Source of the DNA: Candidatus Latescibacterota bacterium
GTDB taxonomy: Bacteria; Latescibacterota; UBA2968; GCA-2709665
NCBI GenBank assembly: GCA_965222075.1
Contig: OZ244937.1
Span: 4,704,001-4,768,000 of the forward strand
Direction: 5' to 3'
DNA: 64,000 nucleotides
Under the pieces are notes generated by a model. That model saw only the letters and a list, made by a program, of their open reading frames with translations. It had not been told where the DNA came from and made no database searches. Below, piece after piece: positions 1 to 64,000 of the stretch (position 1 is the stretch's first letter; each line of letters starts with the position of its first letter). A program made the translations under genes and the position numbers.

Positions 1-45
1 CACGGCATCATCCGCGACTTCCGGCGGGGCGGCCAGAGGAGATAA
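1..45 (+). CDS. 3' end of an upstream CDS (partial, ...HGIIRDFRRGGQRR*)
   Basis: Open frame from base 1 to TAA at 43-45 with C-ending codons typical of the window, followed by a hairpin at 90-121. Confidence 0.45.
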   Translation, partial: HGIIRDFRRGGQRR

Positions 46-89
46 TTTCGGATCGGTAGATACCCGGGTCCGACAGTTCTTTTACTGAT

Positions 90-121
90 GGCCTTTTTCT
101 TGTTCGCCCAAGAAAAAGGCC
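90..121. terminator. Hairpin, possible terminator
   Basis: Perfect 13-bp inverted repeat GGCCTTTTTCTTG / CAAGAAAAAGGCC with a 6-nt loop. Confidence 0.45.
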
Positions 122-157
122 GAAAAAGAAGGGCGCCGCTCAAGCGCCGCGGGGGCT

Positions 158-355
158 GCTTTTCCGCGAATAGCCCCTGGGGTGAAAACGGAAGCTTCTG
201 CCCTGCGGACCTTTGGGGCGTTTCTGGGCGGTGGTGATGGACGGAACCGCGCGGAAAAGCCCCTTCCCCCCGGACCTTTGGGGCGTTTCTGGGCGGGGGA
301 GGCGAAACCGAACCTTCCCCCCGCCCCGAAGGCGGGGGAGGCGAAACCGAACCTT
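158..355. repeat. Intergenic mosaic of direct and inverted repeats
   Basis: 26-bp direct repeat at 206-231 and 271-296; 25-bp direct repeat at 292-316 and 331-355; 11-bp inverted repeat at 158-168 and 250-260. Confidence 0.8.
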
Positions 356-405
356 TTCGCTCGCGCTGGGGAACTCATCGGAAATTTTCAACTTCTGAGG
401 GATTC

Positions 406-771
406 ATGCCCTTCATCAACTGGAACGACATCCCCACCAACGAACTCGCCCCCGGCATCCGCATCCGGGCGCCTTATGGTGAAAACCTCATGATCTCCCA
501 CCTGGACATGGACGAGGGCGCCGTTGTCCCCCTCCACCACCACCCCCACGAGCAGGGCGGCATCCTCTTAGAGGGCCGGATGGAACTCACCATCGGTGAG
601 GAGACCCGTGTTGTCGAAAAGGGCGAAGCCTACCTCATTCCTCCCCACGTACCCCACCGCGCCGTGGCTCTGGACGGTCCTGCCGTGGCTCTGGATATTT
701 TCACTCCGGTCCGCGAGGACTACGTCGAACTCGGCAACCGCTACATCCCTCCTGCGGATGCCCGGAAATAA
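406..771 (+). CDS. Cupin domain protein (Cupin_2 / KdgF-like)
   Basis: Motifs [10 protein letters not shown] and IPPHVPH, followed by [10 protein letters not shown]; GAGG RBS. Confidence 0.9.
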
Positions 772-774
772 AAA

Positions 775-805
775 ACGCTCCCGAAAAATGCATTCCCGGG
801 AGCGT
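775..805. terminator. Hairpin between convergent genes
   Basis: ACGCTCCCG / CGGGAGCGT inverted repeat preceded by an A-run. Confidence 0.55.
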
Positions 806-845
806 GTGTGTTTATCTCCGCCTGCCTGAAGTCAAAACCGCTTTT

Positions 846-3302
846 TCACTCCTCGGCAACCAGCCGCTCGATCTCCCGCTTAAAATTCTCGTACGATCGA
901 TATTGATCGTGTCCCGCCTGGCGGTAGCGGACGCCCCCTTTTTTATCCAGCACAAAAGTCGTTGGAATCATCTGAATGCGGAGCTTGCTGTGCAGATTCG
1001 CCTCGGCCGTATCGAAAACCTGGGGAAAAGACGTTAAATGCCGGTCCATCGCCACCTTCACAACCTCTCGATCGTTTTCCACACTGCCCATCCTTCCCAG
1101 CCGGGTGTGGATGCCGATTACTTCAACGGACTGGTCTTTATACCCTTTGTAAAGCCTGTCCAGTATCGGCATCTCCATAAAGCACGCCCCGCACCAGAAG
1201 GCCCAGAAATTCACAACCGCGACCTTGCCCTTCAAATCAGACAGGCTGATGGCCCTCCCCTCCAGGGTGTGCAGCGTAAAATCCGGAAACGGGAACTTGG
1301 GAATCGGCTTGTTGTCGATCTGAGGCTCCGGCAGCTTTTTTTCAAGCGCCTCGCGGAACCGGTCGTAGCCTTCGCCGGAGCCGTACTTACGTTCATACGT
1401 GCGTCGCATCCCCAACCAGATCTCGGAATGAAGCGGCTCCCGGTGGAGGCCCTGGGTATAATAGTCTATTGCCGTATCGAAATCACCTTTCCGCTCTTTT
1501 AGCTGTCCCAAATCCTTCAGCATTTCAAGCGACCACCACTTGCTCTTCACAAGATTACTCTGTGAAGGAAGGCTTTTGAAAGTGTAAAGCGCCCGCTCCA
1601 ATGCACGTTCGGCCTGGTTGTCCGCTCCCGTCAGTAAGTACAACTGACCCAGTGTCTGGAGGTACTGGAAACGGCGTTCCTCAATACGAGGCGGCGGAAT
1701 ATTGGGTTCTGATTCAATCGATTCAAGGGCTTTCCTGGCAAAATGAACTGCGGTTGATAAGTAACGCTTCGTCTCCTGTCCGGGTGGTATCATCATTCCG
1801 CCCAAAGATTGTGCAACCTGCCAGTACGCATGTGCGTGGGGGTTCCAGATTACGGCGCTGTCTACCATTGCATGGACGGTCGCACTGTCGGAAACGATGC
1901 AGTAGGCGTGCAGGGAGTGCAGAAAAGCGGTTCCGCGGTCAATATAGGTCGGGTATTCGTTCAACAGCTTTTCAAGCAACTCTACGGACCGCTGCGGGTC
2001 GTGCTGGGCACCCGTCGCCGCCATAGCCAACAACTTCTCCTCTTCCCTGGATTGTGTTATTTTCACCCCGGGAGGGTGGTGGTTGAAACGCCTTCTGGCT
2101 TGCCTGCGTGGATCGTGATCCAGGGTAAGGACCGTGAAATACCTTCCTCTGGGGAACTTTCCTTTGTTCAGCGTCACCGTATATTCGCCTGCCGGTTGTG
2201 GTCTGTACACCGGCATTGCAACGGCCATGCCTGGTCTGTCGTACACCTCCAGCTCAACGTGTGCGGACTCAGGAACCGTATAGGTAATCATAACCACCGA
2301 ATCCGTCGGTGCACCCGAAATTCCGAGCTTCGGCCTGGGCGTCTCGCTCCCGGCCTTCCGGGGCTTCCGCGCCTGTTGCGCACTGACCTGTAGCGCCGCA
2401 TCCTGCCCGGATACCTGCGCCTTGTCTCCGGCTCTTCGCCTCTCATCCCCTTCCAGTTCCAGCATCACTGTCGGTAGCCCTTCCGCTACCCTGAAGATGG
2501 TCGTCCGGCCGTACTGAATCACCGCGGAGATCCCCGTAAAATAAAGCGCCGTTCCCAGGGTCGCCGCGCCGAGCAGCCCCAGCGCCTTCCAGAGTGCGCC
2601 TGCCTTCAAAAAGCCGGACAGCCCTGCGCCCTGGGGCACCGATGGCAAAAAGAATGGCCCTGGCAGCGCAGCCATTACCTTTCGCGTCAGCTCAGATGTC
2701 GGTCGCTGCGCCTTCAGCGTCTCCTCTACAACCGGCCGCAGTTCTTCTCGAAGCTGATCCCGGGCCACCTGCAGCCTGCCGAGCACCGTAGTTTCCGGAA
2801 CCTCAAGCAACCCGGCGATCTCCCTGTACGTCATCCCCTCCATATAGTGCAGCAGCACGGCCTCCCGGTGCTTCTCCGAAAGTGCTTCAACCGCCCCAAG
2901 CACCCGGTTCCGCATCTCTTCCACCTCGTAAAGACTGTCCGGGGCCTGGGGCAGACGGACAAATGTCTCCGGCAGGATCTCGCTCTGAAGGGCCGCTTCC
3001 TCCGAACGGTCTAAATTGTCAATCGGCACGTCCGGCTTGCGTTTCTGAATCCACTTATTGGAAAGATTCACCGCAATACCCCGGACCCAGGCCGGAAACT
3101 TTCCCGGGTCCTTCAACGATTTCAGATGCAGATAGGCCTCTACAAAGGTCTCCTGGACAAGGTCCTCTGCTGAGGCAAAATTGCCCGTCTTTCCCACCAC
3201 CAGGGCATACACCGCCCCCTTATGCCGCTCGACAAGCGCTTCAAATGCGTCTTCATCGCCCGACAGAACTTGCCGGACCAGTGTGCCGTCAGCCCCGGTC
3301 AT
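846..3302 (-). CDS. ECF sigma-70 factor fused to TM helix, Ig-like (FlgD/T9SS-CTD-like) domain, TPRs and C-terminal TlpA/ResA-like thioredoxin
   Basis: Region 2 (AEDLVQETFVEAY...FPAWVRGIA); region 4 (REAVLLHYMEGMTYREIA); hydrophobic ALGLLGAATLGTALYF; ITYTVP..VELEVYD; TPR helices; NFWAFWCGAC and IPTTFVLDKKG. Confidence 0.85.
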   Translation of the reverse strand: MTGADGTLVRQVLSGDEDAFEALVERHKGAVYALVVGKTGNFASAEDLVQETFVEAYLHLKSLKDPGKFPAWVRGIAVNLSNKWIQKRKPDVPIDNLDRSEEAALQSEILPETFVRLPQAPDSLYEVEEMRNRVLGAVEALSEKHREAVLLHYMEGMTYREIAGLLEVPETTVLGRLQVARDQLREELRPVVEETLKAQRPTSELTRKVMAALPGPFFLPSVPQGAGLSGFLKAGALWKALGLLGAATLGTALYFTGISAVIQYGRTTIFRVAEGLPTVMLELEGDERRRAGDKAQVSGQDAALQVSAQQARKPRKAGSETPRPKLGISGAPTDSVVMITYTVPESAHVELEVYDRPGMAVAMPVYRPQPAGEYTVTLNKGKFPRGRYFTVLTLDHDPRRQARRRFNHHPPGVKITQSREEEKLLAMAATGAQHDPQRSVELLEKLLNEYPTYIDRGTAFLHSLHAYCIVSDSATVHAMVDSAVIWNPHAHAYWQVAQSLGGMMIPPGQETKRYLSTAVHFARKALESIESEPNIPPPRIEERRFQYLQTLGQLYLLTGADNQAERALERALYTFKSLPSQSNLVKSKWWSLEMLKDLGQLKERKGDFDTAIDYYTQGLHREPLHSEIWLGMRRTYERKYGSGEGYDRFREALEKKLPEPQIDNKPIPKFPFPDFTLHTLEGRAISLSDLKGKVAVVNFWAFWCGACFMEMPILDRLYKGYKDQSVEVIGIHTRLGRMGSVENDREVVKVAMDRHLTSFPQVFDTAEANLHSKLRIQMIPTTFVLDKKGGVRYRQAGHDQYRSYENFKREIERLVAEE

Positions 3303-3481
3303 AAGCGCTCCGCCTTTCAGGGGTAGGGTTCAAATCCGCTCCTGCATTGCTCCATTCCCAACTTCTACATGATAGTGACGCCAGAGGCCAAATCCTAAAA
3401 AAATAACCCTTCCAGCGGGGAAGAGCGCGCATCGCCCTGGATGTTGTACCGGCTGAAGCCGGAGGTAAAACCCGTTTTTTC

Positions 3482-3510
3482 TTGACACATCCTCCTTTGA
3501 AACCTATTTT
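3482..3510 (+). promoter_or_regulatory. sigma70-type promoter of the pheST leader
   Basis: TTGACA-N17-TATTTT directly upstream of the T-box leader; the same hexamers precede tRNA-Thr. Confidence 0.75.
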
Positions 3511-3517
3511 TTCTTTA

Positions 3518-3843
3518 AAGCTGTGACGGAGGAAAGTACGCTGTCCCCGGCCGGACAGGGAGGGGGCGCCCCGGATTGAGAGCGTCCCTGCGGTATGAGC
3601 AGTGGAAGTTCCCTCCCGAGCTGCAAGGCTGAATGCAATTTCAGTCCCGGGTCACCCCCGGTTTGTACCCGGTTTTGACTCGCGCCTGTCTTTGTTATTA
3701 GGCCACGCCGGTTGCTCTCGCCGTAAAAAGAGAGGGGCAGTACTGGCTGTCCGCAAAGCGGCGCTCCACCGGGGCGCAAATAGGGTGGTACCGCGGAAGG
3801 AAACAAACCCTTTCGTCCCTAAGCTGGATGAAAGGGTCTTTTT
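3518..3843 (+). promoter_or_regulatory. T-box riboswitch (Phe-specific, transcription attenuation)
   Basis: Stem I GA/AGTA start (GCTGTGACGGAGGAAAGTA); GGATTGAGAG apical motif; specifier GAAG-TTC with Phe codon at 3609-3611; T-box AAATAGGGTGGTACCGCG at 3778-3795; terminator CCCTTTCGTCC/GGATGAAAGGG + U-tract at 3808-3843. Confidence 0.92.
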
Positions 3844-3916
3844 ATGTTTAGAAGCTGTTCATCGGTCGTGGCAGGGAAGTGACTGCCACACCCACTCATC
3901 AACCGGAGATCCCACG

Positions 3917-5482
3917 TTGCAGCAAAACACCCGAATCGACCTGGCGTCTCTCCACGCCCTCGAAATCCGCACCCTCCGCGCCTACCGGGACCGGAAGGAC
4001 GCCGACTGTTCCGATGCCGCCCTCTTGGAAGCGTCGGGCCTTGGTCCCGGCCAGCTCCGGCGGGCCGTCGAATGGCTGCTCTCCAAAGGCCTCCTGGAGG
4101 TCGGTGCCGAAAAGACCGTCGCGGCCGTATCGCTCACCGAACGGGGCGTTGACTGCGTAGAAAAAGGCGCAACCCCCGAAACCGCCCTCGTCTCCCGTGC
4201 CGCAGAAGGGCCTGCGCCCACCCTCAAAGAACTCCAGGCGGACACCCAATTCGACCGGGGCGAATGGGGCAGCGCCTTTGGCGGCCTCAAGGGGGAAGGC
4301 GTCATTCAACTCGAAGGGGAAACCATCCGGATCGCCGATGCGGACAAAGCCGCCTTTTACAAAGACCGGCTCATCCCCGAACTCTTCGGACGCTTTCCGG
4401 ACCCCGGCCAAACGGTCCTCCTCGCCGACCTCCCACAGGATATCCAGGCCTACGTTCAGGACCGCACCCGCAAACGGGGCAAGGGCAGGGGCCCCGTTCG
4501 CCTGGACGAACACCTGGAGCGGGCCTACCGCCTCACCCCATCGGGCGTCCGGACCCTGTGCAGCGTCATAGAGGCGAACCTCACCGGCGAAGAGGTCTCC
4601 CGCCTCACTCCCGACCTGCTCCAGAACGGCTCCTGGAAAGGCGTCACCTTTCGCCGCTACGACCTCTCCCTAAAGCCTCCGCGGGTGCTCATCGGGCGGC
4701 ACCACGCCTACCGGAACTACTTAGACGGCGTGCGCCGCAAGCTCCTCGCCCTCGGCTTCGAGGAAATGAAAGGCCCCTTCGTCGAAACCGAATTCTGGAA
4801 CATGGACGCCCTCTTCATGCCCCAGTTTCACTCCGCCCGGGACATCCACGATGCCTACTACATCAAAAATCCCACACATTCCAGAACCCCGGAAGAGCCT
4901 TACTTCACCCGGGTCGGCGGTGTCCACACCAGCGGCGGAGACACCGGCTCCCGCGGCTGGCGCTACCCCTTCGACCCCGACCGCTCCCGGCGTCTGGTCC
5001 TCCGTACCCAGGGAACCGCCCTCTCGGCGCGAACCCTGGCATCGGCCCCCAATATCCCGGGCAAATACTTCGCCATCGCCCGCTGCTTCCGTCCCGACGA
5101 CGTGGACGCCACCCACGCCGCCGATTTCTTCCAGGTCGAAGGCATCGTCCTGGGCGTCAACATCAACTTCCGTAGCCTGTTGGGCCTGCTCAAACTCTTC
5201 GCCCTGGAAATCGCCCAGTCCGATGACGTGCGCTACGTGCCCGACTACTTCCCCTTCACCGAACCCTCGGTGGAGCTCCAGGCGCAGCACCCCACCCTCG
5301 GCTGGATCGAACTGGGCGGCGCCGGCCTCTTCCGCCCCGAGGTCACGCATCCCCTCGGCGTCGAAGTGCCCGTCATCGCCTGGGGCCTCGGCGTAGACCG
5401 GATGGCCATGGTCGCCCTGGGAATCGACGATATCCGGGACCTCTTCAGCGCCGATTTAGACTTTATTCGCAACGAAAGGTAG
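3917..5482 (+). CDS. pheS: Phenylalanine--tRNA ligase alpha subunit, archaeal/spirochaete type
   Basis: FWNMDALFMPQFHSARDIHD, RCFRPD, FFQVEG, YFPFTEPS, GAGLFRPEV and AWGLGVDR; long winged-helix-like N-terminus; TTG start with GGAG RBS downstream of the T-box terminator. Confidence 0.95.
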   Translation: MQQNTRIDLASLHALEIRTLRAYRDRKDADCSDAALLEASGLGPGQLRRAVEWLLSKGLLEVGAEKTVAAVSLTERGVDCVEKGATPETALVSRAAEGPAPTLKELQADTQFDRGEWGSAFGGLKGEGVIQLEGETIRIADADKAAFYKDRLIPELFGRFPDPGQTVLLADLPQDIQAYVQDRTRKRGKGRGPVRLDEHLERAYRLTPSGVRTLCSVIEANLTGEEVSRLTPDLLQNGSWKGVTFRRYDLSLKPPRVLIGRHHAYRNYLDGVRRKLLALGFEEMKGPFVETEFWNMDALFMPQFHSARDIHDAYYIKNPTHSRTPEEPYFTRVGGVHTSGGDTGSRGWRYPFDPDRSRRLVLRTQGTALSARTLASAPNIPGKYFAIARCFRPDDVDATHAADFFQVEGIVLGVNINFRSLLGLLKLFALEIAQSDDVRYVPDYFPFTEPSVELQAQHPTLGWIELGGAGLFRPEVTHPLGVEVPVIAWGLGVDRMAMVALGIDDIRDLFSADLDFIRNER

Positions 5483-5491
5483 AGGAGGCCC

Positions 5492-7168
5492 ATGCCCACC
5501 ATCACCGTCATCAAAAGCGACCTGGAACGCCTGGCCGGGCAGTCTTACACCCTCTCCGAACTCGAAGAGGCCCTGGAAACCGCAAAGGCCGAGGTCAAAG
5601 TGGAGGACGAAGACCGGCTCCGGGTGCAGCTCAAAGACACCAATCGGCCCGACCTCTGGTCTTCCGAAGGCCTGGCCCGGCTCCTGAAGGGCTGCCGTGA
5701 GGGCCGACACGACCCCTACCCCTTCTTTGGCGCGGACGAAGCCAGCGGCGAAGTCCACGTCGACCCCGCCCTCAGAGGCATCCGTCCCTACATCGCCGCA
5801 TTTACCTGTCGGGACATCCGGGTGGACGGAGCCGCGCTGGAGCAGCTCATCGAAGCCCAGGAGAAACTGGCCGACAACTACGGCAGGGGCCGCAGTGCCG
5901 TGGCCATCGGCATCTACGACGCCTCCGACATCCTCTTTCCGGTCCGCTACGACGCGGTCGATCCCACGACGACCCGCTTTGTCCCCCTCGAAAGCGATGT
6001 GGAAATGGACCTGAACCGGATTCTTCGCGAACATCCCACCGGAAAGACCTACGCCCACCTCTTAAGCGGCTTCGAAAAATTCCCCCTCATTCGAGACAGC
6101 CGGGGTGAAGTCCTCTCTATGCCCCCCATCATCAACAGCCAGTCCCTCGGCCGCGTGGAAGTGGGCGACACCTTCCTCTTCTGCGAGGCCACCGGCACCC
6201 GGCTCGACACCATCCTGCTCGCCACCGCCATCATGGCCGCCAACATGGCCGACCGGGGTGGCGTCATCGGCCCCGTCGCTGTTCAATACCCCTACGACAC
6301 CCCCCGGGGCCGCAAGGTCCGCTGCCCGGTTGATCTCACCGAACCGGTTGAGGTCGACCTTTCTGACATCCATAAAATCGCGGGCGTCGAACTGGATCCC
6401 AACCGCATCGCCGACGCCCTCCGCGCCATGGGATACCGCGAGGTCACCCTGAAAAGGGAAAAGGTCCACGCGAGGCCCGCGCCTTACCGGGACGACATCC
6501 TCCACGCGGTGGACCTGGCAGAAGACGTGGTGGTCTGCATCGGCTACGACGCCTTTGAACCCGAAATGCCGCGCGACTTCACCATCGGCAAGGCCGCGCC
6601 CGAAGAGGACCTGTCCGACCGCATCCGCAACCTGATGGTTGGCTGCGGATTCCAGGAAGCCTTCCTTCCCATCCTCAGTTCCCACAACGATCTCACCGCC
6701 CGCATGCGCAATCCCGACGCGCCCATCCTGGAAATCGAAAATCCGATGTCGGAATACTACAGCGCCGTAAGATACTCCCTCCTGCCCGGCCTGCTCCATA
6801 TAGAGGGCGTCAGCCGGCGGGCCATCTACCCCCACCGGGTTTTCGAAGTTGGCGAAGTCGCCGTTCTCGCCCCGGAAGAAAACTACGGCTCCCGTACCCA
6901 AATCCACTTAGCCGCCCTGGAGGCAAACGCAGAGGCCAACCTCTCCGGTATCCAGAGTTCCCTGGAGGCCGTCGCCTACTACCTGGATGTCGACTACACC
7001 CTCACCCCGGCCGAGCACCCCACCTTCCTGCCCGGCCGGGCCGGCGAAATCCGCAAAAACGGCCGGGCCTTCGGCGTCATCGGCGAAATCCACCCCGAAG
7101 TCCTGGAAACCTGGGGCATCGCCGTGCCCGTCAGCGCCTTCGAGGTCAACATCGACATCGCGGAATAA
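5492..7168 (+). CDS. pheT: Phenylalanine--tRNA ligase beta subunit, archaeal/eukaryote type (short)
   Basis: MPTI start, NRPDLWS.EGLAR, LSMPPIINS, RDDILHAVDLAEDV and IGEIHPEVL; 558 aa, lacking the bacterial B2 and B8 domains. Confidence 0.95.
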   Translation: MPTITVIKSDLERLAGQSYTLSELEEALETAKAEVKVEDEDRLRVQLKDTNRPDLWSSEGLARLLKGCREGRHDPYPFFGADEASGEVHVDPALRGIRPYIAAFTCRDIRVDGAALEQLIEAQEKLADNYGRGRSAVAIGIYDASDILFPVRYDAVDPTTTRFVPLESDVEMDLNRILREHPTGKTYAHLLSGFEKFPLIRDSRGEVLSMPPIINSQSLGRVEVGDTFLFCEATGTRLDTILLATAIMAANMADRGGVIGPVAVQYPYDTPRGRKVRCPVDLTEPVEVDLSDIHKIAGVELDPNRIADALRAMGYREVTLKREKVHARPAPYRDDILHAVDLAEDVVVCIGYDAFEPEMPRDFTIGKAAPEEDLSDRIRNLMVGCGFQEAFLPILSSHNDLTARMRNPDAPILEIENPMSEYYSAVRYSLLPGLLHIEGVSRRAIYPHRVFEVGEVAVLAPEENYGSRTQIHLAALEANAEANLSGIQSSLEAVAYYLDVDYTLTPAEHPTFLPGRAGEIRKNGRAFGVIGEIHPEVLETWGIAVPVSAFEVNIDIAE

Positions 7169-7221
7169 GTTATGGGAGAGCGAATAGGGAAGGAAAAGCT
7201 GGCGGTGAATCGGTAAGCCAT

Positions 7222-7341
7222 TCAGGGCAGGTGTTCCAGGTCGTCCAGATCTTTATATCCACCAATCAGCAGGTACTCAACACCCCGGGCGTTGAGCAAT
7301 CTCAAGAACTCTTTGAAGTCGGGCGGTAGCTTTAGGTCCAT
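7222..7341 (-). pseudogene. Internally deleted nucleotidyltransferase (MNT/DUF6036-like) remnant
   Basis: Translates as MDLKLPPDFKEFLRLLNARGVEYLLIGGY joined directly to KDLDDLEHLP*, which resemble the N- and C-termini of this family. Confidence 0.7.
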
Positions 7342-7492
7342 AGTTTATCCGGCGTAAGGCCTCGATATGGCGCAGGCGTTCTTGAGGAGTTCGCGCAAGC
7401 CAGTAGACTTTTTCGTCTGAGTTATCAAAGAGAGGCGCAATCGAAAAGGCCGTCTTATCTATTTTGAGAGCCGATGAAGAGGTTGGGAGCAT
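7277..7492 (-). CDS. Small protein typically paired with nucleotidyltransferases (putative TA partner)
   Basis: YWLARTPQERL...LRRINYG...RLQRVLEI motif; overlaps the start of the NTase remnant. Confidence 0.65.
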   Translation of the reverse strand: MLPTSSSALKIDKTAFSIAPLFDNSDEKVYWLARTPQERLRHIEALRRINYGPKATARLQRVLEIAQRPGC

Positions 7493-7613
7493 TTGGTCAC
7501 CTTCCTGTAATATTCGGTCCTCCGGATTGCCGTGAAATTTTCCGTAAAATGGAGTCAGCACCCGATTTTTAGAGGTCTTTTTTTTTAGAGCGTTCGAGAA
7601 GATTTTTGGAAGA

Positions 7614-7973
7614 CTATCTGTAAGAAATGCCCAGTCGGACCGCGGCCGCTTTTAATTTCCTGTCTGAAGTCCATAAGAATATGTTCGACAATCGGGCAGA
7701 AGCCAGAAGGTGTACATCGATCAGTCCGATGCCGACGCCTGTTAATCCGTTGTGTTCAATGAAATACAAGATTTCCTGCTGGTCCGCCGTAGAAGCCTGC
7801 GGAAGCGCCTGAAGTAAAGAGAGAAATTCCTGTCTGTTGCGGATGTTTCCGCAGGCCAGTTCACCGACGATAAAAGGATGGCACACCACTTCCGCTTCTT
7901 GCAGCAACGCCCGAAAGTGGGTGTTTCCCTCTCTGAGGTAGGAGACCCATATTGACGTGTCAACAAGGACCAT
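7614..7973 (-). CDS. vapC: PIN-domain toxin (VapC)
   Basis: VLVDTSIW, HPFIVGELACG, IGLIDVHLLASA and WTSDRKL. Confidence 0.92.
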   Translation of the reverse strand: MVLVDTSIWVSYLREGNTHFRALLQEAEVVCHPFIVGELACGNIRNRQEFLSLLQALPQASTADQQEILYFIEHNGLTGVGIGLIDVHLLASARLSNIFLWTSDRKLKAAAVRLGISYR

Positions 7974-7975
7974 GA

Positions 7976-8173
7976 CTATCCGACTCTGGACCGTCGCCTC
8001 GGGACAGGTCGGAGCCTTTTTTCCTGGCCTTCAAGCTCTGCGAGTCTTTTGCTGCTTTCGCGGGCAATCAAAGCTTCAAGGCCAAGCCTGACCAGGGCGG
8101 TTTTCTCGTTGATACCGGTCAAACTGGATGCTTTGTGCAGCAGGGCATCATCTATATTCAGTGTTGTTCTCAT
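7976..8173 (-). CDS. vapB: VapB-family antitoxin
   Basis: MRTTLNIDDALL...EKTALVRLGLEALIARES; immediately upstream of vapC. Confidence 0.9.
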   Translation of the reverse strand: MRTTLNIDDALLHKASSLTGINEKTALVRLGLEALIARESSKRLAELEGQEKRLRPVPRRRSRVG

Positions 8174-8180
8174 ATGTATC

Positions 8181-8209
8181 AATATGCATTGATTATGCAT
8201 ATTTGTCAA
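8181..8209 (-). promoter_or_regulatory. vapBC promoter with palindromic operator
   Basis: Minus strand reads TTGACA-N17-CATATT, overlapped by the perfect inverted repeat AATATGCAT-N5-ATGCATATT; the ATG lies about 7 nt after the -10. Confidence 0.7.
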
Positions 8210-8233
8210 GAGGTATTTCGTGTTTGTAAAAGA

Positions 8234-8258
8234 GACCCTCCGCATCTTGCGGAGGGTC
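8234..8258 (-). terminator. Rho-independent terminator
   Basis: GACCCTCCGCA/TGCGGAGGGTC 11-bp stem followed by TCTTTT on the minus strand. Confidence 0.75.
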
Positions 8259-8385
8259 GCAGTATGATACCGCCTATTGGACTCTCAGGTCAACCAACTA
8301 CTGATAATCCGGGAAGGACATAGGAAAGCCTACAGGCAAAGATCGGGGTGTCCACTCTTATACCTTACCGCCTCGCTAACAGGCT

Positions 8386-9387
8386 TCAGGTGACCGCGGC
8401 TTCATCTATGGAAAAAATCTGTTCAGAGTCGAGGGTCGCTCTGACACCGTTTGGCAGGATTATTTGAGGGCTTGTATGTCCGAGATCTACTCCTGTAAGG
8501 ATGGGAAAATCAAATGCCGATGTATAATAATCTATCAGTTCTTGAAGTAGCGCTTCCTGGATTTCAGACAGATTGTTGATTTTTCCGATAATCAGACCGG
8601 AGATCTCCTTGAAAAGACCCACTTGCTGGCATTGCGCAAGGGCCTCCTCGATATACATAAGAACCGTGTTTCCTGTGTTGACCTCTTCGAGATAAAGAAT
8701 CTTACCCTGAAATGAAGGCCAAAACCGCGTACCCGCCAATGTAAGCAACGTGTGGAGATTTCCACCTACGAGGGGACCCTCAACTTTGCCGTCTCTGAAC
8801 CAATGCCAGCCGGAATGCCCCTTCATCTTACGGGGACTGATTTCACTGGGAATGTCATCCGTCCAGGCACCGGGGGGGTTCAATGGACCCGGAGCAGCAG
8901 GGGTAAACAGGATGTCCTTAATCTTCCGAAGCGTATAACTCAACGGTTCCGGAAACTCGCTGAGCCCATCGATGATTGTCGGACCGTGGAACGTAGCGAG
9001 ATTAAGACGCGAGTGGATACCCATCAGCAGGGCCGTATTCGCACTGTATCCCATCACAATCTTGGGGGAACGTTCGATCAAATTCCAGTCGAGAAGGGGA
9101 AGGAGCGTATTTGTACCTGATCCTCCCGACAAACAAAAAATCGCTTTGATTTCTGGGTCGGCAAATAGGGTATTCAGATCATTGGCGCGTTGTTGAGGGG
9201 GAGGATTCAAATACTCGCGTTCTTGGAGCGCATGACTTGCCAACTGAACTTTCAAGCCGAGACTTTCCAGAGCGGCCCGTGCGCGGGAGAGCCCATTTTT
9301 TTGATGAAGATGAAAAGATGCCGCGGGCGAGGCAATACCCACGGTATCACCCGGTTTCAATCTCCGCGGCTTGATCGTATCACTCAT
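8386..9387 (-). CDS. S66 peptidase (LD-carboxypeptidase / MccF family)
   Basis: LKPGDTVGIASPA, GYSANT nucleophile region, TFHGP, GGNL, LYLEE and DLGHT. Confidence 0.9.
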   Translation of the reverse strand: MSDTIKPRRLKPGDTVGIASPAASFHLHQKNGLSRARAALESLGLKVQLASHALQEREYLNPPPQQRANDLNTLFADPEIKAIFCLSGGSGTNTLLPLLDWNLIERSPKIVMGYSANTALLMGIHSRLNLATFHGPTIIDGLSEFPEPLSYTLRKIKDILFTPAAPGPLNPPGAWTDDIPSEISPRKMKGHSGWHWFRDGKVEGPLVGGNLHTLLTLAGTRFWPSFQGKILYLEEVNTGNTVLMYIEEALAQCQQVGLFKEISGLIIGKINNLSEIQEALLQELIDYYTSAFDFPILTGVDLGHTSPQIILPNGVRATLDSEQIFSIDEAAVT

Positions 9388-9581
9388 GATCTCTCATATC
9401 TGTTTCAATACTGTGAACAGTTTTTGTAACTTATTGTTTTCTATAAATTTATGAAATTTGTAATCAAAATGGATAACCTATTGATTTTTAAAGACTTAGG
9501 AAAGCAATGTTTCCCGAATTAGGCCGAAATTGTAAAAAGTGTCCGAACTATTGTGTTTAAAACCGGCCTTGAATCGGTTTC

Positions 9582-9636
9582 TTATTTCAAAGATATGATC
9601 TCTTGTTGGGATGGACTGAGCCGGTCGGCAAAGCCG
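9582..9636 (-). repeat. Displaced copy of the PhyH gene 3' end (att-like direct repeat)
   Basis: 52/55 identical to 12805-12859. Confidence 0.9.
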
Positions 9637-9734
9637 TAATTCCTTTCCTCGGATAGACGATGACCTTAATTGCTTGAAACCTTTTTACAGAAATCTTAAT
9701 CAAAGTCGGCAGGTTTAGACTGGGTAAATGGAAA

Positions 9735-10580
9735 CTAAATGACCAGGTCAAAGGGTAAATCGGCTATGTCGCGGAGGCGATTACCTGCCACCATTGTTTC
9801 CAAAGACTCTTGCACAGCTTCGTTTTGACTGTCCGTGGCGACCTGCATAAGTTCATTGAGGCCAAAATGGTAGACACAGTCAATATCACCAGTCCCTAAT
9901 GCCAGAGATGCAATCCGTGTCGGCATCGGTTCGGCTGTTACCACCGCGATATGTGGTGTGTGCCCTTTGCGGTTCCGGATTAAGTTCAAGCCTTCCGTAC
10001 GGGCATTCTGTGACCGATCACTGCGGAGTGTCAATTTGCATGAAATACTGGCATGTAATATCGGAGTAGGGGTCTGATGATGCGTCTGACGTAACGGCGT
10101 TAAGTGCGGTATACCTGTCTGATCTACAATCACATTATGCTGGTTGATCGTCTCGTCAGCAACAGGTATACGCGCAACGATGACATCCGGTTTGACTACA
10201 TAATCCCCCAGCGCTGTATGAACGTCCTTATTTTTCTGGACCAATTTGTTCAGCGTGGCTAAATGCCGATATTGGACAAATTCCGATATATCGCTATGGA
10301 CGGAGTAGAGCCAGTCGGCCGGACGCAGATGGGCAAGGACCTTCATGGCCGATTGAACATAATCTCTGACGGCTGTTTCGAACTTGCTGCCAGCGGTCTG
10401 ACCGCTGATTCGGCCAGTGCTAACGGGATAACCGAACACCTCAATGATCCCACGCGCCAACGAGCAACTGAGTCTGCTACTGGTATCGGCAATGCTGGGA
10501 ATCCGACCACGCTTCAAAAATATCGCCTCCAGACAGACTTCCCGTTGAAATTGCTCACGTAGTTTTACGATTTCAGCCAT
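9735..10580 (-). CDS. Type II restriction endonuclease, NgoMIV family
   Basis: GQTAGSKFE, KPDVIVAR, LHASISCKLTLRSDRSQNARTEGLNLIRNRKG, VVTAEP and LALGTGDIDCVYH. Confidence 0.9.
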   Translation of the reverse strand: MAEIVKLREQFQREVCLEAIFLKRGRIPSIADTSSRLSCSLARGIIEVFGYPVSTGRISGQTAGSKFETAVRDYVQSAMKVLAHLRPADWLYSVHSDISEFVQYRHLATLNKLVQKNKDVHTALGDYVVKPDVIVARIPVADETINQHNVIVDQTGIPHLTPLRQTHHQTPTPILHASISCKLTLRSDRSQNARTEGLNLIRNRKGHTPHIAVVTAEPMPTRIASLALGTGDIDCVYHFGLNELMQVATDSQNEAVQESLETMVAGNRLRDIADLPFDLVI

Positions 10581-12082
10581 CAGATTTCAACTTTCCTGCC
10601 TGCGCCTGCCTGCGTCCCTCGGACAGGCAGGCCGATGCTTGCTCGGCAGGCAGGTGTGGGTTTGATGTAGCCGATGACATACTCTTGATGCATACGCTGT
10701 TGAATCTGAGAAGACTGATTGAGCGTAGCGCCAGCCGGGAGCATGCGACGGTTTCTGTCCAAATTTCTGATCCCGATAGCGGGAACCTCAAACCCTATCG
10801 CGCGTCCGATGTCGGCTAAACAATGACCCGTTTCGGTATCGCGCCCGCGCATGATGGAACTCCCTACGACTACAATTGCGGCCTTCCCGGGCTTGAGGAC
10901 ACGATGTATCTCACGCAGCACACGGGTCATCTCTGAGTAATACCGGTGTAACACTTTCCCTTTCTTGGCATCGTGCTGAGCGACTTTCTCTACAACTTGA
11001 AGGGTATCAGAAGGCAGGTCGTCGAAAACCATGCCAGCGGTTGATTCGCCACCAATCGTTCGGCTGCGTCTTTGGCCAAGATCATCCACCGAAAACCCCA
11101 TCCAGACCAGAGAAAATTTGTGGGCGCGCATGTAGTCAATCGCATTGGACGCATACGGCGGGGAGGTGACAATCAAATCGACACAATCGTCGGATAAAGG
11201 TAATCTCTGCGCATCGCCATGCTCAATAACGGGTCGTAGATGATCAGGCTCCAGGTCTGGTAGATTGGCAAGATTTCTCTGAAACCGGTGGTAAAATTCG
11301 TCAAATGCCGATCGTAGCTTCTTCGATATGAATTGGAGTCGAGAGCGCTGCTGATGTAATTGTTCTTTGCCCCACAGAAGATCACCTTTCATATTGTACA
11401 CAACCTTCGCTTGATGCGGTCGGGTGTGGGCTAAATCGAGTGCCAGGGAAACACCCCCTGACTTCGTGATGATAATCGCGGAGAATACGACCTCGAAAAA
11501 TGCCACGAGAGCTTCGACTGAACTCAGTCGAACGTCAGATTCACCCGGGATTCGACGAATCTCTCTCATGAGTGCGCACAGATCGCTCTGAGTCTCTTTC
11601 TCAAACCAATACTCGACAAACCTGGAGGTATTGACATCCCAATCTTGATGATATTCCTCTCTTAGTAGACGACGTTGATCAGGAGACAGCAGGGGCGCTC
11701 TGTTAAGTATCGCATTACCTATTTCCAGGACTTTCCGCTTATCGATCGGTGTCGTCTTTGCCTTCGCGATCCGAACAGCCAGGGGGTCCGTGTCGAAACC
11801 GATAGGCTGACGTTTTGCCAATAATGCTTCGACCAGTGTCGTGCCGGACCCCATCATAGGATCAAGCACCGCATCCCCAGGTTCGGTTAACGCGGCGATG
11901 AATTTCTGGGGCAGTTGAGGCGGATATTTGGCTGGAAATGCATGAAATTGATGCGACGCATAATTGCTGTTGGCCGAATGGAAATCGAGATCATCGGCCA
12001 GCAGCGCGATGAGTTTTTCACGGATCGTGCCGGGCATGATGGCTGGCGCTCTGGGAAATAGAGAAAGCTGTGTGGGTTGCAT
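10580..12082 (-). CDS. DNA amino-methyltransferase (probably N4-cytosine, alpha motif order)
   Basis: FHAFPAKYPP; motif I VLDPMMGSGTT; motif IV DLIVTSPPY; RVLKPG. Confidence 0.9.
   Translation of the reverse strand: MQPTQLSLFPRAPAIMPGTIREKLIALLADDLDFHSANSNYASHQFHAFPAKYPPQLPQKFIAALTEPGDAVLDPMMGSGTTLVEALLAKRQPIGFDTDPLAVRIAKAKTTPIDKRKVLEIGNAILNRAPLLSPDQRRLLREEYHQDWDVNTSRFVEYWFEKETQSDLCALMREIRRIPGESDVRLSSVEALVAFFEVVFSAIIITKSGGVSLALDLAHTRPHQAKVVYNMKGDLLWGKEQLHQQRSRLQFISKKLRSAFDEFYHRFQRNLANLPDLEPDHLRPVIEHGDAQRLPLSDDCVDLIVTSPPYASNAIDYMRAHKFSLVWMGFSVDDLGQRRSRTIGGESTAGMVFDDLPSDTLQVVEKVAQHDAKKGKVLHRYYSEMTRVLREIHRVLKPGKAAIVVVGSSIMRGRDTETGHCLADIGRAIGFEVPAIGIRNLDRNRRMLPAGATLNQSSQIQQRMHQEYVIGYIKPTPACRASIGLPVRGTQAGAGRKVEI
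10595..10654. repeat. Nested CCTGCCTG...CAGGCAGG palindromic elements within the MTase 3' end
   Basis: Outer arms at 10595-10603 and 10646-10654, inner arms at 10605-10612 and 10624-10631; a related copy lies at 12120-12146. Confidence 0.75.
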
Positions 12083-12213
12083 AACCGAAATCTCCCTAAT
12101 CCTTCAGGGTACTGCGTGACCTGTCTGCCGTGCGACGACAGGCAGGGATGACGATCCGTCGCGCCTCGGAGGTACCCTCGTAGATCTGCAGGCTTCACCC
12201 TGGGAACGCCTAA

Positions 12214-12564
12214 CTACCACTGCCTGATGATCACGCAGACGGTCGTCTTGTCCAGCAGGGCGAACTCCTTAGCCCCCCACGGTTTCTGACTGATCCCCTT
12301 GCTGTTTGGGTGAAGCATATCCGGCTTCCGGCTTGTCACCTCAGCATAGAACCCGTCGATATCGTCCGTCTCGATCCCGATCTCGGGTCGATCCTTTGCC
12401 GCAAACTCGGCATCCTCAACCAGGACCGCTTTGCATCCCTCCCGTTCCACCACCGCCAGCTTCCCGTCGTTATGACCGACCGTGAAACCGAGACAATCCA
12501 CAAAAAGCTCCAGTCCGTCCGCCATATTCTCGTAGAAGACCTTCGGAACCAGCCTGGTCAACAC
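12214..12564 (-). CDS. VOC/glyoxalase (bleomycin-resistance-like) protein
   Basis: LFVDCLGF, IETDDID and KPWGAKEFALLD; AAGGAGG RBS before the GTG. Confidence 0.8.
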   Translation of the reverse strand: MLTRLVPKVFYENMADGLELFVDCLGFTVGHNDGKLAVVEREGCKAVLVEDAEFAAKDRPEIGIETDDIDGFYAEVTSRKPDMLHPNSKGISQKPWGAKEFALLDKTTVCVIIRQW

Positions 12565-12804
12565 GGTTGCCTCCTTTCCCGTAACTGGCAATTTGCATCG
12601 CCGACGGGTTGGCGTTCCCAATTGGGACCTCCGGGTTTCCTCCCGCCTTTACGATCTGTTCTGTGATCTCAATGCGCTGGGCATCACGTGGCGCGCTCAC
12701 CATTTGTCGAAGATGGTGCAGGTGCCATCCATACGTCAATATAGTCGTACCCGCGGTGAAATTTGTTCACTATGCAAGACCGGATCGTACCTGCGGTGCG
12801 TTTT

Positions 12805-13548
12805 TTATTTCAGGGATATGATCTCCTGTTGGGATGGACTGAGCCGGTCGGCAAAGCCGGGGCTGAAACGCAGGTGCTGCCCGCCCCAATCGGGCATGTA
12901 GCCGATGCTGTAGCAATAGTAGAGGGTGCGGCGCGGTCGTCCGGAGACGTTCACCGTGGAGCCGTGGGTGAGCGCTTCGGTGAACAGGATGACGTCGCCG
13001 GCGCGCGCGGGCACCGCCCGCAGCGGGGGATTTTCATCGGGATGGCTGCCCCAGGGTTTGACGAAATTGCTCTTGTGCGCCCCGGGGATCACTGCGAAGC
13101 AGCCGTCGTCGGGCCCGCAATCGAGCATAGGGAAAACCGCCTTGGTCAGCGTCGACACCATCTGGCCGTTGCGGCAGTGATACTGGCACTTGGGGATGAT
13201 CGGGGTGCCGTGCATGTGCATCCCGGTATAGCCGCCGCCCCAACGATAAATGGTATAGGTGTGGTTGAGACGAAACGGCCCGCCAGTGACACATTCGACG
13301 ACATCGAGTAATTCGGGCAGTTCCATTAACGGCAGCAAGGCGTCGTCGCCCTCGATGATGTTGGAGATGTAGAGGTTCTCCGGCGTGCGCTCCTGGCCCA
13401 ATACCAGTGGCGCCGGATAGTCGCCGGGGTGCATTGTCTCGAAGCGATCCAGCACGGCATTACAGGCTGTGATCAACGCCGGCGGTACGATCTGCTCCAG
13501 GACGACATAGCCCTGCAGATCAAAAAGATATTTCTGTTCCTGGTTCAT
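12805..13548 (-). CDS. Phytanoyl-CoA dioxygenase (PhyH) family protein
   Basis: YLFDLQGYVVL, GCFAVIPGAHK, AGDVILFTEALTHG and RR. Confidence 0.88.
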   Translation of the reverse strand: MNQEQKYLFDLQGYVVLEQIVPPALITACNAVLDRFETMHPGDYPAPLVLGQERTPENLYISNIIEGDDALLPLMELPELLDVVECVTGGPFRLNHTYTIYRWGGGYTGMHMHGTPIIPKCQYHCRNGQMVSTLTKAVFPMLDCGPDDGCFAVIPGAHKSNFVKPWGSHPDENPPLRAVPARAGDVILFTEALTHGSTVNVSGRPRRTLYYCYSIGYMPDWGGQHLRFSPGFADRLSPSQQEIISLK

Positions 13549-13641
13549 CTCGCCTCCCTGTTGCGCACGCGCACGACGATCCTGTGGACGGTATGTTCTG
13601 GGTTATCTTTATTTTACAGGAGGTGTCCGAGGGAAGATGGT

Positions 13642-13917
13642 GTGAATTTCAGCAACATCTGTAGACGGCACACAACAGGTCCGGGTCGCCGGTGGGATAA
13701 GCTCCTGAAAAACGTACCCGGGTTGAAGCCCGGTGAACTCTGGAGCATCTGGCGCAAATTGCGCACCCAGCGCAAAGGGGTGATTCCCGGGATGGACCCC
13801 GTATCGAACCTCATCCCCCTGGCACCCGAATCGCGGGAGGAATGGCTGGCCGCTCAACCAAAGCCCCCGGTGGTCAAACCAATGCGAGCGACCCATTTGG
13901 CAGGATTGTCCGCATGA
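13642..13917 (+). CDS. Hypothetical small protein
   Basis: Fills an otherwise empty gap; purine-rich stretch before the GTG; no recognised motif. Confidence 0.35.
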   Translation: MNFSNICRRHTTGPGRRWDKLLKNVPGLKPGELWSIWRKLRTQRKGVIPGMDPVSNLIPLAPESREEWLAAQPKPPVVKPMRATHLAGLSA

Positions 13918-13939
13918 TGATTTCCAGACCGTAAGTGGC

Positions 13940-14353
13940 TTATAGCGTTACCCCGTTCCACTCCTCCTTACTGCAGGTAATATCAACCACATTCCCATCC
14001 GGGTCCAGCACCTTGAACGACATGGGCGGCTGCACAGACGGATCGATCGGATTGCGCTCTTTCACATTCTCCTTGGAAAACACGGCTCCCCACTCGTGCA
14101 GCCGCTTCCAGGTCTCCCCCAAATCGTCCACAATAACCCCGAAGTGAATGTACTCATTCCCCTCTTCCAGCTCAGGCCGCTCCATATCCTCGGGCTGTTG
14201 AATCAGCGTAATATTGCTCACCCCATCGCTCAAATCCAGCGCGTTCCCCTTCGGTCGGTACCCGATGAAGCGCCATCCGATCACCTCCTCGTAAAACTTC
14301 CGCGACCGCTCCATATCCCGGCATCGCAGGGCAAGGTGCCGTAACAGGCCCAT
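13940..14353 (-). CDS. VOC family protein
   Basis: LRHLALRCRDMERSRKFY, IHFGVIVDD and DPDGNVVDI. Confidence 0.88.
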   Translation of the reverse strand: MGLLRHLALRCRDMERSRKFYEEVIGWRFIGYRPKGNALDLSDGVSNITLIQQPEDMERPELEEGNEYIHFGVIVDDLGETWKRLHEWGAVFSKENVKERNPIDPSVQPPMSFKVLDPDGNVVDITCSKEEWNGVTL

Positions 14354-14404
14354 CGCGCCTCCTTTCTACACTCTCACCGAGCGTGTTGATTCTGTATACA
14401 GGGG

Positions 14405-15391
14405 TCAGGTCAAAATCCCCGCCGCCCGCAGCACCGTCTCCTGTACCGCCAGTTCGTGGTCCAGCGGCCGGTCCGGCTGTTTCTCCCCCCGGATATCGGC
14501 CACCAATGCCCTCAGGCTCCCCACGTACCGGGGTTCCACTTTTACAGGTACGGTCTGCCACCCCTTTTTGTATCCATCCCGGTCCTCATCCAGGCAGAGC
14601 CGCAGAACCACCGGATCGGGCTCGAACGGCTCCAAAATTGCGCTGCCCCGCGTCCCGTAGACCTCAAACCGCCGCGACGGAAAGGCCAGTACCTCTAAGG
14701 ATGCAGACTCCAGCACCGCCATCCTTTTCGGGTATTCAAACACCGTGGCCGTATTGTCTCGAAACGCCGGTGCCGGCCCCAGATCGTTTCGCAGAAACGA
14801 CGTCACCCGGTCGGGCCTTCCCAGAAGCGCCACCACAATATCCATCAAATGGCAGAGCAGCTCAAACAGAATACCCCCCTGGTGCACGGCCAACCGGGAT
14901 CGTGTCTCCTGGTCCACGCAGGTCGACATCCGTCCCCGCACCGAAAAGATCTCCCCGAGCCTCCCCGAATTCGCCCAGTCTAAAATAAACTGGAATCCCG
15001 CGTTGTAACGGAACATATACCCCAGCTGCACCAGCAGTCCCTTTGCCCTTGCCATTTCGACCAGCGCCTGGAACCCGGCCCAGTCGTCCCCCGCCGGTTT
15101 ATCCAGCCAGACATGTTTGCCCCGTTCAAGCGCCTCCCGGGCAAACCCCAGGTTCTGAGCCACCGCCCCTTCCACTGCAATCGCCGCTATCGATGCATCG
15201 TCCAGCATTTCCTCCTTCGATCCGAACCAGTGAACCCCGGCGTAGGCCTCACCGGCCCCCCGCGTTCTGCGCACTTCCGGGTCCGGCTCGTATACCCCGC
15301 AGAATTCCACATCCGGATTCGCCTTCAATACCGCCGCCTTCCCCGAAGCATGTGAATGCAAAACGCCGTACTGAGCAAATTTGATCCGCAT
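14405..15391 (-). CDS. Gfo/Idh/MocA oxidoreductase
   Basis: GKHVWLDKP, QLGYMFRY, GGILFELLCHLMD and EVYGTRG. Confidence 0.88.
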   Translation of the reverse strand: MRIKFAQYGVLHSHASGKAAVLKANPDVEFCGVYEPDPEVRRTRGAGEAYAGVHWFGSKEEMLDDASIAAIAVEGAVAQNLGFAREALERGKHVWLDKPAGDDWAGFQALVEMARAKGLLVQLGYMFRYNAGFQFILDWANSGRLGEIFSVRGRMSTCVDQETRSRLAVHQGGILFELLCHLMDIVVALLGRPDRVTSFLRNDLGPAPAFRDNTATVFEYPKRMAVLESASLEVLAFPSRRFEVYGTRGSAILEPFEPDPVVLRLCLDEDRDGYKKGWQTVPVKVEPRYVGSLRALVADIRGEKQPDRPLDHELAVQETVLRAAGILT

Positions 15392-15509
15392 CACCATCCT
15401 CCTTTGTGCCAAACCATCGGAACAGGCGGTTGCCTCCGGCCCCTGACGCTAAAACGGCGTCCGGACTCCCAGGTCCGCCGCAGCCTCCTCCCTCAGCTGC
15501 CTCCGGGCC

Positions 15510-16196
15510 TTACATAATCCCAAACCGATCAAACGCCTGCCGGGCCGGCATCCCCTCTTCAATCGCCTTCCGGACCAGGTTCTCCCCCCGCACCTTTTCG
15601 ATCGCCCGATGGATCAGTTCTGCTTCATGGTCCCCTGGGACCACCACCACGCCGTCCATATCCCCAAAAACGAGGTCCCCCGGACAGATCCGTACCCCGT
15701 TTGCGAACTCGATCGGACAGCGGTAGTCGATCACCCGCCCCCGGACGCCCTGGTCCTGCGCATAGCGCCCGGCAGAAAAGATCGGGAAATTCAACCTCAG
15801 AATCCCCCGCGTGTCCCGGCTGAACCCATCCAGCACAGCGCCCGCTGCCCCCAGCTTCATCGCCCTGATGCTCATCAACTCTCCCCACAGCGCATATCGG
15901 GGCGACGCCCCCGTGCAGATATACACCTCGCCCGGCTTCAGATCGTCCAGCGCTTCAAACATCACCCCGAACGGCTTCTCCTCGTCCAGGTGGCCCACCT
16001 TCTGTCCGGCGCAGTCCGCCTCCAGAACCGGCATCGCCCGGCCCACAACGACCATATCGTCCCGCAGTGGCTGGACCTCCGGCGGCAGAAACTGGTGGGT
16101 CAAGCCCACCTTATCCATCGCATCCCCCACCACCGCAGTAAACAGCTCCCGCTTCATCAGACCGAAAAGCTCTGCATCCTCATTCCAGGTTGGCAT
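15510..16196 (-). CDS. RraA family protein (HMG aldolase-like)
   Basis: TAVVGDAMD, ALWGELMS, VLDGFSRD and GDLVFGDMDGVVVVP. Confidence 0.88.
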   Translation of the reverse strand: MPTWNEDAELFGLMKRELFTAVVGDAMDKVGLTHQFLPPEVQPLRDDMVVVGRAMPVLEADCAGQKVGHLDEEKPFGVMFEALDDLKPGEVYICTGASPRYALWGELMSIRAMKLGAAGAVLDGFSRDTRGILRLNFPIFSAGRYAQDQGVRGRVIDYRCPIEFANGVRICPGDLVFGDMDGVVVVPGDHEAELIHRAIEKVRGENLVRKAIEEGMPARQAFDRFGIM

Positions 16197-16218
16197 CTCC
16201 GCTCCCCCCCAAACCGTT

Positions 16219-19185
16219 CTATGAAAACCGCTCGAACCAGGTCTGCGCGACCCGGAACATCTGCCCCGGCTCAAAGTCGTAAGCAAACCCTTTCGAATAG
16301 TCCAGATCGTCGATCATTCCCCGGACGAAATCCACATCCCCCACGTCGATCAACGTCCTGTCTCCTTCGCGGGTCACCTGTGCGACCCGGTAGCAGGCAT
16401 CCCGCTCGTTGTCGTTTTCGATCGAGAGGTAAGACCCGATCAGTGAGCCTTCGGCTGGAGGTTCGGCCGCCGTCCAGATCTTGCCCGGCGCTCGCTCCAA
16501 CACGGTCCCCGTCCAGACTCCGGAAGCCCGCCGGATTGCCCGGTCCTTTGTGCCCAGCACCCTGCCGCCTGTCAGCATTGCCCACTGCGCCGTGCCGTCG
16601 ATCTCGGAGTGGACACCGAAGATCCCGTCGAAGTCGAGTCGTCCGTCCACCCGCACCTGAGTCCGCCCATCTCCAAAGACCACGGTGTCCGACCGCCCCT
16701 CCGGCAGGTGGACCCGGATCGCCCGGAACCCGATTCCTTCGCCTCCCAACACGGGAACTTCCTCCACACGCTCGACCAGCCGGCTCCCCCTGTAGGCCTC
16801 GATCAGACTCAGAAAGCCGGACACGATAGACCCCTCCCCCTCCTGCGCAGCCACCCCATAGGTCAGCCGCCTCGGATTGCCCACCTTGTTCTGCGGCGGG
16901 TCCCCGTGACACAGGGCCACCTCCCCAGGCGCATCGAACAGGCTCCAGCGCACGTGCACATCCGTCACCATGGGCTTTTCCGCTTGCTGAAAAACCTGCC
17001 AGGTATCCCTGACCGTCCAGTCCACCGAAATTACCTCGTCCGGCTTCTGGCACCGCCGCACATCGTAGAGATACTGGAAGCCGCTGCCCGTATAGTTTTC
17101 CACCTCGCCGTCGTAAAACTCCCCAAAGGCCACCCTTTCACCTGCATAAGTACCCTGTTTTTGCGGTAGCAGGTCCAGCCCCCCGGTCTCCACCTCCCCC
17201 TCTGCGGCGTGGAAAAGGTAGTGGTGCGCTCCACCGCCCGAAACGCGAAAGAGATCGACCGCGTAAAAATCGTCCTCCGAGATACGCACCATCGCGCTGG
17301 TTCGACCGTAAACAGAACACTGGGGGTAGACATCCGGCGACGACACTCCGATGGCCTGCACCTCTTCCGAGAGCCCGATAAAACCGACCTTTCCCGAATA
17401 GGTCCCCCTCTGCCGGCTGCGGTCTACCATCACCGTATTGTGCGACACCGTATGGTTGGTCCACCCTGCCCGCTTCGGCCAGATCCGCGCATGTTCGGGG
17501 TATCCCAGGTCGGGCAGCAGGTCCATCCCGAACCCGTAAAGCCCCAGGTTCAGCCGGTCGGCGTGGCCGTGGCCGGTGTTCCGGCCGTAGTAGACCCAAA
17601 GCGTGCGTTCTCTCTCGCCCTCCCCATCTCTGAACAGCGCCAGGCCGTAGCCCGTCATCACATCCGTATCCAGCCGGAGGGGGCCGTGCATATCCACGAT
17701 TTGGGCCACCCGTTTCCGGATCGCCTCCGGGTCGGCGTCCGTGACCTGTCCCCGGATCCTGGACAGGTCGCCTTCTACCAGGTCGTGCGCGGCCTGTGCG
17801 AAGATCGGATCTCCGAACAGCTCCAACCCCTCCAGGCACTGCTCAACGGTCAGCCCGCCCAGGCCAGGCCCCCCCGTATTCCCCGTATCCCCGATCGAGG
17901 GCACGAAACGGCCCAAGGCAGTCAGCCGGATTGGCGCCAGAAACATCTGCCGGTAGCGGGTGTAGTCTCGAATGCGGTGACGGGTGTAGGAGGGCCGCGC
18001 GTCCAGAGTCTGGACCAGCGCCTTCATCCCTAAGGGCCACCGCAGCCACCCCAGGCTGTAGCCGGGCGCGCCTTCCGATCCCACCCCGTCCCGGTCGATC
18101 TCCCCGGCGAAAAGCTGCGGGATGTGCCCCCCGTCCGGCTTCTGACCCCTCAGCACTCCCTCCCGAAACACCCAGTCGAGCCAATCCTCCGTATCCTCGG
18201 CATCCAGGGCAATAGCCAGCATCGCCATTGTCGACTGGTCGCCCGGCTCGTTGTGATGGATGTCTCCGGCCACAATCGCTTTGATCCCTTCCCTTATCAC
18301 ATGCGTTTCAAAGTGTCGGCAGAGCGCCGCAACGCTGTCCTGCTCCGGCAGCCCGTGCGCCTTCTGCTTCGCGTCCAGAAAGGCGAACAACGGGTCGTTG
18401 TCCTTCCAGACCGTCCGCACCATATCGTAACACTCCGTAAACGCCTTCAACAGGTTGGGCTCCCATATCCGTCCGAAAATTCGCCCTCTCCCGCTCAACC
18501 CATCCGAGTTGAAAAACCCCTGCTTTGCCCAGAACGACCAGTCCATATCCGGATATACATCCGCAATCCGCGCAAGCAGCAGCCCCGCCTTGTGGGCGTA
18601 TGCCGCATCTCCGGTGAGCAAGAACGCCTCCCGCAGCCCCGCGCACGCCGAACTGATCTCGGACCAGATCCCGTAGTGCGCATAGACGCCCACCAGTTTG
18701 AACGACGCGCCCGTCTCGTCCGTCCACCCCATCCCGTCGTCCACTCCAAACCGGTGCAGCGGGTCGTCCGGGTGCGGGTGCCCGGTATTGAACAGCAGCC
18801 TCCGGTCCGCACGATCCGGATCAAAAGCCCCGTCCGGTCCGACGCCACTTCTGTAAAACGCCTCGAAATCGTTCGTCGGGAACCGCCCGCCGCAGGTTGG
18901 GCACCGGATCTTCCACGGGTCTGCCAGCACGTCCACCTCAAACCGCCCCATCCCATCTCTGCACACCGGACAGCCCACCTCAACATTCGCATTCGTACTC
19001 CGGCCGATCATCTGTCCGGTCACCAGCCCCCAGAGCGCCTCGTCGTCCATCTCCACCCAGCGTCTTGCCCGTTCTACCGCCCGGTCCAGCTGGGCCTCCG
19101 CCCAGTCGAACCGCTCGACGTTCCGCCGGGCATTCCGGATCTGCTCCGCTGTCACAAAATGTCCCCCGCCCGCGTCTGTAGCCAT
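16219..19185 (-). CDS. Heparinase II/III-like polysaccharide lyase with N-terminal Zn-ribbon
   Basis: CPVC...CPTC; EGAPGY; IGD; GHGHADRLNL; DLGYP; SHNTVMVD; no signal peptide. Confidence 0.8.
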   Translation of the reverse strand: MATDAGGGHFVTAEQIRNARRNVERFDWAEAQLDRAVERARRWVEMDDEALWGLVTGQMIGRSTNANVEVGCPVCRDGMGRFEVDVLADPWKIRCPTCGGRFPTNDFEAFYRSGVGPDGAFDPDRADRRLLFNTGHPHPDDPLHRFGVDDGMGWTDETGASFKLVGVYAHYGIWSEISSACAGLREAFLLTGDAAYAHKAGLLLARIADVYPDMDWSFWAKQGFFNSDGLSGRGRIFGRIWEPNLLKAFTECYDMVRTVWKDNDPLFAFLDAKQKAHGLPEQDSVAALCRHFETHVIREGIKAIVAGDIHHNEPGDQSTMAMLAIALDAEDTEDWLDWVFREGVLRGQKPDGGHIPQLFAGEIDRDGVGSEGAPGYSLGWLRWPLGMKALVQTLDARPSYTRHRIRDYTRYRQMFLAPIRLTALGRFVPSIGDTGNTGGPGLGGLTVEQCLEGLELFGDPIFAQAAHDLVEGDLSRIRGQVTDADPEAIRKRVAQIVDMHGPLRLDTDVMTGYGLALFRDGEGERERTLWVYYGRNTGHGHADRLNLGLYGFGMDLLPDLGYPEHARIWPKRAGWTNHTVSHNTVMVDRSRQRGTYSGKVGFIGLSEEVQAIGVSSPDVYPQCSVYGRTSAMVRISEDDFYAVDLFRVSGGGAHHYLFHAAEGEVETGGLDLLPQKQGTYAGERVAFGEFYDGEVENYTGSGFQYLYDVRRCQKPDEVISVDWTVRDTWQVFQQAEKPMVTDVHVRWSLFDAPGEVALCHGDPPQNKVGNPRRLTYGVAAQEGEGSIVSGFLSLIEAYRGSRLVERVEEVPVLGGEGIGFRAIRVHLPEGRSDTVVFGDGRTQVRVDGRLDFDGIFGVHSEIDGTAQWAMLTGGRVLGTKDRAIRRASGVWTGTVLERAPGKIWTAAEPPAEGSLIGSYLSIENDNERDACYRVAQVTREGDRTLIDVGDVDFVRGMIDDLDYSKGFAYDFEPGQMFRVAQTWFERFS

Positions 19186-19442
19186 TGCCGATCCTCCGTT
19201 TTTGTACCGCTCAACGCTCAACTCACGACGCTTGACCCTGACTCCTGACGCACACAAGATACATCCCCCCAGCGCGGGGATCAATCCATTTCACACCCCC
19301 CGGTTGCGCTCTTTCACCCCCCCGGAGGCATTCCCCCCTTGCGTTTCCAGGCCCGGTGAATTATCTTGCCGTCGCAACAGGGGATATTGTATCTCCTCTG
19401 TGAAAGAGACAGAATGCATTTACGTCAAGAGAGGGAAACCGT

Positions 19443-20840
19443 ATGGCCTACAAAAGCCGATTTACATTCCGCACCCACGGGGGCGTATGCGCGGGCGAAC
19501 AGTGGATTTACGACCACGACGAACCCATCGCCCGTCTGGAAAATAAAACCATCGAACAGCCCGAGCAGAATCTGCGCTATTTCGACAGCAATCCCAAACC
19601 GGTCAACCTGCAGGATCTGAAGCTGGCACCGGGAGGCCGCCCCCTCGTCTGTGGCGTCCAGCTCTACTGGGTCTTCCAGCACCGGGTGCTGGCCACCACC
19701 AAACTGGTTGACGTGCGGGTCCACGGCCAGGAAACCGACTGCCTGATCCTCACCGTCATTACCCAGGACCCGGGCGGCGTGGCAACCTCACACCGTGTCC
19801 TCACCCTGACCTACGACACGAACCTGGCATCCTATATCTATGACTTCAAAGCCCACCTGGACATCCACAGTCCCGAAGTACTGGATCGGGATGAAACCGC
19901 CTCTTTGGAATACTGCGATCCCTGGTACAACGACATTCCCGGCCCCACGGTCGAATTCCCCGGCATGTGGGAGAAGAAATACACCCACCTCCTGGCCGAA
20001 AAATCCGACGGAAAAATCTGGCAGATGCCGCTCAATCACATGGCCACGGGCATCCCCAGTCCCCGGTCCTTTAAAAGGGGCGGCCTGTTTGTGCTGGCCT
20101 ACGATCCGGGCAACAACCCCGCCTTTGAATTCGTGGGCGAAACCGCAGACCGCACCTCCGTGGGCGTCTGCAACTGGGGCTACGACATCCACCTTCGGGG
20201 GCACTACACCCGCGACGAACTCTACGCCCCCCTCTGTCCCCACTTCCGCATCCGCCTCTGCCCGGACGAAAAGGTCAAACAGATGCGGGAAGCGGCGGAA
20301 CCCGTTCCACCGGTCACCTACAACGGCTTCGAGGAACTCCCCCTCTACGAGCGCTCCACCAGCTTTGCCAATGGCCTCCGCCTCAACGAGCCCACGCCCG
20401 ACAACACCGACCCCTGGCCCTGGCTGCCCGAAGGCGAAGGTGCGGAATGGTGTAAAGAGGGTGGCCGCTTGGACAATTTCTCCCTCAAAATCTCCAAGAC
20501 AACGCCCGGCCCCACCGAGTGGATCATGGACCGCGAGAGCGAGGGCGCCTGGACGCAGCGGTGGACCTCTTCCACCGGCTTCCGGATCACCGCCTACATC
20601 AAAACAGACCGGGTGGAAGGCCGGGGCGCCTGTCTGGCCGTGCGCTGGGGCGTGTACAACTATGCCGAGCGTTACCCCTACATCTGTTCACAAAAACTGA
20701 CAGGCACCAACGACTGGGCCAGGGTCAGCGTCGAAATCCACGGCCCGCCCCCGCCCGACATCAGCGCAGTCCACATTATCTGCAGGCAGGACGGCAGCGG
20801 CACCACCTGGTTTGACGACCTTGAAGTGGAGGTCTTATAG
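19443..20840 (+). CDS. Hypothetical protein with C-terminal CBM4/9-like jelly-roll domain
   Basis: C-terminal SLKI...AYIKT...LTGTNDW.RV...GTTWFDDLEV pattern; genome-typical codon usage. Confidence 0.65.
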   Translation: MAYKSRFTFRTHGGVCAGEQWIYDHDEPIARLENKTIEQPEQNLRYFDSNPKPVNLQDLKLAPGGRPLVCGVQLYWVFQHRVLATTKLVDVRVHGQETDCLILTVITQDPGGVATSHRVLTLTYDTNLASYIYDFKAHLDIHSPEVLDRDETASLEYCDPWYNDIPGPTVEFPGMWEKKYTHLLAEKSDGKIWQMPLNHMATGIPSPRSFKRGGLFVLAYDPGNNPAFEFVGETADRTSVGVCNWGYDIHLRGHYTRDELYAPLCPHFRIRLCPDEKVKQMREAAEPVPPVTYNGFEELPLYERSTSFANGLRLNEPTPDNTDPWPWLPEGEGAEWCKEGGRLDNFSLKISKTTPGPTEWIMDRESEGAWTQRWTSSTGFRITAYIKTDRVEGRGACLAVRWGVYNYAERYPYICSQKLTGTNDWARVSVEIHGPPPPDISAVHIICRQDGSGTTWFDDLEVEVL

Positions 20841-20868
20841 TCTTAGAACCTCGAAAATGGAGAACCGG

Positions 20869-21771
20869 ATGAGAGAAACCGTGGGATTTATCGGGCTTGG
20901 CGCCATGGGCAAAGGGATGGCGCTCAACGTCCTCAAAGGCGGGTACCCGCTCCGGGTTTACGATATACGCCAACAACCGGTGGATGAGCTCGTCGCAAAC
21001 GGCGCGCAGGCCGCTGAGAGTATACGGGACCTTGGCGGCCGGTGTACCTGGATTGTGCTTGTCCTCCCGGACACATCGGTTGTGGAATCCGTCCTGTTCG
21101 GCCCGGACGGGCTCAAACCGGCGCTTGGCTCAGGGCACATCGTGATCGATTGCGGAACAACCCACCCTGTTTCCACACGACAGACGGCGTCGGTGTTCCG
21201 TAAAGGTGGGATCGACTTTCTGGACGCTCCGGTCTCGGGGATGAACCCCCGCGCAGAGGCCGGCACGCTGACCATGATGGTGGGAGGAGAGGAGGATGTC
21301 TACAAGAAAGTCCACCCCCTCCTGGAAACGATGGGAGAACGCATCGTCTATATGGGACAGTCCGGCAACGGCCAACTGACAAAAATGACCAATAATATTC
21401 TCCTGAACATATCCTGCGCCGCCATGGCCGAAATACTCCCTACCGCAGTCAAAATGGGGCTCGACCCGGAAAAAATCTGTTCCGTAATCAGCGCGGGAAC
21501 CGGACAGAGTCACGGCTTCGACTTCTTCTCCCGCCTGGTGCTCCGGAGAAACTTCGAGCGTGGATATCCGATGCAAAAAGCCTACAAAGATATGGAGGCC
21601 ATCGCGGAAATCGCCGCCCGGCACCAGATCCCCCTGCCGGTAACGTCCGCCGCTTTGCAAACCTACAGGATGGCCCTGGACCAGGGGCTTGGCAACGAAA
21701 ACAAAGGCGCGATGATCAAAGTCTGGGAAACCGCGATGGGCGTCGAAGTCAGAGGCACCGATAAAGCGTAA
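20869..21771 (+). CDS. NAD(P)-dependent beta-hydroxyacid dehydrogenase (3-HIBADH/GarR family)
   Basis: VGFIGLGAMG, FLDAPVSG, TLTMMVGG and GQLTKMTNN. Confidence 0.9.
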   Translation: MRETVGFIGLGAMGKGMALNVLKGGYPLRVYDIRQQPVDELVANGAQAAESIRDLGGRCTWIVLVLPDTSVVESVLFGPDGLKPALGSGHIVIDCGTTHPVSTRQTASVFRKGGIDFLDAPVSGMNPRAEAGTLTMMVGGEEDVYKKVHPLLETMGERIVYMGQSGNGQLTKMTNNILLNISCAAMAEILPTAVKMGLDPEKICSVISAGTGQSHGFDFFSRLVLRRNFERGYPMQKAYKDMEAIAEIAARHQIPLPVTSAALQTYRMALDQGLGNENKGAMIKVWETAMGVEVRGTDKA

Positions 21772-21893
21772 GTGGCACATCTATCCCATACCCCGGGAGA
21801 AAAACACCATGCAGATATTCGAAACCTGCGACTCCCTCCTCGAATGCGTCAAACAGACCGCAACACAGGACAAAACTGAAGAGCGATGTTTCG

Positions 21894-23150
21894 ATGAAGA
21901 CAGAAACTGACGTCCTGGTCATCGGAGGGGGCGCAATCGGCGTCTGCTCGGCCCACTACCTCAGCGAGCAGGGGCGAACCGTCGCCATTGTTGAAAAAGG
22001 GGACATCGGTTCGGGAAGTTCGTACGGCAACGCCGGCCTGATCGTTCCCAGCCACAGCACCCCGCTGGCGGAGCCCGGGATGATATTTAAGGGAATCAAG
22101 TGGATGTTCAACTCCGAAAGCCCGTTTTACATCAAACCCCGCTTCAACTGCGACCTCATCTCCTGGCTCTGGAAATTTTGGCGTGCCTGCAGCAAGCGGC
22201 AGATGAACAGGTCCATACCGGTCATCCGGGACCTCAGCCTGGCCAGCCTGCGGTTGTTCGACGAACTCGCCGCGATCGAAGGCCTCGAATTCGGGTACGA
22301 AACAAGGGGCATGCTGGCCGCGTTCAATACCGAAAAGGGGCTTGAGGGCGGCGTCGAAGAGGCCCGCCTGATGCAGAAAAACGGCCTTGAGGTCAGAATC
22401 CTGAACGCCGATGAAATCCAGGAACTGGAACCGGGAATCCGAACCACTGCCATCGGCGGTGTGTACTATCCGCAAGATGCACACCTGATTCCCCATCGAT
22501 ATGTACGTGAACTTGCCCGGCACATTGAGCATAAGGGGGGGGGAATTCATACCTCCACAGAGGTGCTCGGTTTTGAAACCTCAGGCCGAAAAATTACAAC
22601 CGTCAAAACGACCCGGGGCGATTTCTCAGCCGAAGAAATCGTCCTGGCCGGCGGTTCGTGGTCGTCCGGAATCGCCCGGGACCTCAAGATCAAGCTGCCC
22701 ATCCAGCCCGCCAAAGGCTACAGCGTCACATTCAAGCGGCCGCCGGGCTGTCCACGTATCCCCTTTGTGCTTGCCGAGGCCAAAGTCGCCCTCACCCCTC
22801 TGGGCGATACCCTGCGCTTCGCCGGCACCCTCGAGCTGGCCGGCCTGGATCTTTCCATTAACATGCGCCGCGTGCAGGCCATCCTCAAGGCCATCCCCGG
22901 GTACCTGCCCGACATTCATCCCGAAAATCTCGAACTCATCGAAATCTGGCGCGGGCTGCGCCCCTGTACCCCGGACGGCCTCCCCTTCCTGGGGCGTCCC
23001 ATTGCCTACGACAACCTCATCCTCGCGGCCGGCCATGCCATGATCGGCATATCCTTATCTCCTATCACGGGCAAGCTGGTATCCCAGTTGGCGGCAAACG
23101 AAAAACCGTCGATCGACCTGGCCGCACTCAACATAGAGCGCTTTGATTGA
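21894..23150 (+). CDS. FAD-dependent D-amino-acid dehydrogenase (DadA family)
   Basis: VIGGGAIG, SSYGNAG, PAKGYS, WRGLRPCTPDGLP and GHAMIG. Confidence 0.9.
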   Translation: MKTETDVLVIGGGAIGVCSAHYLSEQGRTVAIVEKGDIGSGSSYGNAGLIVPSHSTPLAEPGMIFKGIKWMFNSESPFYIKPRFNCDLISWLWKFWRACSKRQMNRSIPVIRDLSLASLRLFDELAAIEGLEFGYETRGMLAAFNTEKGLEGGVEEARLMQKNGLEVRILNADEIQELEPGIRTTAIGGVYYPQDAHLIPHRYVRELARHIEHKGGGIHTSTEVLGFETSGRKITTVKTTRGDFSAEEIVLAGGSWSSGIARDLKIKLPIQPAKGYSVTFKRPPGCPRIPFVLAEAKVALTPLGDTLRFAGTLELAGLDLSINMRRVQAILKAIPGYLPDIHPENLELIEIWRGLRPCTPDGLPFLGRPIAYDNLILAAGHAMIGISLSPITGKLVSQLAANEKPSIDLAALNIERFD

Positions 23151-23167
23151 ACGCATAAGGGAGGCGG

Positions 23168-24160
23168 ATGATGGGAGAAATAGAAAAACAGGAGGCGGTA
23201 ATAAAAATCGAGCCGCCGCTGACGGAGGATCTGACAGAGGAATTGCTCGATTTCTGGGAGGCGATCTTCGAAGTCCCCTGTGATGGCTATCGAAGCATTC
23301 TCAACGGTTCGGAACGCGACGACAATCACGACATCTTCTACCTGCTTCGAAAAGGCAAGGAACTGGGCGGCACCTCCCATCTGACAATCTCAAAAGCGGA
23401 CCCCCGGCTGGGCGGCCTCGGCGAAGTGGCAACGCCCTCTGAATTTCGTCGACAGGGAATTGCCACCGCACTCTGTGCGCATACGCTTGAGGATTTTCGC
23501 ACGCACAATGGCCAGGCCTTTTTTTTGGGAACGGTAAACCCCGAGGCCGCCCGGGTCTACCACCGGCTTGGCTGGCGGAAACTCGCCGGAGCCAACGTTA
23601 TGGCCTTCATCGCAAATGGAGACTCGCCTGAGGCCTTTCTCGTAGACTATTTCAGAGAGGGCGGCCCTGCCGAAATCGCGCCGTCCGCACCCGCCGATCG
23701 CATACCGATGATCCCTCTGCTGCTCTGCCCTCACGACTGGAAGGTACTGGACGCCAATGTGAGCATGTTTTCAACCCGATACGTGGTACAAAATTCATGC
23801 ATGGGTCTTTATCCCCGGTACGAGGCGCTTGCTCAGGACGGCCGAGGCGCGTGGTTTGCCCTGCATGCGAATCAGGGCCGTGTGGTCGGCCTATCATCGG
23901 CCCGCCTGGACGAATCGGGTCACTGTCAGGTAGACGGGTTTACCCATCAGAGTCACGCGGATTCCTGGGAAGACCTTATGGCCGCAGCCCTGCGCTGGGG
24001 CGCCGACCGGGGCGGGGGCCTGTGCTGTGCAATCGTGTCGGTCGAAGACGAAGACAAACGCGTCCGCTTCGAGTCCCTTGGGCTTCAAGAATCCGGAGCG
24101 GGCGGTGCATTCAACCTGGGCGACAGACAGGTGCCCTCCATCCGCCTGGAAAGGCAGTAG
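23168..24160 (+). CDS. GNAT family N-acetyltransferase (two-domain)
   Basis: GEVAT.SEFRRQGIA acetyl-CoA motif and AARVYHRLGW. Confidence 0.8.
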   Translation: MMGEIEKQEAVIKIEPPLTEDLTEELLDFWEAIFEVPCDGYRSILNGSERDDNHDIFYLLRKGKELGGTSHLTISKADPRLGGLGEVATPSEFRRQGIATALCAHTLEDFRTHNGQAFFLGTVNPEAARVYHRLGWRKLAGANVMAFIANGDSPEAFLVDYFREGGPAEIAPSAPADRIPMIPLLLCPHDWKVLDANVSMFSTRYVVQNSCMGLYPRYEALAQDGRGAWFALHANQGRVVGLSSARLDESGHCQVDGFTHQSHADSWEDLMAAALRWGADRGGGLCCAIVSVEDEDKRVRFESLGLQESGAGGAFNLGDRQVPSIRLERQ

Positions 24161-24171
24161 CTTCACGCGCA

Positions 24172-24323
24172 TTCAAGACCTTGATACGTCACACTCGCGA
24201 GGTCGGATTCGACGGCGGCCTGCAGATCGACCACCAGCAGCACTACAACGCCGCCGACGAACATCAGAAAATCGCTATTCGGTCGGATACGTCAAAGCCC
24301 TCATCGCCGCGCTCAAGGCCTGA
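24172..24323 (+). pseudogene. Frameshifted 3' remnant of a mannonate dehydratase (UxuA-like) gene
   Basis: REVGFDGGLQIDH...QKIA in one frame continues as YSVGYVKALIAALKA* in another; there is no 5' part. Confidence 0.6.
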
Positions 24324-24337
24324 AGAAGGAGAGACGG

Positions 24338-26218
24338 ATGGCGCCTCGAACACCCCGTTCCCTGTCCACATTCTGCCGGAAGAAGCTGCCGTTGATACAG
24401 GATCGAACCGATGGCAAACGGCTTATCAACACGGTCGTCGCCATCGTGGAAACCGATCGGTGGAACTCCTTTGACAGATTCCACGAAACCACCCGGACGC
24501 TGGTGGACCGGTACAGTGCGGCGGGCGCAGCCGTGGAGGTCGCCTCCCTCCAGACGGGCGGCCGGATCGGTTCGGGCCGCTGGATTATCCATGAAGCCGC
24601 CGACGTGCGCAGCGCCACCGTAGACGTGATCCGTCCCGTGCGTCGGCGGGTGCTGGACTACAGCGAGAACCCCTGGCACGTGATCCAGTGGAGCGGGGCC
24701 ACGCCCCGCAACGGAATGGTGAACGAACTGGTTATCGTAGACGATTCGAAAAAACTCGAACGCATCCCCCCCGATGGACTTTCCGGAAAAATCGTACTGA
24801 CGCGCCTGAATCCGCGCAGTCGTCTGCGAGAGCTCGCTCAGACAGGGGCCGCAGGGGTCATCACCGATCAACCGGTTGAAAATCTGCCCAATGCAACTCC
24901 CTGGACCAAGTTCGGTTGGGGCGGCATCCCCATCGGAAACGCGGCCTTTCATCTGGTCGGCCTCGTCCTATCCGCGAATGAGGGAAATAGACTCCGCAGG
25001 CTGGTAAAAACACACGGTAGCCTGACCCTGCGTACGAAAGCCGACATTCGAAAATACGTTGGCACACACGACATCGTCAGCGGTCTCGTCCTCGGCGAAG
25101 ACAGACCGCAGGAAGAAATCTGGGTCCTGGCGCACAGCGGCGAACCGGGCGCCATTGACAACGCCTCGGGCGTTGCCCTCTGCGTTGAAATTGCAACGGT
25201 GCTTGAAAGCCTCATCGCCGAAGGGTCGCTCCCCCGGCCAAAGCGCACCATTCGGCTGCTGAACGCCTACGAATGTTACGGCTTCTTCAAATACCTGGAA
25301 GACATCGAGCGTCCCGTGCCCCCCCTGGGCGGCCTGAACATCGATTCCGTAGGCGCCAAGCCCAAAGTCTGCGACGCCCGGCTCGAATGGCACAACACCA
25401 TCCCCATGTCTGCCGGATTTGTGAACAAACTCGGTGAAACCATCGTCCGGTCCGCCCTCCAGCGCAGAAACCCCGGCTACAAACTCTGCGTCGAACCCTT
25501 CGTATCCACCTCGGACACCCTCATCGGCGACCCCAAATACGGCTTCCCCTGTCCCTGGATCACCACCCACCGCCAGGCCCGCAGCTTTGACGCCTACCAC
25601 ACCTCGGCCGATACCCCGAACCTTCTCAGCCGGGATGGCCTGGCCCTATGCGCGACCGCCGCAGCTGGCTACCTCTACTTCCTGGCAAATGCCGGCAGCC
25701 GGGAAGTCGTCGAACTGGCGAGGGTGGAAACGGAAAGAACACTGGAACAGCTCCGGCCTTCGCAAAAGCAGCTCTCACCGGTCCAGGTCAGCTACATTTG
25801 CGAAGCACACCGGGTAAACCTTGAAAAACTCCAGAACTGGATATCGGAAAAAGACCACGATCAAGTCCTGGCGCATCTGTCCACGTATGAACGCCAGGTA
25901 CGCGAGGCCGCCCGAAGCGCAGCCCCAAAAAAGACGCGGTCCGGGAGGCGCAGCATCCCCGGTTCCCGGCGGGTGCCCCATCGCACGGCCCTGCTCTCGC
26001 CCGATCTGAGCAACACGCCGCCTCCTCTCGCTGCGCGGATCGGCAAAGCCCGACTCTCCCCCTGGGCCCTGTTCTGGGCGGACGGCAGGAGAACCCTGGC
26101 GGAAATCGCCGAGGCTCTCACCTGTGAGTATCAGCGAGAGGTCACCCTCGAACAGGTAACCACCTTTTTTGAGGCACACGCCGACCTGGGATATGTAGAA
26201 TTGGCCGAACCGTCGTAG
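24338..26218 (+). CDS. M28/DUF4910-like metallopeptidase with PA-like insert and C-terminal winged helix
   Basis: AHSGEPGAIDNASG, RTIRLL..YE, NIDSVG, SD, YHTSADTP and DGRRTLAEIA. Confidence 0.75.
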   Translation: MAPRTPRSLSTFCRKKLPLIQDRTDGKRLINTVVAIVETDRWNSFDRFHETTRTLVDRYSAAGAAVEVASLQTGGRIGSGRWIIHEAADVRSATVDVIRPVRRRVLDYSENPWHVIQWSGATPRNGMVNELVIVDDSKKLERIPPDGLSGKIVLTRLNPRSRLRELAQTGAAGVITDQPVENLPNATPWTKFGWGGIPIGNAAFHLVGLVLSANEGNRLRRLVKTHGSLTLRTKADIRKYVGTHDIVSGLVLGEDRPQEEIWVLAHSGEPGAIDNASGVALCVEIATVLESLIAEGSLPRPKRTIRLLNAYECYGFFKYLEDIERPVPPLGGLNIDSVGAKPKVCDARLEWHNTIPMSAGFVNKLGETIVRSALQRRNPGYKLCVEPFVSTSDTLIGDPKYGFPCPWITTHRQARSFDAYHTSADTPNLLSRDGLALCATAAAGYLYFLANAGSREVVELARVETERTLEQLRPSQKQLSPVQVSYICEAHRVNLEKLQNWISEKDHDQVLAHLSTYERQVREAARSAAPKKTRSGRRSIPGSRRVPHRTALLSPDLSNTPPPLAARIGKARLSPWALFWADGRRTLAEIAEALTCEYQREVTLEQVTTFFEAHADLGYVELAEPS

Positions 26219-26267
26219 GGGCGTAGCGTGCTTGAATTACGGAATGCGGATTGCGGATCTCTACCCA

Positions 26268-27830
26268 ATGGACAAATTGACAAACGTCAACACCACCGAC
26301 ATCCGGGACGCCATTCGTCTGGGCTGCCAGACCATGTGCAGCGTTTTTGACGCCGATAACAACAACATCCCCTTTTTCGGCTCCCGCGTGCGTCCCAAAG
26401 CCAGATTGAGCTTCAGTTCGGTCCACTCGGAATCCCACGTCCCGGGCCGCCATCTGAACGCCCTGCTCAATGCGGAAGACGCCGCCGGGATCTCCATCGA
26501 CGAGGAATGCATCGACAAGCACGCCCGTGCCGCCTTCTTCTCCTACAGCGGCCCTGTGCCCCTGCCCTTCAACCGCGACAAAGTCGATGGTCCCCTGGCC
26601 AACTTTACCCCTCACAATGTCCGTGAGGGGTTCCACGCCCTCTATCCCCTGGCGCATTTTCGGCGATCTGCTCGGGCCCGTCAACTGGCTGAGGCGAGCA
26701 TCGACACCATTTTCAAACGCTGGAGCCCCGACCGGGGCTGGGACTACGCCTACCTGGAAGGTGAACTGGGCCTGAACGTTCGCAGATCTACCTTCATCGT
26801 CGGTCTGGCCCGTTCCATCGGCCCGCTGGTCAAACTCTACCGGACAACCGGCTGCGAACCGGCCCTGGAACTGGCGATCGTCCTGAAAGAAAAAGCCCTG
26901 GAATTCTTTAACGAGGACGGCAGCTACGACCGGGAGGGGTTCGGGTTCCACACCCACTCGACCACCTGTGTCATGTCCTCCCTCGCCCAACTCGCCGACC
27001 TGACCCTGGACGCCCCTCTGATGAACCGCGTGCGGACCTTTTACGACAACGGACTGTGGGAGATCCGGGATGAACTGGGCTGGGTCATCGAAAGCAGCAG
27101 TGACGAGGCGCCTCCGGACCGGGGTGAAATCAACAACACCGGAGATATTGTCGAAACCGCCCTCATCCTGGGGCGATGGGGCTATCCTGAATACTACGAA
27201 GACACAGAGCGCATCCTGAGGGGCCACATGCTCCCGGCGCAGTTGCGCGACATCTCCTTCATCAAGAACCCGCTCAATCCCGAAGGCGAAGACGGCAAGC
27301 GGGACGTGGCCGAACGGCACCTGGGCGCCTTCGGTTTTCCCGCCCCTTACGGGCACGAACCGATCGATGCTGAATCGGTAAGTTTCAACATGGACATCGT
27401 TGGCGGAGGCGTCGCATCCCTGTGCGAAGCCTACCGGGAAATCGCCCGTTCTGACCGGGCCGGCCACCGGGTCAACCTGTTCTTCGACCACGAAACCGAA
27501 GCCCTCAAAATCGAGTCTCCCTACACCCACCCGGCCTTGAGCGTCAGGACAAAACGTCCCGGGCCGCTCTTTGTCCGCCTCCCCTCCTGGGCAGATGCGC
27601 AACAGGTCAAACTACGGGGAACAGGCGAACCCCTGCACACAACCAGCGGTTATCTGTTCATCGCCCGCCCTCCGCTCAATCGCCCGCTCACCTTTGCGTT
27701 CCCTTTGCCCGACCGGGAAATCACCCTGACCCATCGCACGCGACAGATACGGGTGAGACTTCGCGGTGACCAGGTCATCGCAATGGAAAACTTCGGCGCC
27801 GATTTGACCTTCTTCGACCCGCTGGATTAG
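26268..27830 (+). CDS. Hypothetical protein, possibly (alpha/alpha)6 glycosidase-like (GH127/DUF1680-related)
   Basis: Helical core, GEINNTGDIVE, C-terminal LFVRLPSW beta-domain; the start codon is uncertain. Confidence 0.55.
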   Translation: MDKLTNVNTTDIRDAIRLGCQTMCSVFDADNNNIPFFGSRVRPKARLSFSSVHSESHVPGRHLNALLNAEDAAGISIDEECIDKHARAAFFSYSGPVPLPFNRDKVDGPLANFTPHNVREGFHALYPLAHFRRSARARQLAEASIDTIFKRWSPDRGWDYAYLEGELGLNVRRSTFIVGLARSIGPLVKLYRTTGCEPALELAIVLKEKALEFFNEDGSYDREGFGFHTHSTTCVMSSLAQLADLTLDAPLMNRVRTFYDNGLWEIRDELGWVIESSSDEAPPDRGEINNTGDIVETALILGRWGYPEYYEDTERILRGHMLPAQLRDISFIKNPLNPEGEDGKRDVAERHLGAFGFPAPYGHEPIDAESVSFNMDIVGGGVASLCEAYREIARSDRAGHRVNLFFDHETEALKIESPYTHPALSVRTKRPGPLFVRLPSWADAQQVKLRGTGEPLHTTSGYLFIARPPLNRPLTFAFPLPDREITLTHRTRQIRVRLRGDQVIAMENFGADLTFFDPLD

Positions 27831-27850
27831 AGACAGGGAGACGATACCCG

Positions 27851-29557
27851 ATGGCAGACCAACCCGGCTGGCGTTTCAGGGCCGGCACCTTATTCGAGAC
27901 CGAAAAACAATCCGCTTCAGGCTCACGCGGCGTGGTGGCCGCGAACAACCCCATCGGCTCGGCTGCAGGCGCTGAAATCCTCGCAATCGGCGGCAACGCG
28001 ATAGACGCCGCAATCGCGGCCCTCTTCACCCTCAATGTGGTCGAACCCCAGATGGTCGGCCTCTTCGGCGCTGGATGGATAAATATCCGCCTTGCAGACG
28101 GCGCAACCGTCATCCTGGACAACTACGCCCATGCGCCCGCTGCTGCTACCCCCCACATATACAGGCCCGTCTCCGACACCTGGCCCGATTACATGCAAAC
28201 CGAGGGCAGGAAGAACAAAATCGGCTACCTTTCGGTCGGCGTCCCCGGCGCCCTGAAAGGCTGGGCCGAAGCCGTCGAAAACTGGGGCCGATTGGACCTG
28301 AAAACCGTCATGCAGCCCGCCATTCGGCATGCGGAACACGGCTTTCGGGTCAGTCAGTACTTGAAGGACTCGATCGTAGACCAGCAGCAGGACATGGCGC
28401 GGTTCCCTGCAACAGCGCGCACATTTTTCCCCAACGGACACCCCCCGGAAACCGGCGACCTCATCCTCCAGCCGGACCTCGCGGCCTCCCTCCGCACAAT
28501 CACAAAGGAAGGACCAAACGTCCTCTACGGCGGCGTCCTGGGACAAACGATTGCCGACGACGTCCAGAAGAACGGCGGCATCCTCACCCCTGAGGACCTG
28601 CGGGCGTATCGCACTGTTCGCCGCGAACCCATCGTCACCACCTACCGCGGATACGAACTGACCCTGCCCTCGCCCCCCTGTTCCAGCGGCGTACACATCC
28701 CCCAGATCCTCAACATCCTCGAGGGCTTCGACACCGCATCCCTCGGCTTCGGCACCGGCGATGCCATCCATCTCCTCGCCGAATGCTTCAAAATCGCCTT
28801 CGCCGACCGGGCCGCTCACGTAAGTGATCCCGCCGAAATTGACGTACCCGTCGAATGGCTGATCTCGAAAGATTATGCGGCAAAAAGACGCGCCGGCATA
28901 GACATGGAGCGGGCGGTCAGCCCCGATCCCGGCGTTGCCCCATCACCCGAATCGGCCTCCACCACACACGTCACGGCCGCAGACGCAGACGGCAACATCA
29001 TATCGATCACGCAGACGATCAACGAGGGATTCGGCTCCAAAGTCACCGTGCCGGGCACCGGCATCCTCCTCAACAACACCATGGCCCTCTTCGATCCGCA
29101 CCCGCGCCGTGCAAACTCCGTGGCATCGAACAAACGGATGGTCAGCAGCAATTCACCCGCCATCATTACAAAGAACGGCCACCCGTACATGGCGCTTGGC
29201 ACCCCGGGCGGCGTGCGCATCTTCCCCAGTGTCGTCCAGGCCATCGTCAACGTCATCGACCACGGCATGACCCTTCAGGAAGCCGTCGAAGCGCCTCGCG
29301 TATGGACGCAGGGCCAGCATCTCGAAGTCGAATCCGCCGTACCGGACCCGGTCCGCAGCGACCTCTCCGCCCGGGGCCACGACATCTTAGAGGTCAAAAC
29401 CGTCGCCGGTGGAATGAACGGCGTCATCTTCGACACAGGCACCATCACCGGCGCCGCCTGCTGGCGCGCCGACGGCGCCCCCATCGCCTTAAGCGGCGGC
29501 CCAGTGCGCCCCGGCGTACGGTTCGAACCGACCGCAGACCGGAATACCAAACCGTAA
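27851..29557 (+). CDS. ggt: Gamma-glutamyltransferase
   Basis: GGNAIDAAIA, SVGVPG, catalytic TTHV, GILLNNTM, GTPGG and AVEAPR; no signal peptide. Confidence 0.93.
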   Translation: MADQPGWRFRAGTLFETEKQSASGSRGVVAANNPIGSAAGAEILAIGGNAIDAAIAALFTLNVVEPQMVGLFGAGWINIRLADGATVILDNYAHAPAAATPHIYRPVSDTWPDYMQTEGRKNKIGYLSVGVPGALKGWAEAVENWGRLDLKTVMQPAIRHAEHGFRVSQYLKDSIVDQQQDMARFPATARTFFPNGHPPETGDLILQPDLAASLRTITKEGPNVLYGGVLGQTIADDVQKNGGILTPEDLRAYRTVRREPIVTTYRGYELTLPSPPCSSGVHIPQILNILEGFDTASLGFGTGDAIHLLAECFKIAFADRAAHVSDPAEIDVPVEWLISKDYAAKRRAGIDMERAVSPDPGVAPSPESASTTHVTAADADGNIISITQTINEGFGSKVTVPGTGILLNNTMALFDPHPRRANSVASNKRMVSSNSPAIITKNGHPYMALGTPGGVRIFPSVVQAIVNVIDHGMTLQEAVEAPRVWTQGQHLEVESAVPDPVRSDLSARGHDILEVKTVAGGMNGVIFDTGTITGAACWRADGAPIALSGGPVRPGVRFEPTADRNTKP

Positions 29558-29622
29558 CGAACCTATGCCCTGCATGGGCAACCGTAGGGGCGCCCTTTCA
29601 CCCTGATAGTAAGGAGTCCCCC

Positions 29623-30717
29623 ATGAAAATCACCGGCATCACCGCCACCCCCATCCGTGTCCCGCGTCCCGGGACCTTCACCAGCAGCCTGGGCCGCAGC
29701 GTCTACACCGAAAACGCCGTCGTGGAAATCGAAACCGACGGCGGCATCACCGGAATCGGCGAAATATGCAGCATCTGGGACCGAAAGGGCCGGGGCCAGG
29801 CTGAAGACATCAACGACTTGCTCGCCGAAGTCCTGGTCGGCCGCGACCCCTTCCGCATCGCCGAGATCCATGCGGTCATGGACGCTCTTCTACACCGCTC
29901 CTATCCGGCCAAGGCAGGCGTTGACATGGCCCTTTACGACATCGTCGGCAAGGCCCTGGACACCCCCGTCTACAACCTGCTCGGCGGAATGGTCCGCGAC
30001 CGTGTGCTGCTCAGCCACTCCCTCTCTATGGGCGAACCGGAGCAGGTGGCCCAGCAGGCCGCGGACCTGGTTAAAAAAGGCTACAAAACCGTCAAAGCCA
30101 AAATCGGCATGGACCAGCGGGCGGACCTGGCCACCGTCGAGGCGGTTCGCAAACGCATTGGCGATGACATCGTCCTGCGTGTGGACGCCAACATGGGCTG
30201 GCCCAACCCCAAAGAAGCCGTGCGAAACATCAAAGCCCTCGAACCGTTCCATCTGGAACTGGTGGAACAGCCTCTGCACTTCAGCGACCTGGAAGGCCTG
30301 CGCCATGTGCGTGAGCACGTGGACACCCCCATTATGGCCGACGAAAGCGTCTGGATCCCCGGCGACGCGATCACCTGCATCAGGGCCGGCGCCGTGGACA
30401 TATTCAACGTCTACCTGGCCGAAGCAGGCGGCATCTACCCCGCCGCCCAGATCTTCGCCATCGCCGAAGCCGCCCGCCTGCCCTGCATCATCGGCAGCAT
30501 GCCCGAACTCGGCATCGGCACCTCGGCGCAGGCCCACTTAGCCTTTGCCATGCGCAACCTGGGCTACGGCAGCGACGTAAACGGCATTGTCTACCACGCA
30601 GACGACATCATCAACGAAACCCTGCGCATCGAAGACGGCTACATCCTCCCGCCCCCGGGTCCCGGCCTGGGCGTGAGCCTCAACCCGGATAAAGTTGAAA
30701 AATACCGGATAAAGTGA
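29623..30717 (+). CDS. Mandelate racemase/muconate lactonizing enzyme family protein (MLE subgroup)
   Basis: KAKIG, DAN, EQP, DES and GPGLG; AAGGAG RBS. Confidence 0.9.
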   Translation: MKITGITATPIRVPRPGTFTSSLGRSVYTENAVVEIETDGGITGIGEICSIWDRKGRGQAEDINDLLAEVLVGRDPFRIAEIHAVMDALLHRSYPAKAGVDMALYDIVGKALDTPVYNLLGGMVRDRVLLSHSLSMGEPEQVAQQAADLVKKGYKTVKAKIGMDQRADLATVEAVRKRIGDDIVLRVDANMGWPNPKEAVRNIKALEPFHLELVEQPLHFSDLEGLRHVREHVDTPIMADESVWIPGDAITCIRAGAVDIFNVYLAEAGGIYPAAQIFAIAEAARLPCIIGSMPELGIGTSAQAHLAFAMRNLGYGSDVNGIVYHADDIINETLRIEDGYILPPPGPGLGVSLNPDKVEKYRIK

Positions 30718-30760
30718 CATCTATCTGAAAAACCGAATATCATGATCGAAGAGGTACTGA

Positions 30761-32986
30761 ATGTCAGACAGACCTGTCCGCGTTTATCCCGAACACTACA
30801 CGCCTTCCGACCTCGATTTCGACCTGGACCTGAGCTTCGAAGAGCGTTCAGGGATCGTACACAATCCGCCCGACATGCAACTCATCTCCGGAGCATGCGG
30901 AACCTGGACGCTTCGCATTGAAAACCGGGCCTGCGACCTGAAACCGGGCGGGGTCATCGCCCTGGTGCGCTTCAACTACCAGATCGCCTTCAACCTGCAA
31001 ACGGACAATCCCCCAAGGCGCGACTACTGCACTCTGGAAACCAACAGCAGCGCGTCCCTGAAGCTGGTAACCTGGCGGGACTCGGTCAACCTCCTCAACA
31101 TCGTTGTAGCATCCGGCGTCTTCAAAAAGGGCGAAACCTGCACCATCCGGATCGGCGACCGCCGTCAGGGCAGCGTGGGCTCAGAAGTCTTCTGGTCCAC
31201 CACCGACGCCGAATTCCTCCTCGCCGCAGATGTCGACGGCACCGGTGAGTTCCACGGTGTCAGGAACAACCCCTACCGGTTCAGCGTTATCGCCCGCCCC
31301 GAACCTGACCTGCTGCGGCTCCTGGGCCCCACAGTCGCCAAAATCGGTGAACCCTTCGCCCTGCACTTAGGCGTCTTCGACCAGAACCGCAACCTCGTTG
31401 AAAGCTATCAAAGACGCATCCAATTCGAAATCCCCCAGGGCGTTGACGGCCTGCCCCCTTCGTATCGATTCTCCCCCGAAGACCGGGGCCTGAAGATCTT
31501 CGAAAATATCCGCATCCACCGCCCTGGCGTCTACCGCATCGGCCTGAGCGGAGGTGGCGTCGAAGGCCGCTTTCTCAGCAACCCCGCCGTGGTCAGCGAA
31601 CAGCCCGAATCCTGCGTCTACTGGGGCGATGTCCACGCCCACGGCTGGGGCGACTCCACCATGCACCTCATGTATCTGCGGACCAAAAAAATGGACCCCC
31701 TTTCCCGCCACCAACAGGGCCGCCGGATCGGCCGCTTCGACTTTGCCTGTCCGGCCTCCATGTCCATGGACCCCACCAAGCGGGAGGAGATCTTCGGTGC
31801 CTACCGGGAGGCCTGCGAGCAGATGGACGAGCCGGGCCGCTACGTCCCCTTCCTGGCCTACGAGGCCCACCCCAGGGCCGGTGACCGGCAGGTCATCTTC
31901 AAAAACTATAAAAACGAACCTATCCCACCGCCTTCCCGTGGTCCGATGGATGAACTGGTAGCAACCTACGGTGACCGGGACGACGTCTTCCTGCAGGTCC
32001 ACATCGGCGGCCAGCCGCCCCAATGGCGGCTCTACAAACCCGTCAGGGAGCGCTTCCTGGAAGTCTGCTCGGGCTTCGGCTGCGCCGAATGGCTCCTGCA
32101 GAAAGCCCTGAACCTGGGCTACCGGCCGGGCGTCTGCGCCGCCTCTGACCTGCACCTGGGCCTCATGGGAGGCCCGCGTGCCGTGGAGCCCTTCAGGGGG
32201 AGATTCAGCCAGAAATACCCCATGAGGCATCGGGACTCCGCCTACGGCACCGGTCCGGTCACAGCCATTGCCGCAGCCGAGCTAAACCGGGAGGCCCTCT
32301 GGTCCGCCATGGAAGGCAGGCAGACCTACGCCACCAGCGGTGCCCGCATCTACCTCCGAGTGACATGCAACGGTATCCCATCCGGCGCCGAAATCGACCT
32401 GACCGACGAACTTCAGGTCGCCATCGTCTGCCACGCCTGCGCCCCTCTGGACCGGATCGACCTGATCGTCGGTGACTACTGTCTGAAATCCTGGCATCCT
32501 GACGGCATGGACTTCGCACAAAACATCACTTTCTCTGCCGCCGACCTCCCCGGCGACTGGGTCTACGTGAGGGTACATCAGACCGACAACGAATACGCCT
32601 GGTCCTCCCCCGTCTATCTCGAACGCCAGGGACCGTTCACCCCGCCGGGCGACCTTCCTCGCTGGAACGAGCAGGAGGAGATCGATTTGGACGCCATCGG
32701 TGAAAACGACGCCAGTTCTTATCTGCCCGACCTGCAGCACTACCTGAAACTGGAAGAAGATCCGGAGCGCTTCCAGAAGCTCTCACCCATAGGGGTTGTC
32801 GAGCAATTTGTCGGGCGCTGCGCCCTCTTCTACTGCTACTGGGGGGAAGAGAAACTCCGCATGAGCATCCGCTGGTTCTTCGAATTCGAAATCCCCAGAA
32901 TTCGCTACGATTTCGGCTGGCAGGACTTCGGCGCCTTCGATGAAAACGACCTGGGTCCTGAACTCATGGACAAATATGGGACCTGA
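30761..32986 (+). CDS. DUF3604-like PHP-type metallohydrolase
   Basis: YWGDVHAH, FLAYE, ASDLH, RQTYATSGARI and AWSSPVY. Confidence 0.8.
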   Translation: MSDRPVRVYPEHYTPSDLDFDLDLSFEERSGIVHNPPDMQLISGACGTWTLRIENRACDLKPGGVIALVRFNYQIAFNLQTDNPPRRDYCTLETNSSASLKLVTWRDSVNLLNIVVASGVFKKGETCTIRIGDRRQGSVGSEVFWSTTDAEFLLAADVDGTGEFHGVRNNPYRFSVIARPEPDLLRLLGPTVAKIGEPFALHLGVFDQNRNLVESYQRRIQFEIPQGVDGLPPSYRFSPEDRGLKIFENIRIHRPGVYRIGLSGGGVEGRFLSNPAVVSEQPESCVYWGDVHAHGWGDSTMHLMYLRTKKMDPLSRHQQGRRIGRFDFACPASMSMDPTKREEIFGAYREACEQMDEPGRYVPFLAYEAHPRAGDRQVIFKNYKNEPIPPPSRGPMDELVATYGDRDDVFLQVHIGGQPPQWRLYKPVRERFLEVCSGFGCAEWLLQKALNLGYRPGVCAASDLHLGLMGGPRAVEPFRGRFSQKYPMRHRDSAYGTGPVTAIAAAELNREALWSAMEGRQTYATSGARIYLRVTCNGIPSGAEIDLTDELQVAIVCHACAPLDRIDLIVGDYCLKSWHPDGMDFAQNITFSAADLPGDWVYVRVHQTDNEYAWSSPVYLERQGPFTPPGDLPRWNEQEEIDLDAIGENDASSYLPDLQHYLKLEEDPERFQKLSPIGVVEQFVGRCALFYCYWGEEKLRMSIRWFFEFEIPRIRYDFGWQDFGAFDENDLGPELMDKYGT

Positions 32987-33020
32987 CCCCCCGGCCCCTT
33001 TTACCCCAGGAGGAAATCCG

Positions 33021-34253
33021 ATGCTTGCAATCGACGGCGGAGAGAAAATCCGCAAGGCCCCGTTTCCCAAGCGGCACCTGTTGGGCGAGGAGGAAAAACA
33101 GGCGGCTGTGTCGCTCTTCGATCAGGCCATTGAAAGTGGAAACGTCTTCGGCTACGGCGGCCCTGAAGAACAGGCCTACGAGCAGGAATTTGCGGAGTAT
33201 ATGGGAGGAGGTTATGCAGATCTGGTCAACTCGGGCACCTCTGCACTCTACACGGCCCTGGGCGCCCTGGAGCTGGACGTCGCCGGCGAAGTGATCGTCC
33301 CGGTCATCTCCGACCACGGCGGCGTCATGCCCGCTGCCCTGCTCAACCAGGTACCCGTGCTGGCCGACACCCAACCGGGCTCGTACAACATCGGTCCGAA
33401 ACAGATCGAAGCCCTCTTAACCCCGCGCACCCGGGCCATCGTCGTCGCGCACATCTCCGGAGAGCCTGTAGATATGGACCCGGTCCTGGAACTGGCCCAG
33501 CAGCGCAGCATCCCCGTCGTCGAGGACTGCGCCCAGGCCCACGGCGCAACCTATACGGGCAGACGGGTAGGCACCATGGGCACCATCGGAATCTTCTCAA
33601 CCATGAGCGGCAAGCACCACGCCACGGCCGCTCAGGGAGGCGTCGTATTCACGCAAGACGAGGACCTCTACTGGCGTATCAAGAGGTTTTCGGACCGGTG
33701 CAAACCGTTCAACACCGACGCTACCAGCAATCTCAGAGCCGGCCTCAACCTCAACGGCAACGACCTGTCCGCCGCCGTCGGCCGCGTGCAGCTGCGCAAG
33801 CTCCCGGCAATCACCCAAAAACGCCAGCAGGTCGCCCACGGAATCCGGGAAGGAATCGCCCACCTCCAGGCCATCTCCGTCGGCTGGCAGGTCCCAAACA
33901 CCGAATCCGTCTACTGGTTCATGCGCATCCACGTGGACGCCTCCAAGCTGACCGCGAACAAAAACAAAGTAGCCGCCGCCATATCCGCTGAGGGCATCCC
34001 CCTGTCCGTCTACTACGGCCGCATCATCTCCGAAACCACCTGGTTCCGCGAACGAAAAGTCTTCGGCGCCAGCGACTACCCCTGGGGCTTAGAGGAATAC
34101 AAAGGGGACCGCAACGCCCAATTCCCCTGCCCCAACGCCGTGGAAGCCAGAGAGACCCACTTCGCCCTGAGAATCCACGAAAGCTGGGGCGAACAGGAAG
34201 TGGAAGACACGGCAAAGGCCTTTGAGAAAGTCGAGAATGCCTATCTGAAATGA
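33021..34253 (+). CDS. DegT/DnrJ/EryC1/StrS PLP aminotransferase
   Basis: VNSGTSAL, VEDCAQAHGA and FSTMSGKH..QGG; GGAGG RBS. Confidence 0.9.
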   Translation: MLAIDGGEKIRKAPFPKRHLLGEEEKQAAVSLFDQAIESGNVFGYGGPEEQAYEQEFAEYMGGGYADLVNSGTSALYTALGALELDVAGEVIVPVISDHGGVMPAALLNQVPVLADTQPGSYNIGPKQIEALLTPRTRAIVVAHISGEPVDMDPVLELAQQRSIPVVEDCAQAHGATYTGRRVGTMGTIGIFSTMSGKHHATAAQGGVVFTQDEDLYWRIKRFSDRCKPFNTDATSNLRAGLNLNGNDLSAAVGRVQLRKLPAITQKRQQVAHGIREGIAHLQAISVGWQVPNTESVYWFMRIHVDASKLTANKNKVAAAISAEGIPLSVYYGRIISETTWFRERKVFGASDYPWGLEEYKGDRNAQFPCPNAVEARETHFALRIHESWGEQEVEDTAKAFEKVENAYLK

Positions 34254-34306
34254 GAAGGGGTGCACCCGCGTATGCGCCCTGCGAGGCTCTAAAGGAGGAC
34301 TCTTCA

Positions 34307-37300
34307 GTGTCAACCGATAGCACGCAGAGAAAACAGGAATACATCAAGCGAGTCACCCGGGGCGAGGGCTTCATGCCCTGGCAGAAGCAGGAGCATGTCT
34401 CCTATCCCGAGGTGGAATTCCGGGAGGTAATGGAGAAACGCAAAGAGGACATGCTCGCCCGCAGGACAACGGTCAAACACCCCATATTCCTGACCGAAAA
34501 ACAGATCGACCAGGCCCGCCGGAACATCCAGAACGCGGAATGGGCCGGGAGATGGTTCGAGAACATCCGCACGGTTGCCGACCATGTCGCCGGACAATCC
34601 GGTGGATATATCGAACACATGGTACCAGAGCTGACCCCCACCAACCCCTACGGCCTCACCTGTCCCAATTGCGTGGGGAAAAAATCGCAGGAAGGCCTCG
34701 CCTACAGATCCATCGAATGGGACTACCGCACCCCAGACCTCATCCGCTGCTCCGCCTGCGGCCAGACCTACCCGGACCCCGATTACCCTGAAACGGCCCA
34801 GCTCATCTGTCCCCGAACGGGGCAGACCTTCACCTACTATTTCAACGATGAGGAACGGAAGCACCCCGAAGATCGCAGTGGCAAATACGCGTGGAAGTGG
34901 GTCGGCAAACCCATCCACGCCAGCTTCACCGGCTTTATGAGAGGCCAAAAAATCGGCTTCATGACCTCGGCGCTGCGAAGCCTGGCGCTGTCCTACCGCT
35001 TTATGGACGACCCGAAATACGCCGAAACGGCGCTGCGCATCCTGGAACGCCTCGCCGCCTGTTACCGCAACTGGCTCTACCACGACTTCTACGACACAGT
35101 CGCAGACTGCGACCCCCTCTATGCCGCCTGGAACGCCATGACCCTGAAACTGGAGTGGAAACGGCACCTCAGCGCCATGGCCTACGGCAACAGCCGGTAT
35201 GAAACAGGCCCCGTGAACGACACCTTCGGTCAGGCAAAGATGCTGGCCACCTACTTCGGCTGCGGCCGGATCCATCCCAGCGTCGACGGAATCTCATCGC
35301 ACCTGATCGACATCTGCCTGGCCTACGACTTGGTCCACGACGCTACGGATGGAGATGGAAAACCCATCTGGACGGAGGAAAAGCGCGCCCGCATCGAAAA
35401 AGGGCTGATCCTCGAATACATCAACACCGCCGAACCCTTCGTGGGTGGGATCGGCAATCCCCCAGACCTCGGCAACAAATCCCCTTCCGTCTACCGCGCC
35501 CAGGCAGCGGTCGGCAGGTGCCTGGGCCTCTCCCATTACGCCGACGCTGCCCTGCGGGGCTATGAAGGGTTGCGTGACAAATCCTTTATCTACGACGGAT
35601 TCAGCAAAGAAAGCCCGTCCTACACCAACATGTACCTGACCAGTCTTATATGGATTCCCGAAACCCTTCACGGTTTCCGCTGGCCGAAAAACATCCCGGG
35701 CCGCACCGGCGCCGTGAACCTCTACAAAACCGACCCCAAACTCCGTCTCATCCTTCAGGCCACCGTTGATCAACTCCGTCCCGACGGTCGCTACCTCCCC
35801 CTGTCGGACACCGTGGAAGACGGAGAGCCCCGCATGCACATCTTCGAGATCGGACTGAAGCGTTATCCCCGAATTTTCTCCGGCAAGCTTCACACCCTCT
35901 ACCGCGGGCGTACGCCCACCGAGTATGCCATTCTGAATCTGGATGCTGCCAAACTGGAAAAGACGGCAGACCTGGACCTTCCGGAAATTCTCTTCCCCGC
36001 CTGGATGACTGCGGTCCTCCGCCACGGGTCCGAACCGGACGCCACCGTTCTTGCCCTGCCCTTCAACCCCCCCGGCGGCCACCGTCAGGCGGACAACCTA
36101 TCACTCTACTACGTGGACTGTGGCCAGACCGTACTCGGCGAACTGGGCTATGTGGGGGATTCGCCGATGAACGCCTGGGTCAGGGGCACCACGCTCAGCC
36201 ACAACCTGGTCATCGTAGACGACCAGGAACAGCGGTTCCAGGCCGAAGGGCAAGAGCGGAAACCAGGCTTACGTTTCATGGCCACCTCACCGCGTGTATC
36301 GGTCGTAGAAGCGTCCTCTAAAGTATACCCGCAATGCACCGGCTACCGCCGGCTCGTCGCCCTCATCAAAGGCCCCGGTGCTCAGACGGTCGCCCTGGAC
36401 CTCTTCCGGGTCCGTGGCGGAAACAAACACGCCTACCGCCTGTTCAGCGAACTGGCCGCCAGCGACTCTGACAATGGCGGCCTGGAGTTCACCAATCTGG
36501 CCATGCCGCCCGAACCGCCCCTCCCCAACTTCGGCTCCAGCATCGACCGCGAACACATCTTCGGCCTGCGGGACACGCGCCGGGTCGAGCATCCCCCACC
36601 CTCCTGGCAGGCCGTGTGGAAGCAGACGGACCGCCAGTACCGGCTCCACATGCTCTCGCAGGTCAACGCGGTAGAGGCCTCCAACGGCCCGGGCCAGGAA
36701 ACCCTGGAGCAGATCGGCCGCCGCGTGCGTTTTCTGGACGCGGTAAACACCGGCAAGGACCTGTCCAGTACCTTCGTCGTCCTCCACGAACCCAGTGGAC
36801 CTCAGCAAGCTATGTCCGTCCAGAATGCCCTGTGTCTCGCGGTTCCGGAACAAGCCGGACCGGATGCAGTAGCCGTCTGCATTGAATCAGACTGGGGAAC
36901 CTGTTGGGTATTCAGCGACGTGGAGGGTGAGGTGGAAATCGACGGCATCCGCTTCCAGGGAACCTTCGGTGTCTACGGCAGAACGCCGCAGAACCGGTCC
37001 TGGTATTTCACCATTGGCGCATCCACCCTCCAACACGGCGAATCTGGTTTTGCACACCAGCCTGCCGCCTGGTCAGGCCGCGTGGTCGGGCAAACCGAAA
37101 TCGAATTACAATCGGATACCCCCGCGCCGGACGGCTGGCCCCCACTCCCCAAAGGCGCGGCAACCTGGGTCGCCGTAGACACAGAATCGTATCGTACCGG
37201 GTTTCCGGTCGCCACAGTCCAGGACAATCGAATTGGTGTGGAACGCTTCCCGCTACAGCCCGCTACAGCCTTTGAACTGCTTGCTGTAAAGTATGCTGAG

Positions 37301-37318
37301 AACGAATTTCCGACGTGA
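34307..37318 (+). CDS. Heparinase II/III-like lyase with Zn-ribbon
   Basis: CPNC...CSAC; ESPSY; GGHRQADNL; LGY; SHNLVIVD. Confidence 0.8.
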   Translation: MSTDSTQRKQEYIKRVTRGEGFMPWQKQEHVSYPEVEFREVMEKRKEDMLARRTTVKHPIFLTEKQIDQARRNIQNAEWAGRWFENIRTVADHVAGQSGGYIEHMVPELTPTNPYGLTCPNCVGKKSQEGLAYRSIEWDYRTPDLIRCSACGQTYPDPDYPETAQLICPRTGQTFTYYFNDEERKHPEDRSGKYAWKWVGKPIHASFTGFMRGQKIGFMTSALRSLALSYRFMDDPKYAETALRILERLAACYRNWLYHDFYDTVADCDPLYAAWNAMTLKLEWKRHLSAMAYGNSRYETGPVNDTFGQAKMLATYFGCGRIHPSVDGISSHLIDICLAYDLVHDATDGDGKPIWTEEKRARIEKGLILEYINTAEPFVGGIGNPPDLGNKSPSVYRAQAAVGRCLGLSHYADAALRGYEGLRDKSFIYDGFSKESPSYTNMYLTSLIWIPETLHGFRWPKNIPGRTGAVNLYKTDPKLRLILQATVDQLRPDGRYLPLSDTVEDGEPRMHIFEIGLKRYPRIFSGKLHTLYRGRTPTEYAILNLDAAKLEKTADLDLPEILFPAWMTAVLRHGSEPDATVLALPFNPPGGHRQADNLSLYYVDCGQTVLGELGYVGDSPMNAWVRGTTLSHNLVIVDDQEQRFQAEGQERKPGLRFMATSPRVSVVEASSKVYPQCTGYRRLVALIKGPGAQTVALDLFRVRGGNKHAYRLFSELAASDSDNGGLEFTNLAMPPEPPLPNFGSSIDREHIFGLRDTRRVEHPPPSWQAVWKQTDRQYRLHMLSQVNAVEASNGPGQETLEQIGRRVRFLDAVNTGKDLSSTFVVLHEPSGPQQAMSVQNALCLAVPEQAGPDAVAVCIESDWGTCWVFSDVEGEVEIDGIRFQGTFGVYGRTPQNRSWYFTIGASTLQHGESGFAHQPAAWSGRVVGQTEIELQSDTPAPDGWPPLPKGAATWVAVDTESYRTGFPVATVQDNRIGVERFPLQPATAFELLAVKYAENEFPT

Positions 37319-37437
37319 CAAATCAGGGAGGTGGAAATGGAGTGGATTGACGCAAGCTGCAAGGGGGGAAGCGCCCGGAATTCGGGCACGCCCACCGTTT
37401 GGGCTGGATGAGAAAAATTCGGATGGGAGGACTCATT

Positions 37438-40400
37438 ATGGCAACTCTACCGGCGCAGGCCGGGAGCGAACGCACCTACTACACAGACGCCAGGCTGGCC
37501 ATTCTGAAAAGGAACCTGGAACAGTACGGATGGGCACAGAAAAAGCGAGACAAAATTTTCGCTGCCGCAGATCGATGGGCTAAATACGACGATGAAAAGC
37601 TGCGCTCCATCGTCATCCCGCCCCGGGTCCCTCGAGGGTATCAGGTCAACAACTTCGGGTGTCCCGTGCACGGCGTAAAGGTCCACGAGCAGGGCCTCTA
37701 CAAATGGATCATCGATTTTGACAACCCATTTAAAGTCAAATGTCCCGCAGGCGGCGAAGCATATCCGTCCAACGACTTCGCCAGGTACCTGGAATCGGAC
37801 ATGGTCGACCGGTCGCTCTTAACCGGTCCATACCCCGACGACGGCTGGGGCTGGCCCAAGCCGGGAGAGGAAGAACACTACTGGTTTGTGGCGTACTACA
37901 CCCACTGGAGCATGCATCAATTTTTACCGGCTTCAATCACCAGCTTAAGCAAAGCCGCCCTCCTCTCCGAAGATCTCGAACAGGCCGGGAGATACGCGCA
38001 CAAATGTGCCCTCATCCTGTGGCAGCTGTCCGTCTACTACCCCGGGTACGCTTACGAAAAACAGTCTCGGGAAGGCCAGGCGCGTTCTGATTACAAAGGC
38101 AAGCTCTTCAATGCGATCTGGGAAGTCGACGTACCGGTCTACTGCGCCCCTGCGTATGACGCGGTGCGCCCCTTTCTAAAGCAGGATACTGCGCTTCAAA
38201 AACTGGCTGGAAAAACAGCGGAGGAAATCGATGCGATGATCCGCGAACGCCTGCTCCTGGAGGCCGCGACCTGCATCACCGACCGGTCTCGCCGCATTAG
38301 AGGCAACTACGGCAGCCACCAGTGGGCGCTCGTCATTCTTTCGCAGGTCCTGAATGAGAATGCAATACATCCCACATCCGAAGAGATGATTCAGTACGTG
38401 CTTGCCAACCCGAACATCGACCTTTACACGGACCTGGGCATTCGAGACGCCCTGGAAAACCTCATCTACCGCGACGGCATGCCCTTTGAATCCCCCGGGT
38501 ACAACAGGGGCTGGGTGTCGCACCTTACGGACGTGGCGGAAGCGCTCATAAATGTTGGCGTGAACCTTTTCGAGACGCCCCGCTTCAAAAAACTCCTGAC
38601 CTGGTCATTTGAAATCCAGGTGGCAGGCCAATTTACGCCATCCCACGGAGATACCGGCGACATGTTTGCCCGGGGCGCCATGTGGAGCCCCGATGTCTGC
38701 CGAATCGTACTCCCACACATCCGGGACCCGCGCATGGCCCGGGTCCTCAGATCGGACGGCGGTCTGGAAAACGACCTCTTCGACGAACCTTCGGACGACC
38801 TCCTCGCCCAATTCCCCGAAGCCGAAATACCGCTGATAGGATTAAATACCTTCCATTTTCCGGCCTATGGTCTGGCCAATCTGCAGTGCGGCAGCGAGGA
38901 AAACCGCACGGCGGTCTCCTTCTTCTACGGCTCTCACGGGGCGCATATGCACCACGACCAGCTAAACCTCTCTCTCTTCTCTCAGGGCAACGCCCTGCTC
39001 ACCGACATCGGTTATCCCGAACAGACCGATCCGTTCAACCACAAACGCTACGGATTCTTCAACAACACCATTGCCCACAACACCGTCGTGGTAGACGCCG
39101 TCAAACAGGGCCGTGGCCCGGGCAAACTCCACGCCTTCCAACCCAACGGCTTCGCGCAGGTCGTGGATGCCTCCTGCGAGGGCGCTTACCCGAACAAAGT
39201 CGACCTCTACCGCAGGGCTAACATGCTCGTGCAGGTAACGCCCACTCAAAGCTACCTGTTCGACGCCTTCTACGTACGGGGCGGCCATCAGCACGATTAT
39301 TCCGTCCACGGCACCCAGGCTGAATTCTTCTGTGACCCTCCCCTCGGACCCGTTCAGGAAAATGGAACCCTGGCGGGGCCGGATGTGCCATACGAACACT
39401 TCTACGACGCCCCTGAACTTAAAGACAGGCCGCTGGGCAGCGTCCCTTATGGAGGTTACCGGGGCAGCGGATACCAGTTCCTCACCGGCGTGCGGAGAGC
39501 CCCGTTAAGAGGAGAAGCCGTCTGTGAGTGGCGCCTCACCGAACCAAAAGAGGGCCAGCCCGAGCGCGCCTGGCAAGGCATTGGCCTTCGGGCCCATCTC
39601 GTGGGAGAAAGTGAAGAACTCATTGCCTGCGATGGTCCGGTCCAGAAATACGACTACCTGCCCAAAACCGTGAAATTTTTGATCCGGCGTCGAACCGGAC
39701 GCAACCTGGCGAGCACCTTCGCCACCCTCTACGAACCCTACAAAGATCAACCCTGGATCGAGCGTGTGTCTCAGACGGAGCTTGAACCGGATGACGGCCG
39801 GGCCGTCGCTGTGCTTGTCGAGCTAACAGACGGCGGCAGGCACTACCTCTTCCATTCGCTGGCTCCCAACCAGACGTATACGCTTGACAACAGGGTCAAT
39901 GTTGAAGGACAGGCGGCCTGTCTTGTGCTGGACGGAGGAGGGGATGCCGTCAGGGCCATGCTCCTGAACGGAGTGGAACTGGCGATGGGCGACTTCTCGC
40001 TGAAGGGAAAGGGCCTGCGCCGGAGCAAAATCGTCTCGGTAGACTACGATGGTGGGACCGTTGAAATCGCCGATCCCCTGCTGCACGGAGACCTGCTCCC
40101 CGGTCAGACCATCCTCGTCGCGCCGGACGGCTTTGCGGACTGCGTCACCCTGCAGAAAGTAATCAGCAAAACCCGTTTCTCGATAGGCAATGAAGACCTG
40201 CGGGTCGCCGGAGGACCAATCATAGACATTCGCCCCGGAGAAAATCAGATCCTCTCCGGCGCGACCAACCCCCATGCGCAAATTGGCATGACAGTGTTTA
40301 ACAGCCGCAAAGCGCCTCAGGGACGGCTTGCCGAAAAGATCGAATCGGGCTGGACGCTGGACCGGACCGGCCTCGGTCCCCTTAAGCCGGAGGACTTCCC

Positions 40401-40500
40401 AAAGGCCAAAGGCGACCGGACCCCGCGATATTCGGTGGTCATGGCCGCCCCAGGCGATGAGGTGTGTATCCCTCACCTGACTCAGTTCCAGCGCCGGTGA
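37438..40500 (+). CDS. Heparinase II/III-like lyase with variant Zn-ribbon
   Basis: CPVH...CPAG; ESPGY; HGD; HMHHDQLNL; DIGYP; AHNTVVVD; GGAGG RBS before ATG 37438. Confidence 0.8.
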   Translation: MATLPAQAGSERTYYTDARLAILKRNLEQYGWAQKKRDKIFAAADRWAKYDDEKLRSIVIPPRVPRGYQVNNFGCPVHGVKVHEQGLYKWIIDFDNPFKVKCPAGGEAYPSNDFARYLESDMVDRSLLTGPYPDDGWGWPKPGEEEHYWFVAYYTHWSMHQFLPASITSLSKAALLSEDLEQAGRYAHKCALILWQLSVYYPGYAYEKQSREGQARSDYKGKLFNAIWEVDVPVYCAPAYDAVRPFLKQDTALQKLAGKTAEEIDAMIRERLLLEAATCITDRSRRIRGNYGSHQWALVILSQVLNENAIHPTSEEMIQYVLANPNIDLYTDLGIRDALENLIYRDGMPFESPGYNRGWVSHLTDVAEALINVGVNLFETPRFKKLLTWSFEIQVAGQFTPSHGDTGDMFARGAMWSPDVCRIVLPHIRDPRMARVLRSDGGLENDLFDEPSDDLLAQFPEAEIPLIGLNTFHFPAYGLANLQCGSEENRTAVSFFYGSHGAHMHHDQLNLSLFSQGNALLTDIGYPEQTDPFNHKRYGFFNNTIAHNTVVVDAVKQGRGPGKLHAFQPNGFAQVVDASCEGAYPNKVDLYRRANMLVQVTPTQSYLFDAFYVRGGHQHDYSVHGTQAEFFCDPPLGPVQENGTLAGPDVPYEHFYDAPELKDRPLGSVPYGGYRGSGYQFLTGVRRAPLRGEAVCEWRLTEPKEGQPERAWQGIGLRAHLVGESEELIACDGPVQKYDYLPKTVKFLIRRRTGRNLASTFATLYEPYKDQPWIERVSQTELEPDDGRAVAVLVELTDGGRHYLFHSLAPNQTYTLDNRVNVEGQAACLVLDGGGDAVRAMLLNGVELAMGDFSLKGKGLRRSKIVSVDYDGGTVEIADPLLHGDLLPGQTILVAPDGFADCVTLQKVISKTRFSIGNEDLRVAGGPIIDIRPGENQILSGATNPHAQIGMTVFNSRKAPQGRLAEKIESGWTLDRTGLGPLKPEDFPKAKGDRTPRYSVVMAAPGDEVCIPHLTQFQRR

Positions 40501-40516
40501 ATCCTGAAACTTATTC

Positions 40517-41809
40517 TCAGGCCAGCAGCTCCTGAAGCGCCTGCGTTAAGATCGCTTCGCACTCGGGCGACACGAACGCGTCCGTCGGCTCGTACCCGCC
40601 TTCCTCGTACGATTTCTCCATCGGAATATAGCCCGTCCCGCAGTCCCCGTAAGACGCCACGGCCACAAATCGGTCCGGCTGAAGCTCCTGCGAGAGGAGC
40701 TGGTATTCGATGAAAGCCTCTCCGGGAAGATTCACGATACAGATCCGGTCGCCTAAGAACAGACCCGTCAGCGGAATCGCCGCTCCCGACCCGACATAGT
40801 GCATATACTCGATTCGCAGCGCCATCTTGTACCGCCGGTTATTCGTCTGCGTGGTATTGTTCAGCACCTCCTGCAGTTCCTCTTCGCTATATCGCGTATC
40901 CGCTGGCAGGAACAGAGGGACAGTCCGCCATTCCAGGCGCTCAACGCTGACGCGTTCGGCCTCCTGCTCGGCCTGGACCATTGCCCTGTACATGCGCGCT
41001 TCAAAAATCGGCCGGTTCTCCGGCGATCCGTCGTTGTACTTTCCCGGCCCAATGTTGCCTGCGCAGCCCGTAAAGTAAATGTGTTCCGCGCCGCTATCTT
41101 CGGCGATCCGCCGTTCCCGGGCGTGCCCAATAAATTCCTTGTTCACCCAACCGTCCGCGTAGTAACTGCAGGGATGGACGGCGTAATAGTGCAGCACCGC
41201 CAGCTTCGTATCGCCGTTCCAGAAACTGATCGCCTTGAGCATCGGATCGATCAGCCCCTCCGGCTCGGCGCGAATCGCCGGATCTTCGCATCGGGTGTAG
41301 CGCACCGCTTTCACCTTCCCGTCGGGTCCCATAATACGCCGGTTGGACGCCACCCTTTCCACCTCTGCCTCTCCCAGGCAAGCATGCGTAACCGGCTGCA
41401 CCCTTCCCAACGCATCCCTCACCGCATCAGCCACGCGATCGATTGTGCCGTGGCACCATTCCACATCCATTAAATCGGGAAGGCCCTCCGTCTGAGCGAC
41501 CAGTTCCTGCGCGCCGATGTCGGGCCAGACCGCATCGTGCTGGTGCCCGCATTGGACCGCCACCCGCTCCTGCGTGGTACCGGCCGCCCCGGCCAGCCTT
41601 TCCCTCCACAGCGTATGTTCCCGGTTGGACAGTTCGCACCAGTCTAAGGCGCAGAGCACCACCGGCGCCTCTTCCCCCACAAGCACAACCCCAAGCGCAT
41701 ACAACTCGTCCGTTATGCCCACGGCAGACTTGATCCAGCCGGCGCAAAGCGGATGCCCGACAGGCGGTGTGATATCAACGCGGAATGTTGCGAGTCGAAG
41801 CTGTGACAT
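40517..41809 (-). CDS. Neutral/alkaline ceramidase-like metallohydrolase
   Basis: VDITPP, HQHDA, YAVHP, GCAGNI, LPGE and GGYE. Confidence 0.75.
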   Translation of the reverse strand: MSQLRLATFRVDITPPVGHPLCAGWIKSAVGITDELYALGVVLVGEEAPVVLCALDWCELSNREHTLWRERLAGAAGTTQERVAVQCGHQHDAVWPDIGAQELVAQTEGLPDLMDVEWCHGTIDRVADAVRDALGRVQPVTHACLGEAEVERVASNRRIMGPDGKVKAVRYTRCEDPAIRAEPEGLIDPMLKAISFWNGDTKLAVLHYYAVHPCSYYADGWVNKEFIGHARERRIAEDSGAEHIYFTGCAGNIGPGKYNDGSPENRPIFEARMYRAMVQAEQEAERVSVERLEWRTVPLFLPADTRYSEEELQEVLNNTTQTNNRRYKMALRIEYMHYVGSGAAIPLTGLFLGDRICIVNLPGEAFIEYQLLSQELQPDRFVAVASYGDCGTGYIPMEKSYEEGGYEPTDAFVSPECEAILTQALQELLA

Positions 41810-41843
41810 GGGAATCTCCTCCTTGAGTCAAACGCTATTGCCG

Positions 41844-43466
41844 TTACACCTCCACCTCCACGCCCGCCCCCCGCAAAATCCCGGCAAAATTCCCTCCAAA
41901 AATCTTCCGCTTGTCCTCTTCCGAAAGCCGCGTAAACATAAGCCATCCTGCCTGGGGACGCGGATCCCGCATCGGGGCGTCCGTCCCGAAAAGCAGGCGC
42001 TCCGCCCCTACCTGCTCGACCAGGTATTCGATCACGCCGTTGGTCACCAGCGTGTAATTCAACTGTCCCCAGACGTTGTCGTAGTCCGCCATCACCGAAA
42101 CGACCCACCTGGCGTACGCCCACCCCCGGCCGCAGTGGTCAAGATGAAGCCCGAGATGTGGATACCGTTCTGCCAAATTTCGAACACATCTATCCGCTCC
42201 TGCGTCTCCTCTGGAATCGAGCACCAGGTACAGATGGTGGTCGTTTCCGAATTGAAACCACCGGTCGAAAAGCGGATCGTCATAATCGATCGCCTGGCAC
42301 GCCGCAAACGTCTTCAGCCCGGGGAACCCCAGCTCGACGTGGTATTTCTGAATGACTGCTTCAATCTTCTCTTCATCGTCGTATTCCGGGTTAATCGTCA
42401 CCAGCCCGATAAATTCGTCCGGATACCGCGCCACGGCCTTTCCAACCACCTCGTTCCCCAGGTCAGAATCCATACTGAGCGGACCGGCCCAGGACATAAT
42501 CGCCGTCTTGTCGATGCCTGTCCGGCGGGTCAGTTCGATCATCCCATCCGCGTCTCCCCCAAGCGCAACCCGCTCTCTGCCCGTAACCGCCCCTCCGTCG
42601 TGCAGGATGTGGCAGTGGGCGTCAAGCACGGGGCAGGGAATGGGCTGCCCGGAACGGGCGGCCCCGGTAATCGCATCGTGCCAGGGCCCCGGGTCTGGAA
42701 CCCGGGTCGGCCCCTGCCCACCCAGCAGCCGCCTGAGGTTCTCCCCGGCAACCAGCCTCGCCTGCGCCTCCGAAGTAAGCGTAAAGTCCAGGAAGCCCCG
42801 CGCGGCACCCGGCGCCTTTTCGGGCAGACCGGTGCCGATCAAACACCGCTCCGCTCCGTATCGTTGCGTAAAATACTCAATCGCCCGGTTGGCCTGAAAC
42901 TGGCTGAACTCGATGTGCAGGTTCGGATACGCGTCCATAAGCAGCACGACCTGCTTCCACTGCCCCCAGACGTGATTCACCAGAAGCGTCTTGCTCTCCC
43001 TGAAAATCGAAAGCAACCGGTCTACCGAAGTCAAGTCCCCTCCATACGCAGGCGCCGGCAGCACACACAGAATGTCCCGCCCTAACAGCGCATCCCTGAG
43101 TTCTCCCCAGACCCGCTCCTGGATCGGTACGCCGTCATGCTCCGGCTGGAGTCTCACCGCCCGCACATCGTGCGTTTCCATCAGACCCGTAAATTCGCCG
43201 ACAGACGGAAATTCCCCGCTTACGGAAGGCATGGCCACCCAGCAGGGGAAAAGCCGATTCCGGTCGGATTCGATCTCTTCAACCAGCTTCAGATTCGCCA
43301 GCATTGGGTCGTAGGCTTCCGCCAGCCGGTGGTACACAAGCGCCCCGGCGATCCCCGCCAGATCCAGATCCTCAATCAGATGCGCTTTCGACCATCGGGC
43401 TTCCTTAGGTTTTCTCAGATACGGCCCAAACGAAGCATTGCAATCGAAATAGAGATATTCTCTCAC
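41844..43466 (-). CDS. Tandem amidohydrolase_2 domain protein
   Basis: Two TIM-barrel modules, each ending in GAER.L.GT (IGTGLP and FGTDAP); DAHCH in the second module. Confidence 0.82.
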   Translation of the reverse strand: MREYLYFDCNASFGPYLRKPKEARWSKAHLIEDLDLAGIAGALVYHRLAEAYDPMLANLKLVEEIESDRNRLFPCWVAMPSVSGEFPSVGEFTGLMETHDVRAVRLQPEHDGVPIQERVWGELRDALLGRDILCVLPAPAYGGDLTSVDRLLSIFRESKTLLVNHVWGQWKQVVLLMDAYPNLHIEFSQFQANRAIEYFTQRYGAERCLIGTGLPEKAPGAARGFLDFTLTSEAQARLVAGENLRRLLGGQGPTRVPDPGPWHDAITGAARSGQPIPCPVLDAHCHILHDGGAVTGRERVALGGDADGMIELTRRTGIDKTAIMSWAGPLSMDSDLGNEVVGKAVARYPDEFIGLVTINPEYDDEEKIEAVIQKYHVELGFPGLKTFAACQAIDYDDPLFDRWFQFGNDHHLYLVLDSRGDAGADRCVRNLAERYPHLGLHLDHCGRGWAYARWVVSVMADYDNVWGQLNYTLVTNGVIEYLVEQVGAERLLFGTDAPMRDPRPQAGWLMFTRLSEEDKRKIFGGNFAGILRGAGVEVEV

Positions 43467-43503
43467 AACTCGAAGCTCCTCCCCAACAGGCAGTCGTCAA
43501 CCC

Positions 43504-46209
43504 TCATTCACGCACCGATTCTGTCGAATGAAGCAGGGTCACCCCCTTGCATTCAACCGCCGGATAATCCCGCACCGTGATCGACCTCGCATCGGTGGAT
43601 TCGATCTCGTAGCCGGTTTCACCCGTCAGCAGATAAGTCCCCACAAGCCCACCCTCCCCCGGCACGTCCTCCCCCAGATGGTAGGTTCTCCCTTCAACCG
43701 ACGCAACCTTCAGCGGAGTCCGGCCTTCGGAAAGCGTCAGCTTATCCTTCCCGCACCTCAGTTCCGTGCCGTCCAGCAAATACGCCCGCAGCAGGTTGCC
43801 TTCCGAATCCACAGACGCAAACCCGAAGCGTCCGGTCATCGCAACAGGCCCACACCGGCACCCTGACCCATCCGGTGACGAGAGAACATAATCCGTGCAT
43901 CCCTCCCGCTCGACGGCCACGGCCATCGCCCCGCTCTCTGCATCGTCTAAGACGAGACGGGCCGATTGGATCGGTGACGTCTCTCCCTCATACGGCGCCA
44001 TCACCGCCGCGTACCGGCTGTCCCCATCCGTCCGTTCCGCCAGGATCTGATGCACGGGCGGTGCATTGAGCTGGTCGCCCCGGTCGCTGCGCCATCCCGG
44101 CGCATCCACCACCAGGAGCCGGTCGATCGGGTTCAGCAGCCTCAGATCCAACCGCACCCCCTCGTGCGCCCACGTCGCCGTGAACACATCTTTCGGGATT
44201 GCCGCCCGAAAGTTGCTCAGCCATTCGATCTCCTCGTCCACAGGCTCCGGATCGGCGCCCGTAATCCCCACCATCTTCCCATTGCAGTGAAAACCGTACT
44301 GGTGCAGCTTTCCTCCCCGGACCCGGAAAAAATCTACCGCATAACTCTGTCCCTCTGGCATCTCCACCAGCGCACAGGTTCTCTGATACCGGTCACATTG
44401 TTCGTACGCATTGGCCGATGCCTGAACCACCTCAACGCCCGGTCCCCTGCCGAACAGCTCCAGCCTCGAGTGACAGTTTTTCCCATTCTGGCTCATCCCG
44501 TCCACCGTCACAATATTGTGGGAGCGCGTGCTTCCGGTCCAGGCATTGCGAGGGTCATCCCAGATGTACCCTCTATCGGAGGCCATCTCCTGTTTATGGG
44601 CAATGTAAATAACCCCCAGCGTATCACGGTGTCGGTGGCCGCCATGCGCGTACCCGTTCAGATAGAACGCCGTATGGTCGCTCACCTCTTCACCCCGCAG
44701 CACTGCCACGTGCCATCCGGGAAACCATTCCGAAACCAGCGGCAGGTCCATCTCCTGTTGCGCCTTCAGGTCCGGATCGCGCTGCCACAGTGCGTACTCG
44801 CTCCCAACCTCCGAAAGCGGCGCCCCCTGCGCCTTCTCCAGCAGCCCGGCGTAGCGGCTCCCGTATCGGTCTGTCAGAATTTCAGCGTGTATGGTATGGA
44901 GTCCCTCGCCTGCGTGGGTATCGCCAATCACCGGGTATTGCATACGCGGGTCCAGGATGCGCACCATACTCTCCAAGGCCAGCCGGTACCGGTCGAAATG
45001 CTGAAAAGGATTGAAGTCCTTTAACCGTTCCCCCTCGTCGGGTTCATATCCCTCCGGATCGGAATACCCCATGAGCACTTCCGGGATCTCGCGCATTATA
45101 TTCAGGTGCATGTCCGAGTATGAAGGTGACTCGGTGCAGAGCCCGTCGAAGTGAAACCCTTTTTCCATCAGTTTTTCAATCCCCTCAATGGCGCGCCGGA
45201 TGCCTTGCGGTCGTCCAAACAGAATGCCGACAGCGCCGCTCAACGCCCTCCCGCGTCCACATTTGTTATTAATATCCGGCCAGTTCTCCGTATCCTCACA
45301 CCCAGCCAGGATGAGATCCTCCCGAATCCGCCGGTCCATCTCGGCAGTCAGCACCGGTGTCCCATCCCCGTACTTCGCATCCCGGATCAGATCATAGCTC
45401 AGAACCGCATTTAGAATCATACCGCCGTCCGACCCGCTGCACCCAAAACGTCCGGCGCCCCAGAAGCCATTAAACAAACGCGCAGAATCCCCCTCGCGGT
45501 GCCTTCCTTCGAAAGCCGAGATAATGGCCTCGGCCGGAAACTTCCCGGCCGGCGGATGTCTCCCCATCTCGGCTGCGGCCTCGCCCGGCGGCAGGTCCGC
45601 AACCGTCCCATCGTAGGAGTGAAACAGCCAGCTGGGATACCGCTGCGCCATAATATCCACAATCCACGCCGCCCGTTCGGCGTACGCCACTTCACCGGTT
45701 ACCGCATACAGCTTGGCCAGAACGCCCATTATTTCATAACACCAGCCAGCTTTGTTCGACCTCACAACCCCGCTCCAACTCGTATGCACCGGATAGCTGA
45801 CCCATTTGAACGCGTACTTGCCCGAGGTATTCTCCGGGTGCGCCCGCTCCTCGTCCGTCAGATAAAAAGTAAAGGTCTGCCCCATCCTGGGAGCGGTGAC
45901 ACTGCCCGTTTCCGGGTACTCGGGATCGGGATACTCCGTCTTGCAGTATTTGCAGATCAGCTTATCCGGATCTTGCACGTCCCAGTCGTAAATCCCGGTC
46001 TCTCCCATCGTGGACAACCGGCCGACGCAGACCGGACAGTTCTGCCCGTACTGGGACCACATCGTCAGCTCGGAGATCATTTCCTCGAAAAATCCCCGCC
46101 CCTGTTCCATTGCATAGGCCACCTCCTGCTTCCACCCCGCCACAATCGCCTGGGCCCACGCGTACCGTTTCACATTCTCCCGAGCAAAGGACACATCCTG
46201 AATGTTCAC
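43504..46209 (-). CDS. Heparinase II/III-like lyase with Zn-ribbon
   Basis: CPVC...CKYC; ESPSY; IGD; GGHRHRDTL; SHNIVTVD; a paralogue of 34307-37318. Confidence 0.8.
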   Translation of the reverse strand: MNIQDVSFARENVKRYAWAQAIVAGWKQEVAYAMEQGRGFFEEMISELTMWSQYGQNCPVCVGRLSTMGETGIYDWDVQDPDKLICKYCKTEYPDPEYPETGSVTAPRMGQTFTFYLTDEERAHPENTSGKYAFKWVSYPVHTSWSGVVRSNKAGWCYEIMGVLAKLYAVTGEVAYAERAAWIVDIMAQRYPSWLFHSYDGTVADLPPGEAAAEMGRHPPAGKFPAEAIISAFEGRHREGDSARLFNGFWGAGRFGCSGSDGGMILNAVLSYDLIRDAKYGDGTPVLTAEMDRRIREDLILAGCEDTENWPDINNKCGRGRALSGAVGILFGRPQGIRRAIEGIEKLMEKGFHFDGLCTESPSYSDMHLNIMREIPEVLMGYSDPEGYEPDEGERLKDFNPFQHFDRYRLALESMVRILDPRMQYPVIGDTHAGEGLHTIHAEILTDRYGSRYAGLLEKAQGAPLSEVGSEYALWQRDPDLKAQQEMDLPLVSEWFPGWHVAVLRGEEVSDHTAFYLNGYAHGGHRHRDTLGVIYIAHKQEMASDRGYIWDDPRNAWTGSTRSHNIVTVDGMSQNGKNCHSRLELFGRGPGVEVVQASANAYEQCDRYQRTCALVEMPEGQSYAVDFFRVRGGKLHQYGFHCNGKMVGITGADPEPVDEEIEWLSNFRAAIPKDVFTATWAHEGVRLDLRLLNPIDRLLVVDAPGWRSDRGDQLNAPPVHQILAERTDGDSRYAAVMAPYEGETSPIQSARLVLDDAESGAMAVAVEREGCTDYVLSSPDGSGCRCGPVAMTGRFGFASVDSEGNLLRAYLLDGTELRCGKDKLTLSEGRTPLKVASVEGRTYHLGEDVPGEGGLVGTYLLTGETGYEIESTDARSITVRDYPAVECKGVTLLHSTESVRE

Positions 46210-46235
46210 ATTTTCTCCTTTCGAGTTTGGCGTTC

Positions 46236-47135
46236 TCACTTTGCATCCATCCCCCGCACCGGATATATCTCCCGAAACCTCTGAAACTCCATCCACGCAT
46301 GGTCCGCCGCATACCCGTTGGGAATCGCTTCGGTGCTTTCGGGACGCTTGTAGACCACCCGGACGTGCAGCGTTTCAGGTTCATCCTCGCTGAGCTCATC
46401 CACCTCCCACGCAAAATCCCACGCCGGGCTACTCTGCCCTGGAAGCAGCGACTGCCCGGCGCCCGATGGGGAAAGGTAAAACCGGAAGCCAGGATAATCG
46501 TCGGCCATAATCTGGAACATCATCCCCCGGATCATCCCGAAATAGAAGGGATAATCAAAGGTATGTCCCGAATCCGAGTAGCTGAAAGTCCGCCGTCCGT
46601 CCAGAAACGCCGTGGCCACATCCTGTCCCCAGGCTTCCCGTCCGGCCACATCCAGATCGGTTGGAAACACCATCGCTCCCTGTCCGTGCACCGGATTGTA
46701 ATAATAGGTCCACAGGCCCTTTTCAATAAAATGAATCCCCTTCTCCATCGGAGAATTCACGTAACAGCACCAGCCAAAAGAGGTGCGGTCCTGCGGCCGG
46801 TGCCCGGATCGGGCCGTCGCCGTCATCTCGTAGTCGATGTAGTGCGGCTCCAGAAGCCGGTAGGTCCCCCGCGTCTCCACGAAATTATTTGCCTCACACG
46901 CCTCCTTGAACAGCTCCACCCTCACCGCGTCCAACCGCCGCACCGAAGGCCGCGTCCCCCTGTGGTGCCCGAACAGCAGCAGGCCGTTCCCCTGCGACAC
47001 CGCCGTATGCTTATCCTTTACCGACGTCAGAAACCAGACCCCGCTGTGCTGGTCCTGTCCTGCCCCGTGGTCCGTATCGTCCCCCACAATCGCCCGCAGC
47101 TCTCCGGCGGAGATAAAATAGCAATGTTCGCTCAC
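46236..47135 (-). CDS. Hypothetical beta-rich protein (possibly galactose-mutarotase-like fold)
   Basis: Operonic ORF with AAGGAG RBS; SPSGAG...PAWDF motif. Confidence 0.6.
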   Translation of the reverse strand: MSEHCYFISAGELRAIVGDDTDHGAGQDQHSGVWFLTSVKDKHTAVSQGNGLLLFGHHRGTRPSVRRLDAVRVELFKEACEANNFVETRGTYRLLEPHYIDYEMTATARSGHRPQDRTSFGWCCYVNSPMEKGIHFIEKGLWTYYYNPVHGQGAMVFPTDLDVAGREAWGQDVATAFLDGRRTFSYSDSGHTFDYPFYFGMIRGMMFQIMADDYPGFRFYLSPSGAGQSLLPGQSSPAWDFAWEVDELSEDEPETLHVRVVYKRPESTEAIPNGYAADHAWMEFQRFREIYPVRGMDAK

Positions 47136-47164
47136 AACACGCTCCTTGTCTTGGTTGAACAGCG

Positions 47165-48397
47165 CTAAACAAACCCCAGGGCCGTATCGATCAGCCGCTG
47201 TCCCGCCTCCCAGGTCATGGGAGCAGGCAGGTCCGAATTGAACATAAAAGCAGAGTTCGCCTCGTACCCGCCCAGATCCCATCCCGCCTTTGAGGGGAAA
47301 TATCCCGCATGGTCGTTGGCCTGGTTGATCGTCAAAAGCCGGTCATCCGGCCACCGTTGGCGCAATTCCAGCCCCCAGGCACCGAAAAGCTGCCCGGGGA
47401 AGCAGGCCAGGAAGAGGTCCCCGATTCGAAATCCCTGGACTTCCAGTTCGACATCCGAGACCACGGGCGTGCCCCCTTCTCGAAGCCTGAGCTGCTCCTG
47501 CGCCCAGGCCGCAGCGTAGCTCGGCCCTTCCCCGTCCTCTATCAGAAGGCGCAGCCTCTCCACATCCGGGGCCTTGTCCAGCGGGACCGCACAGAGCACG
47601 GATTGGCCGTTCAGTTGATCGGCAGCCTCAAATGCCATCCCTTCGCCCAGCTTCAACACCGAGCCGGCAAGTCCCCCGCCTACCTGCTCCACTTCGGCGA
47701 AATTCTGCTCGGGCCGGTACGGCCCCACATCGCCCAGACAGCCGTTGAAAAACGCGGCCACCCCGCCCCACGTCTCCTCCAGCAGATTGCACATCACCCC
47801 AGGGAAATCGGTGGACCAGTACAGATTTTTCCCCGTCAGAATCGTCGGATGGCAGCCGTAGTTCACCCAGGCCGCCACCGACTGCCCGTGCCCGTCCACA
47901 AACCGCACCAGCCCCAGCGTGGAATCGATCGGCTCATCCACATTGCGCCGATTGTGATGGAACGCCGGTTCCTCCATCTGCGCAAACCCCATTCGCACCG
48001 GCGTCAGGTTCTGGGAAGCTTTCGCCACGGCCGCGACAATCCCCTCAGCCAGATCCACCATATAGCCCGCATCCGGAACCACATCCCGAAACTTGGTTGT
48101 CACCGGTCCGGAATGGGTATGCGTTGTTGCCATCAGGATCTGATCCGCGGGAATTCCCGTCTTCGTCTGGATCGCCTGCCGGATCTCCTGCGTCGTTTCC
48201 CGGTTGATCCCCACCACATCCACCACCACCAGTGCAACCCGTCTCCCCCCCTGAGCGCACACAGTGGCCCGTGCCCAAAGCGGCAGATGCGTACCCACGG
48301 CGGGATCTTCACGGCCGCCGTACCCGGCCATCAACAGCCCCGCCGGCGGCGTCACGTCCCGCTTTGCTGCGCCCAGCATCAACCGATCCGTTTCCAT
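47165..48397 (-). CDS. Neutral/alkaline ceramidase N-terminal-domain-like protein
   Basis: DVTPP...MAGY, THTHSGP, NRR, NYGCHP, GCLGDV and GGYE. Confidence 0.8.
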   Translation of the reverse strand: METDRLMLGAAKRDVTPPAGLLMAGYGGREDPAVGTHLPLWARATVCAQGGRRVALVVVDVVGINRETTQEIRQAIQTKTGIPADQILMATTHTHSGPVTTKFRDVVPDAGYMVDLAEGIVAAVAKASQNLTPVRMGFAQMEEPAFHHNRRNVDEPIDSTLGLVRFVDGHGQSVAAWVNYGCHPTILTGKNLYWSTDFPGVMCNLLEETWGGVAAFFNGCLGDVGPYRPEQNFAEVEQVGGGLAGSVLKLGEGMAFEAADQLNGQSVLCAVPLDKAPDVERLRLLIEDGEGPSYAAAWAQEQLRLREGGTPVVSDVELEVQGFRIGDLFLACFPGQLFGAWGLELRQRWPDDRLLTINQANDHAGYFPSKAGWDLGGYEANSAFMFNSDLPAPMTWEAGQRLIDTALGFV

Positions 48398-48434
48398 ACC
48401 CATCTCCCTTTCGTTCCGCAATCCGCAATTTCCC

Positions 48435-48463
48435 TTGACAGTTCGAACCGGTTTATGTATTTT
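48435..48463 (+). promoter_or_regulatory. sigma70-type promoter of tRNA-Thr
   Basis: TTGACA-N17-TATTTT with an extended TG. Confidence 0.7.
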
Positions 48464-48509
48464 ATATCCACCCATCTTGAACAATAATGGCCTGTTTTTT
48501 CTTACTTTA

Positions 48510-48585
<76 letters not shown>

Positions 48586-48588
48586 CTT

Positions 48589-48630
48589 AAAAAAGGGCTT
48601 GTGTCTGTCCTACACAAGCCCTTTTTCTTT
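48589..48630. terminator. Bidirectional Rho-independent terminator
   Basis: AAAAAAGGGCTTGTGT...ACACAAGCCCTTTTT between the convergent tRNA and transaldolase genes. Confidence 0.85.
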
Positions 48631-48647
48631 GCCCCACCTACCCTCCT

Positions 48648-49316
48648 CTACGCCACCACGCCCTCTTCCTGCTTCTCCTTCCAGGCATTCCAATCGCTCA
48701 AGAAACGCTCCAGTCCCGCATCGGTCAACGGGTGGGTCAGCAGCTTCTTCAACACGTCCGGCGGCAGTGTGGCCACATCGGCCCCCGCCAGCGCCGCCTC
48801 CACCACGTGCAGCGGACTGCGCAGGCTGGCCGCCAGCACCTGGGTATGAAACCCGTAGTTGCCATAAATCTTCTGAATTGTCCGTACCAGATCCATCCCC
48901 ACGTGTCCGATATCGTCCAGCCTCCCCAGAAACGGGCTGATGTAGCTCGCCCCGGCCTTGGCCGCCAGCAGCGCCTGGTTTGGAGAGAAGCAGAGGGTCA
49001 CATTCGTCCGGATCCCCTCCTCGCTGCAGGCCTTGATCGCCTTGAGCCCGTCCGGTGTAATCGGGATCTTCACCACCACATTCTCGTGGATACTTGAAAT
49101 ATGCCGTGCCTCCTCCACCATCACCTGCCATTCTGTGCCCACCACCTCTGCGCTCACCGGTCCGTCCACAATCTCACAGATTGTCAGAATGATATCCTCA
49201 AACGTGCCTTCCTCCTTGGAAACGTGGGTCGGATTTGTCGTCACCCCGTCCAGCACGCCCATGGCATTGGCCTCACGGATCTCATCCAGATCGGCGGTAT
49301 CGATAAAAAACTTCAT
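48648..49316 (-). CDS. fsa: Transaldolase / fructose-6-phosphate aldolase (TalC/Fsa family)
   Basis: [40 protein letters not shown] and HPLTD. Confidence 0.93.
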
Positions 49317-49449
49317 CTTCAGCCTCCTCCTTGTGAACGTTTGTGGGGGAGCTGTTAGATTGATGAATGGAAGCCTGGTTATCCTTCGGCTTGTTTTCCT
49401 CTCCACTGCTCTTGGCAGATTTGGCAATCCAGGCCGGGCCAGGGATTTG

Positions 49450-50493
49450 TTAAAAAACGCGCTCAATCAGAAAGCTGCACATTTCTCTCAGGATCTCCCG
49501 GGCCTCCGAGGGCGGAATCTGGTCCAGATAGGCCTCGGCGCCCTGTGCCCGCTTCAGGCATTCCTCCTCTGTCCTGACAATCGACCCGTAACGCTCCATC
49601 AGGGCAATGGTCCACTCGATCTCTTCAGAGGCGACTTCTGATCGTTCCTGGTCTAAAATCTCCCGCACCCGCCGCTGTTCCTCCGGCGCGCATCGGTGAA
49701 AAAGGTCGATCACCATCAACGTCCGCTTCCCCTCTGCAATATCTCCTCCCCGCTCTTTGCCGTATCCACCCGCTGTTGTCGTGGGCGCCGTAGACGCATC
49801 TTCGGCACAGACCATCAGGTTCAACAGGTCGTCCCGGATCTGAAACGCCACGGCCATCGCCTCGCCGAAGTCCCCGATTGCCTGCTTCTGATCCTCCGAT
49901 GCCCCTGCAATAATCGCACCCGCCGTGCAGGGCCCCCGGCCGCTGTACCACCCCGTTTTCAGCCGCAGCATCTCGATAAACGCTTCGGCTTTAGGGATCT
50001 CCTCCGCCTCAATCCACCCGATGTCATAGGCCTGTCCCTCAAATGTCAGGCGCGCCCCTCGAATCATCTCCTGAAGCAGATCAAGCGTGGTCGCATCTCC
50101 CAGAATTTCCCGGTTATCCGCCAGAATTTCAAACACCTTGGAGTAAAGCGCATCCCCCACATTAATGCTGAGCGGAATCCCGTGCAGCCGGTGAAGACAG
50201 GGCTTCCCCCGCCGCATCTCCGACCCATCTTCAATATCGTCGTGGATAAGCGCGAACGAGTGAAACATCTCAAAGGCCGCCGCCGTACGCAGGGCCGCCT
50301 CCTTCTTTCCCCCCAGGGCCTCACACGCCAACAGCACCAGCACCGACCGGAACCGTTTCCCCCCCCGGATCGGGTAGTCTCGCATCGGTTCGTAGAGAAA
50401 GGCGTGGGGCTCCGCCTCGGGCAGAAAGGAAAACATCTCCGCGTTGATCAACGGTACATTTTCTTCAAGGAACGTCTTTAACCTTGTTTTCAC
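49450..50493 (-). CDS. Polyprenyl diphosphate synthase (short-chain GGPP-synthase-like)
   Basis: GGKRFR; [15 protein letters not shown]; GQ..D; KT; [13 protein letters not shown]; DIAEGKRT. Confidence 0.9.
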
Positions 50494-50515
50494 GGAATCC
50501 CTTCACATTACGCCT

Positions 50516-52981
50516 TCACTTCCTGAATCCCCTCACCTTCTTCCGAATCTTCGCCTCAACATTGGCCGGCATCGGATGGACCGGAATCGGAGCGGAGGCA
50601 TCCGACTGGACCGACGCGGAGACAGGATCGTCCCCTAAGGTCACCTCAGCCACCAAACGCGGCCGCTTTGGAATATAAGCCTCTCGCTCCAGCAGGGCGT
50701 AAAGCAGAACCAGCGCCGCCTCTTTGTCCGGGATCGTCCCCTGCGTCCCACCATCGTCTCCCATAGGCGGCAGCGGCGCCCCCACGCACGAGGGGCACCC
50801 CTCCTCGCACCCGCACTCGGAGACCACCATCAAGCAAGCGGCGACCACTTCCTCCATCATCTCGTAAACTTTTTCGGAAAACCCGACCCCCCCCGGATGC
50901 CGGTCGTACACAAACAGGGTGGGACGCCCCGTATTCGAGCTGTCGATCGTCGTTCCAATATCCGTCACGTCACACATTGCAAATAAAGGGATGACCTCGG
51001 CCAGCACATTGGCAATCCCTTTCAACCCATCCGACGGCACCCGTCCAAACTCCCGGCAGCGGCGCAGCGCATCCGCAGGGGGAATCAACCAGCATCCTGC
51101 TGTATCCAGGGCGATCGAAGGGAGATCCAGATTTTCCCAGCCAATGCTGTCCCGATCCTCAAACTTCACCTTTTTGAACATCATCACCAAGGTCGAGACA
51201 GACACCTCGCCAAAACAGATCCGGCTCACCCGCCAGCCCGACTCCATCTCGGTCTCATTTACCCGAATCGTGGTCTTGTCAACTGCCTGGGTGTAGTAAT
51301 CCAGCCCCTGCTGGCTGACCCTGGCAACCTTTCGTTCCACATCCAGCACGTCCACAAAATAGGTCTGTGCATTGTGCATGTACACCGCATGGGTATGCAG
51401 CTGAAAAAAGGCGCTGATCTCATCCAGCGTCCCAATCACCTCCGGCCCGTCATCCCGTTCCACAACAATCGTATATGTCGGATCGCTGATGTTGCGCAGG
51501 CTCACCTCGGCCGCCGGATAGCCCGACCGGCTGTAGTACCAGCGTCCACCAATCTGCCTCGCCTGCCCCTCCTCCTCCAAGATCTCCAGCATGGCCCCGG
51601 TAAACTCCCCCACCATCTCCCCTTCTTCCCCCCGGACCGGCAGTTCCCGCAGGGCACACCGGAGGTGCCCTACCGCCACGTGGGGGTTGTTCGGATCGAT
51701 CGTCGCGTGTTCTGGAGACTGCCCGAAGAAGTAGCCCGGGTCGCGCATCAGGAACTGGTCGATAGGCGCATTGTGGGCAATAAAAACCGCCAGAGACTCA
51801 TCGGCCTTTCGTCCCGCACGCCCCGCCTGCTGCCACATACTGGCGATCGTTCCTGGATAGCCCACAACCAGAGCGGCATCCAGCCCCCCGATATCGATCC
51901 CCAGCTCCAGCGCATTGGTGCTGACCACCCCCAGCAGTTCCCCTTCAAACAGCATTCGCTCGATCTCCCGCCGCTCGGTGGGCAAGTACCCGCCCCGGTA
52001 AGCCCGGATCGCCCGGGCCAGTTTGGGCCCTACCCGCGAAAGATCCTCCTGGCAGTAGTGGTAAATGACCTCCGCAGTGGTCCGGGCGCGTACAAATGCA
52101 ATCGTCTGCACCCGCGCCTGAATCAGCGTTGTCAGCAGCCACCGGGCCTCCGTATTGGAACTGCGCCGGTCGCTGGTGCTCCCCTCTAAGAAGGGGGGAT
52201 TCCAGAAAACGAAACGCCGCGCCCCACGGGGCGACCCGTCGTTGTCAACCAGCGCCATCCCCCGCCCGGTCAGGCCCTCGGCCAGCTCCTTGGGATTGGC
52301 AATGGTGGCCGAACTACAAACAAACTGAGGGTCGGCGCCGTAATGCACGCAGATTCGGCTCAACCGGCGGATCACATTGGCCACATGGGACCCGAACACC
52401 CCCCGGTAGGTGTGCACCTCATCCAGGACCACATAGCGGAGATTCTGAAAAAACCGCGCCCAGCGAGGATGGTTGGGCAAAATGCCCTGGTGTAGCATAT
52501 CGGGATTTGTAAGAATCACCCGCCCCTCTTCCCGAAGCCGCCGGCGCAGATTGGGCGGAGTATCTCCATCATATGTTCCCGACATAAATTGCAGCGCCGG
52601 GGCCATTTCTCCGAACCGGAGCAGCCCCCGGGCCTGATCCTGCGCCAGCGCCTTGGTGGGAAAGAGATAGAGAGCCGTGGCTTCCCCATTTAAAATGAGC
52701 GCCTCCAGCGTGGGAATCTGGTAACAGAGGGTCTTTCCGCTGGCCGTGGACGTAACCACCGTTACGTGCGCGCCGCCCCGCAGCGCGGTCAGCGCCTCTG
52801 CTTGGTGGGTGTAGAGCCGCTCGATGCCGAGTTGGCGGAGGGCATCGGTCACGGTCGGATGCAGATCCCCCTCAACACTGGCAAACCGGGGCTCTCGGAC
52901 GGGCATAGACTCAACATGAGCGATCTGCCCACCGTAGTCGTACGCGTTTCGGATCTGACTGAGAAACCGTGCAAAATCCAT
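50516..52981 (-). CDS. DEAD/DEAH-box helicase with DUF1998 (MrfA/Hrq1/SftH family)
   Basis: TASGKT, PTKALAQDQ, DEVH, SAT, TNALELGIDIG, QQAGRAGR and C-terminal CGCEEGCPSC. Confidence 0.92.
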   Translation of the reverse strand: MDFARFLSQIRNAYDYGGQIAHVESMPVREPRFASVEGDLHPTVTDALRQLGIERLYTHQAEALTALRGGAHVTVVTSTASGKTLCYQIPTLEALILNGEATALYLFPTKALAQDQARGLLRFGEMAPALQFMSGTYDGDTPPNLRRRLREEGRVILTNPDMLHQGILPNHPRWARFFQNLRYVVLDEVHTYRGVFGSHVANVIRRLSRICVHYGADPQFVCSSATIANPKELAEGLTGRGMALVDNDGSPRGARRFVFWNPPFLEGSTSDRRSSNTEARWLLTTLIQARVQTIAFVRARTTAEVIYHYCQEDLSRVGPKLARAIRAYRGGYLPTERREIERMLFEGELLGVVSTNALELGIDIGGLDAALVVGYPGTIASMWQQAGRAGRKADESLAVFIAHNAPIDQFLMRDPGYFFGQSPEHATIDPNNPHVAVGHLRCALRELPVRGEEGEMVGEFTGAMLEILEEEGQARQIGGRWYYSRSGYPAAEVSLRNISDPTYTIVVERDDGPEVIGTLDEISAFFQLHTHAVYMHNAQTYFVDVLDVERKVARVSQQGLDYYTQAVDKTTIRVNETEMESGWRVSRICFGEVSVSTLVMMFKKVKFEDRDSIGWENLDLPSIALDTAGCWLIPPADALRRCREFGRVPSDGLKGIANVLAEVIPLFAMCDVTDIGTTIDSSNTGRPTLFVYDRHPGGVGFSEKVYEMMEEVVAACLMVVSECGCEEGCPSCVGAPLPPMGDDGGTQGTIPDKEAALVLLYALLEREAYIPKRPRLVAEVTLGDDPVSASVQSDASAPIPVHPMPANVEAKIRKKVRGFRK

Positions 52982-53081
52982 GCAGGAGGCAAGAGAAAAA
53001 AGCGTGGAAAAGGCAGGAGGAGGCTGGGGAAAGCATCTATCACACAATATAGTCGGAAGGCCCGCCCCGGTCAACTTATTT

Positions 53082-54083
53082 TCACAAGCATAAATTGCAC
53101 ATTGTCCATCCTCCCACCAGAAGGAGGCATCCAACTTTCAATTTCTTATATGCATCAAACACGATCTGCAAATCCCTTTTCGCCCTGGAGAAATCCGAAT
53201 AAGGCCTCCTGGACCTATCCCCCAGACAACGGAGAAAATCCTGGATCATCCCGTGATATCCCATCATGTCTTTAAATCCCGGGAAAAACAGCCCGGATCT
53301 CCCCTTTGCGTTTAAAAAAACGTAGATCCCGTTGTTCTCAAACGTAATGCTACCCTTTTTGCCCAGAATATGTGAATGCTGCAGGATGCCTTTCGTCAGG
53401 CTTCTTGTATTCCAGGAATATTCCAACGTTGCCCGCGAACCATCCGGATATGCCAGTGTGATAACCGAATGCCGCTCCGCTTCTCCTTTTTGACAATGGG
53501 GAAACCTGGCGCAGACGCTTTGGGGAGCACATGCAAAAAAATCGGAAAGCAGCGCCACGAAATGAATGCCCCCTTCCAGCAGTGCCCCATACCGGCTCTT
53601 CCAGCCCGAAGCGGCCTGGGTAAAAAGCTTCTTCACGGCAACAGATTCAATATCGCCGATAACATCATCCTGGATAAGCGCCTTTATTTTTGCCAGCGAC
53701 GGCTTGTAATAGTAATTTTCTGCAACCATTAAAAATCCGTCTGGCTTTCCTCTTAAAGCGCTTTCAACTTCATCGACCTCATCCTGCGAAACGCACATCG
53801 GCTTTTCAACCAGAACGGCCTTTCCCGCTTCTAAGGACTGAACGATCTGTTCCTTGTGAAATTCAGGGGGAGATGCAAGCACCACAGCGGTAATTTCGGA
53901 GGACGCCAAGACCTGGTCAAGACGGTCAAAAATACCACCTCCCCCAAATGCATGGTTAAATTTCTCGGCACTGCTCCTTGACCGGCTGTAGAAAAACAGA
54001 TCGACCAAACCGGACAGACGCCTGGCATGCACGCCGCCGATGGTTCCGCAACCGACCAGACAGATCTTTTCCACACGATTCAC
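53082..54083 (-). CDS. Gfo/Idh/MocA oxidoreductase
   Basis: LVGCGTIG, GKAVLVEKP and GALLEGGIH. Confidence 0.88.
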   Translation of the reverse strand: MNRVEKICLVGCGTIGGVHARRLSGLVDLFFYSRSRSSAEKFNHAFGGGGIFDRLDQVLASSEITAVVLASPPEFHKEQIVQSLEAGKAVLVEKPMCVSQDEVDEVESALRGKPDGFLMVAENYYYKPSLAKIKALIQDDVIGDIESVAVKKLFTQAASGWKSRYGALLEGGIHFVALLSDFFACAPQSVCARFPHCQKGEAERHSVITLAYPDGSRATLEYSWNTRSLTKGILQHSHILGKKGSITFENNGIYVFLNAKGRSGLFFPGFKDMMGYHGMIQDFLRCLGDRSRRPYSDFSRAKRDLQIVFDAYKKLKVGCLLLVGGWTMCNLCL

Positions 54084-55582
54084 CCAAACGCGTCCTGTAT
54101 ATAATCCGCAACCCGCAGTGCATTGGCCGCAATCGTCAGGCTCGGATTAACCCCGCCCGGGGAGGGCATAAAACTCCCGTCCAGCACGAACAGATTGTCG
54201 ATTCCCCAGAAGAGGCAGTTTTTGTCTAAAACGCTTTCCTTTGGGTCATTCCCAAAACGCAGCGTCCCCACCGCATGGGAAAACGAATCCAGATTGTAAG
54301 CATAAGAGAGTATGCCTCCGGCCTGTTTCATAATCCTCTTGGCTTTATCCACCAGATAATCTCTGCGCTCACAGTCCCTGGACGAGTATTGGTGGACAAC
54401 TTTGACAATCTCCAAACCGTACACATCGATTTCTGATGACAGGCCGACCGCATTGTCAAAGCTTGGATCATCTTCCGCAATACAGAGCACGTTCTGGATA
54501 CATCTTTCCAGCAACGCCACCAGATGCTTAGCGCCTCTTGGCGCATAATGTTTCAATACGTTGGATGAAGGCGTGCGAAGATCCTGTATAATGCCCGTGG
54601 AACTGCCGTATTTTTTTCGGAAATCTTCATAAAAATCCGTCAGACAGACCTGTTTGTGAAACGTATTGTCCGGATTGGTCTGAAAAGGAAAAACCGTGGC
54701 GACAGTGGCATTGCAGTGCCGCATCAGAAATTTGCCGATGAACGTGTGGTTCTCATATTTCTCTAAGTGTGAGCGCAGCAAAATGGCCGGACTGTGGATT
54801 GCGCCTGCGCTGAGAACCACAACCGTCGCAGAAAGCTCGAACGTCCGTTTTGCGCTTTGGTCAATACACACTACGGAGGTAATTTTACCGTTTTTCTCGA
54901 CAAAGCGCTTAACAACAACATCCGGCATAATCTCAAAATCAAACGCCTGGGCCTTCCGTAAAATCGTCGTGGTCAAATCGTTCTTGGCTTCAATTTTACA
55001 GGGATGTCCGTCACAGGTAAGACACTTTATGCACACCGTTCTGGACGTATTGGTAAAATTGATTGCTAAAGGAATCTTAAAAGGCCTGTACCCCAGCTTG
55101 CGGGCTGCTCTGTCGATCCGAATGGCGGGCAGCGTGAGGTCTATGCTCTTAAACGGATAATCTGTTGAACGCGCCGGTTCGTAAATATCCTGTCCCGCTT
55201 CCCCATGAACCTCAAGCAGGTGTTCGGATTTACCGTAATACGGTTCCAGATTCGTATAACGGATCGGCCATGTCGCGAAATCATTTTCGCGCAACCTCAG
55301 CGATGCGCCGCCGTAAAAAACCGACATCCCCCCGACAACCTCATTCGGGTAAACCGCTTTAAAATCATTATCATTATACTGCTTAACAAAAATAGGAGAC
55401 TTACCCTTATATCTCTGCTTGAGGAGTATCCTTTCCTGGTCCCAGTCCAGGGCATCTCTCTTGGCCCGGTTTCCGCGCTCTACCAAAAGCGTTTTCAAAC
55501 CCGCTTTTGCAAGAGAATAGGCGGCGGCCGAGCCCCCAAACCCTGAGCCAACGATAATGGCATCAAACTGAGTTGACTTCAT
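54080..55582 (-). CDS. GMC family FAD oxidoreductase
   Basis: IVGSGFGG, VGGMSVFYG, CIKCLTC, HAVGTLRFG and NPSLTIAANALR. Confidence 0.9.
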   Translation of the reverse strand: MKSTQFDAIIVGSGFGGSAAAYSLAKAGLKTLLVERGNRAKRDALDWDQERILLKQRYKGKSPIFVKQYNDNDFKAVYPNEVVGGMSVFYGGASLRLRENDFATWPIRYTNLEPYYGKSEHLLEVHGEAGQDIYEPARSTDYPFKSIDLTLPAIRIDRAARKLGYRPFKIPLAINFTNTSRTVCIKCLTCDGHPCKIEAKNDLTTTILRKAQAFDFEIMPDVVVKRFVEKNGKITSVVCIDQSAKRTFELSATVVVLSAGAIHSPAILLRSHLEKYENHTFIGKFLMRHCNATVATVFPFQTNPDNTFHKQVCLTDFYEDFRKKYGSSTGIIQDLRTPSSNVLKHYAPRGAKHLVALLERCIQNVLCIAEDDPSFDNAVGLSSEIDVYGLEIVKVVHQYSSRDCERRDYLVDKAKRIMKQAGGILSYAYNLDSFSHAVGTLRFGNDPKESVLDKNCLFWGIDNLFVLDGSFMPSPGGVNPSLTIAANALRVADYIQDAFG

Positions 55583-56363
55583 AGATATAGAGCACAATCA
55601 AACCTGCGATGATCACCCAGGCCAGGTAGTGAAATCTCTCGCGTGTGTCGATACACGCCTGAATCTTGGGCAAATCGGGCTTGAATTTTCCGGATATGGT
55701 TCGCTGAACATACGTCTTGTAATATTCAACCAGAAATCTCTCCAGCCCGCCGTTCATATAAATCAGATAGCCCAGGGGGACGGGTGTCAGTGGGTTGTCC
55801 ACAAAGTAGAACAAAGGCGAACATACCGCCAGGACTAAGGCCGACCTTTGAAACTTCAACCACTTGAACCCTTCAAAGGGCGCGTCTTTATAAGCCCCGC
55901 CCAACCCCATGAGCAGTCCGGATAAATAAGCCGCAATCAGGAAATCGGTAAAGCTCTGCATCTTGAGGTCAATAAACAGCAAACAGAAAACACCGATAAT
56001 CAGAACCGCGCCGGCGCCGTATCTTAACAGATCGCTCCCTACATAATTCCCCAGAAATGTGATCCTCGAAGGGACGAAGTATTTGGACTGGTCTTCGGTT
56101 CTGAAAAACCCCTTGTAGAGTTCGGCGATAAACCGTTCAAGCCCCATAATCAGGAAAAAGATCTGGAACAGGCCCAACTTTGAAAAGCTGTCCTGAAAAA
56201 AGGGCAGGTAGTAAAGCAGAAGAAAAATGACAATGTGGAAATAGACGCTTCGGGGGAACGTCCTGAGTTTCAACCCTTCATAGGGCGAATCTTTGAAAGC
56301 GCCCCAAAAAGAGGTATACAGTCCGGAAACGATACTTAGGGTTAAGAGAATAAATAGATTCAT
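55563..56363 (-). CDS. Integral membrane protein of unknown function with internal duplication
   Basis: Multiple hydrophobic segments; two copies each of GA[FY]KDxP[YF]EG and GLERF. Confidence 0.75.
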   Translation of the reverse strand: MNLFILLTLSIVSGLYTSFWGAFKDSPYEGLKLRTFPRSVYFHIVIFLLLYYLPFFQDSFSKLGLFQIFFLIMGLERFIAELYKGFFRTEDQSKYFVPSRITFLGNYVGSDLLRYGAGAVLIIGVFCLLFIDLKMQSFTDFLIAAYLSGLLMGLGGAYKDAPFEGFKWLKFQRSALVLAVCSPLFYFVDNPLTPVPLGYLIYMNGGLERFLVEYYKTYVQRTISGKFKPDLPKIQACIDTRERFHYLAWVIIAGLIVLYIYEVNSV

Positions 56364-56639
56364 GTTTTCAGGGACAAGACAAGATCCAAAGGCCTATAGA
56401 AATAGAGGTGATAAAATAAAATTTCCACAGACAGGAGTCAAGGAGTACAAAAAAACAGAACGTGCAAATAAACAGCACATTCTGCCATCCAAGTAGGACC
56501 GGTGAAGTATTTGATAAGCCGTCTGAACCAGAGAGAGTGTCATTTGGAGATGCTGGCCATTTACACGGTTCGGTTTATACTCTCGAACCAGAATCTTCTA
56601 TCGGTCGTTGAATATTGCCATGACACCCAATCTGCAATC

Positions 56640-59105
56640 CTAATCCACAGCCTGGACAGCCTGTTCTTGGGCCTCCCCGTACCTTGCCTGCTCCTTTCGG
56701 CTTCGGATATCCTCCAGAACCTGCAACAAAGCCGGAAGCACAACAACCGCCGCCACGAAACAGGTCAACAGGCCGATGAGTGCCAGCTTTCCGATCGAAT
56801 TCAACCCCGGATGTGTGGCCATCGTCAGCCCGAAAAATCCGACCATCGTCGTGAGCATGGAGACCAGCATGGCGCCGCCGGTACTCTTGAGGATCAGCGG
56901 TATCGACTGGGCGCCCTCTTCCCGATACCGGTGGTAGAGATGTACGCCGTTGTCGATTCCCATTCCCATAATAGTTGGCAGGGCCACCATATTGTAGAAA
57001 TTCAGCTTCATGTCCGTCAAATACATCGTCCCGCACATCCAGACCGCCCCGCAGACCAGTGGCAGCACCACAAGCAGGGCCTCCCGGAGGCCCCGGAAAT
57101 CAATGACGACAATCAGAAAGACCACCACCAGCGTGATGCTAATCGCCCACTTGCTGTCCCGCAGCATGAGCCGCAGCATATCCGCAAAAACAATACTCGG
57201 ACTGGAGGAATAGAACGTCTTACCCGACGTCGTCCGGATTTCCTCGGAATCGTCGGCAAAGGCCATCGCCTTTTTTCCGTCCCTGAGCTGCACCTTCGGA
57301 TAGATAAAGGCAAAATGCGCCCGGCTGCCATCTACCGTAGAGAACTTGCGCAGGATATTTTTCGGCAGATCGTCTATGGACAGCGCCTCTACACCCAGCA
57401 GTTCGCGCAAATCGTCCAGCCGTTTTTTTTGCTCCCCCTTGATCAGCTTGGCGCCCTCCCCATCGGCCAGTTCCCGGATCTCTCCAATAACCGCAAGTTT
57501 CTCACCCTGCTGCTTGGGGATCGCAGACCAGAGCGTTTTGATTTTATCGATCGTCGGTGTCGGATCGTCCGAAGCAATCTTGGCTTCCACTGCCGTTACA
57601 ATCTCACCCAGCTCCTCTTCGCTGTTGGCCAACACCACGCTGGGGGATTGGGATTCCTGATTAAACTGCGAAATCGTACTGATTTTATTCTTCACCGCCC
57701 TTGAGGCCGGCAGATTCGACCTCAAATTGGTAAAATCGTATTCAAACGAGATCCGGTGTAGATTGGCCCCCAAGTAGACCGTAACAGCCACCCCCGCAGC
57801 CAAAACCAGCCGGGCCATCGGGAACCGCCCCCGATGGCTGCCCCAGGCATGCCCCCAGACCGGGCGCATCCGGATCAGCCCCAGCTTCTTGTCCGCAAGC
57901 ACAAGAAAGGCCGGAAGGACGGTAGTCATGGACACCAGCGACATCAAAATCCCCGTCCCTACAATAAATCCGAACTCAGAAAACCCTTTAAAGTCGGTAA
58001 TGGTAAGCGAATAGAAAGCCATTGAAGTGGTCAATGCCGCGGTCAAAATGGCCTGGCCCGTCTGCTTGAGCGTCGTTTCGATGGCCAGCAGGACATCCAT
58101 CCGGGCAATCCGGTCTTCTAAGTACCGGGCAAACATGTGGATGCCAAAGTCGACCCCCAGCCCGAACAGGATGACAAACAGAAAGCCGGTCATCGTATTT
58201 AGATTGCCGATCACCCAGTAGGTAATCGTAAAGGCCCAGAACAATCCCATTGTCAGGGGAAGGGCCACAAAAAAAACCGCCAGGGGTTGACGGAAATAAA
58301 GGGTTAAAAGAAGCACCACACCCACCACGCCGTAAATCAGCGTCGACTTGATATCGTTTAGAATAACGTTAAAGTCATCAATTTTATTCTTGAAAGTTCC
58401 CCCGTACTCGATCACCATGTCCGGGTGGTAGGATTGGGGATGCAATTTGGTCACGGCCTGGCGTACGGCGTTATACATCTCCTTGCTAAACCCGATATTG
58501 CTCACTGTTCCCGCTGCCATTACTTCCAGAGCCAGAATCGTACTGTCCGTGTTTATATAATAGGGCTCCTCCGTCGTTTCCCCGTTCTCCTTGTATTTCG
58601 TTTCGATATCCGAAAAGTCGAGGCTCTCTTCACCATCCTCATCCAACTGGATGTAAAGGGGCGACAGCTTCGCCTTCTCCTGAATAATCCGCTCATCAAT
58701 CCGAAAGTGTATCTCCTCCAGATCTTCCAGGTCCATGTAGAGCAGGGCGTGATTCTTAAAAAAATCGATGTCCCGTTTATGGTCGACATAATTCACATAT
58801 TGCCCGTAGGCATCTCCCTCCAGCTCTCGAGCCAGGTCTTCGGCAAATCGTTTGGAACACTCGTAATCCTCACACTCCACCAGAACAATCAGGCTGCCTA
58901 CCCCGCCAACGCGCTCTTTGATGTCCTCTAAGGTTTTAATGCTATTGTAGTCTTTGGGTATCAGCGCAGCAATATCGGTCTCCAGCCGATAGACCAGACG
59001 GTAGACATAATAACTACAAAAAATGGTAAGTAAACTCGATAGAAAAATAATACTCAGATAGCGCCGATAGACAACTCTTGAAAGAAAACTGAACCAGGCC
59101 TGCAT
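56640..59105 (-). CDS. MMPL/RND family lipid transporter (HpnN-like)
   Basis: Two TM bundles carrying GLGVDFGIH and GMGIDNGVH, with large periplasmic loops. Confidence 0.9.
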   Translation of the reverse strand: MQAWFSFLSRVVYRRYLSIIFLSSLLTIFCSYYVYRLVYRLETDIAALIPKDYNSIKTLEDIKERVGGVGSLIVLVECEDYECSKRFAEDLARELEGDAYGQYVNYVDHKRDIDFFKNHALLYMDLEDLEEIHFRIDERIIQEKAKLSPLYIQLDEDGEESLDFSDIETKYKENGETTEEPYYINTDSTILALEVMAAGTVSNIGFSKEMYNAVRQAVTKLHPQSYHPDMVIEYGGTFKNKIDDFNVILNDIKSTLIYGVVGVVLLLTLYFRQPLAVFFVALPLTMGLFWAFTITYWVIGNLNTMTGFLFVILFGLGVDFGIHMFARYLEDRIARMDVLLAIETTLKQTGQAILTAALTTSMAFYSLTITDFKGFSEFGFIVGTGILMSLVSMTTVLPAFLVLADKKLGLIRMRPVWGHAWGSHRGRFPMARLVLAAGVAVTVYLGANLHRISFEYDFTNLRSNLPASRAVKNKISTISQFNQESQSPSVVLANSEEELGEIVTAVEAKIASDDPTPTIDKIKTLWSAIPKQQGEKLAVIGEIRELADGEGAKLIKGEQKKRLDDLRELLGVEALSIDDLPKNILRKFSTVDGSRAHFAFIYPKVQLRDGKKAMAFADDSEEIRTTSGKTFYSSSPSIVFADMLRLMLRDSKWAISITLVVVFLIVVIDFRGLREALLVVLPLVCGAVWMCGTMYLTDMKLNFYNMVALPTIMGMGIDNGVHLYHRYREEGAQSIPLILKSTGGAMLVSMLTTMVGFFGLTMATHPGLNSIGKLALIGLLTCFVAAVVVLPALLQVLEDIRSRKEQARYGEAQEQAVQAVD

Positions 59106-59115
59106 CGATTAATCC

Positions 59116-59736
59116 TTACCCTTTCCCGTCGTTACTTTTACAGCTCAACTTATTTTTCAGCTTCCGGACAAGAGATTCGTAGGAGTTCTTTCGAATCTCT
59201 TTATAAAACTGAGACCGGTTGTTCCGGGAAACCCGCAAATCGTCGATCACCATATCATAAATCAGCCATTTGCTATCCATCAGGTGAAATTTGTAGTCAA
59301 TCGTACTTTGCTCACTCTTGTAATACACCACCGTCTTTACGAGGGCATCCGCCCCATTCACCTCAGCACCAATATAATCAATTTTCTCGGATTTGGTATA
59401 AAGTTTCGGATCCGCGTAATTCTTCTGAATCAGGCGTCTGCACAGATCCGTGAACTCTGTCTGTTCCTCCTCGGTCCGTTCCTTCCAATAACGCCCCAAC
59501 GACAGTTCGCTGAACCGTCTAAAATTGAAGAGATCGCCGATGATCGCCTTCAACTGCTTCCGTTCGGCCTCGGTCTGCCCCTCCGTCTTGGAACGAACGA
59601 TCTCCTGGATCGAGCGGTCTCGGGCCTTCATCATCTCAAGCAGCGCCTCTGCCTGGCCCTCGTTCGACGCTGCCCCAACAGCCGCAGTGCCCCCTGCAAA
59701 AATCGCAAAAACAGCAAGTCTTCCAATCCACTTCAT
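59116..59736 (-). CDS. MlaC/Ttg2D (HpnM-like) periplasmic lipid-binding protein
   Basis: Signal peptide; FSELSLGRYW; WLIYDMVIDD..VS.NNRSQF. Confidence 0.88.
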   Translation of the reverse strand: MKWIGRLAVFAIFAGGTAAVGAASNEGQAEALLEMMKARDRSIQEIVRSKTEGQTEAERKQLKAIIGDLFNFRRFSELSLGRYWKERTEEEQTEFTDLCRRLIQKNYADPKLYTKSEKIDYIGAEVNGADALVKTVVYYKSEQSTIDYKFHLMDSKWLIYDMVIDDLRVSRNNRSQFYKEIRKNSYESLVRKLKNKLSCKSNDGKG

Positions 59737-59850
59737 GTCCGATTTCCTCATAATTTGTACGGACGTCAGAATCGCCACCCAACCTTGCTCCATAGGACTG
59801 TTGAAAGCAACAAAAGTTCCAGTAACCCCTTGGTCTATCCAAAGCCTCGA

Positions 59851-61317
59851 TCAGTCTGCTTTTTCAGAGGCCAGCTTCTCCGTCTCCTCCTGGTTGGAAA
59901 CGGTTGTGGGCCATACCCCTCGGGTCCGCAGCATATGCCCCGAATATCCGAAGATCGCGGTCACAACCAACCCCGACCCAATGGTAAAAATCCAGTAAAT
60001 TGCGTCTAAACAGTTGGCCAGAGCCAGAACGCAGAAAAGAGCGGCAAAGAAGTCCCGCCTGCAAGCGAATTTGAGCGAACAGAACACCCGGTGAAACCCC
60101 CCCCGTTTTTCCTGCGGCACCTCTTCCGAAAAGGCCATGTTGAAACTCACGATGCTGCCCGAACCGATATTCTGCAGGTAGAGTAAGACCAGCGAGACGG
60201 CCAGGATATCCAGCGCCAGGACCACCCATCCCAGCGTCAGGATGTACGTCTCGCCCGTCAGCCGATACATGCCATAGATCACACCGATAAAAAAGGCCAG
60301 ATAGGAAATATTATCCCCCAGGGTATCCAACCACTCACCCCTGCGCGATCCCATAAACTTCAGCTTGGCAATCTCCCCATCGCAGCCGTCCGCAATCGAG
60401 GCGAACTGGAAAAGCAGCCCCCCCATCGCCAGCCGCAGGTAGTCCCCCGAAGCCACCCACCAGGCCGCTAAGAAGCTGATACACAGTGTTGCCAGCGAAA
60501 TGTGGTTCGGCACAACCGGGGTGTTCACAAGCAGGCGGGTGATCCGCTTTGAGATCTTCCGGTTGAAAAACCGGGACACAAACCCGTCGGTCGGTCTTCC
60601 CAGCATGCAGAACAGGGCCTGTTCCGCATGCCGGAGAGATTCGGGGGTATCCACATCCAGCCAGAACAGATCTCCCACATCCACCGCACGCATTTTTCCC
60701 TCAGACGCCAGTTCCCGGATGCCGCTGGAAAGGGAATCGTCGCCGGCCGCCACCAAGCGCTCCAGCGCCTCAAACAGGTAGGGGCTGCACAGAAAAAGCC
60801 CGGTATCCACAGCATTGTAGGAACCCAGGCCTTTGCCAATCTGAAGAATCCGGTCTCCCTCTAACGTGACCTTTGTGGCGTCGTCTATATCGAAAATGGC
60901 GTCGAGCCGAGAATCCACGCAGAGAACGGCTTCATCCCCGCCAACCGGCATATTCCGAAGCCTGGCCAAGGCCTGCGGGTCGAACAGGTGATCCGACATC
61001 AGCAAGAGGAAGGGCTCGTTGACGCAGTCCCGGGCCTTGAGGACCGAACGTCCGTTCCCCAATTCCCACTCCGGATTCTCCACCCAGTCGATGTGTACAT
61101 CCACCTGAGGGTCGGACGCAATCGCTTCCCGGACCTCCTGCCCCCGGAAGCCGGTAACGATCACAAACTCCCCGATGCCCGCCCGCTTTGCCAACAGGAT
61201 GGTCCGCTTGAGCAGGCCGACCCCGGCGACCTTAACTAAGGGTTTGGGCAGATCCGCCCCGTTTCCGTTTAGACGGCTACCCCTGCCAGCGGCAATAATC
61301 ACAGCCTTCTTGACCAT
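59851..61317 (-). CDS. Bifunctional NTP transferase / CDP-alcohol phosphotransferase (IPCT/DIPPS-like)
   Basis: AAGRGSRL, PKPL, MSDH, DATKV, VDTG and WLDVDT, followed by DGFVSRFFNRKIS, PN and DGCDGEIAK..GEWLDTLGD. Confidence 0.9.
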   Translation of the reverse strand: MVKKAVIIAAGRGSRLNGNGADLPKPLVKVAGVGLLKRTILLAKRAGIGEFVIVTGFRGQEVREAIASDPQVDVHIDWVENPEWELGNGRSVLKARDCVNEPFLLLMSDHLFDPQALARLRNMPVGGDEAVLCVDSRLDAIFDIDDATKVTLEGDRILQIGKGLGSYNAVDTGLFLCSPYLFEALERLVAAGDDSLSSGIRELASEGKMRAVDVGDLFWLDVDTPESLRHAEQALFCMLGRPTDGFVSRFFNRKISKRITRLLVNTPVVPNHISLATLCISFLAAWWVASGDYLRLAMGGLLFQFASIADGCDGEIAKLKFMGSRRGEWLDTLGDNISYLAFFIGVIYGMYRLTGETYILTLGWVVLALDILAVSLVLLYLQNIGSGSIVSFNMAFSEEVPQEKRGGFHRVFCSLKFACRRDFFAALFCVLALANCLDAIYWIFTIGSGLVVTAIFGYSGHMLRTRGVWPTTVSNQEETEKLASEKAD

Positions 61318-61492
61318 ATCCCTCCCTTTCTTAACCTCTCATCGTCCTGAACAGTCCTGATCCCATATCTCGAATCCCACAGGTCGTTCGTCCCTGGCGC
61401 GAAATCAGAAGCAATGAGAGTCCGGCGAATTGTCAACGGTTTACGAAATGATCGGTACGTCTTCCAGGCGCTCCTCTTCAATATCACGGCAA

Positions 61493-62779
61493 TTACTGCC
61501 TCGTCTCCTGCCTGGAGGGTTGCCCGGTATAGGAGTCCATTTTCTTTGCGGTGTCCGCATAGGCCTCAACGGCGATAAAGCGCTTGTTTCCGTTCGCCGA
61601 CCACACCACAATATCGTCGTAGTCTGCTTCCGCCTCTGTTTGCGTGGCGTTGGCATCTGTCAGAATACCGATACCCACCACGACCTTTGGCGGCACCTTG
61701 CCCCAGAGCCGTTTGAAATCCTCGTACAGATTCACCTGTTGGGTGACCCATTGCCCGAGCTTCTCCGGCCCGCTCTGCAAGACCACCACCTTGGGCCGGG
61801 CGATCAGCTTCCGGTCTGCGACCGTGTCTATGGGTAGCGATGTACTCCACACGTACTTGATCTGCGTTGGAATGCCCAGAAAATTTCGTGAATAGACGAT
61901 ATAGATACCGGCCGCACTGTCGTTGATCTCCCCGTAGCGCTCGTCCGCTCCCTCCGGAAGCTTCCAGACCCGCCAGCGCCAGGTCAGGATCGGGTACTTG
62001 TGCAGGTCCCACGAAAGCGGTCTGTAAATAGCAGGAGAGGTTCGATTGTCTTGGGCATGGAGGTAGTGGTTGCCATCCTCCTCAACAACCGTATAGACCT
62101 TGTCAACATTGTCCCGATCCTTCTCCCGCCATTCGCTCCAGCCATTCGCCAGGGCGCCATTGTGTCCGTAGGAGAAATCTTCCAGTACAATATATCCCTG
62201 GTTGGCTACCTCTGCGACGAGGGCACTATACGCCTGCTTGCGGAGAAACTTGGCCAGGTCACGATAGGCCTTCACCAGTCCCTTCTCGTCCACGCTCATA
62301 TCGTGTATCAGCCATTGTCCTCTAAAACGCCGGAGCTGGCAATAAACCTCCAGGATCCCACCGGACTTGAAAGGCACCAGGAGCCGCACCCTGGCCACAT
62401 GCTGCTTCTCCTCAATCCCTTCAACGGTAATCCCGTCGAGTCGATACCCCGGCACACGCTCAAGCAGATCCTCCGTCAGCCGATTGGCAAACACGTCGAT
62501 AAACTGTTTTCGTTCCTCAACCGTAATCTTGTACCAACGCTTCTTTAAAATCGCCTGCCCCGTCCCTATAAAATCAAACGATGCCAGCAAGAATCCGCCC
62601 ACAGCCTTCCGCTTCTGGGCCACGGCCTCCCGGTTTAGGCTCTCCCCAAGGGCAGTCACATACCCCTCGACTGCTTTCGACGATGAAGACGGCTCTGCAA
62701 AGATGTGTCCGGGAAGACAGACAAGGGTAAGAACAAGCCAAAGAAATGTCATATTGCGCAACATATCGTTCCTGTTCAT
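61493..62779 (-). CDS. Secreted MlaC-like + DUF3047 fusion protein
   Basis: Signal peptide; MlaC-like half (FDF..ILKKRW..WLIHDMSVD); DUF3047 half (PILTWRWRV..GADER..DSAA..IKYVWS..ILTDAN). Confidence 0.8.
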   Translation of the reverse strand: MNRNDMLRNMTFLWLVLTLVCLPGHIFAEPSSSSKAVEGYVTALGESLNREAVAQKRKAVGGFLLASFDFIGTGQAILKKRWYKITVEERKQFIDVFANRLTEDLLERVPGYRLDGITVEGIEEKQHVARVRLLVPFKSGGILEVYCQLRRFRGQWLIHDMSVDEKGLVKAYRDLAKFLRKQAYSALVAEVANQGYIVLEDFSYGHNGALANGWSEWREKDRDNVDKVYTVVEEDGNHYLHAQDNRTSPAIYRPLSWDLHKYPILTWRWRVWKLPEGADERYGEINDSAAGIYIVYSRNFLGIPTQIKYVWSTSLPIDTVADRKLIARPKVVVLQSGPEKLGQWVTQQVNLYEDFKRLWGKVPPKVVVGIGILTDANATQTEAEADYDDIVVWSANGNKRFIAVEAYADTAKKMDSYTGQPSRQETRQ

Positions 62780-62789
62780 TATGTTTTCC

Positions 62790-64000
62790 CTACTCCACAA
62801 TAGAATGCCCTGTCGCCTTCTGCAACGCTGCCCAGGTCCGATTGAATTCAAAGATATTGTGATAGTGCTTGGCCCGGATGATGCCGTATTCCTTCACAGC
62901 ATCGATCAATTCACTCGCCTCTTCCAAGCCGGCATTAAACCCATCCCGGGCCGAAATAAACCAGCGCCGGGTCGCCTTAACGGCCTCATTGGACGCCGCC
63001 ACATTGGCCTCGGCCTCTCGAAGCGTCCGATAGATCTTTTCTACCTCCAACTCCGCCCCCTTTTGGGCCAGGCTTACCTGATAGACCAGCTTCTGATGTT
63101 CCAACCGGGCCTTCCTCACCCTGGCCGAAGTTCCTGCAAACGAAAGGTTCTGTCGGATACCCAGGATTGCCCCTCCCTGAAAAAAGTTGAAATCGTCCCG
63201 TGCAAAGGGGCTTGTGATGTCATCCCGATTAGGCGCATAGCTGTATTTGAGCTGCCCCCCTAGAAAGAACTGCGGAAAATAGCTGCTTCTCTCTGCCTGC
63301 ACCAGTGCTTTCCTTACCTCAATCCCGGCCCAGAGCTGCCTGAGGTCTGCCCGTCTCTCAGCCTGCCGGACATAGTCCTCCAACGGAAGAATCTCAACCT
63401 CCAGGGGCCTGAGGCGCTCCTCAACTAAGGCAATCGAGTCCGTGCTCGACAGGTCCAGAAGCATCCGAAGCGCCGAAGCCGCCAGCGCGCTTCCCTTTTC
63501 AACCTTATTGGCGTTTTCTTCCACATCGTAAACAAACCGATCCAGACGCGCCAGATCGGTATAGGTATACTCCCCGGTGTCCTCTTCCAGCCCCTCTTCA
63601 ACGTTGTTTCGGGCCTTCCGGATCTCTTCTTGCGCCTCTTCGGCCAATCTCCAGAGCTCCTTCGTCAACAGCCGAAGATAGTAGGCCTCCGTTACCTGCA
63701 GCTCGAGATCCACCTGGGTCTTCTGCAACCCAGCGCGCCGGACGTTCCTCCCCCCTTTGGCGGCATCTTGCGCAGCTTTGAGCTTCCCAAAGGTATAGAT
63801 CGGCTGAACCAAAGAGGCCTCTGTCCGGGTAAACACGCTCAAGCTCCAAAGGTCAGTATCTCCCACCAGCGCATTTCCCCGGGCCTTTGGAGAAGGCCCT
63901 ACAATCCACGTAAAATCAAATTTGGGCAGCAAACGGGCCGCTCGCGCCTGAGCCAGCTGCGCCTCTGCAATGCGCACGTCTACCTCTGCGGCCCGAACCG
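62790..64000 (-). CDS. TolC family outer-membrane protein (5' truncated by the window edge)
   Basis: LVQPIYTFGK, VTEAYY, RRADL and YFPQF, with the two-repeat OEP pattern; the frame is open to the window end. Confidence 0.88.
   Translation of the reverse strand, partial: VRAAEVDVRIAEAQLAQARAARLLPKFDFTWIVGPSPKARGNALVGDTDLWSLSVFTRTEASLVQPIYTFGKLKAAQDAAKGGRNVRRAGLQKTQVDLELQVTEAYYLRLLTKELWRLAEEAQEEIRKARNNVEEGLEEDTGEYTYTDLARLDRFVYDVEENANKVEKGSALAASALRMLLDLSSTDSIALVEERLRPLEVEILPLEDYVRQAERRADLRQLWAGIEVRKALVQAERSSYFPQFFLGGQLKYSYAPNRDDITSPFARDDFNFFQGGAILGIRQNLSFAGTSARVRKARLEHQKLVYQVSLAQKGAELEVEKIYRTLREAEANVAASNEAVKATRRWFISARDGFNAGLEEASELIDAVKEYGIIRAKHYHNIFEFNRTWAALQKATGHSIVE

Follow-up and report, generated by a model that had tools for sequence, protein, structure and literature searches.

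A gene set in a “Ca. Latescibacterota” genome points to a candidate lipid route between the two bacterial membranes

Six co-oriented genes of an uncultured marine “Ca. Latescibacterota” bacterium form an operon whose sequence points to a candidate lipid route between the two bacterial membranes. The operon encodes, in order, an HpnL-like protein, a TolC, an MlaC-DUF3047 protein, a cytidylyltransferase/CDP-alcohol phosphotransferase fusion, a second MlaC, and an HpnN-like MMPL transporter (Table 1). The window, i.e., the whole stretch of DNA analyzed, comprises 64,000 nucleotides of contig OZ244937.1. In our preferred reading, which we consider about evenly balanced between right and wrong, synthesis of a CDP-inositol-derived glycerolipid is combined with HpnLMN-like, adaptor-less three-part transport, TolC occupying the slot of MlaA or HpnS; for this, we infer the cargo, the direction, and the contact between TolC and MlaC.

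Table 1. Genes of the operon, with positions in the window unless a locus is named
Product	Length	Position	Strand	Family match
HpnL-like/LPG_synthase_TM	345 aa	L002:326-1363, beyond window	minus	PF03706 E 1.4e-33
TolC-family outer-membrane factor	468 aa in full	62790..64000 in window; L001:10790-12196	minus	PF02321 OEP/TolC E 1e-33
MlaC + DUF3047	428 aa from ATG at 62779	61493..62779	minus	Pfam MlaC 5e-13, DUF3047 6e-37
IPCT-like cytidylyltransferase/class I CDP-alcohol phosphotransferase fusion	488 aa	59851..61317	minus	Pfam NTP_transf_3 + CDP-OH_P_transf
MlaC/HpnM-like periplasmic lipid carrier	225 aa	59116..59793	minus	PF05494 E 1e-30
MMPL/HAE-3 RND transporter, HpnN/BstA-like	821 aa	56640..59105	minus	Pfam MMPL 1e-41

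An earlier note on this DNA had described five co-oriented genes, and inspection of open reading frames (ORFs) together with Pfam confirmed the position, strand, and family of all five. The gaps between them, from TolC through MMPL, are 10, 175, 57, and 10 bp. TolC is truncated by the window end, its full ORF starting 196 bp further out, and the HpnL-like gene lies outside the window, 129 bp upstream of TolC. The 20 kb past the window showed neither an adaptor nor mlaFED, which might have explained TolC and MlaC independently (ORFs judged from translations, with five Pfam-scanned).

Gene order, whose lack of conservation the earlier note had named as grounds for abandoning its proposal, was conserved: TolC-enzyme-MlaC-MMPL occurs in 22 of 27 loci of close relatives and the other five are cut by contig ends, so the order is not due to chance. 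The MlaC-DUF3047 gene is dispensable, as such a fusion is absent from all 22 four-gene loci of these relatives. Throughout the phylum, TolC and MMPL have almost the same distribution over families (134 and 136, respectively, of 168 genomes) and are ≤12 kb apart in 112 of the 133 genomes having both; the remaining 21 have them on different contigs (19 genomes) or far apart on one contig (2 genomes). The distant family f4, with an MMPL 41 to 45% identical, has TolC-DUF3047-MlaC-MMPL in all 12 loci with upstream DNA, 10 of which also contain a different NTP transferase, a CDP-alcohol transferase (28 to 36% identical), and an LPG gene. The nearest match of this in-operon NTP transferase is LicC rather than IPCT, indicating that the head group is not constant. 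CDP-alcohol pathway genes recur near module genes in L151, L176, L037, and G343, the last of which has TolC-MlaC, DUF3047, INO1, IPCT, and MMPL within one ~25-kb region. The module adjoins Spt-like, GNAT, and epimerase genes in L190, and some relatives are flanked by glycosyltransferase and polysaccharide genes.

The route had been presented as dedicated and strictly outward, a description that found no support: TolC-MlaC is far more widespread as a unit and elsewhere accompanies other genes, including mlaEFD and those for fatty-acid degradation. TolC directly precedes mlaC in 20/20 loci of the phylum of G003 and 20/20 of that of G001, the TolC subfamily occurs in single copy and in association with mlaC across three phyla, and 26 of 28 metagenome loci of at least 8 kb contain MlaC. 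In G003's phylum, TolC-MlaC is followed by a phosphodiesterase gene, often with ETF and acyl-CoA dehydrogenase genes, and is once preceded by mlaEFD; MMPL stands alone there (0/20 loci with any module gene), and the MMPL search matched 2 of 20 genomes of G002's phylum. Locus L105 has the order mlaE-F-D-TolC-MlaC. Such neighbors would fit inward lipid salvage. In families f3, f13, and f14, TolC-MlaC is not linked to MMPL (0/9), with no enzyme beside TolC in the eight of these nine loci inspected, and the transport genes occur without the enzymes in G147 and in L038, a locus labelled Calditrichaeota.

The TolC of the window represents a separate subfamily, in whose alignment an R-x4-N/S-P-F-x2-D loop is conserved (a strict pattern matches only 47 of 84 subfamily rows). 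The subfamily profile gives it 557 bits, versus 129, 75, and 45 bits for the other three TolCs of the genome, each of which adjoins its own adaptor and AcrB-type pump. The locus departs from tripartite RND-MFP-TolC efflux systems, having no adaptor and no AcrB-type (HAE-1) pump but an HAE-3/HpnN-like one. It also departs from canonical Mla, in which mlaC accompanies mlaFEDB and MlaA is present: the mlaE-mlaF-mlaD operon is ~3.3 Mb away and contains no mlaC, and MlaA was found in 0/132, 0/74, and 0/151 genomes (0/357 in total; controls positive), including genomes without a window-type TolC. As the only two MlaC genes of the genome are in the operon, the MlaC pair may also serve the distant MlaEFD. 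Given its neighbors elsewhere, TolC-MlaC may also serve inward traffic. The mlaEFD-tolC-tamB operon of Veillonella parvula (PMC10665443) similarly places tolC in a lipid-trafficking operon without mlaA, but it lacks MlaC, its long MlaD spans the envelope, and the available text assigns TolC no role there. Two apparent TolC fusions, P0315 (MMPL then TolC) and P0289 (LPG_TM then TolC), were rejected as single sequences that are probably read-through of neighbors; P0315 retains a signal-peptide-like stretch ahead of TolC, and P0199 (PEPCK then TolC) shows that such artefacts occur.

The likely role of the fusion enzyme is to add inositol phosphate to a lipid of the membrane. Its best NCBIfam model is IPCT/DIPPS (NF041135; 249 bits, under the cut-off of 580), and its two-domain fusion and intact catalytic Asp motif (D-x2-D-G-x2-A...G-x3-D-x3-D) are those of IPCT/DIPPS, with D310, D313, G314, G327, and D335 invariant across 120 homologues. 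The N-domain was indeed IPCT-like, as had been suggested: it shares 47 to 48% identity with the IPCT encoded next to INO1 in Rhodothermus, IPCTs are its top structural matches, and it falls in one clade with the Rhodothermus IPCT (SH-aLRT 95; 50 rows kept of 92 after removal of near-duplicates) in a tree that, like the others used here, was a quick IQ-TREE run without bootstrap. The closest solved structure, Archaeoglobus fulgidus IPCT/DIPPS (4MND; E 1.5e-50, 29% identity, model TM 0.71/0.83), shares the two-domain fusion, fold, and Asp motif, whereas at the place of RDxR, the acceptor-site motif of DIPPS, our enzyme has RDFF, preceded by a longer stretch, instead of RDER (AfDIPPS) or RDFR (AF2299). 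The C-terminal alignment on which this rests is weak for 4MND (3.6 bits) but anchored on the RD of both 4MND and AF2299. Of 120 homologues, 111 have F and none has R where the second Arg would be, which argues against soluble di-myo-inositol phosphate (DIP). Arg residues of the corresponding pocket bind inositol phosphate in PIP synthases, as described in PMC4634129. The modeled ~6 membrane helices are as in soluble-acceptor enzymes, and the 3 to 4 extra helices of eukaryotic lipid-acceptor enzymes described in the same source are absent from the model, a count that speaks against a lipid acceptor.

A homologous fusion had been claimed for Rhodothermus, but CDP-alcohol transferase, INO1, and IPCT are three separate genes there, in an operon described in PMC4587543. 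The transferase (311 aa), a BEPIS candidate identified from gene order alone, is 27 to 28% identical to that of the fusion over a short stretch and falls in a separate clade of a quick tree. The Rhodothermus marinus INO1-IPCT-BEPIS pathway (Jorge et al., as cited in PMC4587543 and PMC9246714) resembles the proposed one in its CDP-inositol head-group donor and related IPCT; it differs in its INO1-adjacent operon with stand-alone IPCT, whereas in ours IPCT is fused, INO1 remote (1.6 Mb from the operon), and the transferase not orthologous to BEPIS. The alternative inositol-lipid cluster of Bacteroides vulgatus (PMC9246714) also uses a CDP-inositol donor, and an LPG-synthase-like gene is nearby in Bacteroidetes. 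In both clusters the genes are separate and beside INO1, and the text available describes no transport genes. INO1 lends no specific support, since it is present in 159 of 168 genomes, including those of families without the module, and the genome also encodes a separate PIP-synthase-like protein.

Ceramide, suggested as one acceptor, is unlikely in this genome judging from its gene content: its two AOS enzymes score above the cut-offs for BioF and Kbl, and a bCerS-like query found 0 of 61 relatives in a search containing no positive-control genome. A sphingolipid pathway (Spt, bCerS, CerR) was rejected, as neither Spt nor bCerS was found. An MMPL gene in the Caulobacter sphingolipid locus was not confirmed in PMC9393093.

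The transport proteins resemble those of hopanoid trafficking. MMPL, with GxGxD motifs (D319 and D718), has HpnN as its best NCBIfam model (347 bits, below the cut-off of 752) and as its closest solved structure by sequence (5KHN; E 2.5e-34); MlaC scores 50 bits against HpnM (TIGR03481, cut-off 160), and the upstream protein, a putative flippase, has HpnL as its best model (TIGR03476; 151.8 bits, cut-off 195.65). In the Hpn set (PMC12324291), an LPG_synthase_TM protein, an MlaC-like shuttle, and an HAE-3 RND pump are likewise clustered with lipid synthesis genes, and an inner-to-outer-membrane route has been proposed. Here, however, all three proteins score below Hpn cut-offs, TolC fills the outer-membrane slot of the MlaA-like HpnS, which was not found in the genome, and the only squalene-hopene cyclase match is a 116-position partial C-domain in a 491-aa ORF; hopanoid cargo was rejected for lack of this cyclase. 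Campylobacter jejuni Cj1371-Cj1373 (bioRxiv 10.64898/2026.08.28.747810) similarly combines MlaC and an RND pump with mlaEFD elsewhere, and outward lipid transport has been hypothesized, but it uses MlaA, and the available text contains no occurrence of TolC and describes no head-group enzyme. The BstABC sterol transporter of Methylococcus capsulatus (PMC11713862) also unites an MmpL-family pump, periplasmic carrier, outer-membrane protein, and lipid synthesis operon; it differs in that BstB is PhnD-like, BstC is a TRAP-T lipoprotein, and the cargo is sterol. In the AF2 model of MlaC-DUF3047 (pLDDT 75.5), Foldseek matched Ttg2D/MlaC (E 8e-9) and, for the second domain, ciliary-protein and CBM4/11/16/28 beta-sandwich folds (E about 4e-7 to 1e-4); as modeled, DUF3047 is a carbohydrate-binding-module-like beta-sandwich.

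In the proposed mechanism, INO1, encoded outside the operon, would supply inositol-1-phosphate, from which the N-domain, given its homology and tree position, would make CDP-inositol. The membrane domain would transfer inositol-phosphate onto a neutral glycerol-based lipid alcohol, candidates being diacyl- or dialkyl-glycerol or a glycolipid hydroxyl. The product might then be flipped by the HpnL-like protein, a guess, and loaded onto MlaC by MMPL, driven by the proton gradient, on the model of HpnN/HpnM and of the MlaC-RND hypothesis for C. jejuni. Gene linkage suggests that MlaC would deliver to the specialized TolC in the MlaA/HpnS slot, and we guess that a lectin-like DUF3047 could read the polar head. 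A broader scenario, to which we give somewhat less than even credence, is that a TolC subfamily was turned from an efflux duct into a lipid port for MlaC, replacing MlaA in several phyla: paired with MMPL it would deliver specialized lipids outward (CDP-inositol-derived here, probably ceramide in L190), paired with MlaEFD it would salvage lipids inward, and DUF3047 would be a head-group-reading lectin.

TolC-MlaC(-MMPL) might instead be a housekeeping, possibly two-way phospholipid route also serving the remote MlaEFD, with the lipid-making enzyme merely a co-regulated neighbor and no dedicated cargo. The location of both MlaC genes, mlaEFD without mlaC or mlaA, the L105 order, neighbors that vary by lineage, and the dual use proposed for the C. 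jejuni system in the preprint cited above are consistent with this, yet CDP-alcohol pathway genes are kept in the operon in two orders despite differing enzymes and reappear near module genes in L151, L176, L037, and G343, and we regard the explanation as rather unlikely. That TolC is an ordinary efflux duct with an adaptor encoded elsewhere is hardly credible: it has the TolC fold and the genome has three adaptor genes, but every one of these has its own TolC and pump, and the subfamily is tied to mlaC in three phyla.

Other readings concern the enzyme. The architecture could be as proposed with a head group other than inositol, e.g., derived from glycerol, choline, or a phosphonate, as the LicC-like enzyme of f4, the score far under the IPCT/DIPPS cut-off, and an unlinked INO1 accounted for by the PIP-synthase-like gene would allow; the clustering of the N-domain with INO1-adjacent IPCTs and its structural matches make this quite improbable. 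It is very unlikely that the enzyme makes a soluble compatible solute in the manner of DIPPS, or decorates a glycan, and has no relation to the transport genes. The equally fused 4MND, the ~6 helices, and the polysaccharide genes around some relatives agree with such a role, but the second RDxR Arg is missing from all 120 homologues and the enzyme gene sits between TolC and mlaC in 22/22 complete close loci.

Because its parts and RND-MlaC logic have precedents, we regard the operon as a variant and not as a new class of machine. Outer-membrane delivery of non-LPS lipids is unsettled, above all in phyla with MlaC and without MlaA, and the operon offers a compact testable set of enzyme, pump, carrier, and outer-membrane partner. 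A physical TolC-MlaC link would imply a lipid-transfer role for a TolC-fold protein without an adaptor and would suggest what DUF3047 and HpnL-type proteins do, along with a new RDFF-type acceptor specificity among CDP-alcohol phosphotransferases.

In four sponge metatranscriptomes of one study, parts of the operon are matched at ≥99% identity by short contigs of low depth, two of which cross the MlaC/MMPL junction; DNA carry-over is possible in each case. Downstream of MMPL, genes for a 266-aa membrane protein, a GMC oxidoreductase, and a Gfo/Idh/MocA protein follow in families f1/f2 only and were excluded from the system.

The source genome (G000) is a single 5.36-Mb contig (C1) with 97.6% completeness, of which the window covers positions 4704001-4768000. 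Five minus-strand genes claimed in the earlier note were confirmed by open reading frame and family checks: TolC, MlaC-DUF3047, a fusion of NTP transferase and CDP-alcohol phosphotransferase ("the enzyme"), MlaC and MMPL, separated in that order by 10, 175, 57 and 10 bp. TolC is completed past the window end (468 amino acids), and a sixth operon gene, 129 bp upstream and outside the window, encodes an LPG_synthase_TM protein whose top model is HpnL (151.8 bits versus a cut-off of 195.65). The nearest solved relative of the MMPL protein is HpnN, and both GxGxD motifs are kept. In the available text of PMC12324291, HpnL belongs to the LPG_synthase_TM family, HpnM is MlaC-like, HpnN is an inner-membrane transporter and HpnS is MlaA-like; the operon therefore mirrors hpnL/M/N but has TolC in the hpnS position. 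Hopanoids were rejected as the cargo because no squalene-hopene cyclase was found in the source genome. The predicted model of MlaC-DUF3047 comprises an MlaC/Ttg2D domain and a carbohydrate-binding-module-like sandwich, and DUF3047 recurs next to operon-type MMPL or TolC-MlaC in several lineages; the domain is named in one paper among the matches listed. The source genome also has a stand-alone DUF3047 gene (see table).

Gene order proved to be conserved and the operon real. Among 27 loci of close relatives (MMPL ≥66% identical), 22 have the order TolC-enzyme-MlaC-MMPL and the remaining five end at a contig boundary; the MlaC-DUF3047 fusion occurs only in L011, and the LPG_synthase_TM (LPG) gene lies within 10 kb in five of the 22. 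Of 168 genomes across the phylum, 136 have MMPL and 134 have a TolC of the subfamily, with nearly identical family distributions, and where both have coordinates (133 genomes) they lie ≤12 kb apart in 112, on different contigs in 19 and far apart in 2; these counts are not independent, as the genomes are kin. In family f4, all 12 loci with upstream DNA contain TolC-DUF3047-MlaC-MMPL (a locus cut by a contig end and a second MMPL paralogue lacking the module were left out), and 10 have, in addition to the LPG gene, both an NTP transferase and a CDP-alcohol transferase, the latter sharing 28-36% identity with its window counterpart. The f4 NTP transferase is closest to LicC, in a separate clade from the N-domain of the window enzyme; the link to a head-group-activating pathway thus outlasts enzyme change, and the f4 head group may differ from that of the window operon. 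Several arrangements count against a fixed unit: LPG-TolC-DUF3047-MlaC with MMPL elsewhere in f3 (3/3), TolC-MlaC separate from MMPL in f13 and f14, and a module without the enzymes in one genome (G147). Many f4 loci hold extra NTP transferase genes that run divergently from the operon, and two of these genes group with IPCTs (cytidylyltransferases making CDP-inositol), and some hold a second CDP-alcohol-transferase-like gene.

The operon TolC falls in a subfamily that shares a conserved loop (47 of 84 rows fit the strict pattern) and is distant from solved outer-membrane factors (best E, 8e-16). In the phylum of G003 (labelled Deltaproteobacteria), the subfamily is single copy in 69 of 74 genomes, and mlaC directly follows TolC in all 20 loci fetched from these 69. 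The next gene usually encodes a phosphodiesterase (by Pfam for L105 and by an N-terminal signature in at least 17 further loci), often followed by TetR, ETF and acyl-CoA dehydrogenase genes. MMPL stands alone there, with no module genes beside it in 20/20 fetched loci. In the phylum of G001 (a genome labelled Rhodothermus sp.), the subfamily has matches at E 1e-45 in 45 of the 151 genomes sampled, including 34 with strong matches, and TolC and mlaC adjoin in 20/20 fetched loci, all drawn from strong matches; the pair runs on into DUF3047-MMPL in L142 and L143, and G343 has TolC-MlaC, DUF3047, INO1 (inositol-1-phosphate synthase), IPCT and MMPL within about 25 kb. Cultured Rhodothermus or Balneolaceae strains also have this TolC-MlaC pair. 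Of 51 metagenome loci collected by loop motif, 49 passed the profile filter, and MlaC is present in 32 of these, including 26 of the 28 of ≥8 kb. In locus L190, MMPL is divergent from TolC-MlaC-Spt-like-GNAT-epimerase; the top model of the Spt-like protein is serine palmitoyltransferase (439 bits, under the 640 cut-off), and L185 and L189 have the same aminotransferase. Only TolC plus MlaC is constant; the partner in the inner membrane and the enzymes encoded next door differ between loci.

In fold and architecture, the enzyme matches A. fulgidus IPCT/DIPPS (DIPPS, di-myo-inositol phosphate synthase domain), with a family-model score under the cut-off, and its catalytic Asp motif is intact. 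Its N-domain is 47-48% identical to, and grouped in the tree with, the INO1-adjacent Rhodothermus IPCT. The homologous Rhodothermus fusion cited in the earlier note did not materialize: Rhodothermus-type genomes encode the transferase, INO1 and IPCT separately, as in the R. marinus operon described in the available text of PMC4587543, and their transferase is only distantly related to that of the window. Ceramide, also suggested as acceptor, is unlikely because the two AOS enzymes of the source genome are BioF and Kbl and a search found no bCerS-like gene. NTP transferase, CDP-alcohol transferase, HAD, INO1 and LPG-like genes form a cluster proposed for Bacteroides inositol lipids (PMC9246714, available text); a similar set occurs in G003.

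CDP-inositol would be the donor and a lipid the acceptor, and the product would pass outward from MMPL to MlaC to TolC; we give this whole chain an even chance. A general two-way route shared with distant MlaEFD is the likeliest alternative, yet an unlikely one. In L105, mlaE-mlaF-mlaD precede TolC. MlaA was found in 0/132, 0/74 and 0/151 genomes of three groups (positive controls matched); this is no more than compatible with TolC in the MlaA position, because genomes without the subfamily TolC lack MlaA too. Ordinary efflux through TolC is very improbable; the three other TolCs of the source genome score far lower on the subfamily profile, and all three are encoded beside an adaptor and an AcrB-type pump of their own.

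A soluble product, as the A. fulgidus likeness might imply, is doubtful. AfDIPPS RDER and AF2299 RDFR align to RDFF in the window, and the second Arg position of RDxR is Phe in 111 and Arg in none of 120 homologues. Arg residues in this pocket hold inositol phosphate by its phosphate and correspond in alignment to an acceptor-specificity motif of CEPT1 (PMC4634129, available text). The RDxR Arg is presumably one of these, and the acceptor would be neutral, probably a lipid alcohol. Eukaryotic lipid-acceptor enzymes have extra helices (same text), whereas the window enzyme does not. A head group other than inositol is slightly less doubtful than a soluble product, though still improbable. INO1 is present in the source genome but near-universal in the phylum (159/168), and it could serve a separate PIP-synthase-like gene.

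The operon is real and conserved, and would encode a new form of RND-shuttle-outer-membrane lipid transport. RND-MlaC coupling has already been proposed for hopanoids (PMC12324291) and C. jejuni (bioRxiv 10.64898/2026.08.28.747810), in the available text of each. A search of largely open-access literature returned no TolC-MlaC partnership and no such operon among the matches listed; the comparison drew on the available text of PMC10665443, PMC11713862, PMC8277102, PMC9393093 and two bioRxiv preprints. Atlas matches to a 266-amino-acid membrane protein encoded beside the operon were only clusters without names. Its gene forms an overlapping trio with GMC oxidoreductase and Gfo/Idh/MocA dehydrogenase genes, and the trio comes after MMPL in most f1/f2 relatives.

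Coordinates of neighbouring and related features
Feature	Location	Strand	Remark
266-aa membrane protein	window 55563-56363	minus	internal repeat; no Pfam match
GMC oxidoreductase	window 54080-55597	minus	
Gfo/Idh/MocA dehydrogenase	window 53082-54083	minus	
Ceramidase-like, transaldolase-family, polyprenyl synthase, DEAD/Zn helicase genes	window 47165-53134		
Second DUF3047 gene	L221:6833-7702 (source genome)		apart from module
PIP-synthase-like gene	G000:C1:4046907-4047491 (L252:6907-7491)		stand-alone; orthologue adjoins INO1 in f3, f9
CDP-alcohol transferase, probable HAD, NTP transferase-LPG_synthase_TM fusion, INO1	L061:3917-9367 (G003)		in a row; resembles Bacteroides alternative inositol-lipid cluster
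Extra f4 genes	L073:4333-5067, L077:4821-5546, L068:1732-3675		NTP transferase/CDP-alcohol-transferase-like
TPR + FG-GAP + ASPIC/UnbV protein	L073:14633-17884 and others		1070-1120 aa; after MMPL in most f4 loci
TolC-MlaC + alkaline-phosphatase-family phosphodiesterase, often TetR/ETF/acyl-CoA dehydrogenase	L105-L124 (phylum of G003)		candidate lipid-salvage operon
Unannotated protein	L128:8392-9507, L133:8448-9473, L142:8366-9394		330-370 aa; most Rhodothermia loci have it after TolC-MlaC; nothing matched in Pfam at 1e-4
Candidate locus for making and exporting ceramide	L190:5119-13280		also L185, L186, L189
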